From the NCBI GenBank assembly GCA_028819575.1, contig JAPPLB010000147.1:251-64250 (forward strand): 64,000 nucleotides of DNA, read 5' to 3'. The position numbers and the translations under genes are program-made. Below the pieces are notes generated by a model. The model was given only the letters and a program-made list of their open reading frames with translations. It was not told the DNA's origin and did no database searches. Of this stretch, positions 1-64,000 are shown one piece after another. Origin of the DNA: Bryobacterales bacterium. Lineage in GTDB: Bacteria > Acidobacteriota > Terriglobia > Bryobacterales > UBA6623. Each line of letters starts with the position of its first letter. Positions within the stretch are counted from its first letter, which is position 1.

Positions 1-167
1 ACTTTCACCTTGTCGAACAAGGACCGATCAAGTAGAGGGCCGTAGATCTCGCCGGCCATGATCGGCTGAAAGTCGATCTTCTGCCGCGTTCCATCGGAAA
101 ACTCCACTTCAAGCGTGTATTCGCCATCGATCTGCACCCCCGTGACACGATGGATGGAGTGATTCAT
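1..167 (-). CDS. DUF2442-like small protein, C-terminus runs off window
   Basis: Hand translation from minus-strand ATG at 167-165 gives MNHSIHRVTGVQIDGEYTLEVEFSDGTRQKIDFQPIMAGEIYGPLLDRSLFDKV. It lies 4 nt downstream of a DUF4160-like gene, which is the usual pairing. Confidence 0.55.
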   Translation of the reverse strand, partial: MNHSIHRVTGVQIDGEYTLEVEFSDGTRQKIDFQPIMAGEIYGPLLDRSLFDKVK

Positions 168-171
168 AGCA

Positions 172-489
172 CTATTTTAGCGGCGCGATGGGTTCGGGAG
201 AACATCCTTTCTGCAAGGCTCTCCAGTCTTTCTTCAATTCATCTTGATGCAATTTCGACCACGCTTCGACCAACCGGCGCTGCCTTCGTGGCAGGTTTCC
301 GGCAAGCAACTCGATGGGGTCGATCCCGTAAATTCCTACCTCGTCCTGATAGTACGCGTGGAAATGTGGCGTGTGATGCGGCTCCCCAACCTCCACGAAC
401 ATACGAATGATAATTCCGAAAAACCGGCTGATCTCTGGCACATCGCATTCTATCGCCGTGATCTCTGGAGGACTGGTTCTCTTCCTCAA
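172..489 (-). CDS. DUF4160-like small protein
   Basis: 105-aa ORF. The core FGIIIRMFVEVGEPHHTPHFHAYYQDE fits my memory of the DUF4160 signature. Confidence 0.65.
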   Translation of the reverse strand: MRKRTSPPEITAIECDVPEISRFFGIIIRMFVEVGEPHHTPHFHAYYQDEVGIYGIDPIELLAGNLPRRQRRLVEAWSKLHQDELKKDWRALQKGCSPEPIAPLK

Positions 490-745
490 AACAGCTTGTC
501 AATAAGCTGCACCCGTGTAGTAGTTGACTGCCTCGGAGCCGATAAAACGCTCATTCCATGAAATAAAAAAGCAGGGTCAATCTTGGGCGCGGAATTAGTA
601 ACTCAGCAGGATCGAGTCGTGCGGGAAACCGATCGTTGGAGCACAAGACAAGTCCTTCAAGCAAGCAGGAAACCAACACCTGCGAGATAAACAACAGGCT
701 TTCCAGCTATGCCGCAAACTACCGCCAGACAGGGAGCAGCCGGTC

Positions 746-2002
746 TCAGAGAATCGGCTCCGTCCAGTTCTCGATGACCGCTTTGAGGTGAGTCATGAAC
801 TGATCGGCGACCGCACCGTCGATGACGCGATGGTCAAAGCTCAGAGTGGCGTAGCAGATCGAGCGGATGCCGATGGCGTCGCCCACCGCCACGGGTGCTT
901 TGTGGATCGCGCCGAGCCCGAGGATAGCGGACTGCGGCTGGTTGATCGCCGGCGTCGCGAATAAGCTGCCGTAGCTTCCGTAGTTCGTGATCGAGAACGT
1001 GCCTTGGGTCACTTCGTCGGGCTTGAGTTGCCTGTTTCGGGCGCGGTTGGCGAGATCGTTCACGGTCTTCTGCAGCCCGAGAATGCTTTTTTCGTCGACA
1101 GCCGGGATCACCGGGACGATCAATCCTGCCGTGAGAGCCACGGCCATCCCGATGTTGATGTCCTTGTAGATGACCACTTGGTCGCCATCGAGCGAGACGT
1201 TGATTGCGGAGTGCTCCTTCAGAGCTGCGGCGGATGCTCGCAGGAAAAACGGCATGAAGGTGAGCTTCGTGCCGTTCTGTTCGAGGAACTTGTGCTTGGC
1301 TTCGTCACGGGCCTTCACGATGACGGAGCAATCGATCTGATGAACCGTCGCCACGTGCGGCGCCAGCCGCATGCTGAGTGACATGTGCTCGGCGATCGTT
1401 CGCCGCATCGTCGAGAGCGGTTCGACGCTGTAGCTGCCGAAGCGGGCCGCCGGAGCGGGCCGGAAGGTGCCCAACGCCTCTTCCGAAACGGGAGCGGAAG
1501 CAGGAACCTCCGCTGCGCTTTCGCGCGCCTTCAAATAGGCCTCGATGTCCTTCTTCGAGATGCGGCCGCCTTGGCCGGTTCCGGTGACTTGGCTCAGGTC
1601 GATGTCGTGCTCTTTGGCCAGCCGGCGCACCAGCGGAGACGAACGAATCCGCCTGTCGCCGTCGGGCTTGCCATTGACAACCGCTGCAACGGCTTGGGTT
1701 ACTGCGGGCGACGCGGCTGGTTCTTGCCGGGAAGGTTCGGCGGGCGCCTCCTCTTTATTGCCGTCCGAACCATCACCGATCCTCGCAACGAGGGTGTTGA
1801 TTTCCACGGTCTCGCCTTCTTGCACGAAGATCTCCTGGAGTACGCCGGCGACAGGTGCGGGCACCTCGGAATCGACCTTGTCGGTGGAGATCTCGAACAA
1901 CGGTTCGTCTCGCTCGACCTTGTCGCCGATTTGCTTCATCCATTTTGTGATCGTGCCTTCGACGATGCTTTCGCCCATCTGGGGCATTACGACGTCGCTC
2001 AT
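746..2002 (-). CDS. 2-oxoacid dehydrogenase E2 component (dihydrolipoamide acyltransferase)
   Basis: N-terminal lipoyl domain (EISTDKV), E3-binding domain (SSPLVRRLAKEHDIDL) and C-terminal catalytic motif FDHRVIDGA. Substrate class (pdh/odh/bkd) is not decidable by eye. Confidence 0.9.
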   Translation of the reverse strand: MSDVVMPQMGESIVEGTITKWMKQIGDKVERDEPLFEISTDKVDSEVPAPVAGVLQEIFVQEGETVEINTLVARIGDGSDGNKEEAPAEPSRQEPAASPAVTQAVAAVVNGKPDGDRRIRSSPLVRRLAKEHDIDLSQVTGTGQGGRISKKDIEAYLKARESAAEVPASAPVSEEALGTFRPAPAARFGSYSVEPLSTMRRTIAEHMSLSMRLAPHVATVHQIDCSVIVKARDEAKHKFLEQNGTKLTFMPFFLRASAAALKEHSAINVSLDGDQVVIYKDINIGMAVALTAGLIVPVIPAVDEKSILGLQKTVNDLANRARNRQLKPDEVTQGTFSITNYGSYGSLFATPAINQPQSAILGLGAIHKAPVAVGDAIGIRSICYATLSFDHRVIDGAVADQFMTHLKAVIENWTEPIL

Positions 2003-2057
2003 GAGTTCCTCTTATGTCTCGATAGCCTCCGTCCGGCGGGGGTGGTGCGCCCAGCCA

Positions 2058-2765
2058 TCACAGTTCCCGCATGGTTCGTTCGAAGACCGCCCCGAAGTTT
2101 CTCGCCAGAGCGCGCTTGACGTCCTCTTGCGGCGGCGGCGATCCGAGCAGGCGCTCCATCGACGTGACAGGCCTCGTCAGTCCGCAGGGAACGATATAGC
2201 CGAAATAGCTCAAGTCTGTCGATACATTGAGCGCAAAACCGTGCGAGGTCACCCAACGGCTGATGTGGACTCCGATGGCGCCCAGCTTGGCGGGACCGGC
2301 CCAAATACCGGTGGCGCCCGGCACGCGGCCCGCCGAGATGCCGAATTCGGCCATCGTGTCGACCATGACTTGCTCCAGTGCTCTGACGAATGCCAGCACG
2401 TCTCGCTTCCAGTCTCTCAAGTCCAGTATGGGGTAGCCGACAATCTGCCCGGGACCATGATAGGTGACATCGCCGCCGCGATCTGTCTCCCAATAATCGA
2501 TGCCTTTCTTCTCGAAGACCTCACGCGGGACAAGGACGTTCTGTTCCTTGGCGTTACGCCCCATGCTTACCACGTGCGGGTGCTCGACGAACAAGAGACG
2601 GTCGGGAATATCGCCGGCCTTGCGCCGCCTGACAATCTCCCGCTGCAAGTCCCAAGCGCGCCCGTACGCAACGCGTCCGAGGTCCTGGTATTCACAGATA
2701 CGCTCCGTCACGCCCGGCCGGGTCTGGTTGTCCACTGCAGCTAGCGTCGAAACCGTCATGAACAA
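2058..2765 (-). CDS. lipB: Octanoyltransferase LipB
   Basis: Shows the GGDVTYHGPGQIVGYPI and AIGVHISRWVTSHGFALNV motifs and the PCG active-site Cys. Lies between the E2 and E3 genes. Confidence 0.9.
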   Translation of the reverse strand: MFMTVSTLAAVDNQTRPGVTERICEYQDLGRVAYGRAWDLQREIVRRRKAGDIPDRLLFVEHPHVVSMGRNAKEQNVLVPREVFEKKGIDYWETDRGGDVTYHGPGQIVGYPILDLRDWKRDVLAFVRALEQVMVDTMAEFGISAGRVPGATGIWAGPAKLGAIGVHISRWVTSHGFALNVSTDLSYFGYIVPCGLTRPVTSMERLLGSPPPQEDVKRALARNFGAVFERTMREL

Positions 2766-2766
2766 C

Positions 2767-4161
2767 TCAGGCGTTGATCGCCAGCCCGGCTACGCTGTTG
2801 AATCCTTCCTGTACTGCTTCCGCCAGCGTGGGATGTGCGTGGATCGTGGTCATGATCGACCCTACCGTCGCTTCGCTTGACATCGCCAGTACGGCTTCAT
2901 TGATCAATTCCGTCGCGGAAGGACCGATGATGTGCACCCCGAGAATCTCGCCGTATGTCTCCTCGGCAACAACCTTCACAAAGCCGCCGTGCGAGCCGAG
3001 GATGGATGCCTTGCTGTTGCCCGCAAAGGGGAACTTGCCGGCCTTGACGTTGTGCCCCAGTTCACGGGCCTTGGCTTCGGTGAGTCCGACGCTGCCGATC
3101 TGCGGCTCGCAGTAAGTCGCCGAGGGGCTCTGCAGGTAGTTGATCGGATCAACATCTTTGCCAGCGATACTGCCCACCGCGACAAGGCCTTCCATCATGG
3201 CTACGTGGGCGAGTTGCGGTGTGTCTGCGACGATGTCGCCGATGGCGTAGACGCCGGGCTCGGCGGTTCGCATCCATTCATCGGTAATCACAAAATCGCG
3301 GTCCATCTTGATCTTGGTATTTTCGATGCCGACATTGTCCGTATTGGGCTTGCGGCCGATGGCCACGAGTAGCTTCTGAGCGGAAAGCTCTTTCTGTTCC
3401 CCTTTCGAGTCGGTGTATTCCAGGTCCACGCCGCTGCGAGCGTTCTTGACCTTGTTTACCTTCGCACCCACTTCCAGTCGAATGCCCTTTTTTTTGAAGG
3501 CGCGGGCCAGTTCCTTGGAAACCTCCTCGTCCTCGATCGGGACCAGGCGAGGGAGCATCTCGAGGATGGTCACTTCCGTACCAAAGCTCCGGAAGATGGA
3601 GGCGAACTCGACGCCGACCGCGCCCGCGCCGATGATGGCCAGCGATGCGGGAACATCCTCGAGGTCAAGGATCTCGATATTGGTGAGGATGCGGTCGGGA
3701 TCCGCCTCGAGGCCCCCCAGCATCCGCGCCTCTGAGCCCGACGCCAGAATGATGTTCTTCGCGCTCAGCGTGCGGCGATGCCCACCATCGGTCACCTCGA
3801 CTTTGCCGCCGCCGAGAAGCCGTCCATAACCCCGAATGCTCTCGACCTTGTTCTTTTTGAAGAGGAACTCGACGCCCTTGGCGTGCTGGATCACGACCTC
3901 CGTCTTGCGCTTGTTGATCGTCTTGAAATCGAGTTCGATGCCGGTGTGTTTGATGCCCCACTGTTCGCCGTTGAGGGCGTGTTCGTAAAGTTCGGCGTAG
4001 TGCAGGAGCGCTTTCGTCGGAACGCAACCGACATGCAGGCAAGTGCCGCCGAGCATCTTGTCCTTCTCGATGACGCCCACGTTCAGGCCGTATTGGCCGG
4101 CCCGAATCGCGGCCACATAGCCTCCGGGACCGCTGCCAATCACAAGAAGGTCGTATTCCAT
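2767..4161 (-). CDS. lpdA: Dihydrolipoyl dehydrogenase (E3)
   Basis: LLVIGSGPGGY FAD fold, redox-active GGTCLHVGCVPTK and C-terminal HAHPTLAE. Start chosen at MEYDLLVIG (ATG at 4161) rather than the ORF-track start at 4206. Confidence 0.9.
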   Translation of the reverse strand: MEYDLLVIGSGPGGYVAAIRAGQYGLNVGVIEKDKMLGGTCLHVGCVPTKALLHYAELYEHALNGEQWGIKHTGIELDFKTINKRKTEVVIQHAKGVEFLFKKNKVESIRGYGRLLGGGKVEVTDGGHRRTLSAKNIILASGSEARMLGGLEADPDRILTNIEILDLEDVPASLAIIGAGAVGVEFASIFRSFGTEVTILEMLPRLVPIEDEEVSKELARAFKKKGIRLEVGAKVNKVKNARSGVDLEYTDSKGEQKELSAQKLLVAIGRKPNTDNVGIENTKIKMDRDFVITDEWMRTAEPGVYAIGDIVADTPQLAHVAMMEGLVAVGSIAGKDVDPINYLQSPSATYCEPQIGSVGLTEAKARELGHNVKAGKFPFAGNSKASILGSHGGFVKVVAEETYGEILGVHIIGPSATELINEAVLAMSSEATVGSIMTTIHAHPTLAEAVQEGFNSVAGLAINA

Positions 4162-4894
4162 GTATGAGAGAGCCATCAGTTTATCAGAGGGCCTGTTCCC
4201 TCCCATCCTTCCCTGAGCTTTCGATCCGCCAAGCCGTCACCATGCCCAACGAGAAAAAGCGGGGACAGGCCACGGCCCGGGAGGGGCGGGCCAATACCGG
4301 TATATCCGGTTCATCAGCGCCGGGAGTATCGAGACCGGCGGACATATCGCCTCTGGAAAAACAGGAACAACGAAACCGGTCCTCGCCGCCCAAAACCGTT
4401 AGGGCGCCAGCAACTCAGCCCTAAAGATCTATCACGAAACACGAGTCACGAAACACGGCTTTTCCGGCCCTTCGGTTCGCTGTAGTTCTGCAACGATAGC
4501 ACTACCAGGAAATGCTGCCCGGACCGCCTAACCCTCTGCAAAATCAATGCTTTCCAGCCCACTACTTCTTGTTTTTTATTGCAGGCTGTTGCGCACAAGT
4601 GCACAACGGGGGTACGGGGAAGTACACAGGTCTGCATTCCATCCAACGTTCTCGGTCGGCCTCAAGACAAGCGCCCTTCGCCGCATCTCCCGTCGTCCTC
4701 CGGGCTCGTTCCGCTGCTGCGAATGCAATATGAAACCATGCTGAGAAAGGGGAAAGTTCTATAGTGCGTCGACACGCTGCTGCCCTCCGATTGCACGAAC
4801 AGGCGTGTTGCGGTATGCTGAACGGCAGTGGACCTCGTTCCGGGGTCTTCTTTCCCTCCACTCTCTTCCGTGCGGTTCCGGCGGATCTTCGTCC

Positions 4895-6142
<1,248 letters not shown>

Positions 6143-6474
6143 CAGCCCGCGGAGAAAGTACCATGGAAGGCGTGGCGGTCTGATGAAGCCACTCGACGCA
6201 AGAACGCTGCGCATTGTTCTTCAACCGCCAAGCAACCTCTTCGGCCCCGGAGAGGATAACGCTGCCTGCGTGACTTGCACTACGGGCTTGCTGACTTACG
6301 AAGAACGAAGTCGGAAGTCCTTGCGCTTCAGTTCTCCGTAGGTAAATGACCAAATCTCATTGGATGTCTTCCGATCGTCTGGATGGTACCGGACGAAGAC
6401 CACCCGGGGGATCTCAGTGGAGGATGGACCGCGGGCTCTCCACTGGTCAGGATTCCCGATTGCTGTAATCTTGG

Positions 6475-6855
6475 TTGCGAATGAAAGCACTGGAATGGAC
6501 GCTCCGCATCGCTCTCTTCGGAGAGTTTCTCGGTCACGGCATCTTCGCTTATCGGGCCGTTCCCCATTTCCAGGAGCTCATGGCCGGATCGCTTGGGGTC
6601 TCGACCGAGACAGCGGCAAATATTCTCCCGATCATCGGCATCATCGACTTCGGGATTGCAATCCTGGCGCTTGTCTATCCCATGCGAGCGGTGCTGGTCT
6701 ATGCGGCGCTCTGGGGATTGCTCACCGGCCTGTCACGGCCGATCTCGGGCAATGAGATCTGGGACTTCGTCGAGCGCTGGCCGAATTGGGGCGTCCCCCT
6801 TGGGCTGCTGCTGGTGCGTGGCTGGCCGAAGCAAGTCCGCGATTGGTTTCGTTAG
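6475..6855 (+). CDS. Small integral membrane protein, unknown function
   Basis: 126-aa ORF with about 4 hydrophobic helices. No family recognised. Confidence 0.5.
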   Translation: MRMKALEWTLRIALFGEFLGHGIFAYRAVPHFQELMAGSLGVSTETAANILPIIGIIDFGIAILALVYPMRAVLVYAALWGLLTGLSRPISGNEIWDFVERWPNWGVPLGLLLVRGWPKQVRDWFR

Positions 6856-6872
6856 AAACGTGGTTCCGCAGG

Positions 6873-7772
6873 CTAGGAAGCGAAGTGGTAGATCCCTGCA
6901 GCCGTCTTGCCGAGAATCCACTTCTTATCCTCGGAAGTGAAGAAGGGAATGATGTCTTTCATGACCACTAGCTCGTAGAAATTGGCGTAGAGCATCCGCT
7001 GCGGTCCGAAGCGGTCGTAGACCCTCCTCAAGTACGGCCACATATCGCGGTAGGGGATCTCCTCTTTCGAGGGATTGTGCAACGACGTCCGGATGTAGAC
7101 GTTCGGGAACTTCTCGAGGTCAAGAATCTGGTCGATGCCCTCATCGTCCGGCCGCCTGATGTCGATCATGGCGAAATGGTCAATGACGATTTTGACGCCG
7201 GGGAAGCGCTCGGCCATGTCCGCAACTTGCGAAATCTGATGAGGCGCCAGGAAGATATTGAACATCGCGCCGAGTTCCTCGGCTTTCTTCCATAGCGGAT
7301 AAACCGCCGGATCGTTCATCCAGACAACGTCCCGGTCATAGATCGGACTGAGCCGGAGCCCGGAAAAGCCCTGCTCCTTGACGAGGCGTTCGAGCCTGGC
7401 GGGGTTCTCGGGATCACCGGGGGCGTGCAGGCGGTAGCCGACAAGCAGGCCGATCGCGGCGAATCGGTCCGGGTGTTGTTTGAGCATGTATGCGGGATAG
7501 GAATTGTCCGTCCCGTAGTAGCACACGTGACTGATGACGACCTTGTCGATCTTGTAGAGCTGCATTTGGGAGAGGATGTGCTCCATCGAATACTCGCGGT
7601 CGGGCCGATTGTTCGGGCAGTTCGAGAGCCTCGAGTTGATCGGAAAGCGCTCGTCATGCAGTACCCAGGCGTGCTCGGCTGCGTTGATGATCGGGTCGAC
7701 CTCTTTAGCGGCGGCGTCTGAAGCCGCGAGTGCTCCGGCTGTGCTGAGTGCAAGGTATTCACGACGGGTCAT
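6873..7772 (-). CDS. Amidohydrolase-2 family protein with Tat-like signal
   Basis: N-terminus MTRREYLALSTAGALAASDAAA. Body resembles metal-dependent hydrolases of the amidohydrolase_2 type (VIDHFAM). Confidence 0.7.
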   Translation of the reverse strand: MTRREYLALSTAGALAASDAAAKEVDPIINAAEHAWVLHDERFPINSRLSNCPNNRPDREYSMEHILSQMQLYKIDKVVISHVCYYGTDNSYPAYMLKQHPDRFAAIGLLVGYRLHAPGDPENPARLERLVKEQGFSGLRLSPIYDRDVVWMNDPAVYPLWKKAEELGAMFNIFLAPHQISQVADMAERFPGVKIVIDHFAMIDIRRPDDEGIDQILDLEKFPNVYIRTSLHNPSKEEIPYRDMWPYLRRVYDRFGPQRMLYANFYELVVMKDIIPFFTSEDKKWILGKTAAGIYHFAS

Positions 7773-7820
7773 GGCAGGGCCTCACGTACGAGTCTACGCG
7801 TTCACAGGTGCCCGAGGCTA

Positions 7821-8285
7821 CTACGAACTCGAGCCGGCGGCGCTGCCGAAGAGTTCCCACAGCTTCTCTGAGCGGAACGCAAAGATCTTCTCCACATCCT
7901 TGGCGACGAAAAGACGGTTGACCAGCGAACCGCCAGGAACGGCGTAACTCACTCGATCTTCGGCGAAAGTACCGCCACGATCTTCGCGAAAGAGGTGCTC
8001 ATGGTCCCAAAGCCGATAGGGGCCGCGAATCTGCTTGTCAACGAAACGACGTGGTGGCTCCCAGGCCGCGATTTCACTCCGCCACCGGATCGGCAAGCCT
8101 CGGACTCGAAGGCGGTAATCGATCGTGACTCCTACGGCCAAGTCGATCGGACGAGGCGTGAGAACTTCGAACCGCAGCCAGGGTGGCGTCAGGATTTCGA
8201 GATTGTGAGCGTCCGAGAAAAAAGCAAAGACCTCTTCGAGAGGCCTTGGCAGCCAGACTGAGCTACTGTGCTCGAAGATCGTCAT
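7821..8285 (-). CDS. SRPBCC (START/cyclase-dehydrase-like) family protein
   Basis: 154-aa ORF. The pattern LPRPLEEVFAFFSDAHNLEILTPPWL...GPYRLWDHEH is typical of SRPBCC proteins as I remember them. Confidence 0.65.
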   Translation of the reverse strand: MTIFEHSSSVWLPRPLEEVFAFFSDAHNLEILTPPWLRFEVLTPRPIDLAVGVTIDYRLRVRGLPIRWRSEIAAWEPPRRFVDKQIRGPYRLWDHEHLFREDRGGTFAEDRVSYAVPGGSLVNRLFVAKDVEKIFAFRSEKLWELFGSAAGSSS

Positions 8286-8396
8286 TCGCCGCTTAGCATC
8301 TCTTCAGCATATAGGGCTCCGACGGGAGTGTCCTCATGCTTGTAGTATTAACCCACTCCCCCGCAAGAAGGCTCCAGGCAGTCAGAACCGACTGCC

Positions 8397-9488
8397 ATGC
8401 CCTACGACAAACGCACCGTCGAAACAGGTCGCTCGATTTACGAAACAGCCGTCAGCAGCTTGCAGCTCACGCTGTCCGAAGAGGACATGAATTACCTCTA
8501 CGCCCAGCAGGTCATCGGCATCGATCCCAAGAGCCGCATCATCCTCGAATCCAAGAGAGCCTCTGCCAAACCGAAGAACGAACGTATCGATCTGTTCGAG
8601 AAAGTCAACCGACAGATCATCAAACGCCGCTGGGCTGGAGGCATCGTGATTAAGGCCGTTCGTTCATCCTGCGAATCGCGGCCTCCCTACAAGCGTCTTC
8701 TCTTCCTTCCCCGCCAAATGGTGACCATGACACTACCGCACCGGAAGATCAAAAAGAACGCTTACGTACGCCACGATGGCGACCTCCGCTTAAGCTTCCA
8801 CGTCGATGAAGAAATCGGCCTTCCCTACGGCACCTATGCGCGCCTCATCCTGATGTACCTGACCACCGAACGCGTTCGCAGCAAAGACCGCCGCTTCGAG
8901 CTAAAGTCAACCTGGCGAGCATTCCTTCAAAACATGGAGCTGCCTTGGGGTGGTAATTCGTACCGTCAGATCAAAGAACAGCTCTTCCGTCTCTGCTCCA
9001 CAACCTTCTCCACACACATCGGCAAAAAGGGCGAAGACGAGAAGCACGACAGCCTGCTAATCACCGACCGCTGGTTTCACTCCTCCAACCTCATCGAGAT
9101 CACCTTCAGCGACTCCTTCTTCAACCTCACCCAGCAATCCGTCATTCCTCTAGAGGCAGATAAAGTTCGCCAACTCAAACGTTCGCCTCTCGCCCTCGAC
9201 ATCTACGCCTGGCTCACATACCGCGCTCACAGAATTGACAGAGAGCACTTCATTTCATGGGGAGGGCTCCGCAAGCAATTCGGCTCCTCACTCGGCCGCG
9301 AGCGAGACTTTCGCTCCCGCTTCAAGACAACCATGAACCACGTCCTCAGCCTCAACCCCGTTGCTCCCTATGTGGCCATGAACCGCAAAGGCTTACGGCT
9401 CGCCCCGAACAATCCCGCTGACATGGAATGGATCGAACGTCAGATCGCCAAAGCCACCAGCCTCACACGAGCTCCGTTAATCATCTGA
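8397..9488 (+). CDS. Plasmid replication initiator, RepA (RPA) family-like
   Basis: 363 aa. The stretch LPYGTYARLILMYLTTERVRS and the general layout match my memory of the Pfam RPA (replication initiator protein A) family. It is immediately followed by iterons. Confidence 0.65.
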   Translation: MPYDKRTVETGRSIYETAVSSLQLTLSEEDMNYLYAQQVIGIDPKSRIILESKRASAKPKNERIDLFEKVNRQIIKRRWAGGIVIKAVRSSCESRPPYKRLLFLPRQMVTMTLPHRKIKKNAYVRHDGDLRLSFHVDEEIGLPYGTYARLILMYLTTERVRSKDRRFELKSTWRAFLQNMELPWGGNSYRQIKEQLFRLCSTTFSTHIGKKGEDEKHDSLLITDRWFHSSNLIEITFSDSFFNLTQQSVIPLEADKVRQLKRSPLALDIYAWLTYRAHRIDREHFISWGGLRKQFGSSLGRERDFRSRFKTTMNHVLSLNPVAPYVAMNRKGLRLAPNNPADMEWIERQIAKATSLTRAPLII

Positions 9489-9526
9489 TATTTTCCGCAA
9501 TCCCTCGAAATTCTTTTCACGAAGTG

Positions 9527-9686
9527 GGGACTATCGTCGCGCTTTTTATGGGGACTATTGTCGCGCTTTCTGCGGGGACTATTATCGCGCTTTGCCGGGG
9601 ACTACTGTCGCGTTTTGCGGGGACTACTGTCGCAATTTTCCGGGGACTACTGTCGCAGTTTGCGGGGACTTTGGTCGCGTTCGCCG
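9527..9686 (+). repeat. Seven direct iterons (candidate oriV)
   Basis: GGGGACTAYYGTCGCG-YTTT units start at 9527, 9551, 9575, 9598, 9620, 9643 and 9665 (period 22-24 nt), directly 3' of the RepA-like gene. An inverted half-site AGTCCCC lies at 9776-9782. Confidence 0.85.
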
Positions 9687-9849
9687 AATCGCACCTCTTT
9701 CCTCTCCTGTATTTGTCCTTAAACCTTCCTAAAGGCCGCGCGCGCCCGCCTAACCTTCCTGTGGAAATGTGGAGAAGTCCCCACACGGTTGCGCCTGCCG
9801 GCGCTTGAGAGCACCTCGATTCGATGCAAGGATTTGACAGGAGGTGCAT

Positions 9850-10155
9850 ATGCGATTCCTTGCCCAACACAAGACCGCAGCCGCCAGAGCTGCTGCTCTT
9901 GGCGTGCTGATCCTTCTGCATGCCGCTCCGTTGGCAGCGACGACACCCACCACCGGCCCCTGGGTCGATGCCGTGACCACGTTGCAGACGGCCTTCACCG
10001 GCACCATCGCACGCGGATTGAGCCTGGTTGCCATCGTCATCGGCGGCTTGATGTTCGCCTTTGGAGAAGGCGGCAGCAAGAGAGCTTTGGCCGGCATCAT
10101 CTTCGGCCTCGGCATGACGCTCGGCGCCGCCAACTTCATCGATTGGCTCTTCTGA
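9850..10155 (+). CDS. virB2: T4SS pilin, VirB2/TrbC-like
   Basis: Signal-like N-terminus plus two hydrophobic helices (GLSLVAIVIGGLMFAFGEG, AGIIFGLGMTLGAANFI). AGGAGG at 9839-9844 favours ATG 9850 over the GTG at 9844. Confidence 0.75.
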   Translation: MRFLAQHKTAAARAAALGVLILLHAAPLAATTPTTGPWVDAVTTLQTAFTGTIARGLSLVAIVIGGLMFAFGEGGSKRALAGIIFGLGMTLGAANFIDWLF

Positions 10156-10170
10156 GGCGGCTGGCTCTTC

Positions 10171-10494
10171 ATGTCGGCTGTCTACGGAAAGCGGTCCTGG
10201 CAAGCCTGCCGATCCCTGGCCCGCCCGCTCACAGTCATGGGCTGTGAGCGGAGGGCTTTCATTCTGGCGGCCATGTTCGGCGCCGTGACCTTCAACCTCC
10301 TCAACGCCTTTCTGCCTGGACTCCTGATCTTTCTGACCGGCTACATCATCGGCTGGCTGGGAACCCGCCACGATCCTCACATGATGCAGGTCGTCAAAGC
10401 TTCCGCGAGCGCCAAACCCCGCTACGATCCCGCGAAGCGGCCCGCGGCCGAGGCGGAGATCGAGATCGTCAGCAGCACCCTAACGACTGCATGA
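10171..10494 (+). CDS. virB3: T4SS VirB3/TrbD-like protein
   Basis: 107 aa with one hydrophobic hairpin. Sits between pilin and VirB4, with an ATGA overlap to VirB4. Confidence 0.7.
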   Translation: MSAVYGKRSWQACRSLARPLTVMGCERRAFILAAMFGAVTFNLLNAFLPGLLIFLTGYIIGWLGTRHDPHMMQVVKASASAKPRYDPAKRPAAEAEIEIVSSTLTTA

Positions 10495-12905
10495 CTCCCA
10501 TCACCCAATCCTCACGCAAGCGATACGAACAGGCCGGCTCGCTGGCCGAAGAGCTGCCCTATTGGGGCTGGGTGGACAAGCGTACCTTGCTCACCCGTCC
10601 CGGAGGACTGGTCACGCTGGCTGAGCTTCACCCCTGCGGCATCGCCGGCAGCTCGCCTGAAAACCTCGATCATGTCCTGGCTTCCTGGATGCGGCTGCTC
10701 GGTCAGCTCGATGAAGACGTGCGCTTCTCGCTGATCGTCACCCGCAGGCCGGTTCGCTCCGATGCGGTCGCCGCGATCGGCAACGATCGCCTGCCGCCTG
10801 CCATCTTCGAATCCCGGGCGGATGAGATCGTGCGGCGCTCCGGAGAGCTGCGCTTCTACGCCGCCTGGACGCTCGACTCGCGGCTGCAGGAAGCACGGCC
10901 CAAAGGCGGAGTCGCCGCGTCTTGGCTGAAGCGGCTCACCAGCAACGGCAAGGCCCAGCGGCTCTATGTGCAGAAATCCATCGCCCGCGCGTCGGAACGG
11001 CTGCAACGCATCGTCGATGCCGGCCGTGGACTGGTCACGGACGTATCCCCGAGCACGGTGCTCGAAGAAAAGGAAGCCACCGCCGTGCTCGGCGACATGA
11101 TCAACCGGCCGGGCACCGTTGCGCCGGTTCACGAAGGCGGAGCACTACATTGGTCCTGGGGACTCTCTCAGCTCGAAGGACACCGCCGCCACCTGACTCT
11201 CGACGACGAGCCCCTCGCCATCTACTCGCTGCTCGAACCGCCGCCGAAGGCGACCGCCAACATCCTGTGGGAGCTGCTCACCCTTCGGGCCACCTGGACC
11301 TTCGTTTGGGAATGGCAAGGCTTGTCGATCGGCAAGGCGCGGGGAATCATCCGCTCCGCGCAGAAGCACTTCTTTTCCTCGCGCTACTCGATGATGGCGC
11401 ACGCCAGAGGAACCGAAGGAACCGAAGCAGCGTTGGTCGATTCGGCAGCAGCGGCGGAATCGGCCGCGCTGGGCGATGCGCTCGTCGAGCTTCAGTCCGA
11501 GGGCATCCCCTGGGGCAAGCTGGCGGCTTCTCTCTCGATTCATGCCCCCGACCTGCAGCAGCTCGAAGAACTCGATTCCTCCGTCGTCAAGATCTTCACC
11601 GGCCGCGACATCAAGATCCTGCGCGAAGGCTACGGGCAACTCTCCACCTGGTTCGCCCGTCTGCCCGGGCAAGCAGCCAGCCGGCAATTGCGCCGGATGC
11701 CCGTCTCGGCCGGAACCGCGCTGTGCTGCTCCGCGATCTTCGCGCCCGGTCGAGGCGAACCGGAGTCGGACCACTTGGAAGCGCCGGCGCTGGCAACGCT
11801 CGAAACCCGTTGCGGAACCCTCTACGACTACGACCTTTTCGCCGGTTCCGACGTAGGCCACTCCCTCGTTCTCGGCAGCACCGGAGCCGGTAAGAGCTTC
11901 CTGCTCAACTTCCTTCTGGTTCACGCTCTGCGCTACAACCCGCGCGTCTCGATCCTCGACCTCGGCGGGAGCTACCGCAACCTCACGGCCATGCTCGGCG
12001 GAAGCTACCTGCGCCTCGACGGCGCCGGAGGCGGTACGCCCTTGCGGCCGTTCACTCTTCCCGAAGGTGAGCGAACCTACGAGTTTCTCACCGGCTGGAT
12101 CACCCAACTGCTCGCGCTGGGAGGCTACACGACCACCGGAGACGACACCACCGATATTCGCCGCCGCATCGAAGACGTGTACGGGATCGCAGCCAGCCAG
12201 CGCCGCATGAGCTCTCTGGTCGAGACGCTGGCGCCACGCATGAAGGACGCCATGAATCGCTGGAGAGGCAACGGTCAGTGGGGAAAGGTCTTCGACCAGC
12301 CCGGCCAGGGCAACGAGATCAATGGTAACGACTGGCAGGTTGTCGATCTGGCCGGAGCAAAGCAGTTTCCCGATCTGGTGTCCGCCGCCCTGACCTATTG
12401 CCTGGAGCGCTTGAGACTGGAGCTCGAGCGCCCCGAAGAAACCACCCGGCTCAAGATTCTCGTTGTCGATGAGGCATGGCGCTTCCTCGCTGAACCCGCG
12501 ACGGCGAACTACCTCGCCGAAGCCGCGCGGACCTGGCGCAAGCGCAACGCCGCCCTGATCCTGGCAACGCAGTCCGTCACCGACGTTGCCGGCGGAACCT
12601 CCACCGGCGCACTGATCGAGTCGATTCCCAACCGACTGTTCCTATCGATCCGCGACCTTACCTACGAAGCCGCCGCAAAGCTGCAATTGTCGGAAGCCGA
12701 AACATCACTCATCCAGAACCTGATCCCCAAGCGCGAAGTCTATGCCCGCAATCCTAACAGCCGCGAAGTGCTCACTCTCAACGTGGACCGGCGCAGCTAC
12801 TGGATGTTCACTTCCAACCCCATCGAGGAAGAGAAGCGATCCGCCGCGATCAAGCGAACGGGAGATCTCCAACAAGCCATCGAGGAGCTGGCGAGAGAAA
12901 GCTGA
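10491..12905 (+). CDS. virB4: T4SS ATPase VirB4/TrbE
   Basis: 804 aa with Walker A LGSTGAGKSF and Walker B ILVVDEAW. Size and position are typical of VirB4. Confidence 0.9.
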   Translation: MTPITQSSRKRYEQAGSLAEELPYWGWVDKRTLLTRPGGLVTLAELHPCGIAGSSPENLDHVLASWMRLLGQLDEDVRFSLIVTRRPVRSDAVAAIGNDRLPPAIFESRADEIVRRSGELRFYAAWTLDSRLQEARPKGGVAASWLKRLTSNGKAQRLYVQKSIARASERLQRIVDAGRGLVTDVSPSTVLEEKEATAVLGDMINRPGTVAPVHEGGALHWSWGLSQLEGHRRHLTLDDEPLAIYSLLEPPPKATANILWELLTLRATWTFVWEWQGLSIGKARGIIRSAQKHFFSSRYSMMAHARGTEGTEAALVDSAAAAESAALGDALVELQSEGIPWGKLAASLSIHAPDLQQLEELDSSVVKIFTGRDIKILREGYGQLSTWFARLPGQAASRQLRRMPVSAGTALCCSAIFAPGRGEPESDHLEAPALATLETRCGTLYDYDLFAGSDVGHSLVLGSTGAGKSFLLNFLLVHALRYNPRVSILDLGGSYRNLTAMLGGSYLRLDGAGGGTPLRPFTLPEGERTYEFLTGWITQLLALGGYTTTGDDTTDIRRRIEDVYGIAASQRRMSSLVETLAPRMKDAMNRWRGNGQWGKVFDQPGQGNEINGNDWQVVDLAGAKQFPDLVSAALTYCLERLRLELERPEETTRLKILVVDEAWRFLAEPATANYLAEAARTWRKRNAALILATQSVTDVAGGTSTGALIESIPNRLFLSIRDLTYEAAAKLQLSEAETSLIQNLIPKREVYARNPNSREVLTLNVDRRSYWMFTSNPIEEEKRSAAIKRTGDLQQAIEELARES

Positions 12906-12909
12906 AGAC

Positions 12910-13224
12910 ATGCCCTGGCGGATCGCAACCGGACTGAGCCTGATCATTTGGGTGATCGCCATCCTTCTCGTTGGCGAGCGGCTCAAGTACTTGGAGCCCT
13001 ATGCCAAGCTGCTCTTCGCTCACTACACCTGGAACGTCAGCCTCTACCTGATGATCGCCGCCGTGACCCTCTACGCCTTCATCTACTGGCTCGCCCGGCG
13101 CGCAGGCCTGGGCGATCTGGGCGGCAAGCTCAAGCTCATGGACAAGCGGCTCGTTGCCGGCGAATCCCACGACGACGAGCTCGCGCGGCGGCTGCAGCGC
13201 GAGCGCATGGGAGAGCTCGAATGA
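12910..13224 (+). CDS. Small 2-TM membrane protein
   Basis: Internal ATG at 12910 just after the virB4 stop. Two hydrophobic helices followed by a charged tail. Confidence 0.5.
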   Translation: MPWRIATGLSLIIWVIAILLVGERLKYLEPYAKLLFAHYTWNVSLYLMIAAVTLYAFIYWLARRAGLGDLGGKLKLMDKRLVAGESHDDELARRLQRERMGELE

Positions 13225-13484
13225 GCGTTCGATCCTGCCGCGTCTGCAGCTGTACGGATTTCGACGCCTGCATCGAACCGGACGGGTTTCCCTGTTGCTG
13301 GGTCGAGGACGACCTTTGCTCGGCTTGCGCCTTTTTTGCGCAAGGCGACAGGGTGGTTTTGCTCGAAGAAGCTGAGGACTTCAGCGGAAAGGAGGTCACT
13401 TTACCGGCCTCGACACGAATCATGGGACCGTACTCGCTCCAAGAACGCGAGGATCCATCGGACACAACAACTGGTGCTTCCTGA
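13221..13484 (+). CDS. Small Cys-rich protein
   Basis: ATGA overlap with the previous ORF. N-terminus MSVRSCRVCSCTDFDACIEPDGFPCCWVEDDLCSAC carries 9 Cys in 35 aa. Confidence 0.45.
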   Translation: MSVRSCRVCSCTDFDACIEPDGFPCCWVEDDLCSACAFFAQGDRVVLLEEAEDFSGKEVTLPASTRIMGPYSLQEREDPSDTTTGAS

Positions 13485-13533
13485 ACCTCGACATGCGGGA
13501 ACAACACATTGCCGGGGGAAAGGAGAGTGATTC

Positions 13534-14511
13534 TTGCGAGGCCGTGAAGTAGAAGCGCGCAGCGGGGCACGCTCGGGTCGAGCGGGCCCCGTCCGCTTCA
13601 AGCCCGTCCCCCACAGTCTCGGCTCGCAAGACGACCGCAGCCAGACTCCCAGCAAACCAAACACCCGACAGCGTCCCGCGCGCTCTCGACGTTCCAGCAA
13701 CCGCGCTCCGCGCCAGCGGCCTTCCCGCCGCAATCGCTCTGCTGACCGCATCGACTTCAAGCAGCGCAAGCGCCAGGCGCTCGACGACGTAGCGACCTAC
13801 CGCGTCGTCAGCGTGCGCGATCTGGTCGAGCGGCGCTTCGGAGGCAACGCCTTCGCCGCCCGCAAGGGCATCGACGCCCTCAAGAACGAGGGATTGCTCC
13901 ATGAGCACACCGTTCGCGTGAAAAGCGGCAAGACCTTCCGCGTCCTGTTCGCTTCACAGAAAGGCCGGCGCCAGGCATGGTGCAGCCGCAAGAACGACGA
14001 TCAGCGCTATTGGTGCGGCTTGGCGAAGCCTTCGGAAATCCGCCACGACGCCACCGTCTACCGCGCTGCCCACAGCGAGATCGCAAAGCTGGAGAAAGCC
14101 GGCTCTTCCGTCAAGCGCATCCAGCTCGACTACGAAATGAAATCCCGCGTGTCGAAGATTGCCGAGAGGGCGCGAGCGAAAGACGGCGGCGAATCCGCCT
14201 TCCTCGCCAAGATCGAGGCCGCCAAGCAGATGAACCTGCCCACCGGCAGCGACGGGAAAGTTCACTACCCCGACGCCCGCATCGAGTACGAGGACGAGCA
14301 GGGCAACCCCGGACGTGTCGATGTCGAAGTCACCAGCGGCAACTACCGCAGCAAGGGCCTGCAAGCCAAACTCTCAGCCGGCTTCAAGCTCTACGCCAAC
14401 GGCAATGCCGCCAAACAGCGCATTGCCTCTGCCTTGGGGATCAGAGAGCCCAAGAGAGGCGGCGGAAGCAAAAGCGGTGCGAGCCGCGATGAGGAGCTGT
14501 TCGAGTTATGA
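13534..14511 (+). CDS. Hypothetical; possibly replication-relaxation family (winged helix + PD-(D/E)xK-like core)
   Basis: TTG start with GGAAAGGAG 8 nt upstream. Basic N-terminal tail, a wHTH-like segment, and YPDARIEYEDEQGNPGRVDVEVTSG resembling a PD..E.. nuclease core. Family call is from memory only. Confidence 0.4.
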   Translation: MRGREVEARSGARSGRAGPVRFKPVPHSLGSQDDRSQTPSKPNTRQRPARSRRSSNRAPRQRPSRRNRSADRIDFKQRKRQALDDVATYRVVSVRDLVERRFGGNAFAARKGIDALKNEGLLHEHTVRVKSGKTFRVLFASQKGRRQAWCSRKNDDQRYWCGLAKPSEIRHDATVYRAAHSEIAKLEKAGSSVKRIQLDYEMKSRVSKIAERARAKDGGESAFLAKIEAAKQMNLPTGSDGKVHYPDARIEYEDEQGNPGRVDVEVTSGNYRSKGLQAKLSAGFKLYANGNAAKQRIASALGIREPKRGGGSKSGASRDEELFEL

Positions 14512-15488
14512 AGTTCCCCCACCTCAACGGGCGCGCCGGCAAGCTGGCAGATTCGCTGGATCTGCCAGCTAATCTTGCGGAATGGCTCGCCGTTTCTGCG
14601 CTTCATTCCGGCTGCTTTCTCCGCTCTCAGCTTCAGTTCTACGGCGGGTACGACGAAGAAAGCCGCAGATCACTCACCCGCGTTATTCGGAAATTATTGG
14701 AAAAGAATCTCATCACCGAAACCCCTGTCGAATCGCTTGGACTGCTCGCCCGCGTCACCAACAAATCCATCTACCGCCTTATTGGTGCGGACAACATCCG
14801 CCACCGGCGCCTTGCAAGCTGGCCCCTGATGTTCCGGCGCTTGCTCGCTCTCGACTACGTTCTCGACCACCCTCAGCTCCCCTGGCTGCCCACGGAAAAC
14901 GAGAAAGTCGCCTGCTTCGATCGGCTTGGAATCAACCATGCCAACCTGCCGCGCCGGGTTTGGAACAACGCCACCGGATACACGGTGCGGCTCTTCGCGA
15001 ACAAGCACCCGATCGCCGTCGATCCCCGCGGCAAGCAAGCCCACTTCGTCTACACCGATTCGGAAGAGAAATCGCCGCAGGGGGTTCGGAGCTGGCGAAC
15101 CGAACACGCGGCGCTGTGGTCCGATCTTCACCGCCTCGGCTTTGACCTTCACATCGTTCACGCCAGCTTCAACCCTCGGCTCGAAGAGAGCGTGAGCCGA
15201 GTGTTCTCAAGCTGGATGAATCAACCTCATTCGACCGTCACCCGTGCCGAGATCGAAGCCGAGATCGCGCTCGTCCAACAGGCCATCCAGTCCGATGACG
15301 AATCCGCCCTGAGGGTCTACGGCGGTTTCAACGGCGCGCTGCATGCTTCCGCCGCTCTCAAGGACCGGCTCGAGGAGCAAACCTCCACCGGTGCCTACAC
15401 CGCCACCTATTCCACCTGGCTCTCCCAACGGATCGCACAGGCCGTCCGCAACCCCAACCCTTCCGGCTCGCACACCCCAAATGCCTAA
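14508..15488 (+). CDS. Hypothetical; possibly replication-relaxation family paralog
   Basis: ATGA overlap with the previous gene. N-terminal wHTH-like segment (CFLRSQLQFY...RVIRKLLEKNLI). Low-confidence family call. Confidence 0.35.
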   Translation: MKFPHLNGRAGKLADSLDLPANLAEWLAVSALHSGCFLRSQLQFYGGYDEESRRSLTRVIRKLLEKNLITETPVESLGLLARVTNKSIYRLIGADNIRHRRLASWPLMFRRLLALDYVLDHPQLPWLPTENEKVACFDRLGINHANLPRRVWNNATGYTVRLFANKHPIAVDPRGKQAHFVYTDSEEKSPQGVRSWRTEHAALWSDLHRLGFDLHIVHASFNPRLEESVSRVFSSWMNQPHSTVTRAEIEAEIALVQQAIQSDDESALRVYGGFNGALHASAALKDRLEEQTSTGAYTATYSTWLSQRIAQAVRNPNPSGSHTPNA

Positions 15489-16164
15489 CCACGAAAGGCT
15501 TTCCCTGATTCAGATGACACTTTCGAGACTGAAACCATCCTCCGCATACCCCGCAGCTTTCGCGGCTTTCTCCCTTCTCTTCGCGCCGGCGCTCGCCGCT
15601 CAGAACAGCGGCCGCGGCTTCATCAAGGCTCAGGCCGGTTCGACACTTTTCAGCGGTGAATCGAACCTCACCGCCAGCGGCGGCTTCGGCGTCCGGATCA
15701 CCGGCTACCTCGACCTGTTTGCCGAGGCAGGCACGTTGCAGGACGTTCGAACCCATGAGCTGCAAAGCAATCTCGCTGCCCTTTCCACTCTCGCTGCCGA
15801 AGAGTTCAGCGTGCCTCTCGATCTGAACAGGCCCATCACCTGCCAGTACGGTTTCTTCGGCTCTCGCATCACGATACCGATGAGAAGCGTGATCACTCCG
15901 TTTTTCGAAATCGGCGGCGGAGCCGGCCGTCTCGATGTCCAATCGCCCGGCTTCATCCCCAGCTTCGTCCTCACCTATTTGGTGGATCGACAAATCAACC
16001 GCTACAAGAAGACCCATCCGCTGCTCGCGACAGGTGGAGGCGTCCATCTTGCCGTCACGCGAAGGTTCGGCATCGACATCGGCTATCGCTTCCTGCGAGT
16101 CTTCACCTCCAAACCCGCCATCATCGCGAACCAGGTCCACGCCGGCATCGTCTACCGCTTCTGA
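15481..16164 (+). CDS. Outer-membrane beta-barrel protein (OmpW/OmpA-beta-like)
   Basis: Signal peptide ending PALAAQN, alternating-hydrophobic strands, and C-terminal AGIVYRF ending in Phe. The start may instead be ATG 15514. Confidence 0.6.
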   Translation: MPNHERLSLIQMTLSRLKPSSAYPAAFAAFSLLFAPALAAQNSGRGFIKAQAGSTLFSGESNLTASGGFGVRITGYLDLFAEAGTLQDVRTHELQSNLAALSTLAAEEFSVPLDLNRPITCQYGFFGSRITIPMRSVITPFFEIGGGAGRLDVQSPGFIPSFVLTYLVDRQINRYKKTHPLLATGGGVHLAVTRRFGIDIGYRFLRVFTSKPAIIANQVHAGIVYRF

Positions 16165-16172
16165 GGCCCGCC

Positions 16173-17000
16173 ATGAAACCTGCCGACTTCATTGACGACA
16201 TGTATCGTCCCGACGACCTGGTTGCCCTGGTGCTGGTGTCCCGAGACGAAGAGACGAAAACCCAGCAGAGGATCTGGAACGCCAAGAAGGCCGCTTCGAA
16301 GGAGGTTCTGAAGTGGCTGAAGTACTCCAATTCGCACGGCTACGACATCTACATCGGCATGAACCCCTTGCAGCCCGGATCGCGCACCCGCAATAAGGAG
16401 GACGTTCAGGAAGTCCGCCGCGTCTACCTCGACCTCGACGAGGACGGCCCGTCGAAGCTCAAGGAGGTTCTCCAGGATGGCTTCAGCGGCAGGCTGCCTT
16501 CCGCCTCCTACATCATCAATACCTCTCCGGACCGCTACCAGTTGATCTGGAACGTCAAGCCCGGTTCCTTCACGCCCAGCGAGGCCGAATCTCTGATGCG
16601 CGGCCTCGCCGCCCGCTACGGCGGCGACCGCGCCGTGACCGACGTTTCGCGCGTCCTGCGGTTGCCCGGCTTCAAGCATCGCGGCAAGAACACCTGGATC
16701 ACGATGAGCGCCACGTCGGCGAAGCTCAGCAGCAAACAGGATTGGCCGGCTACCCTCTTCGTGGAGCCGGAGCGAACGGCAAGCGTCAGGCGCAAAAGCT
16801 CTTCCCCACACCGCTCTGGTGGAGATACTTCCCCCTCGGGCCACGATTGGGGCTGGACCAAGGACCAGCTTCGCGACGGCGTTGCCCCCGAAGAGCTGGA
16901 AATCCAACTTGCGGCAGCGCGTCCCGACAAACGCGATCCCGCCGACTACGCCAAGCGCACGGTCGCCCGGGCGCGTGAATCACTTTCACTGGAGCGATGA
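16173..17000 (+). CDS. RepB-type DNA primase domain protein
   Basis: The pattern DDLVALVLV...HGYDIYIGMNPL...VRRVYLDLDEDG...RVLRLPGFKH is typical of RepB_primase / conjugative primase proteins as I recall them. Confidence 0.65.
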   Translation: MKPADFIDDMYRPDDLVALVLVSRDEETKTQQRIWNAKKAASKEVLKWLKYSNSHGYDIYIGMNPLQPGSRTRNKEDVQEVRRVYLDLDEDGPSKLKEVLQDGFSGRLPSASYIINTSPDRYQLIWNVKPGSFTPSEAESLMRGLAARYGGDRAVTDVSRVLRLPGFKHRGKNTWITMSATSAKLSSKQDWPATLFVEPERTASVRRKSSSPHRSGGDTSPSGHDWGWTKDQLRDGVAPEELEIQLAAARPDKRDPADYAKRTVARARESLSLER

Positions 17001-18418
17001 AACCTCGACTCTCGCCCTTCGTCCTGGGCTTCGTCCTGTTGGCGGAAGGCTGGGCCTCGCTCGGAACCGAGATCCTCGCCCTCCGCCGCTTGACGCCCTG
17101 GGCCGGTTCCACGGTCGACGTGACCTCGATACTGCTGGCCGTCTACCTCGCCGCGCTGGCCGGAGGCTACCGCCGTGGAGGCCTGCTGGCTCGTCTGGGC
17201 GATCCCCGCCCGCGCCTGGCGCGCCGCCTGGCCGCCGCCTCCCTGTGGTCGGCCTTCTGGCTGTCGGAACCCGGCGTGCTGCTGGCCTTCTCGCTGCCGG
17301 CCGCTCCGCTGTTGCAGACCTTCGCCTATGCGGTGGTAGGGATCGCGCCGGTCGGCTGGCTGCTCGCCGAATGCGTGCTGCTCGCTCACGCCTGCGCACC
17401 CCTTCGCGACGCTTCCGAGCGCGCCGGCGGTGTCTTCGCCTTGTCCACGGTCGGCAACGTCACCGGAGCACTGGCGGCGACCTTCCTGCTGCTGCCCACG
17501 CTGGGGCTCGCAGCGGCCGTTTTCTCCGTCATGGCCGCTTCCGCCGCGGCCGCGCTTCTGGTGTCGCACCGCAGCATTTCTGTCCACATGCTGCTCTTCG
17601 CCGCTTGCTGGCCGGCCCTCGATCTATGGATCGAGGCCACCCAATACGTCGCCCGCAACGCCTACGCCGACTACCGCATCGTCGCTATCGACGACGATGC
17701 CCGGGTTCTAGTCATCAACAACCAGTCGGCTTCGCGGCATGATCGGGAAGGCCGGGGTTGGGAGTACGCCGAGTTGTTGGAACGCACACTGTGCGGCGCC
17801 GGCGAACACCGCGTGCTCGTTCTTGGCGCTGCCGGCATGACCATCGGCCAGGGCGCGCCGTGCGAACTCGATCTCACCTTCGTTGACATCGATCCCGAGC
17901 AGGAGCAGATCGCCGCGCAGTTTCTCGGCGCCCCGGGAGATACAGCCGGAGAGTTCGCCGGCAGGGACGCCCGCTCCTACCTGCGCGACTCCGAATCCGG
18001 ATGGCAGGCGATCGTCGTCGATGCCTTCACCAATCCCCGCTCCCTGCCGCGGCATTTGCTCACCGCCGAGTTCTACCGCCTTGCGCGTTCCCGGCTCGCA
18101 GACGGCGGCTCTCTCTACGTCAACCACACCACCTACCCGGGCGAAGAGCTCTTCATCACGAGAGCCGAGCGAACCTTGCGAAGCGTTTTCTCCGCGTGCA
18201 CCGTTCGCGCCGCTCAGCTTCCCCCGTCAACCGACTGGCACGAGGAAGCATCCTTCGACCGCAATCTTCTCTTCCGCTGCACGAGGAGCCCCCTCGACGG
18301 CGACCGCGTGATCTACTCCGACAGCGTTTCCAGAGCCGACCTGGACCGCTCTCTTCGATTGCCAAAAAATCGAGGTCATCGAACAATGTTCATGAAAGGA
18401 GACAGCACCCATGAGTAG
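16997..18418 (+). CDS. Fused polytopic membrane / spermidine-synthase-like (class I MTase fold) protein
   Basis: About 220 aa with 6-7 TM helices. Then VLVLGAAGMTIGQG, FVDIDPEQ, IVVDAF and LADGGSLYVN, which resemble aminopropyltransferase motifs. Confidence 0.6.
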   Translation: MKPRLSPFVLGFVLLAEGWASLGTEILALRRLTPWAGSTVDVTSILLAVYLAALAGGYRRGGLLARLGDPRPRLARRLAAASLWSAFWLSEPGVLLAFSLPAAPLLQTFAYAVVGIAPVGWLLAECVLLAHACAPLRDASERAGGVFALSTVGNVTGALAATFLLLPTLGLAAAVFSVMAASAAAALLVSHRSISVHMLLFAACWPALDLWIEATQYVARNAYADYRIVAIDDDARVLVINNQSASRHDREGRGWEYAELLERTLCGAGEHRVLVLGAAGMTIGQGAPCELDLTFVDIDPEQEQIAAQFLGAPGDTAGEFAGRDARSYLRDSESGWQAIVVDAFTNPRSLPRHLLTAEFYRLARSRLADGGSLYVNHTTYPGEELFITRAERTLRSVFSACTVRAAQLPPSTDWHEEASFDRNLLFRCTRSPLDGDRVIYSDSVSRADLDRSLRLPKNRGHRTMFMKGDSTHE

Positions 18419-18614
18419 ACGCTTGACCTATCAGAAGCGCATCGGACCGGACGGCCAACCCGTATCGGTCCCCGTCGTTCCCCCCGACGCCACGCCCGAA
18501 GAGATCGAGGCGATCGTGTCGGAAGAAGGCGCGGCCATCATGACCGACGAGCAGCAGGCCGCCTTCGACAAGTACGTCGGCGAGGGAGTCACTCGCGATG
18601 GCCGTGCACGTTGA
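18411..18614 (+). CDS. Small acidic hypothetical protein
   Basis: 67-aa ORF overlapping both neighbours by a few codons. No family recognised. Confidence 0.35.
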   Translation: MSRRLTYQKRIGPDGQPVSVPVVPPDATPEEIEAIVSEEGAAIMTDEQQAAFDKYVGEGVTRDGRAR

Positions 18615-20832
18615 CGACATAAACGAGCGCGACGAAAACGGTGCCGGCTACTTGCACCACGCCGCCATCAATGATGACGGTCCTGTGGTTCGGTGGTTGC
18701 TTCAGAATGGAGCCGATCCGAATCAGCCCGATCATGATGGCCGCCGGCCCTTGCATGAGGCCGCCGAATCCAAATCCATCGTATCTGTTGCTCTGTTGCT
18801 TGAAAACGGAGCAAGCCCGCACGTTCACGAAAAGCACCTTGAACAAACACCCTTGCATCGAGCAGCCCTGTTCGGCTCATCCGAAGTATCTGAACGCTTG
18901 ATCGAAGCCGGCGCGGACCCCAACGCACGTGATTCGAACGGCGATACCCCGCTTCACCTGGCCCTCAGCGACCTCACCAACGAGAAGTCGCAGCTACCCG
19001 TGATCAATCGTTTGCTTGAAGGCGGAGCCGACCCCGACTTGGCCGACAGACAGTTAGGTCGAACGCCGCTGAACCTTGCCGCCGTCTACGGCAAACTCGA
19101 AACTGCCGATCGCTTGCTCGAAGCAGGGGCACACACCCATTGTCCCGACAAGGACGGCTATAGCGCCTTGCACGTAGCTTCGCGGTGCTCGGCGGCACTG
19201 ACAGAACGCTTGCTGAAGGCCGGCGCAAGCCCGCACACCCACTCCCATAGCGGCCGCACACCGCTCCACGAAGCAGCCTCATTCAGCTCGACAAGGAGCG
19301 TCGAGCGATTGCTCGAAGCAGGAGCCGACCCCAACAGCCGTGATAGGCACGGACAAACCCCCCTGCACTTGGCCGCTTCGGCCCAATCAACCGAGACGGT
19401 CGAGCGCCTGATCGAAGCCGGTGCGGACCCCAATGCGAAAAACGAGATCGGCTGGACCCCGCTGCATTCGGCGGCCGTTGCCAACGATATGCAGACCATC
19501 GACCACTTGCTCAAAGCCGGCGCCGACATGAGAGCCCACAAACCCGGAGATGTCGGAACACCTTTGGAGCTCGCCAAGACGTACAAATCGGCCGAAGCCG
19601 TAGGCCATCTCGCCCGCGCCGAAACCGTCCGTGACTCGGCCGAGCAATCGCCTTCCTACAACCGCTACCGCCGCACGGAAAACACACCCTCTAACGAACG
19701 CGGAGAGACCGTGCCGCAGAACGGCAAGGAACTCTCCCAACAGTCGAACACTCAACACCAAAACCACCACAAGGAGAACCCCATGCCGCAAGAACACTGG
19801 AGCAAAAGCAAAAGCGCACGGCAATTCACCGAACAGGTTGCCGAGCGCGTCGCCAAGCAGGTCGAGCAGGGCAAGGCCCCCTGGCAGAAAGGATGGGACA
19901 AGCCCAAAGGTGCAGACTTGCAGCCCTTCAATCCTGCAACCTTGAAGCGCTTCAAGGGACTCAACTCCGTCCAGCTTCGTTCCGTTGCCGAGGAGAAAGG
20001 CTACAACGATCCGCGCTGGATGAGCTTCCAGGCCGCCAACCAGATCGGAGCGAAAATCCGCAAGGGCGAGCGCGGCACCCGCGTCGAATACCTGCGCTTC
20101 CCGCCCAAGTCGGCGGACAAGGATGCGCCTGGCGTCGGCGCCGACGGCAAGTTGAAGGAACCGCCCAAAATCTCCCACCACACCTACACCGTGTTCAACG
20201 CCGAGCAGATCGAGAAGATGCCGCCGCTGGATCAGCAGTTACCCAAGGATCCCCAGCAGCACGAGATCTGCGAACGCGCCGAGCGCATGATCCAGGACTC
20301 CGGCGTGAAGTTGGAGAATCCGCCCAACGGGCAGAACTTCGCCAACTACGACAAGGATCGAGACACCATCGTGATCCCCGATATCGAGAAGTTCAAGTCG
20401 CCCGAAGCCTACTACGGCCAGGCCGTGAAGGAAATGACGAACCAGGCCGGCCACAAAGCTCAACAGGACCGCTCCGAACCGCAGAACGAAGCCCAGCAGC
20501 ATACTGCAGCCGCTCGCCAGGACATGCGCAGCGAAATGGCCTGCCTGACCATTAACGAGAAACTGCATCTTCCCAAGGAGCCCACCGGCGAGCGCCACCA
20601 GAAGCAATGGGCGGAAACCATCCGGAAGAACCCCAACGAACTGCGCTACGCCGCCAGGGACGCCGACCAGATCGCCGACCAGGTGCTCCAGCACGACCGG
20701 CCGCAGCAACGCCAGCAGTCCGAGCCCAGCCGCGAGGCCTCTACTGCTCAGGTCACTCCCGAGCGGGTGCAGGAAACCCAACGCGCCCTGCAACAGCCGC
20801 AACGCGAAATGGCCGCCGCCATGAGTCGCTAG
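18598..20832 (+). CDS. Ankyrin-repeat / ArdC-like fusion protein with degenerate metallopeptidase motif
   Basis: About 10 ankyrin repeats (G-TPLH-A...LLEAGADPN) in aa 1-330. An ArdC N-domain (APWQKGW...FNPATLKRFKGLNSVQL...RWMSFQAANQIGAKIRKGERG) follows. KEMTNQAGH stands where the paralog has HELGHWTGH. Confidence 0.8.
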   Translation: MAVHVDDINERDENGAGYLHHAAINDDGPVVRWLLQNGADPNQPDHDGRRPLHEAAESKSIVSVALLLENGASPHVHEKHLEQTPLHRAALFGSSEVSERLIEAGADPNARDSNGDTPLHLALSDLTNEKSQLPVINRLLEGGADPDLADRQLGRTPLNLAAVYGKLETADRLLEAGAHTHCPDKDGYSALHVASRCSAALTERLLKAGASPHTHSHSGRTPLHEAASFSSTRSVERLLEAGADPNSRDRHGQTPLHLAASAQSTETVERLIEAGADPNAKNEIGWTPLHSAAVANDMQTIDHLLKAGADMRAHKPGDVGTPLELAKTYKSAEAVGHLARAETVRDSAEQSPSYNRYRRTENTPSNERGETVPQNGKELSQQSNTQHQNHHKENPMPQEHWSKSKSARQFTEQVAERVAKQVEQGKAPWQKGWDKPKGADLQPFNPATLKRFKGLNSVQLRSVAEEKGYNDPRWMSFQAANQIGAKIRKGERGTRVEYLRFPPKSADKDAPGVGADGKLKEPPKISHHTYTVFNAEQIEKMPPLDQQLPKDPQQHEICERAERMIQDSGVKLENPPNGQNFANYDKDRDTIVIPDIEKFKSPEAYYGQAVKEMTNQAGHKAQQDRSEPQNEAQQHTAAARQDMRSEMACLTINEKLHLPKEPTGERHQKQWAETIRKNPNELRYAARDADQIADQVLQHDRPQQRQQSEPSREASTAQVTPERVQETQRALQQPQREMAAAMSR

Positions 20833-20956
20833 TTCTCATTCGAGGTTCCTCATGCCGTACAAGACGGGCCTTTCTCCCTGCAGCAGCAGTGTGGACGGCC
20901 TTCCCTAGCGCCGCCTCATGGACTGGAGCCGTTAGACCTGCCCGAAGGCTGATTCG

Positions 20957-21997
20957 ATGACGAAATGGAAGAAGGGCAGTAGCGCCCGTCAGTTCGCGGA
21001 GAAGGCTGCGGAGAAGATGATCGAGCAGCTCAAGAAGGGTGTCGCTCCCTGGCAGAAGGAATGGGATAAGCCCGAGGGCTCGGAGCTTCCCCCATTCAAC
21101 CCCGTCACCGGAACCCGCTACCGCGGCCTCAACTCATTCGTGCTGGCTTCGGAAGCCGGCGAGCGTGGATATGCAGATCCGCGATGGACCACCTATCGCG
21201 GCGCGAAGAAGGTCGGAGCGCAAGTCCGCAGGGGCGAGAAGGGAGTCGGAGTCGAGTACTGGAAGTTCCCCACCAAGGAGCAGGAGGACAGGGTACGCGC
21301 CGCGATCGCTGCCGGCCAGCAGCCCGAAGAACTCAAGATCATCCACCGCACTTACACGGTGTTCAACGCCGAGCAGATCGAAGGGATGCCTTCTCTCGAA
21401 AGCGAGCTCAAGAAGGTGAACCAGTGGGAAACCTGCGAACGCGCCGAAGCCTTGCTGCAGGCGTCGGGCGCGAACATCGAACACCGTGGCGGCAACCGAG
21501 CTTTCTACCGTCCCTCACAGGACTTGATCGTGCTGCCGAAGCAGGAGCAGTTCCACTCGCCCGAAGCCTACTACTCGACGGCGCTTCACGAGCTCGGCCA
21601 CTGGACCGGACACAAGAGCCGGCTCGATCGCTCGGAACTGATGAAGGGCAGCTTCGGTTCTCCGGAGTACGCCAAGGAAGAACTGCGGGCGGAAATGACT
21701 TCCGTGACCGTCAATGGGATGCTGCGGCTGCCGCACGATCCGAACAGCCATGCATCCTATGTCGGTTCCTGGATCAAGACTCTTGAGGACAACCCCAACG
21801 AGCTGCGCTACGCAGCCCGCGACGCCGGCAAAATGTCGGATTACATCCTTCAGTTCGACCGTTACCAGGAGCGCCAGGCCGAAGAAAAGCCCCGCGAAGC
21901 GGGCCTTTCCTCATCGGTTTACCGGCAACAGCCTGATCTCAGCCAGCGACCGCAGCCGCAACCGGGGAAAGAGCCGGTTTCAGCACTGGATCGCTGA
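20957..21997 (+). CDS. ardC: Antirestriction protein ArdC (ssDNA-binding N-domain + zincin peptidase)
   Basis: APWQKEW, FNPVTGTRYRGLNSFVL, RWTTYRGAKKVGAQVRRGEKG, and an intact HELGHWTGH. Confidence 0.85.
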   Translation: MTKWKKGSSARQFAEKAAEKMIEQLKKGVAPWQKEWDKPEGSELPPFNPVTGTRYRGLNSFVLASEAGERGYADPRWTTYRGAKKVGAQVRRGEKGVGVEYWKFPTKEQEDRVRAAIAAGQQPEELKIIHRTYTVFNAEQIEGMPSLESELKKVNQWETCERAEALLQASGANIEHRGGNRAFYRPSQDLIVLPKQEQFHSPEAYYSTALHELGHWTGHKSRLDRSELMKGSFGSPEYAKEELRAEMTSVTVNGMLRLPHDPNSHASYVGSWIKTLEDNPNELRYAARDAGKMSDYILQFDRYQERQAEEKPREAGLSSSVYRQQPDLSQRPQPQPGKEPVSALDR

Positions 21998-22006
21998 TTT
22001 CAAGGT

Positions 22007-22048
22007 GCCCCGTTAAAAAACCTTAACGGGGCATCCTAACGGGGCATA
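22007..22048 (+). terminator. 10-bp hairpin after ardC plus direct 11-mer repeat
   Basis: GCCCCGTTAA (22007-22016) pairs with TTAACGGGGC (22023-22032). TAACGGGGCAT is repeated again at 22036-22046. No T-tract, so it may be a protein site rather than a terminator. Confidence 0.35.
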
Positions 22049-22099
22049 TTCCACTTTTCGCAACTTGCAGTTTCTCAAGCAGTTAAGCAATTCTGCTCA

Positions 22100-22213
22100 C
22101 CCCGCCTGTGCCATGCGAGGCGGGGTTCGTGTGCGTGTAGCGACCCCCCCTTTTTGCCACTTCGTATGGCACGGCCTCTGCCCTACGGGCCGAGGTTCGG
22201 GGGGTCGCTACAC
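22100..22213. promoter_or_regulatory. Candidate oriT core: nested inverted repeats
   Basis: A 7-bp hairpin CCCCGCC/GGCGGGG (22100-22125). Then a perfect 15-bp IR GTGTAGCGACCCCCC (22135-22149) / GGGGGGTCGCTACAC (22199-22213) enclosing two small hairpins. Lies between the ArdC genes and the coupling-protein gene. Confidence 0.35.
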
Positions 22214-22250
22214 GCTTGATCGATCCCTGCGGGAAGGCCGGAAGCGCTTT

Positions 22251-22460
22251 GCGCTGAAAATCCGCCGCTTGAAAAGCTTTCTCGCTCGCTGCGCTGAATC
22301 CCTGTTGACGCCCCGCTGAACGAAACTCCATCACGTTCGCTTTTCAGCGTTTTTCAGTTTTTCGACTCGATAGGATTCAGTACCCACCTCCTCGAATCCC
22401 ACTGAATACGCCTGTTGTCACTCGGATTCAGTTCGTTTCTTGGCAGCTTACGCCGTTCAG
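22251..22460. repeat. Cluster of about 9 CTGAA/TTCAG short repeats
   Basis: GCGCTGAA at 22251 and 22291, and CGCTGAA at 22314. TTCAG at 22343, 22353, 22376, 22427 and 22456. CTGAAT at 22402. All lie in 210 nt of non-coding DNA upstream of virD4. Confidence 0.5.
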
Positions 22461-22612
22461 CCCTTCTCTGCCTTTTCTCCCCGACCCGGATTCTCCAAGA
22501 AGCTCAGACCGCCGATACTCAGCTCGTGCAAATCGACGGCTTGTACGAAATGGGAATCTCCTGCTTCTGAGGCGACTAGATCGCCGCTCTCTCCGCGTCG
22601 AACCGGCCCGCT

Positions 22613-24682
22613 ATGCTTTGCCGATTCGCCTTCGCTTGGCATCCTGTATGCATGAAGTTCGCGCTTCCCTGGATCGCCGGTTTCCTTCTCTCGCTCTCCC
22701 GCTGGCGCTGGGAGCCCTTCCCCGCTTCCGGTGCGAACCCGTTCCTCGATCTTATCGAGCTGAACGATCCCGCTCTCTTCCATCTCATCGTGGGCTGGTA
22801 CTATCTCGCGCCCTGGGCCGCCGCCGGAGTCGGCGGAGCGCTGCTTCTCTCGATGTGGCAAATCTGGTTCGCCGGCCTCGGCAACGGCAGCGGCGGCCGT
22901 GGTTCGCTGCCGCGCTGGCCGTCATCCTCGAATGACAAGTCGATCTCTCTCGTCGTGGGGGAAACCCACCACCCCACCAGGCCGGTCGAGTCGGAACAAC
23001 CCGACTGGCTGGTGCTCTCCGAAAAAGGACTCTTTACCGGCGTTGCCGTAGTCGGAGCCGTGGGGACCGGCAAGACCTCCGCCTGCATGCAACCCTTCGC
23101 CGAGCAGCTCTTCTCGTGGCAGTCCCATGACTCCCACAAGAAAGCGGCCGGCCTCGTGCTCGAAGTCAAAGGCGACTTCTGCTACGCCATCCGCGACGTG
23201 CTGGACAAGCACGGCCGCGGCGACGACTACCTTGAAATCGGCCTCAACAGTCACTGGCAGTGGAACCCCCTCGATGCGCACTGGATGGATTCCTACTCGC
23301 TGGCGTACACCATCGCCTCGCTGATGAACCAACTCTTCGGCCGCGGCAAGGAGCCCTTCTGGCAGCAGGCATCCACCAATCTCGTTCGCAACATCATCGA
23401 ACTCTACCGCGTCACCACCGGCTGGGTGACTCTTCAAGATGTGTACAACTGCGCGATCGATCCCGAGCTGCTCGGCAACAAGATCGAAAAAGCCTACAGC
23501 GAAGCCGCTCCACCCCCTCCGCCCGAGGCTCGCATCTTCGTTCCGCAGTGGGCGTTCACCGCTCACGGCCGTAAGCTCAAGGATTGGGAATGGAAGGACG
23601 AGCCCGACAAGGAGAAGTCGGCTGTTGTTGACGCCGATCTTGTCGCCACTCTTACGAAGCTCAGCATCGACCATCGCACCGTCGAGCCGCCCGCTGCGAA
23701 CACCGCCGGCAAGTCACCCCGTCTGGAGCGAATCGAGGCTGTGAAGCGCTGGTATCACCTCGACTGGATGAAGATCGATCTGAAGCTGCGAACCTCCATC
23801 GTCGAAGGAATCTCCGTTTTCCTGGGACTTTTCGATACCCCCGAAGTTGCCCGCATGTTCTGCCCGCCTGAACCCGAGCGCGAGCCGGAAACCATGTCAC
23901 CTGCGAACGGAGCTGCGGCCGGGGCAACGCAGATCGCCACCTTGCGGCCTCTTCCCTCGCTCAGCTCGCTCATCGAGGAAGGCAAGGTGATCTGCCTCAA
24001 CATGCCCGTTTCATCCAACGCCGCCCTCGCTCGCGCGATCGGCGTGATGCTCAAGCAAAGCTGGCTGGGCGCGCTGCTGCTGCGTCCGGCCGACATGCGC
24101 AAGCTGCCCACGAAGTACTTCCGGCCGGCCGTCTTCCTGTGCGACGAATACCAGTCGTTCGCCACCGTAGGCGAGGCCGATCCCAGCGGAGACGAGAAAG
24201 CCTTCGGCCTCAGCCGGCAGTCGCGCTGCATCCCGATCGTCGCCACGCAGTCGATTTCCTCGCTGCGCTCCGTCACCGGCAGCGGCGAAGCCTGGCGCAC
24301 CCTGTTTCAGAACCTCAGAACGAAGGTCTTCCTCTCTCTCAGCGACGATTCCTCCGCCCGCATCGCTTCGGAAATGTGCGGCCAGGTCGAAGTGCTCAAG
24401 ACCGCCTACTCCTTCAACGAGTCCACGCCGAAGGCCGGCATCTCGCTCTTCAGCGGGGCGCCCGGAGGCGGCAAGTCCTCGCTGGGAGTCTCCAAGTCCT
24501 TCCAGGACCGCATGGAACCGCTTTTCCGGCCAAAGGCATTTGCCGAGCTCGATACCGGCCAGGCCATCGTGCTGCCCTACGACGGTAAGAAGAACCTGTC
24601 CGCCCGCCGCTGCTACCTCAAGCCGTTCTACCTGCCACGTGATCTCAGCTACTGGCGCCAGCAAGAGAAAGGAATGATATGA
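22613..24682 (+). CDS. virD4: Type IV coupling protein (VirD4/TraG-like)
   Basis: N-terminal TM helices, Walker A VVGAVGTGKTS and Walker B VFLCDEYQSF. The start may be ATG 22652 (MKFALPW). Confidence 0.85.
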   Translation: MLCRFAFAWHPVCMKFALPWIAGFLLSLSRWRWEPFPASGANPFLDLIELNDPALFHLIVGWYYLAPWAAAGVGGALLLSMWQIWFAGLGNGSGGRGSLPRWPSSSNDKSISLVVGETHHPTRPVESEQPDWLVLSEKGLFTGVAVVGAVGTGKTSACMQPFAEQLFSWQSHDSHKKAAGLVLEVKGDFCYAIRDVLDKHGRGDDYLEIGLNSHWQWNPLDAHWMDSYSLAYTIASLMNQLFGRGKEPFWQQASTNLVRNIIELYRVTTGWVTLQDVYNCAIDPELLGNKIEKAYSEAAPPPPPEARIFVPQWAFTAHGRKLKDWEWKDEPDKEKSAVVDADLVATLTKLSIDHRTVEPPAANTAGKSPRLERIEAVKRWYHLDWMKIDLKLRTSIVEGISVFLGLFDTPEVARMFCPPEPEREPETMSPANGAAAGATQIATLRPLPSLSSLIEEGKVICLNMPVSSNAALARAIGVMLKQSWLGALLLRPADMRKLPTKYFRPAVFLCDEYQSFATVGEADPSGDEKAFGLSRQSRCIPIVATQSISSLRSVTGSGEAWRTLFQNLRTKVFLSLSDDSSARIASEMCGQVEVLKTAYSFNESTPKAGISLFSGAPGGGKSSLGVSKSFQDRMEPLFRPKAFAELDTGQAIVLPYDGKKNLSARRCYLKPFYLPRDLSYWRQQEKGMI

Positions 24683-25896
24683 GCTTGTCTTTGGAAGAAG
24701 TGCTGGCTGCCCTTCCCAAGAGGCTCCGAAAGGTCTTTGAGGATTCCTCCGTCACCGAGTTGATGATCAACTCTCCCGACTCGGTCTGGTTCGAGAAAGA
24801 AGGATGCCTCTATCCCGTCTACACCGACAAGACCCCCAAGGCCGAGGCGCTCACCGAGCGGATGCTCGATACCTTCGTCAAGCGCATCGCGCGCCCCCTG
24901 GGGCTCGACGCCGACAAGAAATCTCCCATCGTCGATGCCCGCTTGCCTGACGGCTCGCGCGTCGCCATCGCCTGCCCGCCCATCACCGAGGGCCTGGCTC
25001 TCTCGATCCGCCGCTTCGGCAGCCGATCCTGGACCGCTGCCAAGCTCGTCGAGACAGGCGCGGTTCCGGCCGAGGTTCTCTCGCTCATCGTCCGGGCTCT
25101 CAGCCAGCGCGAGAACGTCATCATTTCCGGAGGGACAGGAACCGGCAAGACCACGATGCTCAGCGCATTCGCCTCGCTCATCAACGAGGAAGAACGGATC
25201 GTATGCATCGAGGACACCCGCGAGCTTCACATCCCCGCTCCCAACTGCCTGCGGCTGGAAGCCAAGAGCATCCGGGAGGAAAAGGAAGGCGTACCCGTCA
25301 CGATCCGCGATCTGGTGCGCCATGCGCTTCGCCACCGTCCGGACCGGCTCATCGTAGGCGAGGTTCGCGGCGAGGAAGCCCAAGACCTCATCGAGGCGCT
25401 CAACACCGGCCACGGCGGTTCTATCTCTACCGTCCACGCCAACTCCGCACGGGCGGCGCTCACGCGCCTGGCAACCTGCGCCCTGCAATCCAAATCCGCT
25501 CCGCCGTGGGACGTGATCTGCGAACACGTCGCACTGGCGGTGCAGTACGTCATCCACCTGCATCGCTTCCTCGACGGTCGCCGTGGGGTGCATCAGGTTC
25601 TCAAAGTCAACAGCTACGACCGCAACCTGCAGGACTACAACTGCTCGATCATTTGGGAAGCTCCCCCGATCAACAGCAACGGCAACGGCCACCCCGGCGC
25701 CGAACACATCATCACCCGCGCCCTCGATCCCGCTCTCTCCATCCGTTACTGCATCGAATGCTCCGCAGAGCTGCCAAGCTCCGGTAAGGGCAGCCAGTCC
25801 GATCTCTGTATCGGTTGCCGCCGCAAGAAACAAAATCGCGCCGCCTACCTTCGCCGCAAAGCCGAATCGGAGAACTCAACTCCTTCCGACGACTGA
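24679..25896 (+). CDS. virB11: T4SS ATPase VirB11/TrbB (T2SS-E family) with C-terminal Cys4 tail
   Basis: Walker A SGGTGTGKTT, Asp box IEDTREL, Walker B RLIVGEVRGEEA and His box TGHGGSISTVHA. C-terminal CIEC...CIGC. ATGA overlap with virD4. Confidence 0.85.
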   Translation: MSLSLEEVLAALPKRLRKVFEDSSVTELMINSPDSVWFEKEGCLYPVYTDKTPKAEALTERMLDTFVKRIARPLGLDADKKSPIVDARLPDGSRVAIACPPITEGLALSIRRFGSRSWTAAKLVETGAVPAEVLSLIVRALSQRENVIISGGTGTGKTTMLSAFASLINEEERIVCIEDTRELHIPAPNCLRLEAKSIREEKEGVPVTIRDLVRHALRHRPDRLIVGEVRGEEAQDLIEALNTGHGGSISTVHANSARAALTRLATCALQSKSAPPWDVICEHVALAVQYVIHLHRFLDGRRGVHQVLKVNSYDRNLQDYNCSIIWEAPPINSNGNGHPGAEHIITRALDPALSIRYCIECSAELPSSGKGSQSDLCIGCRRKKQNRAAYLRRKAESENSTPSDD

Positions 25897-26378
25897 CCCC
25901 ACAACCGCTTCCTCGAGAACGCTTAAAGCCGCCTTCTCGAGTCCACGAATCCTATCCAGTGCGGAGAGGCCGCTCGCGGCAACGCTCTCCGGTTTCGTCG
26001 CGTTGAACGCGCCGAGAACTTTCTGGCGTCAGTACCTGCCGCCTTTTCCCACACGATGGGTGAGAGAGGGCGCCCAGCTTTGCTGCCTGCCGCCTGCCCC
26101 TCGATACGGAGCCCGCGGCCGGTGCGGTCCGGAGTCGCCGGCATGCTGCCGGCCAGGTCGATTACTCTGGCTTCGTTTTCTCGCCCGGTGAAGTGACGAC
26201 GTCGAGCTGCTCCCACCCTTGTCGCCAGGTCGGTTCACTCTATCCTCGGGTTCGAGGCCGCGAGCGGTCGACGGCAAAAACGCTTGTCAAGATCCTCGCA
26301 GCAGTTTTTGCGAAGGATAGGGTGCGCCAGGTTGACGCGCCGGCAAACGGGGGAACCGATCGAGGCGATCGTCTTCCC

Positions 26379-27467
26379 TCAGTGGAGATCGACGAGGCCG
26401 CACTTGAAGCCGGGAGGATCAGGAATCAGGGTCTTAGAGAGCTGTGGTAGCGGCGGCAGCCGGTCGAGCGCCCAGGCGAGCCTCTCAGGAGGAAGGCACA
26501 TTCCCGGCCAGGTCGAGGCGCCCGGATTCGCTCGCTGGTAGCTCTTTTGATCGAAGTAGCGTCCGAACACCATCAATTCGAACCACTCGTAGCGATGCGG
26601 AGCGTACTGTTCGAGCTCGTCATGAGTCATGTGCTTCCAATACTCGATGCGGTCCTTACGCCATTCCAGCGTCAGCGCATCGTCGATGAAATAGAACTGG
26701 GTAAAGTCCGCCAGAGTTTCCGCTGCCCGGCTGCGAGTCTCCATTTCGTAACCGTCCCGTTCCCGCAACGGCTGGCCGGATTCCTGCAGCAAGGCGCGGT
26801 CCGCATCGTAGGCTACAAGCCAGCTTTCGTGCAGCACTAAGCCATTTACCTCTTGGTTCTCGTACCAGCAGGCTTGACGAACTCTTCTCTCGTATAGATG
26901 CATCAGCTCGTGTAAAAAGGTTTGCTTCTCACCATACGGATGTCCGCTGTTGCGGCCATTCGACCAGACAATCATTCTGCTGGCCGAGCCGGCAGCCCCC
27001 GGAACCAAAGGAATCTCACCTGAACGTGTGACATACAGCGCGCCAGCGACAAGAGGCATGTAACGAAGCATCGTGTCCGATATCCCATCGGGCCACTTCG
27101 CCCCTAATGCGGTGCGGGCTCCGGATTCCACCTCGACTTCGCGTGGCTCCAGGGGCTCGCACTCGAAATCGTTGACGGGACAATCCTTCGCTTCTAGTTG
27201 CAACCTTGCCGGTGAGGGAAGATCGGGAATGCTGAACCATCCAGCCGAATCGGTATGCACCGGAATCGGACAATCCGGCTGGCAATCGATCACCTTGACC
27301 CGTACGCCTTGCAAGGGAATGATCGGGAACTCCCCCGGTCCTAGTTTGTACCAGTTCTCATCAAGAAGTTCTTCGTCGATACGTCCCACCTGACCCGAAA
27401 ACTCTTGCGCCAAAAGAGACGCTGCAGCGAGCTGCATCAACGGCAGAATCAAAGCGAGTCTTGTCAT
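26379..27467 (-). CDS. Secreted HExxH metallopeptidase-like protein
   Basis: Start taken at ATG 27467 (signal peptide MTRLALILPLMQLAAASLLAQE). Contains FLHELMH. The upstream 450 aa of the ORF-track entry were rejected (see noticed_but_rejected). Confidence 0.6.
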   Translation of the reverse strand: MTRLALILPLMQLAAASLLAQEFSGQVGRIDEELLDENWYKLGPGEFPIIPLQGVRVKVIDCQPDCPIPVHTDSAGWFSIPDLPSPARLQLEAKDCPVNDFECEPLEPREVEVESGARTALGAKWPDGISDTMLRYMPLVAGALYVTRSGEIPLVPGAAGSASRMIVWSNGRNSGHPYGEKQTFLHELMHLYERRVRQACWYENQEVNGLVLHESWLVAYDADRALLQESGQPLRERDGYEMETRSRAAETLADFTQFYFIDDALTLEWRKDRIEYWKHMTHDELEQYAPHRYEWFELMVFGRYFDQKSYQRANPGASTWPGMCLPPERLAWALDRLPPLPQLSKTLIPDPPGFKCGLVDLH

Positions 27468-27578
27468 ATCTATTTGACGTATCGGCGCTTGCGGGCGTTG
27501 CCCTTTCAGCTCTTCTACACCCTTCGAAACTAGCACAATCGGCTTGTCAGAAATCCAGTTCGGTGGGACGATTTCCTC

Positions 27579-29042
27579 ATGACCTGCTTGCGGAGTATCT
27601 CTCGATTCGTAGTTGTGTTCATGGCCCTGGTGGGCATCACAGCCGCTGCCGTTCCGGCCGGCTGGATCGCCCTTCGCTATGAAGCCCCCAGCGGAGAAGA
27701 TCAGAAGGGACATTGGATCATCGTCAAGGCTCCCGAGGACGGCCTGGCCGCCTGGTGGAGCGACGCCGAACTCGCCAAGATCGCGGCGAACGACCCGGAC
27801 TATGTGAAACGGCTGGAAACCGACTGGACCCCATCGGACCATCCCGTAGCCGAAGAGGATGAAGCCGAGCGCCTGGCCGTGGAACTGGCCGAGTATTGGG
27901 GCGGCGACCTGCCGCAGGCCAACTTCTGGGCGCATGGCGCGTTGACCCGACGCGGCGATACGCTGAGCGCTTTTCGCTGGGAGCAGGACGGACCGGCGCA
28001 ACGGACCGACCTGGAAGACGCCGGCGAGCGCCCGAAGACGGCCGTAGCTCCGATCGATCCCGACCCGGTCGATCAGCGTTACGACAACAGCACGGACCTC
28101 GTAAGCTACGGCGACCGCTGGGGCAGTCACTTGACCGGCGGCACGCTCGATCATGTCTACACGTCCGAGCAGAACAAGGCGCAGCGGCGTCATCACCCCA
28201 ACTCGCCACCCGCAGGCGAAGTTACACAGAAGACCAAAGAAACGGTCAAAGCCTGCCGCGAAGCAAGCCTCGAAGCCGAGCTGGGGGTGTTCGAGAACTA
28301 TGTCCGTGGCTGGGGCGGACTCAGCGCCAAGAGCCTGACCTACGGACTGCCAGCAAACTGTGTTTCGGACCCCGGACCGCTCGCCCTGGCACCGCCACCT
28401 CCGCCTCCGTCGCCGCCGCCTCCACCGCCTCCGCCTCCTCCACCGGCGCAGCCGAAACCCAACCCACCCAAACCGCCAAGTCCTACTCTCTACAGTGCCT
28501 GCGATGGCAGCAAGCATGCCACGCAGGCTGCGGCCAACGCCGTGGACTGCTCTCCACCGCCTCCACCGCCGTCCGACCCCGATCCGGAGCCGGAGCCTGA
28601 GCCGGTAACACCGCGTCCTTCCAAACCGAGACCTCCCAAGCCTACTCGCTACACTGCCTGCGACGGCAGCAAGCACTCCACACAGGCCGCGGCAAATGCC
28701 GTTGACTGCTCTCCACCACCGCCACCGCCGCCGCCTCCGCCACCTCCACCGCCGCCTCCTCCGCCTCCACCACCTCCACCGCCGCCTGAAGAGGACTACG
28801 AAGCTTGCGACGGTACGATGCACAGCACCCAGGCCGCAGCCGACGCCGTAGATTGCTCTCCACCGCCTCCTCCTCCGGAGCCACCTGAACCGCTACCTCC
28901 ACCAGACGATCCGACCTACACCGCTTGCGACGGAACACTCCATTACAGCCAGGAGGATGCCGATGCCATCCCCTGCTACGGCGAGGAAACCAACGAGCTA
29001 TGCGAGGAGGACCCCTTCGCGCCAGGATGCGACCAGTTCTAG
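27579..29042 (+). CDS. Membrane-anchored proline-rich protein with four Cys-pair repeats
   Basis: N-terminal TM helix, then a ~270-aa domain. Then 4 copies of Y-x-ACDG-x-x-H-x-x-Q-x-x-A-x-A-(V/I)-(D/P)-C separated by poly-Pro runs of up to 27 consecutive Pro. Confidence 0.6.
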   Translation: MTCLRSISRFVVVFMALVGITAAAVPAGWIALRYEAPSGEDQKGHWIIVKAPEDGLAAWWSDAELAKIAANDPDYVKRLETDWTPSDHPVAEEDEAERLAVELAEYWGGDLPQANFWAHGALTRRGDTLSAFRWEQDGPAQRTDLEDAGERPKTAVAPIDPDPVDQRYDNSTDLVSYGDRWGSHLTGGTLDHVYTSEQNKAQRRHHPNSPPAGEVTQKTKETVKACREASLEAELGVFENYVRGWGGLSAKSLTYGLPANCVSDPGPLALAPPPPPPSPPPPPPPPPPPAQPKPNPPKPPSPTLYSACDGSKHATQAAANAVDCSPPPPPPSDPDPEPEPEPVTPRPSKPRPPKPTRYTACDGSKHSTQAAANAVDCSPPPPPPPPPPPPPPPPPPPPPPPPPEEDYEACDGTMHSTQAAADAVDCSPPPPPPEPPEPLPPPDDPTYTACDGTLHYSQEDADAIPCYGEETNELCEEDPFAPGCDQF

Positions 29043-29062
29043 TCGGGAAACGGTCAACAGCT

Positions 29063-29989
29063 ATGACACTTCGTTTGAAACGCTTCGCTGTTCTGAGCTT
29101 TGCCCTACTCTCGCTGGCGGCTTCTTCGGAAGCCGCCAAGCGCATTCACCTCGACGACCTTCTGCAGGACGTTGCCATTCAGGCCAGGGTGCGGCACACC
29201 ACCGTGATCGTTCTCCCTCCAGCGGAGATCATCCTCGACTACGTTGCCGGCGACACCACCACGTGGGCCGTCACCGGTTCCGCCAACGTCGCCTACCTCA
29301 AGCCCGGCGAGAAGGACGCCATCACCAACATCGTTCTGGTATGCAAATCCGGCAACATCTACAGCTTCAAGGTCACCGAGGATGAGAACTCCGATCCCGA
29401 CCTCGTCGTTTACATCGACTACCCCGGAGCGATGCCCGACGAGTCAACCCCCGGCAGCACCAAGCCGGTGCTCCACGAACCCAAATACGTCAGCCGCATG
29501 GACATTGCCGTCTACCAGGAAGCCGCCAAGCAAGCCGAAGAGAACGCCCGCACGGCATGGAAGCAAGCCGAGCAACGCATGCAGGCTGCCATCGACCAAT
29601 TCCGCTCCACCTACCCCACCCTGATCCGCTTCGAGTACCGCCTCGACAAGAAAGCCGTCAATTCACCGTTCCGGATCGCCGGCATGTGGCATGACGGCCG
29701 CTTCACCTACGTCAGAAGCCATGCCACCGAAGCGCCGGCGTTATATGAAGTCCGGGACGGCGATCCTTCCCTCGTCGCCTACGACCTCACTCCTGACGGT
29801 CTGTTTATCGTCAACCGCGTCGTCGAAGACGGGTTCTTCCAGATCGGCAAGCAGCGTGCGAAGTGGTGGCGCGAAGAACCCCACGCACAACCCGATCCTC
29901 AACTCGTCCAAGGCCGCATCAGTCTTGCCACACCCAAGGTGAAGGATGAAACTCAAGCTCCCCAACCTACTGCCGAATTGGATCAGTAA
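29063..29989 (+). CDS. virB9: T4SS VirB9/TrbG-like
   Basis: Start at ATG 29063 (signal MTLRLKRFAVLSFALLSLAASSEA). VIVLP...W.V.G..N..YLKP...TNIVLV and position before VirB10 support the call. Confidence 0.75.
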   Translation: MTLRLKRFAVLSFALLSLAASSEAAKRIHLDDLLQDVAIQARVRHTTVIVLPPAEIILDYVAGDTTTWAVTGSANVAYLKPGEKDAITNIVLVCKSGNIYSFKVTEDENSDPDLVVYIDYPGAMPDESTPGSTKPVLHEPKYVSRMDIAVYQEAAKQAEENARTAWKQAEQRMQAAIDQFRSTYPTLIRFEYRLDKKAVNSPFRIAGMWHDGRFTYVRSHATEAPALYEVRDGDPSLVAYDLTPDGLFIVNRVVEDGFFQIGKQRAKWWREEPHAQPDPQLVQGRISLATPKVKDETQAPQPTAELDQ

Positions 29990-31202
29990 CCGCGTCGCTG
30001 ATCCCGAGGGAACCGCTCCCAAGGGACTCGTGTTCAAAAGCGGAGTGATCCTGCTCACTCTCATGATGGCGTCGGTCATCTTCCTCGCTCCCAGCGAAGA
30101 GAACGGCGCCACTGAAGCTTCCGTCGCGCCGGCGCTTCCGCCCCCTGCAGGACCTGCAGCCGTCACCAAGGGCGACCAGGACATTCAATCCGCCGCCGAC
30201 CGCCGCTCCGCCGAGGAATCCCGCATCGCACGCCGCAAACAGGAAGCCGCCGATCGCGCCCGGCAATTCGAAGAGCGGTTCCTTCGCGAACAGGCCGAGC
30301 TCGAAGCCGAAGCAGCCGCCAACCGCGAAGCGATCGCCGCTTCCCGTCAGGAAAACCTCACTGCCGAGGAAGAACTGCATCAGAACCTGCGCCTCGAAAA
30401 AATCCAGCGCGAAGACCTCAGCTTGCGCTCCGCTCCCGTCGCCCTCAGCTTCCGGACCCCCGAATCCCAAGCAAGACCTCTCATAGTCGAATCCACCCCT
30501 GCACCCACTCCCGCCGCTGCGCCGCAACAACCCCCGCAGTCTGCCGCGCCGCCTGCCGCACAGCCCCCGGCTACGCCGGCCGAGCGTGCGCTCGAAGAAA
30601 GCAATCTCGTCGCCGCCACCCGCCGCCCCTCAAGCGCACGCGGTTGGGAGCGCATCGAGGGCGGTCAGTGGATCGAGGCCGTCCTCGTCACTCAAATACG
30701 AGGCGACGCTCCCGGACCCGCGATCGCACGCGCCTCAACTCCATTCTGGTCACGCGACCGTCAACGCATCCTCATTCCACGCGGCGCCCGCTTCGTCGGC
30801 CGCGTGCAGGCCGTTCAAGGGTTGAACCAATCACGGCTCACCGTGACCTTCGACCGCCTGATCTTCGACAACTACAACATCCGGATGCCCTTCGCCGGAC
30901 TTTCCCAGGCCGGCGAAGCCGGTCTGCAGGACCAGGTGAAACGCCACTACCTCGCAACCTTCGGCGCGGCCGGCGCCGTCGGCGTGATTTCCGGCCTGAC
31001 TCTTCGCAACACACAGAGCTACGGCTTCAACGTCCCTGCCGGACAGGCCGCCCGCATGGAAGCCGGCCGTTCGCTCGGCGAGTCCACCAGCGCCATCATG
31101 AACCGCTACCTGAACCGCATGCCCACCATCATCATTCGCGCCGGACACCGCATCCGCATCTACTTCGTTTCCGATCTTCTCGTACCCAGGAGGCCCGCAT
31201 GA
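29946..31202 (+). CDS. virB10: T4SS VirB10/TrbI-like
   Basis: N-terminal TM helix, Pro/Ala-rich linker, and a C-terminal barrel region ending PTIIIRAGHRIRIYFVSDL. Confidence 0.8.
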   Translation: MKLKLPNLLPNWISNRVADPEGTAPKGLVFKSGVILLTLMMASVIFLAPSEENGATEASVAPALPPPAGPAAVTKGDQDIQSAADRRSAEESRIARRKQEAADRARQFEERFLREQAELEAEAAANREAIAASRQENLTAEEELHQNLRLEKIQREDLSLRSAPVALSFRTPESQARPLIVESTPAPTPAAAPQQPPQSAAPPAAQPPATPAERALEESNLVAATRRPSSARGWERIEGGQWIEAVLVTQIRGDAPGPAIARASTPFWSRDRQRILIPRGARFVGRVQAVQGLNQSRLTVTFDRLIFDNYNIRMPFAGLSQAGEAGLQDQVKRHYLATFGAAGAVGVISGLTLRNTQSYGFNVPAGQAARMEAGRSLGESTSAIMNRYLNRMPTIIIRAGHRIRIYFVSDLLVPRRPA

Positions 31203-32137
31203 CCCACCCGACACCATCTGAGAGAATCAACCCCGTTTCCCCGGATTCGTCGCGATCCGCTCCGGATCCCGGAAAAATCACGCGCTCAGACGCCCGTAGA
31301 GGCGTTTTCTCCGATCTGGTGGACCCCCAGCACCCCCCACGGCGCAAGCGCCGCAGCCTGAGCTTGCTCGTCGTGATGGCGCTTCTACTCATCGGAGTCG
31401 GCCGGGCCGCCTGGCCCGTCATCGACGTATCGGCCGTTGCCCAGCTCATCGAAACCGTGCGGCTGGCCACCGATTCGCTGGATCAGGTTACCTCCGCAAA
31501 GCAAGCCCTGCTGGGGGAGGTTGCCGTCTTGACCGGAACATGGAGCGACCTGACCGGCTCAGCCTACGAGCTTGGAGAAAACGCCAGCTCGCTCACGACC
31601 GAGTTCAGCCTCACTCAGATCGAAACGGCACTCAACACCCGTAAGACCAATGAGCAGAACGCCTGGCCCACCGCGACCGACATACAGAATGCCTACGCGG
31701 GAGAAGATGCCACGGTGATCCAACAGGTTCTCGACGCACACCAAGCAGCCACAACGATCCGCCAGGCCGAGCGTAACGTCTGGTACGACTCGCAGATCGT
31801 CATCGCCGAAGCCGGCGAGTTTCTCAACGCCATCGAATCCACCGCTTCCACGCAGAACAGCGAAACCACCCAGGGTCTCGGCGCTCAGCTCGACCGCCAG
31901 ATCGCGGTTGCCTCTTCCACCCGCGATATTGCCGCACGCCAGCTCGAAGTGTCACTCAAAACTCAGCAGCGCGCCGCCATCCTTGACAGCCAGCGCTCCA
32001 TCGCTCAGGCGAATCAACGACGCCGCGCCCTGCAGCTCCGGACTGAAATGCAAGACGCCATCGCGGATCATCAGGCAGACTTCAATGCCGCCGCCTTTGA
32101 TCAGAATCTCTATACCCCTGTCCTTCCGACCTACTGA
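31199..32137 (+). CDS. trbJ: TrbJ/VirB5-like T4SS minor pilus component
   Basis: Start at ATG 31199 (ATGA overlap with virB10). TM/signal LLVVMALLLIGVGRAAWPVIDV, then long Q-rich helices. Confidence 0.55.
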   Translation: MTHPTPSERINPVSPDSSRSAPDPGKITRSDARRGVFSDLVDPQHPPRRKRRSLSLLVVMALLLIGVGRAAWPVIDVSAVAQLIETVRLATDSLDQVTSAKQALLGEVAVLTGTWSDLTGSAYELGENASSLTTEFSLTQIETALNTRKTNEQNAWPTATDIQNAYAGEDATVIQQVLDAHQAATTIRQAERNVWYDSQIVIAEAGEFLNAIESTASTQNSETTQGLGAQLDRQIAVASSTRDIAARQLEVSLKTQQRAAILDSQRSIAQANQRRRALQLRTEMQDAIADHQADFNAAAFDQNLYTPVLPTY

Positions 32138-32166
32138 TACACCCTTTTCTCGCTTGCCCCTAGTCC

Positions 32167-33168
32167 ATGCCCGTCCCCACCCCGCCTCCGGATCAGAGCA
32201 ACCCCAAATTCGTTCTCGACGCTCTGACTCAGGGGCTGATGGATGTTGCCGACGGTCCGATCCTTTCGGCCGGCAATGCTCTCTGGATGGGTCTGGCTCT
32301 CATCATCGTCGCCTGGACCGGGATGCGCACCGCTTTCTCCGGCGACGGCTGGAACGCATGGGAGATCGTCAAGCTCATCATCATGCTTTCCATTCCCCGT
32401 GGCATGCTCCAGTTCTATGCCGTTGATTTCCCCGGAATCGGACTCTCCTTCCCCGAGATCATCGTTCAACAGGGATCGTGGCTGAACGGCATCATCGTTG
32501 ACGACACGGGCAGCGCCGTATGGGAGTGGCTCCGCGACTACATCAGCAACACCTGGCTCACCTTCAGCGAGCAGGAAATCGGTTTCGGATCATTGTTCAG
32601 CGTTCATGCCGTTGCCGGCAAACTCCTCGTTCTCGCCGTTCTCGCCTTCTCTTCCCTGCTGACCCTGATTGTGGTTCTCGTCGGCTATTCCTTCATCCTC
32701 TTCGCTCAGATCGCCATTGCGATCCTCACGCTGTTCGGCCCGCTGTTCATCCCCTGGATGATCTTCGGTCCGCTGAGCTTCCTGTTCTGGAGCTGGTTTC
32801 GCATGATGATCACCTACTCGCTCTACGCGGCCGTTTCCGCCGCCATCTTCCGGATCATGATGCAGCTCATCATGACGGTCGGCGACCGCTACCAAGCCAA
32901 CTTCAACCCCGAACAAGTCATTGCCGCCTTGAGCAATCCTGCCACCGCAGCAACGGGACTATTCGATTCCGTCATATGGTTCATCAGCTATGTCCTGGCT
33001 CTGCTCACCACCCTGCTCGCCACTTTCAAAATCCCCGAGCTCGCAGGCGGTCTTGTCAGTGGAGCCGCCGCAGGCGGAGGAATTGCCGGAACCGCGATCG
33101 CAGCCGGAGCAGCCGTCAAAGGCGGCGCCGCTGCCAGCAAAGTCGTCGGTAAAGCTACAGGAGGATAA
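32167..33168 (+). CDS. virB6: T4SS VirB6/TrbL-like polytopic membrane protein
   Basis: 333 aa with 6 or more TM helices and a Gly/Ala-rich C-terminal tail. Positioned between TrbJ and VirB8. Confidence 0.65.
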   Translation: MPVPTPPPDQSNPKFVLDALTQGLMDVADGPILSAGNALWMGLALIIVAWTGMRTAFSGDGWNAWEIVKLIIMLSIPRGMLQFYAVDFPGIGLSFPEIIVQQGSWLNGIIVDDTGSAVWEWLRDYISNTWLTFSEQEIGFGSLFSVHAVAGKLLVLAVLAFSSLLTLIVVLVGYSFILFAQIAIAILTLFGPLFIPWMIFGPLSFLFWSWFRMMITYSLYAAVSAAIFRIMMQLIMTVGDRYQANFNPEQVIAALSNPATAATGLFDSVIWFISYVLALLTTLLATFKIPELAGGLVSGAAAGGGIAGTAIAAGAAVKGGAAASKVVGKATGG

Positions 33169-33174
33169 CCCTTC

Positions 33175-33822
33175 ATGAACGAAAAAAACGTCCGCGAGTA
33201 TGCCGAGGCATGGGCCGCACACGCATCCGCCGCCCGCACCTTGCGCTGGATCGTCGGAGCCTTGATCGTTGTCTTGCTCGTTACCTCGATCGGTTGGCTT
33301 CGTAGCGCTGCGCACGAGCCCCAACCGCTATTCGTTCGCGTCGATGACGTCGGCCGCGCCGAGGTCGTTGACTACGAAGCCCTGCAATTCGACAAAGACC
33401 CGGTTTCCCCCGTCACCAAGTTCTTCCTCGCCCGTTTCGTTCGCGACCACTACGAACGTCGGCGCGGCGGCGTGCGGGAAGCCTGGACACGCAGCCTCTA
33501 CTTTCTCACCCAAGAGCTGGCGCAATCAGCCAGCGCCACCGACGCGGAGAACATCGCCGCCGTCATTTCCGGCCAGGCTTCCGAAATCGTCATGGAAAAC
33601 TTGACGCTGCGCATCACGCCTTCTGAGGAGCCGCCCTTCACCGCGATCGCCACCTACACCCTGATCTACCAACGCCGGGGAACGGAATTAGGACGAGAGC
33701 TCTGGAGCACCGAGATTCGCTTCCACTTCCTCGACGGCGTGCCTTCGGAATACGTGCTGGTGAATCCCATCGGCCTGAGCGTTTCCTACCTCCGAGCCGA
33801 TCGCGCGGTCAGCGAATCATGA
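33175..33822 (+). CDS. virB8: T4SS VirB8/TrbF-like
   Basis: 215 aa with a single N-terminal TM helix and an NTF2-like periplasmic part (FLARFVRDHYER...). Confidence 0.7.
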   Translation: MNEKNVREYAEAWAAHASAARTLRWIVGALIVVLLVTSIGWLRSAAHEPQPLFVRVDDVGRAEVVDYEALQFDKDPVSPVTKFFLARFVRDHYERRRGGVREAWTRSLYFLTQELAQSASATDAENIAAVISGQASEIVMENLTLRITPSEEPPFTAIATYTLIYQRRGTELGRELWSTEIRFHFLDGVPSEYVLVNPIGLSVSYLRADRAVSES

Positions 33823-33950
33823 GCGAAGAGCCCCGCTTGCACAAGGCCTTGCGCTTCGCCGTCGAGCTGACTCTCATCCTGGCGACCGCCGCAGCCTTCG
33901 GTCTCTTCATCTTCCTTGCGGGAAGCTCCCGGCCCTTGTGGGTTCAGTGA
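33819..33950 (+). CDS. Tiny 1-TM ORF (43 aa)
   Basis: Found by hand. ATGA overlap with the virB8 stop. Sequence MSEEPRLHKALRFAVELTLILATAAAFGLFIFLAGSSRPLWVQ. Confidence 0.35.
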   Translation: MSEEPRLHKALRFAVELTLILATAAAFGLFIFLAGSSRPLWVQ

Positions 33951-34033
33951 TGACCGACGCACTTGCCATTGTGATTCTGATCGAAGTCGCTTTGACGAGC
34001 GCTGTTCTCGCCTACTGCGGTTTCGACTCCTGA
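33950..34033 (+). CDS. Tiny hydrophobic ORF (27 aa)
   Basis: Found by hand. Its ATG overlaps the previous TGA by 1 nt. Sequence MTDALAIVILIEVALTSAVLAYCGFDS. Confidence 0.3.
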   Translation: MTDALAIVILIEVALTSAVLAYCGFDS

Positions 34034-34039
34034 CGCGCC

Positions 34040-34189
34040 ATGAGCCTCAAACCCTCACTGCTCGACCTTCCCTACATCGAGTACTTGCTGATTCCCCTGA
34101 TCTTCGTGTTGATCGTTGGACTGCTCACGCTGCTCGATCCACAGTCTCTCCCCCCTGAAATCTACCCCTGCATCGAGGTTGCGCCATGA
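34040..34189 (+). CDS. Tiny 1-TM ORF (49 aa)
   Basis: Found by hand. Sequence MSLKPSLLDLPYIEYLLIPLIFVLIVGLLTLLDPQSLPPEIYPCIEVAP. ATGA overlap with the next ORF. Confidence 0.35.
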   Translation: MSLKPSLLDLPYIEYLLIPLIFVLIVGLLTLLDPQSLPPEIYPCIEVAP

Positions 34190-34422
34190 ATCGATTCGAG
34201 TACGTCCGGCTGCGGGATTACGGCAATGTCGTAGTACGGCTTCAGGACTACAACCGCGTTGTGCCAGGCGGCGCCGAGAGAATCCGCACTCTGGTGGAGC
34301 AACAGGCCGCGCACCGCCGCCGTATCGCTTCTCGGGAGCCTTGTTTCGGATTCTCGATGGAAGCCGGTCTCTTCGCCGGAGCCTTGATGATGACGGCCGC
34401 AGCGCTGATTCGCGCCTGCTGA
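34186..34422 (+). CDS. Small protein with C-terminal TM helix
   Basis: 78-aa ORF, translationally coupled to the previous one. Confidence 0.4.
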   Translation: MNRFEYVRLRDYGNVVVRLQDYNRVVPGGAERIRTLVEQQAAHRRRIASREPCFGFSMEAGLFAGALMMTAAALIRAC

Positions 34423-34434
34423 AAGCTAGATTCC

Positions 34435-34905
34435 ATGAACGAACAGATCGACAATGCCGCCATCAACACCCGGGTGTTCAGAGCCTTCTACAGAACCCTG
34501 CAGTCCGAAGGCTTCAATGACGGCGAAGCTTGTGAACTCGCCCAGCGCGGCGCCGATCTCCTCACCGCTTCCCATGACCCATCGGACCGCGATTCGGAGA
34601 AGCCCGCCAATGCCGCTCCTGGCGGCAAAGCTGCTGAGGACACCTCTTCCGATAGCCCGTACACGTATTTTTTCTCCAGACTCATCTTCACCCGCCGCCT
34701 GGCGTTCACCGTGCTCTGTGTACTGCTAGCGCTGAGCGCATTCATTTTCTTCAGCGCCGTCCTCGACTTGGTAAGGGCGCCCCGGACCCAACGAAGCGTA
34801 GGTCGCTCATCCGACCCCCGCAAGCAGAAAGTCCTTCGTCTGCTGTCGCTCATTTCCATCCTGCTGTTGATCTACGGCCTGATGATGTTCGTCATTCCGA
34901 GCTGA
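34435..34905 (+). CDS. Hypothetical protein with 2 C-terminal TM helices
   Basis: 156-aa ORF. No family recognised. Confidence 0.5.
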   Translation: MNEQIDNAAINTRVFRAFYRTLQSEGFNDGEACELAQRGADLLTASHDPSDRDSEKPANAAPGGKAAEDTSSDSPYTYFFSRLIFTRRLAFTVLCVLLALSAFIFFSAVLDLVRAPRTQRSVGRSSDPRKQKVLRLLSLISILLLIYGLMMFVIPS

Positions 34906-34926
34906 TGAGAAGCCCTCGATAGCGTC

Positions 34927-35652
34927 ATGACCAAGATCGAATGGACTGACACGACCTGGAACCCCGTCACCGGCTGCACCGAGATCTCCCGCGGTTGCGA
35001 TTACTGCTACGCCAAGCTCTTGTCCGAGCGCTTCCGAGACACGCCCGGCCATCCCTTCGAAAACGGCTTTGACCTCACCTTGCGCCCCGAGCGGCTGCAA
35101 CAGCCGCTCTCGTGGAAAAAGCCCCGCATGATCTTCGTCAATTCCATGAGCGACCTGTTTCACAAGGAGATCCCCGTCGAGTTCATCGATCGCGTCTTCG
35201 ACACCATGGAAGCGGCCGACCGGCACATATTCCAGGTGCTCACCAAGCGCAGTTCGCTCATGAAGCGCTACCTCGAGCGCAGATACCCCCGGTCGCGAGC
35301 TCCCCGGCATATCTGGTGCGGCGTCTCGGTCGAAGACCTCGCGGCCACCACGCGAATCCGTCACCTTCGGGAAGCGCCGGCGACAGTGCGGTTTCTGTCC
35401 ATCGAGCCGCTTCTCGGTCCCGTGGGAGAGATCGACCTCAAAGGAATAGCGTGGGTCATCATCGGAGGCGAGAGCGGCCCCAAGGCCCGGCCGATGGATC
35501 GGCGCTGGGTGATCGACATCCGCGATCTATGCCAACGCGAGAACGTCGCCTTCTTCTTCAAGCAGTGGGGCGGGCGGACGCCGAAAGCGGGCGGACGCAC
35601 TCTTGATGGCGTCGAGCACAACGCGATGCCCTTGGCGGCCTTCAAGCACTGA
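34927..35652 (+). CDS. Phage Gp37/Gp68 family protein (DUF5131)
   Basis: N-terminus MTKIEWTDTTWNPVTGCTEISRGCDYCYA is the hallmark of this family. Confidence 0.8.
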   Translation: MTKIEWTDTTWNPVTGCTEISRGCDYCYAKLLSERFRDTPGHPFENGFDLTLRPERLQQPLSWKKPRMIFVNSMSDLFHKEIPVEFIDRVFDTMEAADRHIFQVLTKRSSLMKRYLERRYPRSRAPRHIWCGVSVEDLAATTRIRHLREAPATVRFLSIEPLLGPVGEIDLKGIAWVIIGGESGPKARPMDRRWVIDIRDLCQRENVAFFFKQWGGRTPKAGGRTLDGVEHNAMPLAAFKH

Positions 35653-35867
35653 TGCTCATCAACCGTAGACCTGATCCTTAGGAGCGAACACCAGATAAAT
35701 GAAACCCAAAATCGTTCTCGAAGCTCTGTTGGAGTGGTTAGCAGCCTTCCTCATTGGAGTATTAATCGGGTTCATCATCACTCATTCGGCGAAACGCAAT
35801 GCTCAACTCCCCCATTGCCCGTCGTGCTGCCCTGAGCCTGCTCTACACTGTCCCTCGGAGGCAGCCC

Positions 35868-36146
35868 ATGGAACCCGACGACACAATCCTCTTTGACACT
35901 CTCAGGGAAGCGGGAGCTTCACCACAACTTGCTCACAGAGCCGTACAGGAGGTCTTCAAAATTGCTGGTCACAACATCACCACCACAGTCGAATCTCGTA
36001 TCGCGGAGAGCAACTCCAAAATCGAGAGCCTACGCCGCGAAATGCAGCATTTTGCAACGAAAGATTACGTGCAAAATACCAAAATCTGGTGGTTGGTCAC
36101 AGCGGGGGCCGTGGGTGGCCTTGTGGGCACCCAACTTCCGACCTAG
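35868..36146 (+). CDS. DUF1640-like coiled-coil protein with C-terminal TM
   Basis: Start at ATG 35868, preceded by GGAGG. FDTLREAGASPQLAHRAVQEV..., a coiled coil, then a TM helix. A paralog lies at 38070. Confidence 0.5.
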   Translation: MEPDDTILFDTLREAGASPQLAHRAVQEVFKIAGHNITTTVESRIAESNSKIESLRREMQHFATKDYVQNTKIWWLVTAGAVGGLVGTQLPT

Positions 36147-36387
36147 CTAATTTAGGAGCCGCGACATGACGGGCTCGAAATGCGACGACCTTCACTCTAT
36201 GACGCTTACTTGCATCCGCAACAGCAAACCGAACCGGAAGCCCACTCGCGCCCCTATCGATCGAAACGCTTCCCAGGTGACACGACGATACCACTGGCCG
36301 GCCAGGGCAACTACGACCTTGGCCGCACCCTTTACCTCCACGGGCAGGACGGCGCTGTCGATGACCGCGCTGCGCTTGTCCTCCTGT

Positions 36388-36443
36388 GGGGTGTTCTACG
36401 CCTTTCCGCCTGCAGGGGGTGAGCGGAAAGCTCCAAACACTTT
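36388..36443 (+). promoter_or_regulatory. Hairpin element copy 1 (degenerate left arm)
   Basis: Sequence ggggtgttctacgcctttccgcc-tgcagggg-gtgagcggaaagctccaaacacttt. AGGAGG at 36448 and ATG at 36465. Confidence 0.7.
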
Positions 36444-36464
36444 AACCAGGAGGATTTAACCATC

Positions 36465-36737
36465 ATGTCCAGCACCATCACCAAGCCCGTTGCGGAGGTT
36501 CGAGTCGGTAGGGTCAAGGCCGCCATCTGGCCCAACCAGACCGAATCCGGCGCCGTTCGCCACAACGTCACCTTCGCGCGCATCTACAAGGACGCCAACG
36601 GCGAGTGGAAATCCACTTCCAGCTTCGGCCGCGACGACCTGCTCGTTGTGGCGAAGGTCGCCGACCTGGCGCACACCAAGATCTTCGAGGTCGCCAACGG
36701 CCACGGCGCCGACCCGGACGGCGAACCGCAGTCCTGA
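36465..36737 (+). CDS. Small beta-rich protein, possibly PC4/YdbC-like ssDNA-binding fold
   Basis: 90 aa. RVGRVKAAIWPN...RHNVTFARIYKDANGEWKSTSSFGRDDLLVVAKVADLAHTKI loosely recalls PC4-type ssDNA binders. This is speculative. Confidence 0.45.
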   Translation: MSSTITKPVAEVRVGRVKAAIWPNQTESGAVRHNVTFARIYKDANGEWKSTSSFGRDDLLVVAKVADLAHTKIFEVANGHGADPDGEPQS

Positions 36738-36753
36738 TCCCCAGCCGTTCCCA

Positions 36754-36781
36754 GGCGGGGCGAAAGCCCCGCCTTTTTTTC
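36754..36781 (+). terminator. Rho-independent terminator
   Basis: GGCGGGGC-GAAA-GCCCCGCC followed by TTTTTTT. Confidence 0.8.
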
Positions 36782-36818
36782 ATGTTCTTGCTTCCAATGC
36801 CCGGAGAAACATCGTCTC

Positions 36819-37328
36819 ATGCCGCCTCGAAAACCACCCTACAGTGCCAAGGCCGTCTCGAATTTCTTCCTGGCCAAAAGCCGGAAAATCACACAGATGA
36901 AGCTCCACAAGCTCCTCTACTTCGCCCACGGCTGGCACCTCGGACTCACCAGTCTGCCCCTGTTGGACGAGATGGTTGAGGCTTGGGATCACAGCCCCAT
37001 CGTGCCCTCCGTCTTCCACGAATTCAAACTCTTCGGCAGCCGCCCCATCACCTGTTTCGCCCGGGAGTTCAACCCTGATGAATTTACACGCGAAATCGTT
37101 CCTCCCGTCGATGCCAGCGACACGTTCGTCCATGATCTGCTGGAACGTATCTGGAAAGTCTACAATGGTTTCTCCGACGACCAGTTGTTCCATATGACTC
37201 GCGCCGCGGGCTCTCCCTGGTCGAAAACTCACAACGAGCATCCCGGTATCAAGGGCGTCGATATCCCCAACCAGTTGTTCGCCGAGCACTTCGCCGAAAA
37301 GGTCCGGGAAAATGCCCGATCAGCCTGA
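36819..37328 (+). CDS. Panacea (DUF4065/SocA-like) domain antitoxin candidate
   Basis: MKLHKLLYFAHGWHLGLTSLPLLDEMVEAWDHSPIVPSVFHEFKLFG matches the DUF4065 core (KL.KLLYF..g..l......l..e...AW.hGPV). Confidence 0.75.
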   Translation: MPPRKPPYSAKAVSNFFLAKSRKITQMKLHKLLYFAHGWHLGLTSLPLLDEMVEAWDHSPIVPSVFHEFKLFGSRPITCFAREFNPDEFTREIVPPVDASDTFVHDLLERIWKVYNGFSDDQLFHMTRAAGSPWSKTHNEHPGIKGVDIPNQLFAEHFAEKVRENARSA

Positions 37329-37692
37329 TACAGAAGACGTTCGAGACAAGGCTACCGAGAATACGCGCCAACAAGCCGGCGAACCGCAAGTCGACGTCGG
37401 TTCTCTTGATCAGGCAGAGCACGATGAGCGGCTGAAACAGCTTCAGCAGGATCGTCTAGAACGAAAAAAATACGCGGAGAAAATCTTTCTTCTGATCGTC
37501 ATTTGGCTTGGGGTGATCATCTCACTGCTATTCCTGCAAGGTTTCTGCAACCTGTTACGGACTAGCCCGGATTGCCAACCATGCTTCTTTCTGTCCGATG
37601 CGGTGTTGATCGCCACCGTCACCACTACGACCGCCAGCGTCGTAGCCCTGTTCGTGTTGGTCGCCAAGTACTTGTATCCGAAACGTCCTTGA
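37312..37692 (+). CDS. Small 2-TM protein, candidate membrane toxin partner of the Panacea protein
   Basis: 17-nt overlap with the upstream gene. Acidic/coiled N-terminus, then IFLLIVIWLGVIISLLFLQGF and VLIATVTTTTASVVALFVLVAKYLY. Confidence 0.5.
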   Translation: MPDQPDTEDVRDKATENTRQQAGEPQVDVGSLDQAEHDERLKQLQQDRLERKKYAEKIFLLIVIWLGVIISLLFLQGFCNLLRTSPDCQPCFFLSDAVLIATVTTTTASVVALFVLVAKYLYPKRP

Positions 37693-37996
37693 ACCTGAAA
37701 TCCCTCGCCCTTCACCATGTGCTGCAAGGCTGCGAGGAAGCCCTGCCAGAACGCCGATCGGCAGTCCTGAAAGCTGCCTTTTCGTCCCCTGACAGGAACC
37801 CGAACCTGTTGAACACCCGCCGTGCGCGCACAGCCGCGCAGGGAGCCGCGATCCCGACTTCATGCATACCCATGGGCCTTTTTTCGCTGTAACGCGCAGG
37901 ACGGCCCGCAGAGCACGGATTGACGCCTATTACAGACGTACTCACCGACCGTTTTGACCGATTCCGCCGCGAATCCACGGTTTCACCCCCCGTCGA

Positions 37997-38047
37997 GGGT
38001 TCTCCGCTTTCCGCCAGGTCCGGGTGAGCGAAAAGCTCCCAACCCTT
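37997..38047 (+). promoter_or_regulatory. Hairpin element copy 2
   Basis: Sequence gggttctccgctttccgcc-aggtccgg-gtgagcgaaaagctcccaaccctt. CAGGAGGA, then ATG 38070. Confidence 0.75.
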
Positions 38048-38069
38048 ACGAACAGGAGGAAAACTCAAC

Positions 38070-38333
38070 ATGGCTAACAGCACAACCACCACCGATCCGC
38101 AGCGAACCGGACTGTTCGCTGCCTTGCGCAGTGCGAATGCTGACGAGTTGCTGGCTTATAATGCCGTCGAAGAGGTTCGCAACATGGCCGCTCAGAACAT
38201 CGACGAGAAGTTCGAAGTCCAAAACGCGAAGTTCGACGCTGTGAACGCCAGCATCAATTCGCTCCGCTGGATGACTGGCGGCCTTTTGATCCCCATTTCA
38301 TTGGGCATCATTGGTCTTTTGTTGAAGAGCTGA
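38070..38333 (+). CDS. DUF1640-like coiled-coil protein with C-terminal TM (paralog of 35868)
   Basis: 87 aa with the same architecture as 35868..36146. Confidence 0.55.
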   Translation: MANSTTTTDPQRTGLFAALRSANADELLAYNAVEEVRNMAAQNIDEKFEVQNAKFDAVNASINSLRWMTGGLLIPISLGIIGLLLKS

Positions 38334-38346
38334 CCTCTTCACTCCC

Positions 38347-38390
38347 GGCCGTCGCCGCTAGGCCCCAGCGGCGGCGGCCTTTCTTTCTCC
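38347..38390 (+). terminator. Rho-independent terminator
   Basis: GGCCGTCGCCGC...GCGGCGGCGGCC (1 mismatch) followed by TTTCTTTCT. Confidence 0.6.
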
Positions 38391-38530
38391 CTCACCACTG
38401 GCGATCACCAATCTCTCTGCCCTTGAATTGCAAGCTCAGAGAGATTGCGCCTGGCGCTCCTTCTCTCGACACCTTCCCCACACGGTGTTGCTGAGAGAAG
38501 CTCCCCCGCTCGGCTGACCGTCCCCTGGTC

Positions 38531-38581
38531 GGGTTCTCCGCTTTCCGCCTGGCAGTCGTGAGCGGAAAGCTCCAAACCCTT
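38531..38581 (+). promoter_or_regulatory. Hairpin element copy 3
   Basis: Sequence gggttctccgctttccgcc-tggcagtc-gtgagcggaaagctccaaaccctt. CAGGAGGA, then ATG 38605. Confidence 0.75.
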
Positions 38582-38604
38582 ACATCCAGGAGGACCACTT
38601 CACC

Positions 38605-39420
38605 ATGGCAGATCAAGACCCCGATGAATCCTTGGAAGAGAAACGCAACAGCTACGAGCGCAAGCTTTACGCCAAGCGCGAGAGGCTGCTCGCACGCGCC
38701 GACAAGGCCGAGCGGGAAGGCGACGCCCGCATCAAGAGAGCCAACGACGACGCTTCGGTGATCCCGCTGGGACAGCCGATCCTCGTAGGCCACCACTCGG
38801 AAAAGCGCGACCGCAACTTTCGCAAGCGGATCAACACCAACTTCACCAAAGGCCACGATCTGAAGCAGAAGGCTTCGAGGCTCCGCCAGCGGGCGGCCGG
38901 CGTCGGAACGGCCGGGATCTCTTCGGACGATCCCGATGCGGTCGTCAAGCTCAGCGAGAAGCTGGAGGAACTCGAAAAGAAGCAGCGGCTCTACAAGGCG
39001 ATCAACAAGGCCTTGCGCAAGGCCGACCGCACCGGCAGCGACGAGGAGCTGAAGGAGCTGGGGCTCAGCGACAAGACCATCGCCGAGCTGAAGACTCCCG
39101 ACTTCGCCGGCTATCGCGGCATCCCCTCTTACGTTCTCTCGAACAACAGCTCGAACATGCGCCGGATCCGCCAGCGGATCGAGGCGCTGCGGGAGGCCGT
39201 GGACGACCGGACGAGCGAAGAGGTCCACGGTGAAATTCGCATCGTGGACAACGTGGAAGAGAACCGCGTGCAGGTTTTCTTCCCCGGCGTTCCTTCACAG
39301 GAGGTTCGCTCGAAGCTCAAGCAGAACGGTTTCCGATGGTCGCCCACGGCGGGAGCGTGGCAGAGGCATCGGAGCGAAGCCGCGCTGTGGTGGGCGCGGC
39401 GATGCTGCGGAGTGGAGTAA
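38605..39420 (+). CDS. DUF3560 domain protein
   Basis: GQPILVGHHSEKRDRNFRKRI plus a C-terminal VQVFFPGVPSQEVRSKLKQNGFRWSPTAGAWQR module. Recalled as the DUF3560 pattern common on plasmids. Confidence 0.7.
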   Translation: MADQDPDESLEEKRNSYERKLYAKRERLLARADKAEREGDARIKRANDDASVIPLGQPILVGHHSEKRDRNFRKRINTNFTKGHDLKQKASRLRQRAAGVGTAGISSDDPDAVVKLSEKLEELEKKQRLYKAINKALRKADRTGSDEELKELGLSDKTIAELKTPDFAGYRGIPSYVLSNNSSNMRRIRQRIEALREAVDDRTSEEVHGEIRIVDNVEENRVQVFFPGVPSQEVRSKLKQNGFRWSPTAGAWQRHRSEAALWWARRCCGVE

Positions 39421-39437
39421 CCCCATGTCCGCAACCT

Positions 39438-39478
39438 GGCCCTTGGGGATCAACCCGATGCCCAAGGGCCTTTTTTTA
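39438..39478 (+). terminator. Rho-independent terminator
   Basis: Perfect 10-bp stem GGCCCTTGGG/CCCAAGGGCC, then 7 T. Confidence 0.8.
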
Positions 39479-39479
39479 T

Positions 39480-39505
39480 GCGCTTGAGCTTCCGCGCTTG
39501 AGCGC
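39480..39505 (+). repeat. GCGCTTGAGC tandem motif, copy A
   Basis: Sequence gcgcttgagc-ttcc-gcgcttgagcgc, immediately after a terminator. Confidence 0.6.
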
Positions 39506-39699
39506 CATTCCGATCCAGAGAGACTGACGTCGATGTCCAGCGGCCGCAGCTTCACTGGATCAATATTCGAATCCAGCGAGTTTCGGTCCGGACGCGATTG
39601 CTCTGTCCGCGAAAACAGTGTCAGATTTCATCACGCTTGCGGCCGACGTCGCCACTTCTCATTCCCGTAATCTGAAGTCAGAGCACTTGGAGCCCTCTC

Positions 39700-40005
39700 A
39701 TGAGCCAACTCTACGATCCCGACAAGGAACGCCCCGCATGGTCATCGGCCAAGCCCATCCCCTGCGCCGATTGCGGCACCCTTCTCGAAGACGACTGGTG
39801 GAAGAGCGGACCGCAGGCTAGCGTCTGCCGTCGATGCCAGAACAAGCGCTACGAAGCCAAGACCCGGGGAACCCCCGAAGGCGAGCGCCGCCGCAAGCGC
39901 AAGACGCTGCTCGCCAAGCTCAAGCGCCTCGAAGACCGCATGGAGCGCGATCAGCGCACCCATGCGCAGGTCTGTGAAGAGCTGAAGTCCCTCAGCAACT
40001 CCTGA
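39700..40005 (+). CDS. Small zinc-ribbon + basic coiled-coil protein
   Basis: 101 aa with CADC...CRRC, then an R/K-rich helix. No hairpin element upstream. Confidence 0.5.
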   Translation: MSQLYDPDKERPAWSSAKPIPCADCGTLLEDDWWKSGPQASVCRRCQNKRYEAKTRGTPEGERRRKRKTLLAKLKRLEDRMERDQRTHAQVCEELKSLSNS

Positions 40006-40111
40006 CCTCAACAACCAACTTCGGCGTGCGGCGCCGGAGCGGGCCCCGATCGATGGGCTCGTCCGGCTTTCCCTAGCTGCTCTTTACTTGAGCCTTGTCC
40101 TTCCTCGCGGC

Positions 40112-40165
40112 GGGTTCTCCGCTTTCCGCCAGTCACAGGTGAGCGGAAAGCTCCCCACCCGCCTT
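40112..40165 (+). promoter_or_regulatory. Hairpin element copy 4
   Basis: Sequence gggttctccgctttccgcc-agtcacag-gtgagcggaaagctccccacccgcctt. CAGGAGG, then ATG 40182. Confidence 0.75.
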
Positions 40166-40181
40166 ACAGGAGGTTTCATCG

Positions 40182-40442
40182 ATGACGCAGAAAACCCACT
40201 CGATCATCGCCTACACCGCCGATGCCGACATCTACTGCCCCGGCTGCGCCCGCGAGTACTTCAAGCTCATCCACGGATGGAAGTTCGCCCTGGCGCTGCT
40301 TAGCGCTCCGCACGACCAGCACGGCATTCCGGAAACCATCAAGGACCAGGCCGGCAACGAAGCCGGCGTGGTTTTCGCGATCAGCGAGCCCGCCGACTAC
40401 CCCGAAGCCTGTTGCGCCTGTTTCGAGCTCATCCGCGATTGA
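40182..40442 (+). CDS. Small Cys4 protein
   Basis: 86 aa with CPGC near the N-terminus and CCAC near the C-terminus. Confidence 0.5.
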   Translation: MTQKTHSIIAYTADADIYCPGCAREYFKLIHGWKFALALLSAPHDQHGIPETIKDQAGNEAGVVFAISEPADYPEACCACFELIRD

Positions 40443-40509
40443 TCCTTACTCGCTCTCCGCTCGTTTTCGTTCCGTCTTTCAGCACTGTGTTCGTACTGTC
40501 CCCCTGCCC

Positions 40510-40561
40510 GGGTTCTCCCGCTTTCCGCCGTCCCAGGGTGAGCGAAAAGCTTTGAACCCTT
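40510..40561 (+). promoter_or_regulatory. Hairpin element copy 5
   Basis: Sequence gggttctcccgctttccgcc-gtcccagg-gtgagcgaaaagctttgaaccctt. CAGGAGGA, then ATG 40585. Confidence 0.75.
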
Positions 40562-40584
40562 TCGAGGCAGGAGGACAATCAATC

Positions 40585-40998
40585 ATGGCAAGCGCGAGAA
40601 AGACCGTCAGCTTCCGTTGCGACCGCGCGTTCTTCGATCGCATGGTCGAGGCCAGCAACAACCACCGGCTCAGCCTTTCCGAATGGATGCGGCGATCATT
40701 GGAGGAAACCGTCGAGCTGCAGCTCCCCCGCAGCGTCTCCAGCGGCTGGAAACAGGCCATCCTCGAGGAAGGCAAGATCGGAGCCTTCTTTGCCGGCAAC
40801 ACCGGCAATCTCCCGGAGAACCTGATCGGGAAGGCCATCGAGGCTGTCACCGATCAAGGCATCACCTGGACCGGCGTCATCGACGAGGTGCGTTTTCGGA
40901 CCCACCGCATCGTGATCGTCAAGGTCCGGCCGCGCGTCGCGCGCAGCCAGGTCGTCCGGGAAGAGCAGCCCACGGCCGTCGACAGCGGCGCCGTCTGA
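40585..40998 (+). CDS. Ribbon-helix-helix (CopG/Arc-like) domain protein
   Basis: Start at ATG 40585 after the SD. KTVSFRCDRAFFDRMVEASNNHRLSLSEWMRRSLEE fits a beta-strand/helix/helix pattern. Confidence 0.55.
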   Translation: MASARKTVSFRCDRAFFDRMVEASNNHRLSLSEWMRRSLEETVELQLPRSVSSGWKQAILEEGKIGAFFAGNTGNLPENLIGKAIEAVTDQGITWTGVIDEVRFRTHRIVIVKVRPRVARSQVVREEQPTAVDSGAV

Positions 40999-41021
40999 GC
41001 CACGTCGCCGCGCTCATCCGT

Positions 41022-41053
41022 CCCGCCGCGCCTTGCGGCGGGGCTTTCCCTTG
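41022..41053 (+). terminator. Terminator-like hairpin
   Basis: CCCGCCGC-GCCTT-GCGGCGGG, then CTTTCCCTT (weak T-tract). Confidence 0.5.
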
Positions 41054-41054
41054 A

Positions 41055-41125
41055 AAAACCCTCTCTCCGGAGCCGCTGACGCGGCGATCCGCTTCGAAGT
41101 GGACCCCCAGCACCCCCGGATTCGA
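41055..41125 (+). repeat. 71-nt intergenic repeat, copy 1
   Basis: 56/71 identical by hand alignment to 46012-46082. Contains the GCCGC-TGAC-GCGGC hairpin and GTGGACCCCCAGCACCCCCGGATTCGA. Confidence 0.65.
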
Positions 41126-41407
41126 GCCGGATCCGGATGGCGCTGCATCCTGCCGAGCCCATTATCTTGCGTTCGATGAGAACGCGCCACCCCAACATCT
41201 TGTGTCTCCGAAGTTCCGCGGACGGCAACATCTTGGTGCCCGCCCCTGGCTTCGCCCCGGCTGCGATCGCACACAGCGCTGGCTCAACTTCACGAGCCAG
41301 CGCGCTCGGTGCCGGCGCCCTTTCGCTCTTGCCACTCAAGCCGTTCCAAGAGACGATGCGCATGAGACTCCCCATGCGCTTGCGCCCCTTCGCCGCCCTC
41401 GCCTGGC

Positions 41408-41458
41408 GGGTTCTCCGCTTTCCGCCTGGTACGGACGAGCGGAAAGCTCCCAACCCTT
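41408..41458 (+). promoter_or_regulatory. Hairpin element copy 6
   Basis: Sequence gggttctccgctttccgcc-tggtacgg-acgagcggaaagctcccaaccctt. CAGGAGGA, then ATG 41479. Confidence 0.75.
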
Positions 41459-41478
41459 GCCACCAGGAGGATTCCATC

Positions 41479-41736
41479 ATGGAGAACGTCATCATCGCCA
41501 ACCCCACGTCCGTTGCCGAATCGTGGGAAATGATCTGTCCCGGCTGCCGCCGCGACGACGAGATCCGCATTAAAGCGACCATCGAGGTCATCCTGCACCG
41601 CCACGGAACGGACCCCACCGATTCCGATACCGAGTGGGACAACGCCAGCATCGCCTTCTGCGAGCACTGCGGCTTCACCGGCATTGTTCGCGATTTCTAC
41701 GACGCCTTCAGCAAGCACAACAGCGGCGGCCGTTAG
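41479..41736 (+). CDS. Small Cys4 (zinc-ribbon-like) protein
   Basis: 85 aa starting at ATG 41479, with CPGC...CEHC. Confidence 0.5.
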   Translation: MENVIIANPTSVAESWEMICPGCRRDDEIRIKATIEVILHRHGTDPTDSDTEWDNASIAFCEHCGFTGIVRDFYDAFSKHNSGGR

Positions 41737-41800
41737 GCCGCCGTTACCCCTCCCAGTAGCTGCTGCCGGCGGCAGCCCTTCCGTTTCCTTCCCCTGAGTC

Positions 41801-41851
41801 GGGTTCTCCGCTTTCCGCCAAGCAAGGGCGAGCGGAAAGCTCCAAACCCTT
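41801..41851 (+). promoter_or_regulatory. Hairpin element copy 7
   Basis: Sequence gggttctccgctttccgcc-aagcaagg-gcgagcggaaagctccaaaccctt. CAGGAGGA, then ATG 41875. Confidence 0.75.
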
Positions 41852-41874
41852 ACCCCTCAGGAGGACACAACTCA

Positions 41875-42411
41875 ATGAGTGCTTTCGTAGTCAACCCGAC
41901 GCACATCGCCACGTGTGCGCAGATCATCCGCGAGATCGTTTTCCAATACGAAGACGATCCCCCCAGCGACACCGGCATTCGCATGGACCTGGCCATGGCG
42001 AATGTCATCAGCGTCGCCTACCGCTACGGTCCGGAAGGCCAGCGCGACAACCAGGCGATGTTCGCCTCGACCCTCACCAAGCTCTCCGATGCCAACTGGG
42101 ACACCATTGACGCGGCTCTCCCCGCAGGAATCAGCGACGTGAACGAAGCCTGCTTCGACGACGGCTACACGTTCTCGGACTTCCTCAGCGATTGCCGTTC
42201 CGCCGAGGCCATCCCCTACAGCAACGCCGAGGCCTGCGAGTACCTCAGTTGCCTCAACTACCAGTCGTGCGAATCGCCCGGCTGGAAAGACAGCAAGGCT
42301 CGGATGTGGATTCTCGAATCGAAGTCCGTTCTCGCCGGACGGCTTGCCAGGCAGGTTCTGGGAAACCGCCGCGTTTGGTCCACTCGCGAACCCGATCATC
42401 AAGTCGCCTGA
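41875..42411 (+). CDS. Hypothetical acidic protein
   Basis: 178-aa ORF behind hairpin copy 7. No family recognised. Confidence 0.55.
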   Translation: MSAFVVNPTHIATCAQIIREIVFQYEDDPPSDTGIRMDLAMANVISVAYRYGPEGQRDNQAMFASTLTKLSDANWDTIDAALPAGISDVNEACFDDGYTFSDFLSDCRSAEAIPYSNAEACEYLSCLNYQSCESPGWKDSKARMWILESKSVLAGRLARQVLGNRRVWSTREPDHQVA

Positions 42412-42435
42412 TCGCTCTTCCCCTTCTCCTTCCCA

Positions 42436-42468
42436 CCCCCGCCGCGATCGCGGCGGGGGTTTTCTTTG
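42436..42468 (+). terminator. Rho-independent terminator
   Basis: CCCCCGCCGCGA/TCGCGGCGGGGG palindromic stem, then TTTTCTTT. Confidence 0.75.
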
Positions 42469-42509
42469 TCGATACCGCGCTGCCGGCCGCACCGCGCTTC
42501 CTTCGCTGC

Positions 42510-42558
42510 GGGTTCTCCGCTTTCCGCCTGACACGGGCGAGCGGAAAGCTCCCAACCC
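42510..42558 (+). promoter_or_regulatory. Hairpin element copy 8
   Basis: Sequence gggttctccgctttccgcc-tgacacgg-gcgagcggaaagctcccaaccc. AAAGGAG, then GTG 42585. Confidence 0.7.
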
Positions 42559-42584
42559 AACCCAGCGAAAGGAGATCTTCCCAG

Positions 42585-42920
42585 GTGAAGACAAAGCCCG
42601 AAACCATCGAAGTGATGTTCCGAAAATACCGGGACAAGAGCACGGAGATCCTCGCCGTGTTCCCCTACGAGGCCCACGACCGCGCAGGCGGGTACGTGAC
42701 CTGCTATGCGCACATCGGCCAGCACGGAGGCGCCCAGATGGCGCACGTCCACTCCGCAACCCGGCCGGCGAAGCCCGATGAGTACGACTCGCTGTATCGC
42801 GAGCTCAAGCAAATCTACGAGCGGCCGAAGTTCCCCGGCGATCCCGTCTACAAGCTCAGGATCGTCAAGCGGCGTTCCTCGAAGCGCATGAGGGAAGCCC
42901 TTGAGAAAGCGAGGCGATAG
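42585..42920 (+). CDS. Hypothetical small protein
   Basis: GTG 42585 lies 10 nt after GGAG (alternative ATG 42615). First gene of a three-gene coupled unit. Confidence 0.45.
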   Translation: MKTKPETIEVMFRKYRDKSTEILAVFPYEAHDRAGGYVTCYAHIGQHGGAQMAHVHSATRPAKPDEYDSLYRELKQIYERPKFPGDPVYKLRIVKRRSSKRMREALEKARR

Positions 42921-42924
42921 CGCC

Positions 42925-43221
42925 ATGTCCGATCAGTTGCACTTCATCCGCAGCGGCGTCGAGCTCGATCCGGAAGTGAAAGTCCCGATGGTCGAGTGCG
43001 GTTGCTGCGAGTTTCACCACCGTTCCGACTTCTGGGGCGACTGCCGCACCGACTCCCAGCGCTTCATGCCCCACCATCCCGCCGACGGCGAGCCGGAGTA
43101 TGTCTGCGCGGACGGCCACCACTGGATTTCCGATGCCGAATGGATACGGCGCGAGGACGCCCGTACCCAGCAGGCCAACTCTCACCCTCACACCCCGAAC
43201 ACCGAAGGAGCCTCATCATGA
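42925..43221 (+). CDS. Small Cys/His-rich protein
   Basis: Start at ATG 42925. Contains ECGCCEFHH...CRTD...CADGHH. Confidence 0.45.
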   Translation: MSDQLHFIRSGVELDPEVKVPMVECGCCEFHHRSDFWGDCRTDSQRFMPHHPADGEPEYVCADGHHWISDAEWIRREDARTQQANSHPHTPNTEGASS

Positions 43222-43556
43222 TTCGCCACGAAGAGATCGAAATGGAAACCCTGCCCGATCCCTGCCCCGATACGTCCTATCTGGAGCAGGAGGGCTTCGA
43301 AGAACGCATGCGGCAGGCCGAGAACGGCCACTTCGGATTCATGGGAATCCGCGCAAGCTGCACCCTCCGCATCGGGATCGGCCAGGCCGATCACGTCATT
43401 CTTCACCGCTTCAAGAGCCCCGGCGTTTGGGGAGTCGAAACCGACTCCTCACCCGAGCACATCCGGATGCTCTTCGAAGACGAGCGGTCAGTCCTTCTCG
43501 CGATGCTCGACGCCATCGGCTGCCGGCGCAGCGGAGGCACCCACAGCACTTCCTGA
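43218..43556 (+). CDS. Hypothetical protein
   Basis: ATGA overlap with the previous gene. 112 aa. Confidence 0.45.
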   Translation: MIRHEEIEMETLPDPCPDTSYLEQEGFEERMRQAENGHFGFMGIRASCTLRIGIGQADHVILHRFKSPGVWGVETDSSPEHIRMLFEDERSVLLAMLDAIGCRRSGGTHSTS

Positions 43557-43615
43557 GAACCTCTTTTCAACCAGGCCCTTGCGCGTCCCCGCGACGCCCG
43601 AGGGACTCTTTCCGT

Positions 43616-43641
43616 GCGCTCGAGCTTCCGCGCTTGAGCGC
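43616..43641 (+). repeat. GCGCTTGAGC tandem motif, copy B
   Basis: Sequence gcgctcgagc-ttcc-gcgcttgagcgc, followed like copy A by ..ATT..GAT(T)CCAGAG. Confidence 0.6.
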
Positions 43642-43763
43642 AAATTGATTCCAGAGCAAATGGATCCAGAGTCGGATTCCTTTGCTCGGCCGACAATCGC
43701 TCTTGATCGACAATCACGATCAGCGCGGCTGACCTGCAGTCAAGTCCTTCCTCCCCCTGTCGA

Positions 43764-43814
43764 GGGTTCTCCGCTTTCCGCCAGGTACGGGTGAGCGGAA
43801 AGCTCCCAACCCTT
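43764..43814 (+). promoter_or_regulatory. Hairpin element copy 9
   Basis: Sequence gggttctccgctttccgcc-aggtacgg-gtgagcggaaagctcccaaccctt. CAGGAGGA, then ATG 43838. Confidence 0.75.
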
Positions 43815-43837
43815 TGCCATCAGGAGGAAACCTCATC

Positions 43838-44065
43838 ATGTCACTCTCCCCCACCGTCGAATTGAGCCTCACGCTACAGGCGCAGCGCGAGGACGACGCT
43901 CCGGAGAAGCCTGTCTGCGCCCGATGCCGCAGCACCGAGATCACCTTCGACGCCACCGCCTATTGGGACGCCAGGCAGCAGCAGTTCGAGTACGACATTT
44001 TCGGCGAGAAGGCGCTCTGCCTGAATTGCGACGGCAAGCAGCCCGTCGATTGGATTCCGGCCTGA
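43838..44065 (+). CDS. Small Cys4 zinc-ribbon protein
   Basis: 75 aa starting at ATG 43838, with CARC...CLNC. Confidence 0.5.
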   Translation: MSLSPTVELSLTLQAQREDDAPEKPVCARCRSTEITFDATAYWDARQQQFEYDIFGEKALCLNCDGKQPVDWIPA

Positions 44066-44095
44066 CCATCCCGCCTCTTGCCTCCTGCCTGAACA

Positions 44096-44145
44096 GGGTT
44101 CTCCGCTTTCTGCCATCTACGGGCGAGCGGAAAGCTCCAAACCCA
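44096..44145 (+). promoter_or_regulatory. Hairpin element copy 10
   Basis: Sequence gggttctccgctttctgcc-atctacgg-gcgagcggaaagctccaaaccca. CAGGAGAG, then ATG 44168. Confidence 0.75.
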
Positions 44146-44167
44146 TTCATCCAGGAGAGATCGCCCG

Positions 44168-44674
44168 ATGACTCGAACCCTCGTACTAGACCACAGCCCC
44201 GCTTCCCTCGACTCCCCCACCTGTCCGCGTCCCGCTTTCTACAGCATGAGCGATCTTCTCGAAGCCTCCATCATCGATGCCCGCTCTCTTGATTCCCGCA
44301 TCTACCAACCCAACTACATCGCCTTGCACGATGCCTCCGTCAGCGTGCAATGCCAGGTCTGCCTGGCCGGCTGTCTGATCGCGGGAACCCTCGAAGGAAC
44401 ACCGGACCAATCGTTCACACCCGAACACTTCGACAGCAACGTTCGCGGCAACCTCGAATCTCTCAACTGCATGCGCCAGGGCCGCTGGCTGTTCGCGTTC
44501 TACGAGTTTTACCGCCACTGGCCTCGCACCCCGATCGAAAACCGCCTTCGCAAACTGCCGAAACCCGACAACTCCCGTTTCCGCTGCTGGAACAGTTTCC
44601 ACTCCCACCTGAATTCCCTGGAATCCACGTTACCCGAGCTGCGCGAGATCGAGCTGAGCAAGCATTGGTTCTAA
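44168..44674 (+). CDS. Hypothetical protein
   Basis: 168-aa ORF behind hairpin copy 10. No family recognised. Confidence 0.5.
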   Translation: MTRTLVLDHSPASLDSPTCPRPAFYSMSDLLEASIIDARSLDSRIYQPNYIALHDASVSVQCQVCLAGCLIAGTLEGTPDQSFTPEHFDSNVRGNLESLNCMRQGRWLFAFYEFYRHWPRTPIENRLRKLPKPDNSRFRCWNSFHSHLNSLESTLPELREIELSKHWF

Positions 44675-44691
44675 TCTCTCCGCTTTCCGCC
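44667..44691 (+). promoter_or_regulatory. Hairpin element copy 11, left arm only
   Basis: Sequence ggttct-aatc-tctccgctttccgcc. No GAGCGGAAAGCTCC partner, SD or ORF follows. Minus-strand genes start 60 nt later. Confidence 0.6.
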
Positions 44692-44753
44692 AGGTAACAC
44701 GAATCGGTTCGGGTGTACAGCATGCTGAATCGCCAAGGCCAGGAGAATACTAG

Positions 44754-45173
44754 TCACTCGTCCTTGACCTCGGCTTGAAGGATCACCGCGGTCTCGCTTC
44801 CGCCAAACCTGGACTTGAATACGGTCATCCCGGCGTACTCGTACTCCGGCGGCGCTTCGTTCATTTCCTTTTGCATCGTGCCGGTCCGGCTGGTCGCGAG
44901 CAATAGGTAGCGGTAGCGCCGGCCCTCGGGGTCCAGCGTCATGATGACGACGACTTCGTTGCCGGCAAAAGCAGTCGTGCCTCCTTGCGTACCAACGAAG
45001 CGGTAGCCCCGCGCACCGGCTTCGTTGAGTTCCTTTTGCATGGTGCCGGTCCGGGTGGTGGCCAGCAGCAGGAACCTGTCCGTCTGCCCGGCCTCCTTTT
45101 CTACGGCGAGAAGATTCGTAGCGACAAGCACCAGGGCGATCGTGATGCAGGTGCGGATCTTAGTCATGGTCAT
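44754..45173 (-). CDS. Secreted protein with two internal ~55-aa repeats
   Basis: Signal MTMTKIRTCITIALVLVATNLLA. LLLATTRTGTMQKELNEAGARGYRF and LLLATSRTGTMQKEMNEAPPEYEY are duplicated. Start taken at ATG 45173. Confidence 0.6.
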   Translation of the reverse strand: MTMTKIRTCITIALVLVATNLLAVEKEAGQTDRFLLLATTRTGTMQKELNEAGARGYRFVGTQGGTTAFAGNEVVVIMTLDPEGRRYRYLLLATSRTGTMQKEMNEAPPEYEYAGMTVFKSRFGGSETAVILQAEVKDE

Positions 45174-45472
45174 CCTTCCTTTTGGTGCCGGCCAAGCGTT
45201 GGGCGGGTTCGGTGGTGTCAGCATAAACGTCTCACCACAAATAACGGGAATTATATCAGCGTGCAGGTGGTGCGTAGCGTAGCTTGGAGTACTCTATGGC
45301 CGCCAGCGAACCTGTCTTCAGTTCGACCGAAAACACGACAGCAAAGGCGCTTTTGATGGTATCCCCGATGGAATCCAGCTTCCTCAGGGCCAACGCTGCG
45401 CTGCCGCTCTTCGCTCGCTCACGACCACTGATCGATCGCCGGCGCCGCGAGCTAGCCCTCGCGTTCGGCGCT

Positions 45473-45787
45473 TCACTGGCCGTTCGCCCGTACGATGAAC
45501 CTGGGATCGCGTTCCTTGATCCATTCCTCGATATCGCTCGCCGCGATCACCCCGCCTTCGGCCGGCATCTTCGCCACGAACCGCCGCTTGAGCGCCTGAT
45601 GATGCTGCACGGAGATGTCCCGGTCGCCGGTCGCCTTGAACAGGATGTTGCGCGCCAGGTCGGCCGGTCCGCTGCCGCCGTAGCCCCACTCGAATCCCGA
45701 GGGGCTGTGCCACACTCATTCCTGGCTGATTCCTTCTACGACGGCGTAGCCGGCTTCGCGGCGGCAGATCACGTCATGGAGCTTCAT
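45473..45787 (-). pseudogene. GFEWGY-motif protein (recalled as DUF6166) interrupted by in-frame TGA
   Basis: From ATG 45787 the reading is MKLHDVICRREAGYAVVEGISQE-TGA(45718-45716)-VWHSPSGFEWGYGGSGP... The TGA aligns with Trp in the paralog at 63178 (THDWVVHSPGGFEWGYSGNGP). Confidence 0.6.
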
Positions 45788-46011
45788 CGTTCTTACCCCC
45801 CGGTCCATCTTGCCACAGGCCGAGCGGCGGGCGCGGCCGGCGTGTCTCCGCTCCGTTGTCGCTGTGTCTCCCGTCGCGCTGCGGTGCCTGTTTCGTCACG
45901 GCCGCCGTGCCGTGCCGAGTCTTTTGTTTTCAATTTTCTTTCGCTCCGGCCGTCGCTCATACGCGGTTCGGTTTCGGCCCGCTTTCGCACGGCGCGGGCA
46001 TCGATGAGGAA

Positions 46012-46082
46012 TAAACCCTTTCCTGGAGGCCGCTGACGCGGCGGTCCTCGATGCTGTGGACTCCCAGCACCCCCGGATTCGA
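46012..46082 (+). repeat. 71-nt intergenic repeat, copy 2
   Basis: See 41055-41125. Confidence 0.65.
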
Positions 46083-46174
46083 TGGAGGATCGTGCACTGG
46101 TCGCCGGCGCCCGGCGCGCGGATCCGGCTCAACCAGGTCCACGAACCGGCCTTTCAGCCCGCTTTTTCTCTGAC

Positions 46175-46195
46175 GCGCTTGAGCGCGTTCGAGCG
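46175..46195 (+). repeat. GCGCTTGAGC motif, copy C (variant)
   Basis: Sequence gcgcttgagcgc-gttcgagcg, 90 nt upstream of parA. Confidence 0.45.
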
Positions 46196-46222
46196 TGGAC
46201 GTCTTGTCAAAATCCTCGATCC

Positions 46223-46277
46223 GTGCAGAATTGAAGTTATGCATGCTTGCAGGTTTGCAGGCTTGACATCTTGCAGA
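46223..46277 (+). promoter_or_regulatory. TGCA-repeat cluster upstream of parA (candidate operator/centromere) with TTGACA box
   Basis: Carries GTGCAGAATTG, ATGCATGC, CTTGCAGG, TTTGCAGG and CTTGCAGA. TTGACA lies at 46263-46268. Confidence 0.5.
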
Positions 46278-46285
46278 GGACGCCT

Positions 46286-46939
46286 ATGAAAACCATCGCC
46301 ATCGTCAGCCAGAAAGGTGGTTCCGGAAAGACCACCCTGGCCTTGCACCTGGCCGTCGCTTCGGCCGTTGCCGGCCGGAACACCGCCGTCATCGACCTCG
46401 ATCCGCAGGCTTCCGCTGCCAACTGGTCGGACCGAAGGGAAGCGGAACTGCCGGTCGTGCTCTCGGCTCATGCGAGCCGCTTGCGCCACGAGATCGCTCG
46501 CGTCCGTGAGACCGGCGGCGAAATGCTCTTCGTCGATACCGCTCCGCATTCCGACAGCGCAGCTCTCGAAGCTGCGCAGCGCGCCGATCTGGTGCTCATC
46601 CCCTGCCGGCCGGCGATCCTCGATCTGGAGGCGATCACCAATACTCTCGCCTTCCTTCGCACCACCGGCACGCCCGTTCTCGTGGTTCTCAACGCGATCG
46701 CCGCCACGGGTCAGGACGCGCGGCTGGCCACCGAAGCGCTCTCCGCCCACCAGGTCGAAACCTGCCCCGTCCGGCTGGGCCGCCGCATCGCCTTCGCTCG
46801 CGCGCTCGTCAGCGGCCAAGCCGCGCAGGAGTTCGAGCCCGGCGGCAAGGCCGCTCGGGAAGTTGCAGAATTGCATACCTTCGTTCTTGCACGTTTGCAG
46901 GACTTCAAACCTTCAACCAACGGAAACCCCTTGACATGA
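46286..46939 (+). CDS. parA: ParA/Soj-family partition ATPase (small type Ib-like)
   Basis: MKTIAIVSQKGGSGKTT deviant Walker A, with DLDPQ and FVDTAP. Start at ATG 46286. Confidence 0.9.
   Translation: MKTIAIVSQKGGSGKTTLALHLAVASAVAGRNTAVIDLDPQASAANWSDRREAELPVVLSAHASRLRHEIARVRETGGEMLFVDTAPHSDSAALEAAQRADLVLIPCRPAILDLEAITNTLAFLRTTGTPVLVVLNAIAATGQDARLATEALSAHQVETCPVRLGRRIAFARALVSGQAAQEFEPGGKAAREVAELHTFVLARLQDFKPSTNGNPLT
46862..46901 (+). repeat. Second TGCA-repeat cluster inside the 3' end of parA
   Basis: Carries GTTGCAGAATTGCATA, TTGCAC and TTTGCAGG. Shares TGCAGAATTG with the upstream cluster. Confidence 0.45.
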
Positions 46940-47178
46940 CCAACAACGCTTTCGCTTCCGCTTTGTCCAAGAAAAATTCGCCGACGCCGGATCCGGCCGA
47001 GGCCTCGCGCCCCGCCGCTGCCGGCAAGGTCAAACGCAAACACGTCGGAGGCTATTTCGATCCGGAGGTCGCGCGGCGTTTGCGGATGCTGGCGTCGGAA
47101 GAGGAAACCACCGTGCAGGAGCTGCTGACCGAAGCCCTGCGGCTGATGTTCAACAAGCGCGGCTTGTCGGTTCTCTGA
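46936..47178 (+). CDS. ParG-like RHH centromere-binding protein candidate
   Basis: 80 aa, ATGA-coupled to parA. Disordered N-terminus, then KRKHVGGYFDPEVARRLRMLASEEETTVQELLTEALRLMFNK, which looks like an RHH. Confidence 0.6.
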   Translation: MTNNAFASALSKKNSPTPDPAEASRPAAAGKVKRKHVGGYFDPEVARRLRMLASEEETTVQELLTEALRLMFNKRGLSVL

Positions 47179-47197
47179 TCTTCCCGAGGAACACGCC

Positions 47198-47440
47198 ATG
47201 CTTGACACGACCCTTCACCTTCCCACTCCGGCCCTGTTGGTTTTCGTTTTTGTCGTCGCCTCCGTCTGCTGGGCGCTCGGATCGCGGCTTACCCGTAAGT
47301 CTGGTGATGGACCTTTCCGGTCCTGGCCTTGCCGCTGGTTCAATCTGCTCGACATCCTCGCGGTGGCTTGCTTCATCGCCGTCATCACTGTTGTTTCGTT
47401 CTTCCTGGTCCACTATCCGGCCGGGCCGGTTTCACCCTGA
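47198..47440 (+). CDS. Small 2-TM membrane protein
   Basis: 80-aa ORF with two hydrophobic helices. Confidence 0.45.
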   Translation: MLDTTLHLPTPALLVFVFVVASVCWALGSRLTRKSGDGPFRSWPCRWFNLLDILAVACFIAVITVVSFFLVHYPAGPVSP

Positions 47441-47509
47441 CAGGGACCGCCTTGCGGCCTTCGGTCCGGCTGCCGGCCGGTTGCTACAATGAGGGCCTCG
47501 CGAGGCCCC

Positions 47510-48139
47510 ATGTCCTCCACCACTTCAGCGCCTCTCTCTCATCAACAGCGCGAATCGAGCGAGCTCTATCACAGCGATGCCTACGCCTGGTCCCTCGAGC
47601 AGTCCGACGCCCTTCGCCGCCGCGACTTTGACGCCATCGATTGGGAGAATGTCATCGAGGAGATCGAATCCGTGGGCAGGACCGAAAAACGTATCTGGAC
47701 CTCGAAATGCGCCAATACCATCACGCACCTTCTCAAGATCGAGCACGCCAGGATGGCGACGCCTGAAGAGGTTACCGGCTGGGAAGAGGAAGTTCAGGAC
47801 TTCCGCACCGACATGGCTGGGGTCATCGTTGACAATCCCCGCCTGCAGAACCTCTACCCCGAAATGTTCCGCGCCGCCTGGCACCAGGGGCGCAGCAAAG
47901 CGGTCCGCGATCTCGCTTCCTACGATGTTCAGCACAACCTCGAGCCCGATCATCGATCAGCCCGCAAGACTCGCGACCGTACGCTTCCTTCTTCCTGCCC
48001 CTACCGCCTCCACGACGTGACCGCCTTCACCTACGACCGCAAAAACGCCCTTCATGAGCATGACCCCGAAATTCTTCCCGAGGCGGTCCGGCGTTCGCTC
48101 GACTACCACCGCTCGCGCGCGCAGCAGTGGGACCGCTAG
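47510..48139 (+). CDS. DUF29 family protein, copy 1
   Basis: ELYHSDAYAWSLEQSDALRRRDFDAIDWENVIEEIESVGRTEK is the DUF29 signature as I recall it. Start at ATG 47510. Confidence 0.75.
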   Translation: MSSTTSAPLSHQQRESSELYHSDAYAWSLEQSDALRRRDFDAIDWENVIEEIESVGRTEKRIWTSKCANTITHLLKIEHARMATPEEVTGWEEEVQDFRTDMAGVIVDNPRLQNLYPEMFRAAWHQGRSKAVRDLASYDVQHNLEPDHRSARKTRDRTLPSSCPYRLHDVTAFTYDRKNALHEHDPEILPEAVRRSLDYHRSRAQQWDR

Positions 48140-48306
48140 TTTCCTTCCTTTTGCGCAGCTTTTCGCCCATCGCTTCGTTGCGGTGCTCCTCTTCGCTTCG
48201 ACGCCTTGATACGCTCGCCGTCAGCGGCATCTGAATGTTCGTGCCCGCTCTCTTCGTTCCTTTCGGATGCCGGCCACTTGCTACAATAAATCGCTCGCGA
48301 GGCCCC

Positions 48307-48936
48307 ATGTCCACGGCTGCTTCAACACCCTCCACCCTTGAGCAGCAGCGCTCCGCCGAGCTCTACCACGATGACCCCTATTCCTGGTCGCTCGAGCAAG
48401 CCGATGCTCTACGGCGCCGCGACTTCGCTTCTGTCGATTGGGAGAATGTCATCGAGGAGATCGAAGCGGTGAGCCGCAATGAAGCCAGCACCTGGGTTTC
48501 CAATTGCGCGAACGCCATCGAGCACATGCTCAAGATCGAGCATTGCAAGCTCGTTCAGCCCTACGTCGTTCGCAATTGGAGTGATGAGATTCCCGGATAC
48601 CGCGACGGCATGGAAACAGCTTCCCGCAAGAATCCGGGCATCACCTCGCGCTTCGACGAGCTCTTCCGCGAAGCCTGGAACGACGCTCGCAACCACACTC
48701 TGACTGCGCTCTCCCGCTATGACGTGGAGCACAAGCTTTCGCCCGATCGTCCACAGTCTTACAAGCGCCGCAACATGCTTCTCCCCCGCGAGTGCCCCTA
48801 CGATTTTGCCGACGTCACCGGCATCTTCCATGTTCGCGGCGACCGCAAACCCCACTACGACCGCTTCGTTCTTCCGCCTTCCATTCAGAAGATCGTCGAT
48901 GAGCGCTGCCGCGATTCTCCTTCCCGCGACCGCTGA
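48307..48936 (+). CDS. DUF29 family protein, copy 2
   Basis: ELYHDDPYSWSLEQADALRRRDFASVDWENVIEEIEAVSRNEA. Start at ATG 48307. Confidence 0.75.
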   Translation: MSTAASTPSTLEQQRSAELYHDDPYSWSLEQADALRRRDFASVDWENVIEEIEAVSRNEASTWVSNCANAIEHMLKIEHCKLVQPYVVRNWSDEIPGYRDGMETASRKNPGITSRFDELFREAWNDARNHTLTALSRYDVEHKLSPDRPQSYKRRNMLLPRECPYDFADVTGIFHVRGDRKPHYDRFVLPPSIQKIVDERCRDSPSRDR

Positions 48937-48948
48937 TTCGCTCCCTCC

Positions 48949-49560
48949 TTGACCATTTTCGATCCTTCCTCTCCTCCTTTACTCTCGACTCCTTTGCCCT
49001 CCGGCGTTATCTCCGACCTCCGCATCTGGTCCTTTCGCCAGGCGGCGGCTCTGCGCCGCCATGAGGTCGAATCTCTCGCCTGGGACGACCTGGCCGCTCA
49101 GATCGGCTTTCTCGCCGACGTGCAGGTTCAATACTTCTCCTGGCTCTGCTCTTCCGTCATATCCGCCTATCTCATCATGGAGTTCTGTCCCACTCCTTCC
49201 CGGGAATTGCTCTTTGGCCTGCACCGTTCCATTCACAGCTACCCGTTCGCTTTCGAGCGCCTCTTTCGCAACTGTCCTTCCCTTCATCCGGAGTTGAAAC
49301 CGGCTTTTTCCTCTGCATGGAAGACCGCTCGGGATTCCGCCTGTAGCGACCTTGCTCGTCTTTCCCTCGACGAGTACGACGAGAGTGATTACCACAACGC
49401 CTCTGCGGCTTTCGATTCCTTGCTCCCCTCAAGAAATCCCTACCGCTTCGAGCATGTCACCGGCTTCCATCTTCTTGACGATGGCCTTTCTCAGCTTGAA
49501 AGCTTCACCGTTCCCCCCGCCCGCGTTCTTGAATCCATCGATCGGCGTCAGAACGTCTAG
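48949..49560 (+). CDS. Divergent DUF29-like protein, copy 3
   Basis: SDLRIWSFRQAAALRRHEVESLAWDDLAAQIGFLAD keeps the layout but is much more diverged. Confidence 0.5.
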   Translation: MTIFDPSSPPLLSTPLPSGVISDLRIWSFRQAAALRRHEVESLAWDDLAAQIGFLADVQVQYFSWLCSSVISAYLIMEFCPTPSRELLFGLHRSIHSYPFAFERLFRNCPSLHPELKPAFSSAWKTARDSACSDLARLSLDEYDESDYHNASAAFDSLLPSRNPYRFEHVTGFHLLDDGLSQLESFTVPPARVLESIDRRQNV

Positions 49561-49792
49561 CTCTTCCCGGCTTTTCGTGTTCAGCTCGATCCCTTGATCC
49601 TTCTTTCCCGAGCCATCGAGATTGCCGAGATCATCGAAGCTCTCTTCTCTCCCTCGAAGCTGCCGTGGCCTCTCGCCATGGCGGTCGGGGAAGGGAAGTC
49701 CCGTCAACTCTACTCCACGGTCCGGTACGACCCCAACGAGGTTTCCGTATCGTGTTTCGTTCGGCCCTCTCACCGAGCGCCTCTCAGATCAG

Positions 49793-49830
49793 ATCAGCGG
49801 CTCAGGCCGCTGATGGCAGCTTTCCCTTTT
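49793..49830 (+). terminator. Terminator-like hairpin
   Basis: ATCAGCGGC-TCAG-GCCGCTGAT, then GGCAGCTTTCCCTTTTC. Confidence 0.45.
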
Positions 49831-49833
49831 CGC

Positions 49834-49859
49834 GCGCTCGAGCAACTTCGCTTGAACGC
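49834..49859 (+). repeat. GCGCTTGAGC tandem motif, copy D (variant)
   Basis: Sequence gcgctcgagc-aact-tcgcttgaacgc, directly after a terminator-like hairpin. Confidence 0.5.
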
Positions 49860-50074
49860 TTTTTGAAGCATGAGCAATGAGATCCGGACACGGATGCCTT
49901 TGCTCGGCCAAGCCAGGGTAATCGGCGCCCTCCGCGTCGCCTCACCCCGTCGATGGCCACCGACCCCGTTTTTTGCGCGAACTGCTCTGCACTGACCTTC
50001 TTTCGCCGGCAAGAGAAGTTGCGTCGACGGCCGTTTCCTTGCCGCCCGCGGCCGAGCGAGCCAATACTGTCTGC

Positions 50075-50605
50075 ATGCACGCCACCGAGGAAAGCCGCAT
50101 CACCTGGCTCTCGAACCTCTTCCGCGATCACGACCGCTACATGAAGAGCGCCCGCCGCAGCCGCTGGTCGTTCTTCACCCTGATCGCTGCCTTCGCAGTG
50201 TATATATGCGTGCTGCCCTTCCTGCGCAACCCCACGCACATCGCGATCGCCGCCGCGATCTTCCTGCTCTTCGCCTTGCAATACATCATCGTCGAACTGA
50301 TCGATGAGCGCCCCGGTTCTCCGCTTCCCGCCAGACTGCGGCGAGCGGTAAGCTCACGAACCTCACCACCAAGGAGAAACGACATGGACAATCCCTTCGA
50401 CTGCAACAAGCTCAACGAGCACTGCGAAACCCTCCGCAGGGAGTTGCTGCACGCCTCGCAGAACGGCCACCTCGATCCCCTCAGAATGACCGAGCAAGAC
50501 GAGAAGAACATCATCCATCACGTCAATGAGCTCTCGAAGGTCTGCTCGAAGGTCCTCGTCTACATGAACTCGATGAAGAAAACCCGAGAAGCTCTCTTCT
50601 CGTAA
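50075..50605 (+). CDS. 2-TM protein ORF that reads in frame through hairpin copy 12; true 3' end uncertain
   Basis: From ATG 50075: MHATEESRITWLSNLFRDHDRYMKSARRSRWSFFTLIAAFAVYICVLPF...IAAAIFLLFALQYIIVELI. Paralogous in layout to 50804. No stop occurs before 50605. Confidence 0.35.
   Translation: MHATEESRITWLSNLFRDHDRYMKSARRSRWSFFTLIAAFAVYICVLPFLRNPTHIAIAAAIFLLFALQYIIVELIDERPGSPLPARLRRAVSSRTSPPRRNDMDNPFDCNKLNEHCETLRRELLHASQNGHLDPLRMTEQDEKNIIHHVNELSKVCSKVLVYMNSMKKTREALFS
50315..50362 (+). promoter_or_regulatory. Hairpin element copy 12 (diverged)
   Basis: Sequence ggttctccgcttcccgcc-agactgcg-gcgagcggtaagctcacgaacc. AAGGAG, then ATG 50384. Confidence 0.65.
50384..50605 (+). CDS. Small helical protein behind hairpin copy 12
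   Basis: 73 aa, MDNPFDCNKLNEHCETLRRELL... SD spacing is the same as in the other hairpin modules. Confidence 0.45.
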   Translation: MDNPFDCNKLNEHCETLRRELLHASQNGHLDPLRMTEQDEKNIIHHVNELSKVCSKVLVYMNSMKKTREALFS

Positions 50606-50803
50606 TCTCTACGCCTGCGGGGCTCGCCCGAGCGGACCCCGCCTTGCGGTCCTCTCGCCGGCGCCGGCGCCGACCGCTCTTTCCCGGCCTTTCGAAGCAG
50701 AGAAGTCTCGACGTCGCTTTTCCGCTCTGTCTGCGGTTCTCAGGAACGAGCTGTCGCGATCCCGCGCTTGTCGGATGCCCCCATCGGCTTCATACTTCCC
50801 CCT

Positions 50804-51175
50804 ATGGACCATCACTACCGCGAACACCTGCGCATCGACACGCTCCGCGCACGCCGCCGCGCCTACGTCATCATCGCCGGCTTCGCCGGCTTCCTCGCTA
50901 CGCTCTACTTCACGAGCGATCCCGACGACACCCTTACCCTCGCGATCGCACTGGTCTTCTACTTCGTTACCGTGCTGATCGTCCCCGACCGCTGGTTCGG
51001 CCGCGGCGCTCTCGACCGCCACGACGATTCCTCTTCCGCCAGCGGCCCGCAGCCGGCCTTACGTAAGCAACCTCCGGCGGCTCCGGCCCGGCTTCAAGCC
51101 TGGCCGGCGAGGGAAGGACCGCTCCCGCCGCTCCCCCCAGGTGCGCGGCGGCCGCATGAGAGGACTGAATCATGA
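50804..51175 (+). CDS. 2-TM protein, paralog of 50075
   Basis: MDHHYREHLRIDTLRARRRAYVIIAGFAGFLATLYF...LAIALVFYFVTVLIV, then a low-complexity tail. A TTG at 50768 is an alternative start. Confidence 0.45.
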   Translation: MDHHYREHLRIDTLRARRRAYVIIAGFAGFLATLYFTSDPDDTLTLAIALVFYFVTVLIVPDRWFGRGALDRHDDSSSASGPQPALRKQPPAAPARLQAWPAREGPLPPLPPGARRPHERTES

Positions 51176-51738
51176 TCGAGCCTTCTGGTGAAACCCGCCG
51201 GCTGGTCTGGGACAATCTGATCGATTCGGACCGCATGTGCCGCTACTACGGCTACTTGGCCCACCGCCTCAAACGGCTGAATGATCTGTTGCAAGTCTCG
51301 GGCATCGTGCTCGTCGTACTCACTATCTCTTCATTCTTATACCGGCTACCTGGCTGGATCGTCTTTTCGGCTGTCAACCTCGCAGCTTTGTCCTTCGCTC
51401 TCTCGTCGATTCGCGGCTATTCCGCCAAGGCGCTCCGCAGCAACGAGATCTTCAGGCAGCTTGGACGGCTCAACGTCGAATGGGAGCTGCTCTGGAACAA
51501 TGTGAGCACCAAGGACGACGACACCGTTCTGGAGTCCTGGAAGAAGCTCAGCGAGCGCCAGCTTGCTCTCATCGAGCGAGCTCCCTTCGATCTGCCTCTT
51601 TCCGCTTCGCTCGCCCGGAAATCGCAGCAGGAAGCCTACGAGTATTGGAGCGAGTTCGCCCGCACCCATCAGAGTTCGTCCACGGCTGTTGTCCCCGGCG
51701 AGTCGCGCAGCGCCGCTGCAAGCATCGCCCATCACTGA
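51172..51738 (+). CDS. 2-TM protein with SLATT-like topology (speculative)
   Basis: ATGA-coupled to the previous gene. Amphipathic helix (RMCRYYGYLAHRLKRLNDLLQ), two TM helices, then a helical cytoplasmic tail. Confidence 0.45.
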   Translation: MIEPSGETRRLVWDNLIDSDRMCRYYGYLAHRLKRLNDLLQVSGIVLVVLTISSFLYRLPGWIVFSAVNLAALSFALSSIRGYSAKALRSNEIFRQLGRLNVEWELLWNNVSTKDDDTVLESWKKLSERQLALIERAPFDLPLSASLARKSQQEAYEYWSEFARTHQSSSTAVVPGESRSAAASIAHH

Positions 51739-51766
51739 TCGGCAAAACTGCGGAGTTCGCTTGCCC

Positions 51767-52255
51767 TCAGCGGCGCCGCCACGCTCTCGGGTCATAGGCC
51801 TCCTTGTAGCCCCACATGCCGCGCCGCTCGCTTTTCGCCGCGCTCTCGGCATCCTGGTAGCGGTTGTCAAAGCAGGCGATCGCATGGCCGGACCGCACCA
51901 GCCATTCGCCCACGTCGCGGCCCTGGCAGTTCACCGTCCCCAGGACACGGCCGTAGTAGTCGAACCCCTCGATCCGCACTTTCACCCGCCTGCCGCCAAT
52001 CTCGCGAATCAACGCTCCTTTGACCCGCTTGCCGTGGTTGAACCAGAACCCGTAGTGGTGCTTCGCAGGCTGATTCCACTCTGGAGCATCCAGGGCCGCC
52101 AAGCGCACCCGGTAGCCGGCGACCTTGATCCCATCGCCGTCCGTGACATACGGCCGTCCGGTGATCGTGTCGCCCGGCCGCTTGCGCCACGCATGTTTCG
52201 CGATCAGGTAGAACGCAACCAGGATCGCGATCAGCAGCAGCAGTTCCATCGTCAT
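51767..52255 (-). CDS. Membrane-anchored thermonuclease (SNase-like) family protein
   Basis: N-terminal TM helix. Then VTDGDGIKV...VRLAALDAPE...GRVLG...ESAAKSERRGMW, which are staphylococcal-nuclease-type motifs. Confidence 0.75.
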   Translation of the reverse strand: MTMELLLLIAILVAFYLIAKHAWRKRPGDTITGRPYVTDGDGIKVAGYRVRLAALDAPEWNQPAKHHYGFWFNHGKRVKGALIREIGGRRVKVRIEGFDYYGRVLGTVNCQGRDVGEWLVRSGHAIACFDNRYQDAESAAKSERRGMWGYKEAYDPRAWRRR

Positions 52256-52265
52256 TCACCCGCTG

Positions 52266-52280
52266 CGGGTTCTCCGCTTT
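52266..52280 (+). promoter_or_regulatory. Hairpin element copy 13, truncated after 15 nt
   Basis: The sequence gggttctccgctttc is followed directly by A/T-richer unrelated sequence (aaaacttctcgacaccg...). Confidence 0.6.
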
Positions 52281-52481
52281 CAAAACTTCTCGACACCGTT
52301 AAGGCAGAAATCAAAAAGTACCCCGCAGAACGCCATTTGAATAAGCTCTTCAACGACATTCGACAGGAATATCTTGAAATTGCTGTCCCAAAACGGCAGT
52401 GGCACAAACTCAGGTGTCAAACGAAATCGGGGTCTGATTAGCAAGAGGCGATCAGGCACCGCAACGTGTACATCCTTTCCT

Positions 52482-54527
52482 CTAGGTTAATAACTTCTCA
52501 ATCCAGTGAATTCGAACTGCGAATTCGCTCTGCGGCTCCTTCTTCATGGCTCGCCGGACCCGCTTCAAGTATCGTCGCCCCCGTCTTTTGCGCGCCGCAG
52601 CCGCTGCTAAGCCCATGAACAGCTTATTATCTTCAGCAATCCGAGCAAAAATTTGAGGCTTGAGATCCCGATCGACGAATAGATTGGCCACACCTGCTCT
52701 GATCCGTCGACAGCGATCCCATTCGAACGAAAAGATCGACGATGGCAGTCGCCGCTCAAGCAGCTGCCAAGCCTCGTTAGGCAGACGATCGGAAGCCGCT
52801 GCCATGTGAGTTGCCTCGAATCCTAGCTGAGCAAGTTCCGCTGCATTACGTGATCGAGTGCCGAAGGCTCGTGTTAGAAGGTAAGCCTTGAAGTAGGCAG
52901 CGTGCCCCTCGGAGACCTGCCCTGTGGCGTCCTGAACAGCAATCAGCCATGGATCAACACCGACTTTGTTTGGAACCACATCTGGTTGTAGCACCCGTGC
53001 AAGAGCCACTAACAGAGCTCGATGCTTCCCGGATCCGGTGACCAGATACTGGGAAACAGCCAACGGGTCGCTCGCTGCCGCTGCGAGCCAACCCTCAAGC
53101 CCTCGGCTCTCGGAGTCGTTTTCCAATGCCGAACCAACAACCTCAAGCACTGTGGCCGAGCCGAATTGACTAACAGCACGCATCGCCAGATCGCTGCGCC
53201 GAGCGGCTACCAGCGCATCCAAAGCCGCCGCCTGGCCCTCACCCAATCGGTCTATAACCGCAAACGCGTCATCCTCGATTATGAGATCTTGCGACCAGAA
53301 CGTCGGCTCAGTTACTAACTCAGGTCGATATGCGAGCGCATCCTGCGCTAGGTCAGGTTCTCGTCTTAACCCTTCTGCAAGTTCACTGAGCGTAAGCGCT
53401 TCGAACGTACTCTGCGGAACCATGCGAAGAGTTTCTCCACCTTCGAGTAAGGGGATCAATTTACCAGGGTCACTACTCCATACTGCGCGGCCTAACCAGA
53501 CAGCAGCTTTCGCCAGATCGTCGGTTTCCACCAACTCCAGATGTCGCAATAGGAAGTCGAGCGTATAGTCATTAAGCTCACCACCATTGGTGAGCGCCGC
53601 ATTTGCCACAATTCCACACGCAGCTCGTGCCTCCACGGAGCCCAGCTCATCCTGAAGCAGCATTATCGCCTCTCCAACGGCTTCGGGACGAGACTTGAAT
53701 TCCTCAACCATGCGGTGAAGCTGGCACAATGACTTGAAAGCCCATCGACCCATCGCTCCATCACCGCCGATGTGGCACAGGAAGGTCCGCAATCCAGAGG
53801 CGTCCGGGTGCGCTAGATCGCTGATGGCTTCTACGAGCCAAGAGTCTGTATGGACCTCTTTAGTCTCTGCGTCCATAGCGTCTGCAAAGCGCCTTCGGAC
53901 GCTTCGATCTGTCGACGGCAGAAGCTGGAGATCGAAGCTTATTCCCTTACTAGAGCGGTCCGACGCCGCCAACGTGCAGAAACGGAACGTCCGACGCAGG
54001 CGGGGCCATTGCTGTGACCAAAGAGCCAGGATGACCCGATCGACGTTGACGCCGACCGGCCGTGCCGCGATAATGCGGCTGGTCGGCTCTCCGTATAGAC
54101 CGACGAGCACATATCGGCTCCATGCCTTCTCTGTGTCCGTCAGCGCAACAGGATTAGATCCAATGTCGTGCGTCAACGGTTTTCTGTAATAGTCTAAATT
54201 CGAACCGTGTGGTCTTTGAAACAATACAACAAGACCGTCCAATGACCTCAACATGGCTAGATCGGCGAAATCGATCAGAATGCTGTGCGTCCAAACGCAG
54301 CCTGGTCGAGGCATTTCTGGTGCCGCCCATGTACGCGCCAGAACGTAAGCGCCGAACTCAGTAAGAGGGTAACCAGTGAGATAACCTTCTTTGTCGATGC
54401 AAGCACCTGTGCCAGAGATGTCGCTCAACACGAGCATCGACTTGGCATCGGGAGGTTTCAGTGTCACCGAAGCCGCGAGTTGACGGTGACCCTCGGAATA
54501 ACCATGAAGAGTCTGCTGGAGTGTCAT
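52482..54527 (-). CDS. Large (~680 aa) protein, operon gene 5; GAP1-like by position
   Basis: ATG 54527 forms an ATGA overlap with the upstream GTPase stop. The ORF-track start 54557 is also possible. No catalytic motif seen. The family name is inferred from operon architecture only. Confidence 0.6.
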   Translation of the reverse strand: MTLQQTLHGYSEGHRQLAASVTLKPPDAKSMLVLSDISGTGACIDKEGYLTGYPLTEFGAYVLARTWAAPEMPRPGCVWTHSILIDFADLAMLRSLDGLVVLFQRPHGSNLDYYRKPLTHDIGSNPVALTDTEKAWSRYVLVGLYGEPTSRIIAARPVGVNVDRVILALWSQQWPRLRRTFRFCTLAASDRSSKGISFDLQLLPSTDRSVRRRFADAMDAETKEVHTDSWLVEAISDLAHPDASGLRTFLCHIGGDGAMGRWAFKSLCQLHRMVEEFKSRPEAVGEAIMLLQDELGSVEARAACGIVANAALTNGGELNDYTLDFLLRHLELVETDDLAKAAVWLGRAVWSSDPGKLIPLLEGGETLRMVPQSTFEALTLSELAEGLRREPDLAQDALAYRPELVTEPTFWSQDLIIEDDAFAVIDRLGEGQAAALDALVAARRSDLAMRAVSQFGSATVLEVVGSALENDSESRGLEGWLAAAASDPLAVSQYLVTGSGKHRALLVALARVLQPDVVPNKVGVDPWLIAVQDATGQVSEGHAAYFKAYLLTRAFGTRSRNAAELAQLGFEATHMAAASDRLPNEAWQLLERRLPSSIFSFEWDRCRRIRAGVANLFVDRDLKPQIFARIAEDNKLFMGLAAAAARKRRGRRYLKRVRRAMKKEPQSEFAVRIHWIEKLLT

Positions 54528-55417
54528 CCGCCCAATGTGCGGCACTCCATCAGCCATGCGAGTGGCCTGGTCAAGTCATGAGTCTTGGCTCCGTTCTCCA
54601 AGAGCATGATACGTTTCGACGGAGAATCTAGATTCCTAAGCGCTTCTGCTTCTGGCTTGGGGTGCGCATTCGAGTTGGTCTTATCATAATCACCGCCTTG
54701 GGCGCTAAGCCCATAAATGCGCCATGTCCAATCATCAGCCCCGAGCTGCAGATACTGAGCTAGGAGCGGCAACTTCTGTTCGAGATAGGCCCGTGGGCTC
54801 AGACCTTCTCCGCTAGCCTTGTCCCATGCTGACATCATAATCGCCAACCGTCGGGGACCGTTGTCAAGAGGCGACCGACGTAGTAGTTGCAGTAAGTCCG
54901 CCAACTGAACCTGAGTCGGTGCGAGTTCCGGATGCCACTGAACTACCGGATTCTCCGACACCTCAAGTCCCATTTCATTGGACAGTGCAACTTCATCAAC
55001 AACCCATTTCGGCGCCTGGATTTTGTCTGCATGGATGAAGAAAATAACATCACCTTCATAAAGGATCTTTGCTATTTCTGGATCACATTCGCGATCTTCC
55101 CACATTCGCCTATAGGCTTCTCCAGGGACATCCGGAAATGTGACACGTACAGGCACGCCCGCGTTATCTAATAGATTCATACTGACTAGGCGATTTCCAG
55201 CGACCGCGGTTCGATCCTGGACCTTGGCATCACGCCAACGCGCTGCAATCTCGTTCAAGTGGGAGACTTCCCCTCTGGATAGCTCGTGGAAGCGCAACAA
55301 CGTGTCCACGTCACGCTCGGTTATAAGATGCCAGAGCGCCGCGAGAAATGTAGTCTTCCCAGACTCCGGTAGCCCGATGATGACAATGGAACGTTCAGCC
55401 ATTATCCCTTCCCTCAA
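54524..55417 (-). CDS. P-loop GTPase, operon gene 4
   Basis: G1 IIGLPESGKTT, G3 FPDVPGE and possible G4 MSAWDK. ATGA overlap with the upstream gene. Confidence 0.75.
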   Translation of the reverse strand: MREGIMAERSIVIIGLPESGKTTFLAALWHLITERDVDTLLRFHELSRGEVSHLNEIAARWRDAKVQDRTAVAGNRLVSMNLLDNAGVPVRVTFPDVPGEAYRRMWEDRECDPEIAKILYEGDVIFFIHADKIQAPKWVVDEVALSNEMGLEVSENPVVQWHPELAPTQVQLADLLQLLRRSPLDNGPRRLAIMMSAWDKASGEGLSPRAYLEQKLPLLAQYLQLGADDWTWRIYGLSAQGGDYDKTNSNAHPKPEAEALRNLDSPSKRIMLLENGAKTHDLTRPLAWLMECRTLGG

Positions 55418-56439
55418 GCGTCTAAAGGTACAATTCGCGCAAAAGCGCGTACAAATTCCGGCCTAACAGGCAGTGACACATCCATTGGCGGCGCGGGCTC
55501 GAGCCAGAACGTGAGCAGTTCGGGAACACCTGTGCCGCGCGGCACCGCGTTCGTCTTGGGCGCAGCTGCTATCTTGAACGGCTGAATGACAAAAAACACG
55601 TGATCGAAGAGCTGTTGAATCCTTTCCTTTAGAGAGATGAAGTTTTTTTCAGCTCTCGCCATATGGGGCGATTTATTCACCACATCAATCTTAGTGAGTA
55701 CCAGAGCGAGACGTTGGCCGGCCTGAACTGCTCCTCCGTCAACGAGCCCCTGGAGCATCATTAGGATTTCGCTACGCAAGTTGTGGCGGGCGCCGGAGTC
55801 TATAAGCCGATTGCCATCAACTAAGACGGTAAGTGAATCCGCACGACGCACCTCTGGGAAAGCCATGGCTATCGAAGCGTCATCAGCCGCGCCCTGATAC
55901 TCCTCGCCTGCCCTATCTCCCAAGACGATAGCTAGCCTGTGTCCCAACGGAGCACCTCCCAGATCAAGATGATAAAACCTTACCTCACCTCTGGGAGTAC
56001 GATATGTATGCGGCTCGGCCCTGCGGGAAGCAGCACGAGCATCGTGGCAAGTCTGTTCGAAGGCGTGCAGTGTTTGTGATCGAGCGAATCTGATTTTTGC
56101 AACCGGACCCACTTGAAAGAGCTCGTATAAACTGGCGATCAGGCTTGTCTTGCCAGCATCTCTGGGGCCAATGATGGCAATTACACGTGCGGCGCCCTTA
56201 CGGAGTAGCCTTGATGTTTCAGCTAGAGTCAATGTATCAGCACTCGGTAATACAATGCTCGAAGGCTCCTTAGACTTCTCCTCGCTCCCTCGATCTGTCT
56301 CGGACGTCTCCTCCGCCTCGCGGCCATAGTACGGACAAGCCGACAACTCGAAAGCCTCGACGCAAAGGTCTGTCTCTGAAACCCGACAATCCGGGTTGGA
56401 GCAGAACACTACGGCTTCATCATTGACATCGTTCGCCAT
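55414..56439 (-). CDS. P-loop GTPase with N-terminal Cys cluster, operon gene 3
   Basis: CSNPDC...CVEAFELSAC, then G1 IIGPRDAGKTS, G3 LGDRAGE and G4 LTKID. Confidence 0.75.
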   Translation of the reverse strand: MANDVNDEAVVFCSNPDCRVSETDLCVEAFELSACPYYGREAEETSETDRGSEEKSKEPSSIVLPSADTLTLAETSRLLRKGAARVIAIIGPRDAGKTSLIASLYELFQVGPVAKIRFARSQTLHAFEQTCHDARAASRRAEPHTYRTPRGEVRFYHLDLGGAPLGHRLAIVLGDRAGEEYQGAADDASIAMAFPEVRRADSLTVLVDGNRLIDSGARHNLRSEILMMLQGLVDGGAVQAGQRLALVLTKIDVVNKSPHMARAEKNFISLKERIQQLFDHVFFVIQPFKIAAAPKTNAVPRGTGVPELLTFWLEPAPPMDVSLPVRPEFVRAFARIVPLDA

Positions 56440-56442
56440 GAT

Positions 56443-57546
56443 TCACTCGAGCTTTCTAAGTAGCCGCTCGCGGTAGAACAGCTCACCTAGCAGTAGAGGC
56501 GTGACTGAATGCTCAGAATTCACGCACGTAGCAGCCGCCCAGCCAGCAATCCACGCGTCACCAGCACCAGTCTCACACTGACGCTGGATCGCAAAGTGGA
56601 GCGGAGAGGAGACCGGTGACGGATTCTGCTCTCCGACGAGCTTCTCAAGCCACTCTTGGTTCGCGGCGTTAATTACCACTGAAATAGTGGCGCTGTTCTT
56701 TTCTTCCAATCCCGCACGCGACAGCAAGGCCTTTACGGACGGTGGGCCTGGGAGGAACTCCGTACTGTCCGCCAGTTCCTTTGCGAATACCAACGGTCGC
56801 GCTTCATATTCCACGTCGCTAAAGGAGCAGTTATAGTCCCAACTTCGCTGTCCTATGAGCCACCATAACATCTGCAACTCTTCATCTTGGATGCTCATAA
56901 ACTGGTTCACAGCCCAGACGGCGTCCGCCTGTTCCAGGGTCATTGTCTTCATCGCAGTCCGCACGTCACCCGCTGCGATATTGAATGCTAAAGCTACGCT
57001 GTTCCAATCTGGAGTTTCTCGAACTTTGGCGGCGGCCTTCTTGAAATCGAGCTTGGGAGGCTCCGATGGACTGTAATCTTCAAGATCCGGACGTTTGCGA
57101 TTCTCCTCAGCAATGTGATCAATCGCACTCTCGGCTAGAGCACAGAGGTCCATCGGTACATTCAGTTTACGAGCGCCACCAAGTGCCGCCGTCGTTACCG
57201 CCAATGCCGCAGCTGCACCGATATCTTTGCCGTCCTCCATGAGTACAACAAGGCAGATACCAGCAAGAACCTCTAGCTCGCGATCGTTGTCCTGCATGTC
57301 AAATGCGTCATCAGCGTTCTTGAAGGCTTGGCGAATCTTCTGCAAGGTTTCAGGGGCGGCCTTCTGCCGGGTCCGAAAAACCAGACGAATCAGCGCCTCT
57401 ACATCATCCCGATTGGCGTCTCCGACGACGGAAAGTACACCCTTCCACCTAGCCTCCTTGAGCCCCTGATCGTCGCGGAGTTCAACTTCGCCGTACCAAC
57501 GATCAAAATCCTTATGTATAGGGGGCAGATCTGTTTCAGCCATCAT
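56443..57546 (-). CDS. All-helical protein, operon gene 2; GASH-like by position
   Basis: 367 aa, helix-rich by composition with no enzymatic motif. Its stop lies 3 nt before the next start. Confidence 0.6.
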   Translation of the reverse strand: MMAETDLPPIHKDFDRWYGEVELRDDQGLKEARWKGVLSVVGDANRDDVEALIRLVFRTRQKAAPETLQKIRQAFKNADDAFDMQDNDRELEVLAGICLVVLMEDGKDIGAAAALAVTTAALGGARKLNVPMDLCALAESAIDHIAEENRKRPDLEDYSPSEPPKLDFKKAAAKVRETPDWNSVALAFNIAAGDVRTAMKTMTLEQADAVWAVNQFMSIQDEELQMLWWLIGQRSWDYNCSFSDVEYEARPLVFAKELADSTEFLPGPPSVKALLSRAGLEEKNSATISVVINAANQEWLEKLVGEQNPSPVSSPLHFAIQRQCETGAGDAWIAGWAAATCVNSEHSVTPLLLGELFYRERLLRKLE

Positions 57547-58853
57547 TGTGTCTCCCGTTGTGCGACCTCACGCGCAACCATATCGAGAATACTGCGTTTA
57601 CCGGCTCGAAGCAGAGCCCGCCCGTAGCGTTCGGGCTCGGGCAGGACGAGTTCGTTCTCATCGATAAGATCAAGATGGAGCGCAATCTCCCGTCGTTGAC
57701 TCACCGTGAGATTCCAGAAGCGAAACACAAGGTTGCGGGTATCTTCATCACTCATTGCAACCTCCTTGTCGGCATCAGCCTCTTCAGCTGCATTAGGCGC
57801 AGTATCGGGCATTGCGGACGTATTTGGAGAGGGCTGTTTCACAACCAACGAGGCTACACGGCTCGGGATAGCGATGCAGTGGCGAAAGACAGACTCTCCC
57901 TGTTGAGTCAGTTGAGGACGGTACAGTTCCGGCCTGGACTGCCATTCCAGGCAATGTGTTTTGATTTCGATCTTCCGGTCACTGTCCTGCCCGAGAACAC
58001 TGATGTCGATCAGGTTGTAGCTAGGCTGCCATCCGACTTCATAGCGATCCGGGTTCACGGCACCTGTGCTGACACGGATGTAGTCTTCGTCCCTAGTAAT
58101 TCTCGTTTGGTGCTTATGCGCAAAGAGTTGAATTGTCGCTCGTCCACAGATGGCATCGTTCACCTCATCCTGGTCCAAAAACCAATCTGGTGGGTGATGG
58201 CACAGTACCAGGTTGACGACATCATCCACCGGATCGAGTACTGTCTGGAGCGGACTAAGATATAGGCTCGCAGGGTTATCATCCTTGCCATCTACACCGG
58301 ACAACAGAGTTGAAGTTAGGCCGTGGAGCATCAAATGAACTCCCCCCTCGATCAACAGACCCTGCTTCCAATAGAGACGATCTGGGGGGTAAATTTGACA
58401 GTTGAACAACTTAGCAAAATCATTGTAGGCTTCGAGCGGCGCAACCAGCGCGCGACCGCAGTCCTGATCAGCGAACTGTGTGCGTAGCTCGCGTTCGCGC
58501 TCATGTGGAGCCGCAGACACAATTGCTGCTTGCGCGTTCCGGACCGCGGGCGAATTGATTATGACTCTCCGGTCGATGTCATGATTGCCTGGGATCACAA
58601 AAACTCTTTCCATTGGACATCCACAGGCATCGGCAAATTCCTCGAGCCACCAAATTGCAGCCTTATACTCCTCTGGATCTCCCTTAAACGCTATGTCGCC
58701 GCCAATCAAGAGAGCACCGACTGGTCCGTGCTGTTGGATTCGCTCTCGAACATCTTGGACCATCCGTGTCCGAAAAGGCCGGTCCGGGTCGGTATCTGGA
58801 TTGATGCAATTCGGTGCTCGAAAATGGATGTCAGCGATGTGAAGCAACAACAT
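57543..58853 (-). CDS. Calcineurin-like metallophosphoesterase with C-terminal helical tail, operon gene 1 (putative effector)
   Basis: Motifs HIADIHF, LIGGDIAFKG, VIPGNHD, LCHHPP and FAHKHQ. A low-complexity linker precedes a ~90-aa helical tail. Confidence 0.75.
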   Translation of the reverse strand: MLLLHIADIHFRAPNCINPDTDPDRPFRTRMVQDVRERIQQHGPVGALLIGGDIAFKGDPEEYKAAIWWLEEFADACGCPMERVFVIPGNHDIDRRVIINSPAVRNAQAAIVSAAPHERERELRTQFADQDCGRALVAPLEAYNDFAKLFNCQIYPPDRLYWKQGLLIEGGVHLMLHGLTSTLLSGVDGKDDNPASLYLSPLQTVLDPVDDVVNLVLCHHPPDWFLDQDEVNDAICGRATIQLFAHKHQTRITRDEDYIRVSTGAVNPDRYEVGWQPSYNLIDISVLGQDSDRKIEIKTHCLEWQSRPELYRPQLTQQGESVFRHCIAIPSRVASLVVKQPSPNTSAMPDTAPNAAEEADADKEVAMSDEDTRNLVFRFWNLTVSQRREIALHLDLIDENELVLPEPERYGRALLRAGKRSILDMVAREVAQRETQ

Positions 58854-59059
58854 TTGCCAGGATACTAGTGGTCCGAAAAGAATGGAGAATTCTTCGATCC
58901 AGGCTTCCTAATCTCAGAAGTATTTTAGAACACCCATGAATCGAGGATGCCGCGAAGATCGATGGGTGTGAACGATTCCCGAAAAGTCCTTCTGAACTCT
59001 GCTGTGTCTCACAACTCCTAAGTTATAGTACGCCCATGCCCGCGTTGATTTCACGGGAT

Positions 59060-59290
59060 TTACGCCGTGCCGTGTGTTTGTTTTGATGTTGTCGAAATCG
59101 TTGCCCGCGCGCCGGCCTGGAGCTGGCGGGCGCGCAGAGCGGCGGCAATGATAACCCGGTAGACGCCTTGCTCCTCATCGTTCAGGATAAACCACGGTTG
59201 ATCAGGTGGCTTCTCCGATCTTTCAATTCGTAGGTACATGGAGTTCAGCCTATAGCACCCCCAAGAACGGAGCAATCGTGCCGAAGCCAC
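59060..59290 (-). CDS. Small ORF with RNA-polymerase-omega-like helix (very tentative)
   Basis: GVYRVIIAAALRARQLQAGA resembles the omega core (NRY.LV..AA.RARQL..G). Start may be ATG 59239. Could be non-coding. Confidence 0.2.
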   Translation of the reverse strand: MASARLLRSWGCYRLNSMYLRIERSEKPPDQPWFILNDEEQGVYRVIIAAALRARQLQAGARATISTTSKQTHGTA

Positions 59291-59464
59291 ATGGGGTAGC
59301 GCCTGATGGCGCTGGAGAACTGCCAGGCCTGAAGACTTACAATCCAGGCATGGCGGGCAGGACAGGGAAGCATCCCCACGGGACCGGCAGCAAGGCCGGA
59401 CCGGAAATACTGCACCCTCAGGGAGCTTTCAGCTGGGAACAGCGGCTGACTTGAGGAAGTGACT

Positions 59465-60151
59465 ATGTGCGGCCGGATCACCCAGCAACTGTCTCCGGAT
59501 CGGATTGGCGAGCTGTACGGCTTGCGGGCAATGCCGCTTTCGCCCGATCGAAAGCCTCGCTACAACGGCGCGCCCGGGCAGGACTTCAGCGCGTGCCGGG
59601 TCGAGCAGGACGGCGCCCGCGCGATCGTCCGGCTGCGCTGGGGATTGGTTCCCTCCTGGGCGCGTGACACCAGGACGGGTTCCCGGCTGATCAATGCCCG
59701 CGCCGAGTCCGTCCACTACAAGCCATCCTTCCGCTCCGCCTTCCGTTTGCGCCGCTGCCTGCTGCCCGTCGATGGCTGGTTTGAGTGGCGGAACAGAAGC
59801 CGCGGCAAGCAGCCCTATTTTCTGACCCTGCAGGACGGCTCGCCGCTGTCGTTCGCCGCGCTGTGGGAGCGCTGGGATCCCAGCGCCGCGCCGCTGGAGA
59901 CCTTCACCATCATTACCACGGCGGCCTCCCCAGGCCTGGAAGACATCCACCATCGCCAGCCGGCGATCATCGATCCCCGATGGTTCACGGAGTGGCTCGA
60001 CCCGCAGACGCCGCTGCCCGTACTGCTCGAGCTGGCGCGGCAACCCCATGACGGCCCCTTCGAGAGGCGTGCCGTCAGCGCCCGCGTGAACAATGTCCGC
60101 AACGACGATCCAGACGTCCTGACACCCCTATCGGGCAGCGGGTTATTGTGA
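59465..60151 (+). CDS. SOS-response-associated peptidase (SRAP/YedK/HMCES family)
   Basis: Starts MCGRITQQ, with the catalytic Cys2 right after Met. Also has RYNGAPGQ, LRWGLVPSW, INARAES and HHRQP. Start moved from GTG 59459 to ATG 59465. Confidence 0.85.
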   Translation: MCGRITQQLSPDRIGELYGLRAMPLSPDRKPRYNGAPGQDFSACRVEQDGARAIVRLRWGLVPSWARDTRTGSRLINARAESVHYKPSFRSAFRLRRCLLPVDGWFEWRNRSRGKQPYFLTLQDGSPLSFAALWERWDPSAAPLETFTIITTAASPGLEDIHHRQPAIIDPRWFTEWLDPQTPLPVLLELARQPHDGPFERRAVSARVNNVRNDDPDVLTPLSGSGLL

Positions 60152-60371
60152 CCACCCCGAAAACCCCTGCTCAGAGCGACTGTAACAGTAGGGATGCTTT
60201 CTGCTACGGTCGAAATGCGATCTGGTGAGCCACGAGGTTCGAACCGTGCCGTCCTCTTCGAGAGGTCTCTGCATCACTGCCTTCCTTGAGGTAGTGCTAG
60301 TGGATGCGTAGCACCACCAGGTCCAGCTAAAGATCGGCCACTTCTAGCATTAGAGAGGTCGAAGACCCAGG

Positions 60372-61100
60372 CTAATCTTCAACCACTAACTGCTTCTGTT
60401 TGATCCACTTTGCGCCGCTTGGGGTCACTACGAGAAGATCGATTGGACCGCCTACTGTTTTCTCACGATTCTGAAAGCGGAGGGTTTCAATCGTGCTGCG
60501 AATGCCAAAAACCGCGAAATCGATTGCGTCTTGCAGAGTAAAGAACTCAAATGGTACTCCGAAAGATGGCAATGGTACTGCTGGCAGGTCGCCCTCTTGG
60601 ACTAAGTTCACTTCATTGAGTAGACGCTGAAGAACATCGATTTCACCTCCCCAGTTAGCACCCTGTCGATTGACGGGATTCAAGCGAATGACCGGCCCAA
60701 CGGCGGGATCAACAGAAAAAAGTGTCTGCTCCCATCCTGCCTCCGTTTGAGTGTACCCAGCTATATGAAACATAGTGCCAGGGCGGACGCCGAGCGTAGA
60801 CAAGTAGGCCTTAAGTTCATTCGCAACCTGTTCGGCGTACAGATTCTTCCCCACTAGTTTTTCGACGATGAAGGACTCAACAAAGCCAGCGATGGGAACG
60901 CCGCCAATGTCTGCGGGACCGCAAGTTGCAATGCCAATGTTGTTCGGAGCTAGAAAGAGCTTCCTTGCACTATCAGATGTAGTTAGCGAGAGCGTGTGTT
61001 CCGGGCCGCCAGGCAGGGCACGGGGGATCGTGAGGGTCAGGCGACTATCAGCCGCCATGACGATTCCTTCGCGAGTGTAAACGCTGATGATGAGCGACAT
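60372..61100 (-). CDS. Proteasome-beta/HslV-like Ntn hydrolase with Ser after initiator Met
   Basis: From ATG 61100: M-SLIISVYTREGIVMAADSRLT aligns with T1-TIVGV...GVVIAAD17-R-T of proteasome beta subunits. The TTG at 61109 in the ORF track is less likely. Confidence 0.6.
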   Translation of the reverse strand: MSLIISVYTREGIVMAADSRLTLTIPRALPGGPEHTLSLTTSDSARKLFLAPNNIGIATCGPADIGGVPIAGFVESFIVEKLVGKNLYAEQVANELKAYLSTLGVRPGTMFHIAGYTQTEAGWEQTLFSVDPAVGPVIRLNPVNRQGANWGGEIDVLQRLLNEVNLVQEGDLPAVPLPSFGVPFEFFTLQDAIDFAVFGIRSTIETLRFQNREKTVGGPIDLLVVTPSGAKWIKQKQLVVED

Positions 61101-61105
61101 AGCGC

Positions 61106-61969
61106 TCAAGAGTCCTTGATCGGCGGCTGATTTGTTTCTTGCGACAGTTCGTTCAGACGTACCTCGAGAGCCTTAAGAAAGGCCTTTCGAACTTTGCTTT
61201 TCTGCGCGGAGTCGAGGTCGTGGCCAAGCACATTTCGCGAACTTGCCAGGAGAGGTGCATCAATCTGCTTCGGTCGTGTTTTCGTCTGTAAGATGCTGTC
61301 GAAAAGTGTGGCAACTTCTCCCTCAGGCACCTTGTTAGCTAAGTTCCGTGCGACTTTTTCGAGAGGATCGACAGCATCACTAGATCCACTTGGTTCAGGT
61401 GTAGGATCCTCAGAGAGTAGCTCAGATACGGTGTGAGAACTGCGCTTCATGAAATTGCCGAGGTCAGATGCTTCCCATTGGTAGGTTACATCGGCCTCTT
61501 GAAGAAGAAACAAGGACTGACTTCCGCGGGCCGGCTTGATTCCGATCAGGTGAACTCGAACCCCATACTCTTGTGCCACTTGTACCCCGACTCTGAGATC
61601 TTCATCCCCGGAAAGCAGTACGCACTCAGCCATAGCTCGGTTGCGTGCGAGTGTGATCATATCGGTGATGATCAGAGAATCAACACCTTTCTGCTGACCG
61701 TAAGAATTCACGAAGCCGAGTCGGATCTTGACATCCGTCAGTTCAGCCAACGCAATGTGCTGAGGTGACGGCCCCTGGGAAGTGCCGTCGTACCAGTAGA
61801 TTCTGAGCAACTTCAAGTTCGACTGAGTTTCCGCGAATGCCTTCAGGTAGGCAACAGCGGCACTGTGGTCGAGATTCATCTCACCGCGCTTCAACTTCTC
61901 ACCGAAAAGCTCGTGTGACCCCTGGGCGAAGAGGTAGCCTGCATCAACGAAGACGGCGACACGATCCAT
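61106..61969 (-). CDS. NYN (LabA-like, PIN-fold) nuclease domain protein with helical C-terminal extension
   Basis: From ATG 61969: MDRVAVFVDAGYLF, QQKGVDSLIITDM and LLSGDEDLRVGV are the NYN acidic motifs. Confidence 0.7.
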   Translation of the reverse strand: MDRVAVFVDAGYLFAQGSHELFGEKLKRGEMNLDHSAAVAYLKAFAETQSNLKLLRIYWYDGTSQGPSPQHIALAELTDVKIRLGFVNSYGQQKGVDSLIITDMITLARNRAMAECVLLSGDEDLRVGVQVAQEYGVRVHLIGIKPARGSQSLFLLQEADVTYQWEASDLGNFMKRSSHTVSELLSEDPTPEPSGSSDAVDPLEKVARNLANKVPEGEVATLFDSILQTKTRPKQIDAPLLASSRNVLGHDLDSAQKSKVRKAFLKALEVRLNELSQETNQPPIKDS

Positions 61970-62064
61970 GCCAAGTTTTCTCTTCAGAACCACGTGGAGG
62001 CCCCCGAAGGGGCCTCCTATTAAGCTGCCCAATTTATTAAGACTAGATCGGGCAACCACTACGA

Positions 62065-62406
62065 CTATATAGACACCTTGTTGCTCTTGTCAACCGCGAC
62101 GGCCGACTGCCTCACCTCTCTGCCGCCGACAGGACGGAGTGGCTGATCAAGCAGTGTCGTCGCCGCTGCGAGCACTATGTCTTGGATCAGTCTCCCGATG
62201 CTGCCCTCAGCGCGGTCCCAGCGGTTCCTTGCCTGTCTCCAGAGTGAAATCTGGAGCATCTCCTGAGACAGCACCACGAACTTTCCCCTTCTCTTCAGGG
62301 AATGTCTGCTCAAAGCGTCGTAGAGAAGGGGAGCATTCTGTGATCTGACGCTGATCATTACCGAAACGATCCTTTCCGCACCATGTCTCTTTGCAAATCT
62401 TCGCAT
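62065..62406 (-). CDS. Doubtful hypothetical ORF
   Basis: 113-aa ORF upstream of the NYN gene. Its start is only 20 nt from the divergent 62427 start, and no family is recognised. Confidence 0.2.
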   Translation of the reverse strand: MRRFAKRHGAERIVSVMISVRSQNAPLLYDALSRHSLKRRGKFVVLSQEMLQISLWRQARNRWDRAEGSIGRLIQDIVLAAATTLLDQPLRPVGGREVRQSAVAVDKSNKVSI

Positions 62407-62426
62407 GTGCCATATCGTAGGCTCCT

Positions 62427-63035
62427 ATGGCCAACTATACAGCGAGAGACCTTGTCGATACCGGTACATTGCCGCCCAGGGCACTGGAGGCCTGCGTCGA
62501 ATGCATCCGCTTGCGGCGCAACATCCTCGTAACTGGCGAGACAGGTTCTGGCAAGACCACCTTGATCCAGGCCCTGGCGGGCCTGCTCCCCGACAGCGAA
62601 CCCGTGCTCATTCTCGATGACGGCGACGAACTAGCACTGGACGATCTGCACCGAGAGCGTGTCTTTCTTCGGAGAGGAGACCTCCAGAATCCGCCGCGGC
62701 AAGTGGTTGCACGTGCTCTTCGGAACACGCCCCGCCGCCTCATAGTCGGTAACATTTGTCCTCCTGAGACCGGAGAGATACTGCGAGCTCTTGGCAGCGG
62801 CCGCTATAACGGCAGCTTGCTCGCAACGGGCGCGGCCTCAGCCGATACGGCTCTCCGCCAACTAGCTGCATGGAGCCTAGTCGATGGCTACTCCTGGGAG
62901 GCCGCCTGCCACGTAATCATCGCGCAGATTCACCTAGTGATGCGCCTCGCGCGTGGACCCGGCGGTTTCCGTCACGTGGCCGAAACCGCTTACTTGGAGG
63001 CGTCCGAAGGCGGCTGGACGCTACGGGCGGCTTAA
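62427..63035 (+). CDS. VirB11/CpaF-like ATPase core, N-terminally short and with degenerate catalytic motifs (possible remnant)
   Basis: Walker A GETGSGKTT is kept. LDDGDEL replaces IEDTREL, RLIVGNICPPET replaces RLIVGEVRGEEA, and SGRYNGSLLATGAA replaces TGHGGSISTVHA (compare the gene at 24679). Confidence 0.5.
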   Translation: MANYTARDLVDTGTLPPRALEACVECIRLRRNILVTGETGSGKTTLIQALAGLLPDSEPVLILDDGDELALDDLHRERVFLRRGDLQNPPRQVVARALRNTPRRLIVGNICPPETGEILRALGSGRYNGSLLATGAASADTALRQLAAWSLVDGYSWEAACHVIIAQIHLVMRLARGPGGFRHVAETAYLEASEGGWTLRAA

Positions 63036-63154
63036 TTTCGCACAGTTCCGTAGAATCTCCCACCCCAGCGCTCAGCGCAGTCCAACAGTAACCCGCAACG
63101 ACTGCCACCTCGCAGTCAGAAGAACGATTTAAGGTACCCGCGTGTAACCGGTAA

Positions 63155-63175
63155 ACGTAAGATGTCGTCTTACGT
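63155..63175. promoter_or_regulatory. Inverted repeat overlapping the 5' end region of the RHH gene (candidate operator)
   Basis: ACGTAAGA-TGTCG-TCTTACGT ends 3 nt before ATG 63178. Confidence 0.35.
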
Positions 63176-63177
63176 AC

Positions 63178-63690
63178 ATGTCAATGCACACTTTAACGTT
63201 CCGCCTCAGCAATGAGGACCATCGGAATCTAGAGAGGATTGTGAATGAGATGCAAGAGTCAACCAGCGTGGATCTTACATCGAGCGATGTCTTGCGGATG
63301 CTCATCCGCGAAGAGGTTCATAGACGGCAGTCGTATGGCCCGCACTTGTTGCGCGACGTAATTTGTACTCGGACTCACGACGGAAAAGCCGTAGTTACTG
63401 GAGTGACTCATGACTGGGTGGTGCATTCCCCCGGTGGATTCGAATGGGGTTATTCCGGGAACGGTCCCTTGGAGTTAGCGCTCAACGTCCTGCTCTACGC
63501 GACGGGAAATCGACGTTTCGCCGGTAAGCACTGCTTGCGATTCCGCGATGAGGTCGTCGGAAGAATTCCGCTATCGGGAGGCGTACTGCGTGCACGGGAA
63601 GTCCTTGAGTGGGTCGCACGCTTCAGCGACGACGACCGAGCCAGAGAAGCTGTGGCGGGGCGCAAAGAATCAGCGGAACCAGGGAGTTGA
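63178..63690 (+). CDS. RHH domain fused to GFEWGY-motif (DUF6166-like) domain
   Basis: N-terminus HTLTFRLSNEDHRNLERIVNEMQ...SDVLRMLIREEV is RHH-like. C-terminus VVHSPGGFEWGYSGNGPLELALNVLLYATG is a paralog of 45473-45787. Confidence 0.65.
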   Translation: MSMHTLTFRLSNEDHRNLERIVNEMQESTSVDLTSSDVLRMLIREEVHRRQSYGPHLLRDVICTRTHDGKAVVTGVTHDWVVHSPGGFEWGYSGNGPLELALNVLLYATGNRRFAGKHCLRFRDEVVGRIPLSGGVLRAREVLEWVARFSDDDRAREAVAGRKESAEPGS

Positions 63691-63729
63691 TCCCTCGCTT
63701 CTCTCTAGCGCACTCTTATAAGGTTTCTC

Positions 63730-63749
63730 GCAGAAAGGATCCTTTCTGC
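63730..63749. promoter_or_regulatory. Perfect 20-bp palindrome upstream of the serine recombinase gene
   Basis: GCAGAAAGGATCCTTTCTGC. A second imperfect IR TTGAACCCCC-TTTCC-AGGGGTCAA lies at 63781-63804. Confidence 0.4.
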
Positions 63750-63858
63750 AACGTTGCACCCGCTCCCCGGTTTTCACGCTTTGAACCCCCTTTCCAGGGG
63801 TCAAATAGCGTTACGGTGATAAAATCGTCACTGAAAGACGCTTGCAGGGTAACTGATC

Positions 63859-64000
63859 GTGAAAATTGGGTACGCCCGAGTCTCCACCGTCGACCAGGAC
63901 CCGGAGCTGCAAATCAGCGCTCTCAGCGACGCCCGCTGTGAACGAATCTTCACCGAGTACGCTTCCGGCATCACCCGCAAGCGCCCCGAACTCGACCGCC
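63859..64000 (+). CDS. Serine recombinase (resolvase/invertase family), N-terminal fragment, continues past window
   Basis: From GTG 63859: VKIGYARVSTVDQDPELQISALSDARCERIFTEYASGITRKRPELDR. This is the classic IGYARVST catalytic-Ser motif. Confidence 0.8.
   Translation, partial: MKIGYARVSTVDQDPELQISALSDARCERIFTEYASGITRKRPELDR

Follow-up and report, generated by a model that had tools for sequence, protein, structure and literature searches.

The analysed window, a 64,000-nucleotide stretch of a Bryobacterales (Acidobacteriota) genome, carries five genes on the minus strand, as the initial annotation had recognised (Table 1); a conjugative element bears them in its cargo region. In Pfam, all five encoded proteins matched families of the double-GTPase (DO-GTPase) systems, each over the gathering score, and as a GAP1-N1 type DO-GTPase conflict system the operon is complete and uninterrupted. 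The order Metallophos+GAAD, GASH, DO-GTPase2, DO-GTPase1 and GAP1-N1 is the commonest architecture of the GAP1-N1 type; since all five genes match it, the GTPase-centred ternary conflict system proposed in the initial annotation is supported. Of the profiles that had been anticipated, these six were obtained and separate GAP1-M/C matches were not.

Table 1. Features of the cassette and its vicinity, in window coordinates.
Feature	Position	Strand	Basis
Mobile cassette	52491..58909	-	Sole stretch with DNA homology to nearest relatives (blastn)
Hairpin repeat of the element, truncated to its 5' half, outside cassette	52252..52281	+	Repeat-family comparison
Gene 1, effector: metallophosphoesterase with C-terminal GAAD, 436 aa	57543..58853	-	Pfam, motifs, AlphaFold, Foldseek
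Metallophosphoesterase catalytic domain, residues 1-270, helical insert 95-147	58044..58853	-	Pfam, AlphaFold, Foldseek, conservation
Small beta-sandwich domain, residues 278-328, 3' of catalytic domain	57870..58022	-	AlphaFold; also within YydB structural match
Disordered, weakly conserved linker, residues 333-366	57756..57857	-	pLDDT 34-44; column conservation 0.26
Internal Shine-Dalgarno AAGGAGG inside gene 1	57761..57767	-	Read from sequence; conserved in homologues
Predicted in-frame internal ORF, free GAAD M367-Q436, 70 aa, with stop codon	57543..57755	-	Shine-Dalgarno and ATG, homologues
Gene 2, GASH, all-helical, 367 aa	56443..57546	-	Pfam GASH 4.5e-16
Gene 3, DO-GTPase2 with N-terminal four-Cys Zn-ribbon-like module, 341 aa	55414..56439	-	Pfam DO-GTPase2 1.4e-53
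Gene 3 Cys cluster C13-x4-C18-x7-C26-x8-C35, putative Zn ribbon	56335..56403	-	Four Cys invariant, 11 orthologues
Gene 4, DO-GTPase1, 292 aa from ATG 55402	54524..55402	-	Pfam DO-GTPase1 3.4e-72
Gene 5, GAP1, 691 aa from ATG 54557	52482..54557	-	Pfam GAP1-N1 1.5e-28

The stop codon of gene 1 overlaps the start of gene 2 as ATGA (57543-57546) and genes 2 and 3 are separated by 3 nt (56440-56442), as initially described. A second ATGA had been reported at 55414-55417, where the letters are in fact TTGA. Gene 4 can be read from 55417 or 55402 (297 or 292 aa), and we placed its start at the ATG at 55402 because its homologues are 286-292 aa long and a GGGAAGGGA Shine-Dalgarno sequence precedes this codon, which leaves an 11-nt spacer after gene 3. 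Gene 5 likewise has alternative starts at 54557 and 54527 (691 or 681 aa). The ATGA reported at 54524-54527 does exist, but its Met is limited to the closest clade, whereas the upstream ATG at 54557 is kept in 12/12 loci compared; we therefore take 54557 as the most likely start of GAP1, which gives a predicted 34-nt overlap with gene 4.

The GTPase motifs quoted in the initial annotation were all found and are conserved. In gene 3, the P-loop GPRDAGKTS91-99 (K97), the Walker B motif DRAGEE175-180 and TKID249-252 are kept in 11 orthologues, as is the N-terminal Cys cluster that had been pointed out. Gene 4 has the motifs GLPESGKTT10-18 (P-loop, K16) and DVPGE91-95, kept in all orthologues, and the likewise conserved S191-AWD-K195 and SAQGG233. 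Gene 5 combines a conserved alpha/beta N-terminal region with a long alpha-helical solenoid: in its AlphaFold model (mean pLDDT 88), strands and helices extend to about residue 220, followed by helices only. A structure search of the PDB and of viral structures returned no significant match to it, only generic solenoids.

The effector gene showed a Metallophos match over residues 1-249 (5.5e-9) and a GAAD match over residues 372-429 (4.8e-13). Its catalytic motifs DIH8-10, GGD51-53, GNHD89-92, CHH218-220 and HKH246-248, likewise noticed at first reading, did not vary among 44 homologues. In the AlphaFold model (mean pLDDT 83), the catalytic domain is followed by four strands (278-287, 294-306, 309-313 and 323-328; pLDDT about 90), a segment with pLDDT <50 (333-368) and helices (375-435), in agreement with the helical tail after a linker that had been described. 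Taken together, the invariant phosphoesterase motifs and the conserved P-loops, Walker-B Glu and G4 Asp of the GTPase pair argue for catalytic competence.

Foldseek ranked YydB first (1.9e-19), followed by the class-III phosphodiesterases GpdQ and Rv0805 (1e-10 to 1e-9), ahead of Mre11 and SMPDL3 (about 1e-7). Because class-III phosphodiesterases fit the fold better than Mre11, a nucleotide or cyclic nucleotide is suggested as a likelier substrate than bulk DNA. NCBIfam gave matches to DS8 (4e-18) and DS9_1 (1.6e-15), at the domain level only; judged by sequence, the head is homologous to the anti-phage metallophosphatases DS-8 and DS-9A, for which anti-phage activity and its dependence on catalytic residues were proven by experiment (PMC13092281). 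Some databases label homologues CpdA.

Kaur et al. 2020 (PMC7159879) give the composition of this type as GAP1-N1, GASH and two DO-GTPases, of which one has a Zn ribbon at its N-terminus; the most frequent effector in their account is a calcineurin-type phosphoesterase, and GAAD often serves as the coupling domain. The operon in the window matches that arrangement exactly. Our literature search found the DO-GTPase system names in no other paper, and no experiment on any DO-GTPase system. For GASH, DO-GTPase2, DO-GTPase1 and GAP1, we found no sequence relatives in the PDB and no model of this four-protein core in PADLOC 2.0 or NCBIfam 20, which agrees with the uncharacterised status first assigned to the system.

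Within gene 1, an AAGGAGG sequence lies 5 nt upstream of an in-frame ATG (M367, 57755-57753), at the boundary between linker and GAAD. Its predicted pairing with the anti-Shine-Dalgarno sequence (-12.1 kcal/mol) ranks first among the ribosome-binding sites of the operon, ahead of those of gene 4 (-8.1), gene 2 (-7.4), genes 3 and 5 (-2.5 each) and gene 1, the effector, whose own start nearly lacks one (-1.5). Met occupies the aligned position in 44/52 homologues; it is absent in the other 8, among them L015 (ATA), a close relative that looks intact. The median pairing at the internal Met was -8.35 kcal/mol, vs -2.4 kcal/mol at 287 control in-frame ATGs of the same genes (p = 1e-16). It also exceeded that of synonymous shuffles (-7.44 vs -5.33, p = 6e-6), whose mean of -5.3 indicates that the conserved peptide by itself already encodes a moderately Shine-Dalgarno-like sequence. 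The Glu codon at -3 from the internal Met is GAG rather than GAA in 26 cases against 4; within the close clade GAG is used in 14/14, vs 108:77 at other conserved Glu columns. The signal forms one sharp positional peak, from -12 to -4, and the GGAG core is kept across subfamilies although the encoded peptides differ. Moreover, the conserved residues E364, A365 and M367 lie in sequence for which disorder is predicted. Gene callers annotate GAAD-only ORFs of 61-75 aa that start from the internal Met, directly upstream of GASH; such separate ORFs may be decay products.

Given that the internal site is strong and conserved and that the effector's own ribosome-binding site is near absent, gene 1 is predicted to give little full-length enzyme and much more of a free 70-aa GAAD. 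There is an appreciable, if minor, chance that the internal site is real but serves as a translational booster for GASH and the downstream core, or as a Shine-Dalgarno-like folding pause, the free GAAD being a by-product. Ribosomes would then be loaded just upstream of the ATGA junction, and the core proteins would outnumber the effector, whose translation is weak. The overlap of the gene 1 stop with the GASH start, seen in the window and in relatives, is consistent with this, as are the weak site of the effector itself and the position of the GAAD-coding sequence, which always directly precedes GASH, even as a separate ORF. However, GASH has a good Shine-Dalgarno sequence of its own, and the in-frame site stands exactly at a domain boundary, so that it delimits a complete, independently foldable and highly conserved domain that a pure booster would not need.

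By blastn, the window was homologous to its nearest relatives from 58909 to 52491 (L009, 83 % identity) and from 58863 to 52492 (L008, 77 %), homology ending there in both. Judging from these alignments, the mobile unit is the 6.4-kb cassette alone. Its GC content is 54.4 %, vs 60.6 % in the remaining window, a smaller difference than the initial estimate (43-50 % vs 62-72 %). The cassette had been thought to begin exactly at a half hairpin ending at 52281. The broken hairpin is there, but 200 bp of unrelated sequence separate it from the cassette, which does not start at it, because DNA homology to relatives is confined to the cassette; the 3' half of the hairpin was absent near 59 kb, on the far side. 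No recombinase was seen within about 10 kb, although one had been placed next to the cassette, and the supposed defence-like cargo around it gave only generic P-loop matches to PADLOC models. The five closely packed genes and their motifs stand as first described, while some details of junctions, GC and context do not.

In each intact related locus examined, the five genes co-occurred in an unchanged order, and this order was found in Beta-, Alpha- and Gammaproteobacteria, Acidobacteriota and Eremiobacterota. Across phyla, the distribution of relatives is patchy, with 45-75 % identity. Mobile elements accounted for 11/12 neighbourhoods (conjugative plasmids, prophages, IS/integrase islands): one cassette is inserted in a prophage between tail-tube and tape-measure genes, another lies beside a tyrosine-recombinase trio with Tn3, and others carry IS or integrase genes. 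In a Lysobacter relative (L010), metabolic genes flank the cassette. In a separate count, 24 plasmid records contained a homologue, 18 of them conjugative. Three copies have decayed (L004, L007 and L009). The four core genes also recur in a Leptospira phage record, but there GAP1 bears EAD1 and a PNP_UDP phosphorylase encoded downstream is the effector. GAAD was C-terminal in all cases; the head that carries it is mostly Metallophos and in one case an alpha/beta-hydrolase. The core is fixed and the effector swappable. The mobile settings, the decayed copies and a GC content below that of the host element suggest conflict-type biology.

These settings, almost always conjugative plasmids, ICE-like elements, prophages or IS/integrase islands, could also mean that the cassette serves its mobile element through addiction, stabilisation or exclusion of competitors, the phosphoesterase being a toxin freed when the element is lost. 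The combination of a weak effector site with a strong site for free GAAD resembles toxin/antitoxin stoichiometry. We nevertheless hold this to be unlikely: five genes with two GTPases far exceed the needs of classical addiction modules, and the Lysobacter copy sits in a non-mobile neighbourhood. Excluding rival elements is, moreover, mechanistically the same as defence, and the two readings therefore differ in beneficiary, not in mechanism.

A housekeeping role, in which a GTPase-regulated phosphodiesterase would turn over a cellular cyclic nucleotide outside any conflict, finds some backing in the rank of GpdQ and Rv0805 after YydB and in the CpdA label, but we judge it improbable in view of the patchy spread, fixed gene order and mobile settings of a cassette whose copies decay and whose effector is replaceable by a phosphorylase or a hydrolase. 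Finally, a DNA-processing nuclease complex like SbcCD or Mre11-Rad50, with GTPases replacing the ATPase, would fit the Mre11 similarity, a weak SbcD match and the nearby SRAP and SNase genes, but it is highly improbable, as phosphodiesterases outrank Mre11, a coiled-coil SMC/Rad50-like partner is absent, the alternative effectors are non-nucleases and the SRAP/SNase neighbours are not conserved at other loci, given that DNA homology does not run past the cassette.

On balance, we regard it as probable that the cassette is a GTP-switched phosphoesterase defence system in which free GAAD acts as a brake or second adaptor. We infer the defence role from context and effector type. The four constant proteins, namely GASH, GAP1 and two paralogous TRAFAC GTPases, one bearing the Zn-ribbon-like module, would form a GTP-dependent sensor and switch that holds the effector via its C-terminal GAAD on a flexible linker of roughly 35 residues. 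On detection of an invading phage or plasmid, the GTPase pair would rearrange in a nucleotide-dependent manner and so allow the phosphoesterase to hydrolyse a phosphodiester substrate, and the infected cell or the invader would be arrested.

The N-terminally truncated Inh restrains Tn5 transposase, and an antitoxin restrains its toxin; by analogy, free GAAD may be a built-in brake or a second adaptor copy, which would either fill the core's docking site or pair with the GAAD of the effector itself. The cassette itself is a new copy of a system predicted by computer in 2020 as a bacterial immune system, a kind already known, whereas the conserved internal Shine-Dalgarno sequence and ATG in the effector gene are a new observation, and the free GAAD that they are predicted to yield would determine the threshold at which the effector is deployed.

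The five minus-strand ORFs described in the initial annotation are present in the window, and all five products score above the Pfam gathering thresholds, as Metallophos with GAAD, GASH, DO-GTPase2, DO-GTPase1 and GAP1-N1, which upholds the identity proposed there. [quoted passage not shown] Section 28 of that paper gives for the GAP1-N1 subsystem exactly the gene set found here. The commonest effector is a calcineurin-type phosphoesterase; effectors are coupled through fusion, an EAD1 pair or GAAD, a frequent coupling domain that is predicted to dock on GAP1. The window shares every defining component and represents the modal architecture, including two paralogous DO-GTPases, both with a Walker-B Glu and one with cysteines clustered near its N-terminus, as well as mobile neighbourhoods and a patchy phyletic spread; no structural difference was found. 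Each GTPase also gives a weak cross-match to the model of the other. The expectation of GAP1 N, M and C profiles held for the N1 domain, but Pfam matched nothing past it in the window GAP1 or in 120 homologues, in a comparison confined to the Pfam models.

The operon did not match the PADLOC 2.0 model of any named or candidate anti-phage system: GASH and GAP1 were without a match, both GTPases gave P-loop-level matches only and the effector domain-level matches only. NCBIfam holds no model for the four core proteins. A SLATT-associated variant was also rejected, since the two-transmembrane ORFs at 49973-51738 (+), SLATT-like in appearance, lack a SLATT match in Pfam or PADLOC and lie outside the conserved cassette.

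The tight packing of the genes was borne out by the ATGA overlap of genes 1 and 2 and the 3-nt spacing of genes 2 and 3. At the junction of genes 3 and 4, where an ATGA had been reported, the sequence is TTGA. Given that gene 4 homologues are 286-292 aa long (292 aa for a 100 %-identical database entry) and that an ATG 11 nt beyond the TTGA is preceded by GGGAAGGGA, with a pairing to the anti-Shine-Dalgarno (anti-SD) of -8.1 kcal/mol, we place the start of gene 4 at 55402. The ATGA at 54524-54527 does exist, but as a start of GAP1 it has a Met only in the nearest clade, while the upstream ATG 54557 is kept in 12/12 loci compared; GAP1 is therefore probably a 691-aa protein whose gene overlaps gene 4 by 34 nt. 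With genes this tightly packed, the proposal of one coupled unit stands whichever starts hold. The reported low-GC block is a real contrast, but much smaller than estimated (54.4 % for the operon vs 60.6 % elsewhere), and the GC content is as low over the final 4 kb of the window. A scan for promoters and terminators found sites no commoner than in shuffled sequence.

Nothing in the cassette suggests a pseudogene, and its proteins appear catalytically competent at the level of motifs. In gene 1, D8-x-H10, G52-D53, G89-N-H-D92, H219-H220 and H246-x-H248 are invariant among 44 homologues and correspond to the motif set of the calcineurin-like superfamily (DxH, GD, GNH(D/E), H, GHxH). Orthologue alignments indicate that gene 3 retains G91-x4-GKTS, D175-RAG-EE and T249-KID, and gene 4 G10-x4-GKTT, D91-VPG-E, S191-AWDK and SAQGG; the TRAFAC-type Walker-B motifs with the conserved Glu, DRAGEE (gene 3) and DVPGE (gene 4), are invariant across orthologues. 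Four cysteines of gene 3 (C13, C18, C26, C35), a putative zinc ribbon, are invariant in 11 orthologues.

Features of the cassette, the window and related loci. Identities are those of the related loci to the window protein; SD values are anti-SD pairing in kcal/mol, for the window and as the median of about ten orthologues.
Feature	Position (strand)	Description	Pfam match	Identity	SD, window	SD, orthologues
Cassette	52491-58909 (-)	five genes
Gene 1, effector		Metallophos head, GAAD tail; own start	GAAD, PF19976, 4.8e-13	51-68 %	-1.5	about -3
Internal start M367	57767-57753 (-)	AAGGAGG-TTGCA-ATG within gene 1			-12.1	-9.3
Gene 2		all-helical	GASH, PF19994, 4.5e-16; 59.5 bits vs cut-off 27	46-60 %	-7.4	-7.4
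Gene 3			DO-GTPase2, PF19993, 1.4e-53	48-64 %	-2.5	-2.5
Gene 4	ATG 55402 (-)		DO-GTPase1, PF19975, 3.4e-72	58-74 %	-8.1	-6.9
Gene 5	ATG 54557 (-)	directly downstream of DO-GTPase1, overlapping	GAP1-N1, PF20012, 1.5e-28; 99.5 bits vs cut-off 27	43-56 %	-2.5	-5.8
Ankyrin-ArdC fusion	18598-20832 (+)	744 aa; six ankyrin repeats, ArdC-N anti-restriction domain, zincin-like MPTase-PolyVal peptidase
Proline-codon arrays	28383-28877	long CCG/CCT/CCA arrays in the type IV secretion region
Hairpin repeats	36402-44163, 50315-50379; half copy 52252-52281	about 11 copies and one half
DUF29 paralogues	47489-49560 (+)	three in tandem; 216, 233, 203 aa
Small membrane proteins	49973-51738 (+)	three consecutive, with predicted transmembrane segments; last two overlap by ATGA
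Spacer	52282-52481	200 bp, low GC, from the broken hairpin to the GAP1 stop
Two-gene unit	60372-62059 (-)	245-aa protein; 317-aa NYN-domain (RNase-like) protein, its start overlapping the stop of the first gene
Prophage-borne cassette (L018)	6557-12924	Rhodovarius lipocyclicus, JAAABL010000008.1
Paired ORFs (L015)	4021-4413, 13224-13616	130 aa each, same Pfam domain (Apolipoprotein)
Free-standing GAAD gene (L099)	1136-1333	65 aa, on a 1.3-kb contig

The same gene set recurs in other genomes: five genes in one order in 7/7 loci found with DO-GTPase1, which span Beta- and Alphaproteobacteria, Acidobacteriota and Eremiobacterota. DNA homology to the two nearest relatives covers 52491-58909 and nowhere else in the window; the cassette is therefore the mobile unit, and the minimal unit, as delimited by this homology, is exactly the five genes. 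Three of the seven loci carry decayed copies, in which the phosphoesterase head is lost (L004), gene 4 is interrupted by 2.1 kb (L007) or genes 1 and 2 are fragmented (L009). In L004 the match to gene 1 was confined to its C-terminal 140 residues; as the ORF is a 147-aa remnant, an effector swap was rejected in favour of a truncation.

Exchange of the effector was observed elsewhere. A Leptospira phage record encodes GASH, DO-GTPase2, DO-GTPase1 and a GAP1 that ends in EAD1, with a PNP_UDP phosphorylase next in order, the EAD1-PNP_UDP alternative being that of L013. An alpha/beta-hydrolase-GAAD protein is present among the representatives searched. The Leptospira record corresponds to the second coupling mode of PMC7159879, and at the level of gene content these loci thus show a fixed core with a swappable effector and adaptor.

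Gene neighbourhoods likewise show carriage on mobile elements. Database entries with 100 % identity assign the window to a Bryobacterales MAG, on a contig of 84.5 kb. In the window, chromosomal 2-oxoacid-dehydrogenase genes are followed by a conjugative element (RepA, VirB4/TraG-like, ArdC-ankyrin, T4CP, VirB11, TrbI), on which the ankyrin-ArdC fusion is unusual. The cassette lies at the cargo end of this element, among DUF29 paralogues, small membrane proteins, SNase, SRAP and NYN genes. The initial annotation had seen defence-like cargo and a nearby recombinase; the neighbours match no defence model and no recombinase was seen within 10 kb. The two-gene unit at 60372-62059 has a GC content similar to that of the cassette (about 54 %), and its 245-aa product is without a Pfam match, its N-terminus (GIVMAADSRLT) resembling proteasome-beta/Ntn hydrolases.

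Related cassettes are accompanied by IS21 and T4SS genes (L008), by an integrase with RM, TA, resolvase and AAA_21 genes (L009) or with KfrA, ParD and AAA_13 (L011), by an integrase, a large helicase and H-NS (L016), by a tyrosine-recombinase trio with mer and Tn3 (L017), or by a DDE transposase (L015); metabolic genes surround L010, the sole non-mobile context. The L018 cassette is within a prophage, at a typical moron position, with a tail-tube gene on one side and a tape-measure gene on the other. In L015, the paired Apolipoprotein ORFs lie on either side of the cassette and transposase, which points to duplication or splitting of the target gene upon insertion. No close DNA relative was found on plasmids. 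Homologues were found on 24 plasmids, of which 18 are conjugative, and IncFII/IncR Klebsiella and Aeromonas plasmids bear all five genes; a Klebsiella copy lies at NZ_CP056434.1 23174-29294, and no E. coli genome was found with the Klebsiella (enterobacterial) version.

The claim that a hairpin repeat is cut in half held: a copy is broken mid-hairpin at 52281. Its second half was not found past the operon, and the cassette ends revealed no terminal inverted or direct repeats. The repeats are imperfect, about 65-84 nt long, of the form GGGTTCTCCGCTTTCCGCC-N8-9-GAGCGGAAAGCTCC[C/A]AACCC and in one orientation throughout; most full-length copies have an AGGAGG-type motif within about 20 nt downstream, apparently just before small plus-strand ORFs. 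Their arms start with GGGTT and finish with AACCC, which reverses the arrangement of classical integron attC sites, and Rfam gave no match across the window, the repeats included. The spacer at 52282-52481 contains the end of a plus-strand reading frame (…LSKLLDTVKAEIKKYPAERHLNKLFNDIRQEYLEIAVPKRQWHKLRCQTKSGSD, then stop) and has no homology to any flank of related cassettes. A weak direct repeat had prompted its reading as a GAP1 remnant, which was dropped when the GAP1 profile search came back empty.

Predicted structures add to the anatomy of the effector and GAP1. In the AlphaFold model of the effector (mean pLDDT 83), the catalytic domain carries a helical insert and is followed by a small beta-sandwich, then by a disordered linker (333-368) and by a GAAD of four to five helices. 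In Foldseek, the top match was B. subtilis YydB (E 1.9e-19, TM about 0.5), followed by GpdQ and Rv0805 (1e-10 to 1e-9) and then by purple acid phosphatase, Mre11 and ASM/SMPDL3 (1e-8 to 1e-7); a profile search against PDB sequences returned GpdQ as the sole match. The GAP1 model (pLDDT 88) has an alpha/beta part of ~220 residues and, after about residue 220-230, a continuous all-helical solenoid, without significant structural matches in the PDB or among viral models. For the core proteins, no sequence relative was found in the PDB.

YydB, a metallophosphoesterase modelled with its partner YydD (PDB 9a6c, integrative), matches the entire effector body best but lacks GAAD and GTPases; nothing informative on the function of YydB/YydD was found in the literature. 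The class-III cyclic-nucleotide phosphodiesterase-like enzymes GpdQ, Rv0805 and CpdA, the best solved structures after YydB, share the fold and all metal-binding motifs at an identity of 15-18 %, whereas the effector adds the helical insert, the beta-sandwich and the GAAD tail. GTPases act in immunity elsewhere, as in the bacterial dynamin-like LeoA/LeoBC (Eleos) and the animal IRG, GBP and GIMAP proteins, in which paired or oligomerising GTPases form a cell-autonomous switch. The window system resembles them in its predicted switch, but it belongs to another GTPase family and lacks the membrane-remodelling domain; the sole PADLOC match to LeoA is at P-loop level (6.5e-4 over 28 residues).

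A precedent for the effector comes from DS-8 (metallophosphatase-NACHT) and DS-9 (metallophosphatase with a HAD phosphatase), which are anti-phage in E. coli and require the catalytic residues of DS-8/DS-9A for defence (DefensePredictor, Science 2026; PMC13092281). As in these systems, a homologous metallophosphatase is joined to a regulatory module built on an NTPase; the comparison supports the view that such a phosphoesterase can serve as an immune effector. The effector matches NCBIfam DS8_antiphage (NF053861) at 4e-18 over residues 5-257 and DS9_1_antiphage (NF053862) at 1.6e-15, with the phosphatase domain alone aligning. These scores are far under the equivalog cut-offs (64.6 vs 790 bits and 56.9 vs 420 bits); the homology is therefore at domain level only, and an identification of the window system as DS-8 or DS-9 was rejected. 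Their regulators are a fused NACHT ATPase or a HAD partner, that of the window a four-protein GTPase core with a predicted non-covalent tether through GAAD.

The effector gene contains a second, conserved candidate translation signal. Many proteins of 61-110 aa were recovered when 1.84 billion representatives were searched with GAAD alone, and several of them begin MS(D/E)..TRNLVFRFW; that Met corresponds to M367, the in-frame Met at the linker/GAAD boundary of gene 1 and the predicted start of a free 70-aa GAAD. M367, E364 and A365 are >90 % conserved though they lie within the variable, disordered linker. A Met occupies this position in 44 of 52 GAAD-tailed effector genes (24-100 % identity); the other 8 lack it, including the close and apparently intact L015 (ATA).

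Pairing of the anti-SD with the 18 nt upstream of this Met has a median of -8.35 kcal/mol, compared to -2.4 kcal/mol for 287 other in-frame ATGs of the same genes (p = 1e-16), and 80 % of the internal sites reach <= -6 kcal/mol vs 9 % of the others. A positional scan gave a single sharp peak (mean -6.9) for the segment spanning -12 to -4; the remaining upstream segments clear of the SD site have a baseline between 0 and -1.9. When the same peptides are recoded by shuffling synonymous codons, pairing is weaker (-5.33, compared to -7.44 for the natural sequences; p = 6e-6). At -3, Glu is encoded by GAG in 26 cases and by GAA in 4; in the close clade it is GAG in 14/14, compared to 108:77 over 14 other conserved Glu columns. 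Moreover, the GGAG core is kept across subfamilies with differing peptides (VEAA-M, EEGDA-M, ARSEP-M, AKES-M). Taken as nucleotide sequence, the internal SD and ATG thus show a conserved signal. The ribosome-binding sites of the operon have their extremes in this one gene, with the internal site strongest and the effector's own start weakest. No earlier mention of the internal start was found in the literature; GAAD itself is mentioned once in PMC7159879 and is absent from its supplement.

Free-standing GAAD ORFs, where gene-called, lie directly upstream of GASH; in one case no phosphoesterase at all lies upstream, and in another the ORF comes after a phosphoesterase that is separate and shortened. 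These ORFs may be decay products. The invariable adjacency of GAAD and then GASH raises GASH as a possible docking partner of GAAD in place of GAP1. For the internal site itself, the main rival reading is a translational booster that would serve GASH and the genes downstream of it. A phage-borne GAAD mimic or decoy is a weak lead, resting on the L099 gene, which lies downstream of a peptidoglycan-binding (endolysin-like) gene, and on a 72-residue phage family of PHROGs (phrog_17389) that matches GAAD at 3.7e-6; neither IMG/VR scans nor tblastn against 50,697 phage genomes turned up a GAAD.

We tentatively read gene 1 as a two-in-one gene, a possibility that we would not yet call probable, in which the weak site yields little phosphoesterase-GAAD and the strong internal site abundant free GAAD, a titratable brake that would be overcome by the GTPase core. 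For the system as a whole, a reading held with moderate confidence is that the GTPase pair, GAP1 and GASH form a GTP-dependent sensor and switch, onto which GAAD would dock the effector; the effector would cleave a nucleotide-type substrate and abort infection. Free GAAD in excess could compete or pair with the GAAD of the effector and so set the threshold. In-frame internal starts give rise to antagonists in Tn5 transposase/Inh and in the lambda S105/S107 holin-antiholin. There too one gene has two in-frame products, the shorter of which shares the interaction domain and could titrate the longer; the short product here differs in being the predicted C-terminal docking domain of an immune-type effector.

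The conserved internal SD and ATG, the AlphaFold-level anatomy of effector and GAP1 and the explicit plasmid and prophage contexts are added here to the description of the family. DO-GTPase/GAP1 systems are widespread, with at least about 870 to 1400 homologues for each of three components, and clinical plasmids of Klebsiella and Aeromonas carry copies, yet phenotype, structure and mechanism are still lacking six years after the prediction. The family is now easier to approach, given a defined, clonable five-gene unit, the precedent for its effector class in the 2026 anti-phage metallophosphatases and a tractable source in the enterobacterial copy on a conjugative IncFII/IncR plasmid. The interest of the cassette is that a whole family is without experiments and that the internal start offers a specific handle on its regulation, as a concrete, cheap and falsifiable hypothesis for the restraint of a dangerous effector. 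If true, a titratable built-in brake would be a regulatory principle new for prokaryotic defence systems, and it would bear on the modular adaptors of prokaryotic immunity, GAAD and the EADs of related systems.

Follow-up and report, generated by a model that had tools for sequence, protein, structure and literature searches.

The locus studied here raises the question of whether a gene for an NYN-type nuclease and a gene for a proteasome-like hydrolase, separated by only five nucleotides, constitute a coupled two-gene system or two independent genes that have come to lie side by side. The window, i.e., the complete stretch of 64,000 nucleotides that was analysed (Bryobacterales bacterium, contig JAPPLB010000147.1), contains the following relevant features, with positions referring to the window:

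62064 to 62093, minus strand: predicted sigma-70-like promoter 5' of the NYN gene, TTGACA-18-TATAGT (11 of 12 consensus positions; consensus match only)
61996 to 62057, minus strand: structured 5' leader with two hairpins (62057-62023 and 62017-61996), from predicted folding
61106 to 61969, minus strand: gene for an NYN (LabA-type, PIN-like) nuclease of 287 amino acids (ATG at 61969, TGA at 61108-61106)
61490 to 61963, within the NYN gene: NYN domain (residues 3-160), followed by a variable linker
61145 to 61357, within the NYN gene: conserved C-terminal block (residues ~205-275)
61117 to 61113, within the 3' end of the NYN gene: Shine-Dalgarno-like AAGGA
61101 to 61105, minus strand: intergenic spacer GCGCT of 5 nt (direct sequence reading)
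60372 to 61100, minus strand: gene for a proteasome-beta-like Ntn hydrolase of 242 amino acids (ATG at 61100-61098, TAG at 60374-60372)
61097-61095, 61049-61047, 60962-60960 and 60920-60918, within the hydrolase gene: codons for the Ser nucleophile (TCG), D18, K47 and G61, respectively
60193 to 62380, minus strand: lower-GC cassette of 2.2 kb comprising promoter, leader, NYN gene and Ntn hydrolase gene, a block in common with contig L033

The sequence agrees with the earlier note on the gene layout (two minus-strand genes 5 nt apart, with the stop and start positions given above) and on the lower-GC patch that it placed between an SRAP gene and a degenerate ATPase. GC content is 51-55% at 60.2-62.2 kb compared with 65-68% in the SRAP gene (E=1e-65) and about 60% at 62.4-63.0 kb, and the ATPase is an N-terminally truncated protein of the TrbB/VirB11 type. 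As had also been stated, the neighbourhood of the pair in the window contains no AAA+ unfoldase gene. No promoter-like or terminator-like site was found at the junction between the NYN and hydrolase genes. DNA homology with locus L027 begins at 62094, as does a separate and shorter segment in common with locus L032. The leader is predicted to fold with a minimum free energy of -40.8 kcal/mol (z=-4.25 versus shuffled sequences). Its second hairpin, GGAGGCCCC-TTCG-GGGGCCTCC, is nearly invariant 5' of NYN genes, including those of the NYN-only loci L034 and L038. When the pair and its leader were searched against Rfam, no family was matched, and a lone snoRNA match is attributable to chance.

The protein encoded by the upstream gene matches the Pfam NYN model (PF01936) with E=3e-13 and 50.9 bits, above the cut-off of 24.2, and has 4,734 homologs. 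The motifs FVDAGY (residues 7-12), QKGVDSLI (93-100) and LLSGDEDL (118-125), from which an NYN/LabA identity had originally been read, are all present, and a set of 30 homologs shows no variation at residues D9, D97, D103, D122, E123 and D124. Both the identity and the acidic motifs thus stand, as does the C-terminal extension, which spans residues ~170-287 and consists of the variable linker and a conserved block of ~70 residues. This block matches neither OST-HTH nor any other Pfam model, and the protein has no Pfam match past residue 160. The family profile matched no solved structure in the PDB, and PADLOC returned only HEC-09 with E=0.013. Full-length homologs in Azospirillum replicons are monocistronic.

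For the downstream protein, single-sequence searches yielded nothing significant in Pfam, NCBIfam, PADLOC or PHROGs and only chance matches in the PDB. With the Pfam Proteasome model (PF00227) it reached 11.6 bits over the N-terminal 19 residues only, below the gathering score of 22.4. An AlphaFold calculation from 30 close homologs was of low confidence (pLDDT 58.5) and was superseded by an AlphaFold2 model based on a 121-sequence alignment (pLDDT 96.5, pTM 0.92). Foldseek returned 398 PDB matches at E<=0.001 for the latter, and the best 50 listed were all 20S proteasome beta subunits (best E=1.2e-8, TM (target) up to 0.73). The best viral structural match in the BFVD was a Siphoviridae 'proteasome beta' protein (E=3e-13, TM 0.76/0.83).

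Some gene callers choose the alternative start M15, giving versions of 228 amino acids. The ATG at 61100 is supported as the start because homologs keep an MS(L/F) N-terminus; for nearly all family representatives the alignment begins at residue 1. The residue after the initiator methionine is Ser or Thr in 118 of 121 diverse homologs (100 Ser, 18 Thr), and D18, K47 and G61, the equivalents of Asp17, Lys33 and Gly47, are kept in 118, 116 and 117 of them, respectively. The profile built from the 121 homologs is in register with mature yeast beta1 (E ~1e-4), such that S2 corresponds to Thr1, D18 to Asp17 and K47 to Lys33. The interval between D18 and K47 comprises 28 residues versus 15 in the proteasome, so an insertion is present here. 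In the model, the S3/S4 hairpin is 13 residues longer than in the proteasome, and further insertions occupy residues 131-146 and 162-188. The latter lies between the helices at 155-161 and 189-209, which probably correspond to H3 and H4. Modelled fold, conservation and profile alignment together identify the downstream gene product as a true Ntn hydrolase of the proteasome-beta kind, with a Ser1/Asp17/Lys33 active site. Everything that the earlier note had proposed for this protein has therefore held: the Ntn fold, the position-for-position alignment with the mature N-terminus of proteasome beta subunits, Ser as the nucleophile directly after Met, the conserved Asp17, and a Lys near the Lys33 position after an insertion.

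The same does not apply to the proposal that the two proteins form a coupled system, a claim that was itself made dependent on conservation of the pair as neighbours in other genomes. We collected 77 non-redundant loci with a complete hydrolase homolog and scanned the upstream neighbours of 65 of them with Pfam. An NYN gene resides directly upstream of the hydrolase gene in only two of the 77, L032 and L033, both close relatives of the window with 83-95% DNA identity. When 138 loci were examined with an NYN HMM and with tblastn, the only further NYN gene near a hydrolase gene was an unrelated, distant and possibly frameshifted one, 480 nt upstream of a 51%-identical hydrolase homolog (L065). 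Close relatives of both genes occur alone. Hydrolase copies with 83-90% protein identity lack an NYN neighbour (L030/L031, L137, L138, L139), and a group of NYN copies with 73-76% identity lacks the hydrolase (L034-L038). The DNA homology of such single-gene copies stops at the gene borders: it is limited to window positions 61100-60367 for L030/L031 and to 62034-61147 for L034-L038. In L027 it covers the NYN gene and extends 68 nt into the hydrolase gene, after which a phosphotriesterase gene follows. Of the earlier reading, both domain assignments are thus retained and the coupled system is not.

Note that the spacing of only 5 nt, the junction free of promoter-like and terminator-like sites and the movement of a 2.2-kb block shared with L033 do show that the pair behaves as a unit within the lineage. 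The identity with L033 amounts to 95% at the DNA level over exactly 60193 to 62380, and the SRAP gene lies ~2.5 kb away on that contig, in the opposite relative orientation compared with the window. In the window and its relatives, co-transcription is probable and the pair has moved as a single 2.2-kb cassette, so that local functional cooperation is possible.

Close spacing, small genes and a mobile, lower-GC region beside other conflict genes are also what a toxin-antitoxin-like module would display, in which the hydrolase neutralises or degrades an NYN RNase toxin or the roles are swapped. Natural single-gene loci for both genes lead us to reject this explanation, which we regard as highly improbable. 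The NYN gene is evidently tolerated without an intact hydrolase, since L027 carries an intact full-length NYN gene (76% identity) beside a hydrolase stump of 23 codons, and NYN genes stand alone in L034-L038 and in the Azospirillum replicons. The hydrolase gene, in turn, is solo in most loci. Neither protein has a convincing match to a PADLOC or toxin-antitoxin model, the hydrolase having none at all in PADLOC.

We therefore consider it probable that a narrow lineage of Bryobacterales (Acidobacteriota) has brought together, in a single transcription unit, two genes that stand on their own in other genomes. The upstream one would be a LabA-type NYN nuclease gene with its own predicted promoter and conserved structured leader, monocistronic elsewhere, and the downstream one would encode a stand-alone enzyme from a family of proteasome-beta-like Ntn hydrolases that is widespread but uncharacterised. 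Since the two genes are found apart from each other in nearly every other genome, the pairing appears to be a local juxtaposition in a mobile region rich in defence genes rather than a conserved system of two parts. An NYN-proteasome 'system' as such is of little consequence if the juxtaposition is specific to the lineage; the hydrolase family is a different matter.

This family comprises ~1,700 clusters at 90% identity and combines a complete predicted Ser1 active site with the absence of any Pfam, NCBIfam or PADLOC model. A pattern scan of 185,579 species genomes detected 29 loci; these represent over 15 phyla, and identity between members of different phyla reaches 82%. A tblastn search with the window hydrolase found nothing in PLSDB plasmids, nor did the window hydrolase and a phage-type member in INPHARED phages. 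Type ISP/IIG restriction-modification enzymes reside up- or downstream in four loci (raw tally). Other neighbours include HEPN_AbiU2, Abi_C, Hypoth_Ymh, a CAP12-type TIR protein, Mrr, a NucC-like protein, BglII, a C5 methylase with ApaLI, SIR2_2, DUF4062, transposases and integrases. Family members also occur as cargo of conjugative elements, at IS-flanked sites, next to phage tail and lysis modules and in prophages. Frequently the hydrolase gene comes last, as the final cistron after conflict genes of unrelated kinds (Type ISP, HEPN, TIR, NYN), and no AAA+ unfoldase was found among the scanned neighbours of homologs. These gene neighbourhoods suggest that the family moves between genomes by horizontal transfer and settles in defence islands, conjugative elements, IS-flanked sites and prophages; it has no conserved partner.

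A proteasome-beta fold with a full catalytic set, together with the label '20S proteasome alpha/beta subunit' that JGI attaches to some members, could be taken to indicate a housekeeping self-compartmentalising protease for protein quality control, similar to HslV, Anbu or BPH. We deem this improbable in view of the patchy spread just described, the IS-flanked, prophage or defence-island settings and the absence of an AAA+ partner. Furthermore, the insertion between H3 and H4 is potentially incompatible with double rings according to Fuchs et al. (PMC8665760).

A more serious competitor arises from the recurrent position of the hydrolase gene. Of 68 loci with an upstream open reading frame, 40 have this frame on the same strand and no more than 150 nt away, and the partners identified include NYN, HEPN_AbiU2, Abi_C, Hypoth_Ymh, CAP12-type TIR, DUF6602, DUF2513 and DUF2971 proteins. 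The hydrolase might accordingly be the conserved downstream cistron of modular two-gene conflict systems with interchangeable effectors (NYN, HEPN, TIR, Type ISP) encoded upstream, and as a protease it would mature, control or back up the effector with which it is paired. The window pair would then be one such module. The pairing with Type ISP genes in four loci (72-87% identity for the hydrolase, 66-82% for the ISP protein) exhibits gaps of -10 to 22 nt and a Shine-Dalgarno-like GGAGG/GGGGGAG just 5' of the ATG. In one family member (P0388), an extension of 300 amino acids is joined in frame to the hydrolase domain in a fusion-like arrangement, and the window pair travels as one cassette. However, no common region or adaptor was detectable in the upstream proteins (phmmer E<=1; blastp), and many loci have a housekeeping gene (SAICAR synthetase, ribonucleotide reductase, KdpD) or no co-directional gene upstream. 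One hydrolase gene (P0007) opens its island and is preceded by a gap of ~900 nt, and close relatives of both window genes exist solo. Unrelated defence genes normally share islands, so the same picture would be expected without any module. We thus regard the modular arrangement as unlikely and retain the joining of two otherwise autonomous genes as our preferred explanation.

Two further observations belong here. The same-strand upstream gene repeatedly encodes a nuclease- or NADase-type effector of 230-300 amino acids, which could mean that real two-gene modules exist. A HEPN identity was considered for the N-terminal 300 residues of P0388 on account of an Rx4H-like motif and was dropped, as there is no Pfam match.

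How might the hydrolase work? Methionine aminopeptidase would take off the initiator Met and expose Ser1, whose free amino group and hydroxyl would then attack an amide bond, presumably a peptide bond. D18, K47 and G61 would serve as the equivalents of Asp17, Lys33 and Gly47, and neither a propeptide nor an AAA+ unfoldase would take part. The S3/S4 hairpin and H3/H4 insertions favour a specific substrate or a non-canonical assembly over a degradation barrel of the HslV kind.

The genomic habit of the family, with its defence islands, restriction operons, conjugative cargo and prophage tail-lysis junctions, suggests conflict biology. We tentatively raise the possibility, which we hold at well below even chances, that Ser1 proteasome-like hydrolases play a part, so far overlooked, in prokaryotic immunity or in mobile-element conflict. 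They would act as solo Ntn proteases, or their gene would be a portable last cistron whose product processes, licenses or backs up various effectors encoded upstream. If true, this would be the first proteasome-family enzyme in anti-phage defence, and the NYN pair of the window would be one working example. The two-gene cassette with its own predicted promoter is a handy construct for testing this.

Comparison with known systems places the two proteins differently. The NYN protein shares with LabA-type proteins (PF01936, COG1432), whose function in bacteria is largely unknown (PMC5499597), the same domain above threshold and all acidic active-site residues. It differs from the common bacterial combination of NYN with OST-HTH in that its C-terminal block corresponds to no known model. 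The hydrolase has the alpha-beta-beta-alpha Ntn fold of 20S proteasome beta subunits and HslV in its predicted structure. Its nucleophile is likewise predicted to open the mature chain, its counterparts of Asp17, Lys33 and Gly47 align in register, and like HslV of Gram-negative bacteria it lacks a propeptide beyond the initiator Met. In contrast to these enzymes, Ser replaces Thr in 100 of 121 family members and the distribution is mobile and patchy. The 242 residues with three insertions also exceed the compact HslV subunit of ~175 amino acids, and there is no adjacent HslU or other AAA+ protein.

Connectase, an archaeal protein ligase, is likewise a monomer-type proteasome homolog with an S3/S4 insertion, and a weak profile match to MJ0548 over residues 1-57 was not significant (E=0.09). 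Connectase lacks helices H1 and H2, whereas the hydrolase model has both (70-82 and 89-101), and it is found in methanogens only. By description, the nearest counterparts of the hydrolase are the uncharacterised proteasome homologs surveyed by Fuchs, Alva and Lupas in 2021 (PMC8665760). Like their PMI ('multiple insertions') groups, the hydrolase is stand-alone, has no propeptide, and possesses a Thr1/Ser1-Asp17-Lys33 triad and an insertion between H3 and H4, while its S3/S4 insertion is as in PMI-5/6. The lack of a long insertion after H2 speaks against PMI-3, PMI-4 and PHI. A wide but sparse spread that includes phages is common to both. That survey, the only one of such homologs, reported neither a conserved context nor an AAA+ partner and provided no informative setting (PMC8665760). 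The defence-island and last-cistron pattern described here does not appear in it and constitutes a concrete, testable lead to the function of the family.

Direct re-reading of the sequence gave the coordinates and sequence features of the NYN gene and the downstream hydrolase gene exactly as described in an earlier note, which had proposed a coupled system of an NYN nuclease and a Ser1 proteasome/HslV-like Ntn hydrolase. The two ORFs are separated by the spacer GCGCT:

ATG 61969 to TGA 61108-61106, minus strand: NYN ORF, 287 aa
ATG 61100 to TAG 60374-60372, minus strand: hydrolase ORF, 242 aa

Used alone as a query, the window hydrolase merely grazed the Pfam Proteasome model (11.6 bits). Its homologs form 1,736 clusters at 90% identity and 200 clusters at 50% identity (E<=1e-30), and nearly all of them are stand-alone proteins of 225-270 aa that are matched from residue 1 on. 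Conservation was evaluated in an alignment of 121 members sharing 28-88% identity with the window hydrolase:

Residue after Met1: Ser in 100 and Thr in 18 of 121, equivalent of proteasome Thr1
D18: 118/121, equivalent of proteasome Asp17
K47: 116/121, equivalent of proteasome Lys33
G61: 117/121, equivalent of proteasome Gly47

S2, D18 and K47 were equated with Thr1, Asp17 and Lys33 because they fall in register when the 121-member profile is matched to mature yeast beta1 (E about 1e-4), and G61 with Gly47 because it follows 14 residues beyond K47. AlphaFold2 with a deep alignment produced a model with a pLDDT of 96.5 and a pTM of 0.92. At E<=0.001, Foldseek retrieved 398 PDB chains, and the best 50 listed were without exception 20S beta subunits; in BFVD, the best match (E=3e-13, TM 0.76/0.83) was a Siphoviridae protein that carries the annotation proteasome beta. 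Taken together, the conserved catalytic positions, the profile register and the model fold confirm the Ntn reading. The model differs from the proteasome by a longer S3/S4 hairpin (28 instead of 15 residues between D18 and K47) and by further insertions at 131-146 and 162-188, the latter located between predicted helices that were equated with H3 and H4. Two loci carry paralogous hydrolase genes, either in tandem (L017, 8001-8720 and 8811-9536) or on opposite strands (L123, 2111-2793 and 4407-5048), and the encoded proteins might form hetero-oligomers. In the 535-aa family protein P0388, residue 303 ('VSLIIS', with GTG as a possible start codon) opens the hydrolase domain; the 300 aa before it are in frame, contain an Rx4H-like motif and gave no Pfam match. 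Either a fusion or read-through in gene calling explains this layout.

The assignment of the upstream protein was likewise upheld, by a Pfam NYN match above the cut-off (E=3e-13, 50.9 bits, cut-off 24.2) and by the acidic residues D9, D97, D122 and D124, which are invariant in 30 homologs. In these, the C-terminus consists of a variable linker and a conserved block of ~70 aa, for which no match was found among Pfam models or solved structures.

Loci were gathered from species-representative genomes (29), metagenomes (80) and viral contigs (18), supplemented by targeted look-ups, and 77 of them encode complete, non-redundant hydrolase homologs. An HMM built from homologs of the window NYN protein, together with tblastn, placed an NYN gene immediately before a complete hydrolase copy only in L032 and L033, which are close relatives of the window (83% and 95% DNA identity over the pair). 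In agreement with this, when 65 upstream neighbours were scanned with Pfam, NYN was detected in two cases and Type ISP enzymes in four. In L030 and L031, the match to the window extends only from the hydrolase ATG to 5 nt beyond its stop (85.6% identity in DNA comparison), and the gene is flanked by transposases. The hydrolases of L137 and L138, which share 90% protein identity with that of the window, occur without NYN; the gene for the one from L139 (83%) stands first in an island that also contains C5 methylase, ApaLI, TIR_2 and PLDc_2. NYN alone (73% identical) is present in L034-L038 in a stable chromosomal setting, and the full-length NYN homologs carried by Azospirillum replicons are monocistronic. 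On an Acidobacteriota chromosome (L027, 7091-8069), an intact NYN gene (76% identity) is followed by just the first 68 nt (23 codons, 91% identical) of the hydrolase gene and then by a phosphotriesterase gene; the hydrolase has been deleted naturally at this locus. In L065, a hydrolase homolog of 51% identity is preceded, at a distance of 480 nt, by a distantly related NYN-domain gene (2902-3518) that contains a zinc-ribbon-like insert and is apparently split over two frames by a possible frameshift. Compared at the DNA level, these loci show that each of the two genes travels alone. An obligate partnership is disfavoured because natural single-gene states exist, and the single-gene loci of both genes also argue against a toxin-antitoxin relation. 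Thus, the earlier note was right in its observation and domain interpretation, while the coupled system it envisaged is unsupported outside one narrow lineage: when genomic co-occurrence, which it had named as a check, was followed across the 77 complete loci, the neighbourhood proved not conserved.

Within the window's lineage the two genes most likely form a transcription unit. A strong sigma-70-like promoter match (11/12 positions) upstream of the NYN gene is followed by a leader with two stable hairpins (z=-4.25) that gave no Rfam match; promoter and leader together occupy 61996-62093 on the minus strand. The second hairpin, GGAGGCCCC-TTCG-GGGGCCTCC, is kept before the NYN genes of other genomes including NYN-only loci, and it looks like an attenuator or terminator since a T-run follows it in L034 and L038. 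Neither a promoter-like nor a terminator-like site was found at the NYN/hydrolase junction, and a 2.2-kb block (62380-60193) is common to the window and L033, with rearranged flanks. Given these features, the hydrolase gene would be co-transcribed from the NYN promoter. GC content across the pair is 51-55% compared with 65-68% in the adjacent SRAP gene, and the 52-64 kb stretch as a whole lies below the remaining window. The same lower-GC region harbors a five-gene GTPase-associated conflict system (52482-58853, minus strand), and further genes are present in the window:

52482-54557, minus strand: GAP1-N1
54524-55417, minus strand: DO-GTPase1
55414-56439, minus strand: DO-GTPase2
56443-57546, minus strand: GASH
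57543-58853, minus strand: calcineurin-like phosphoesterase with GAAD domain
62427-63035, plus strand: truncated secretion ATPase, 202-aa ORF
63178-63690, plus strand: 170-aa protein, weak RHH/CopG-like N-terminus and DUF6166 domain
47489-48139, plus strand: DUF29 paralog
48235-48936, plus strand: adjacent DUF29 paralog

The ATPase ORF matches only the C-terminal part of TrbB/VirB11/TadA-type proteins and retains Walker A; this remnant, truncated at the N-terminus, hints that a conjugative element has decayed here.

Throughout the family, hydrolase neighbours are heterogeneous, and besides the Type ISP group and the NYN pair, clustering with BLAST and phmmer recovered only closely related loci, joined in a few pairs by their common flanks. 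Among them, genes for conflict and mobility are abundant: Type ISP/IIG restriction-modification enzymes, Mrr and BglII, HEPN_AbiU2, Abi_C, Hypoth_Ymh, CAP12-type TIR and NucC-like proteins, integrases and transposases, in addition to DUF6602, DUF2513, SIR2_2 and DUF4062. A conjugative element carries one member as cargo, and members on viral contigs reside between tail and lysis genes. Co-residence in defence islands probably accounts for these neighbours in the simplest way. Modular two-gene units, in which the hydrolase follows swappable upstream effectors, are less likely and rather doubtful. They would agree with the co-directional ORF ending <=150 nt upstream in 40/68 cases and with four loci (L015, L093, L097, L101) that retain a Type ISP gene directly before the hydrolase gene at 72-87% hydrolase and 66-82% ISP identity; the gaps there measure -10 to 22 nt, and Shine-Dalgarno-like GGAGG/GGGGGAG motifs precede the hydrolase ATG. 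However, the partner proteins share no common region, and several hydrolase loci have housekeeping partners or none. Lasting interest attaches to the hydrolase family itself, which is widespread, unannotated, intact in its catalytic residues and associated with mobile and defence regions.

Our literature search found no paper tying such proteasome homologs to defence. Identity with HslV was rejected, as the window hydrolase is larger, has insertions and lacks HslU, and a weak match to connectase (E=0.09) is no evidence of relationship. Fuchs, Alva and Lupas (2021; PMC8665760) described 22 new families of proteasome homologs that have a Thr1/Ser1-Asp17-Lys33 triad without propeptide and, in some families, insertions at S3/S4 and H3/H4; their gene context was uninformative and included no AAA+ partner. 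The window hydrolase fits these published features and, compared by published description, probably belongs within or beside the 'multiple insertions' (PMI) groups.
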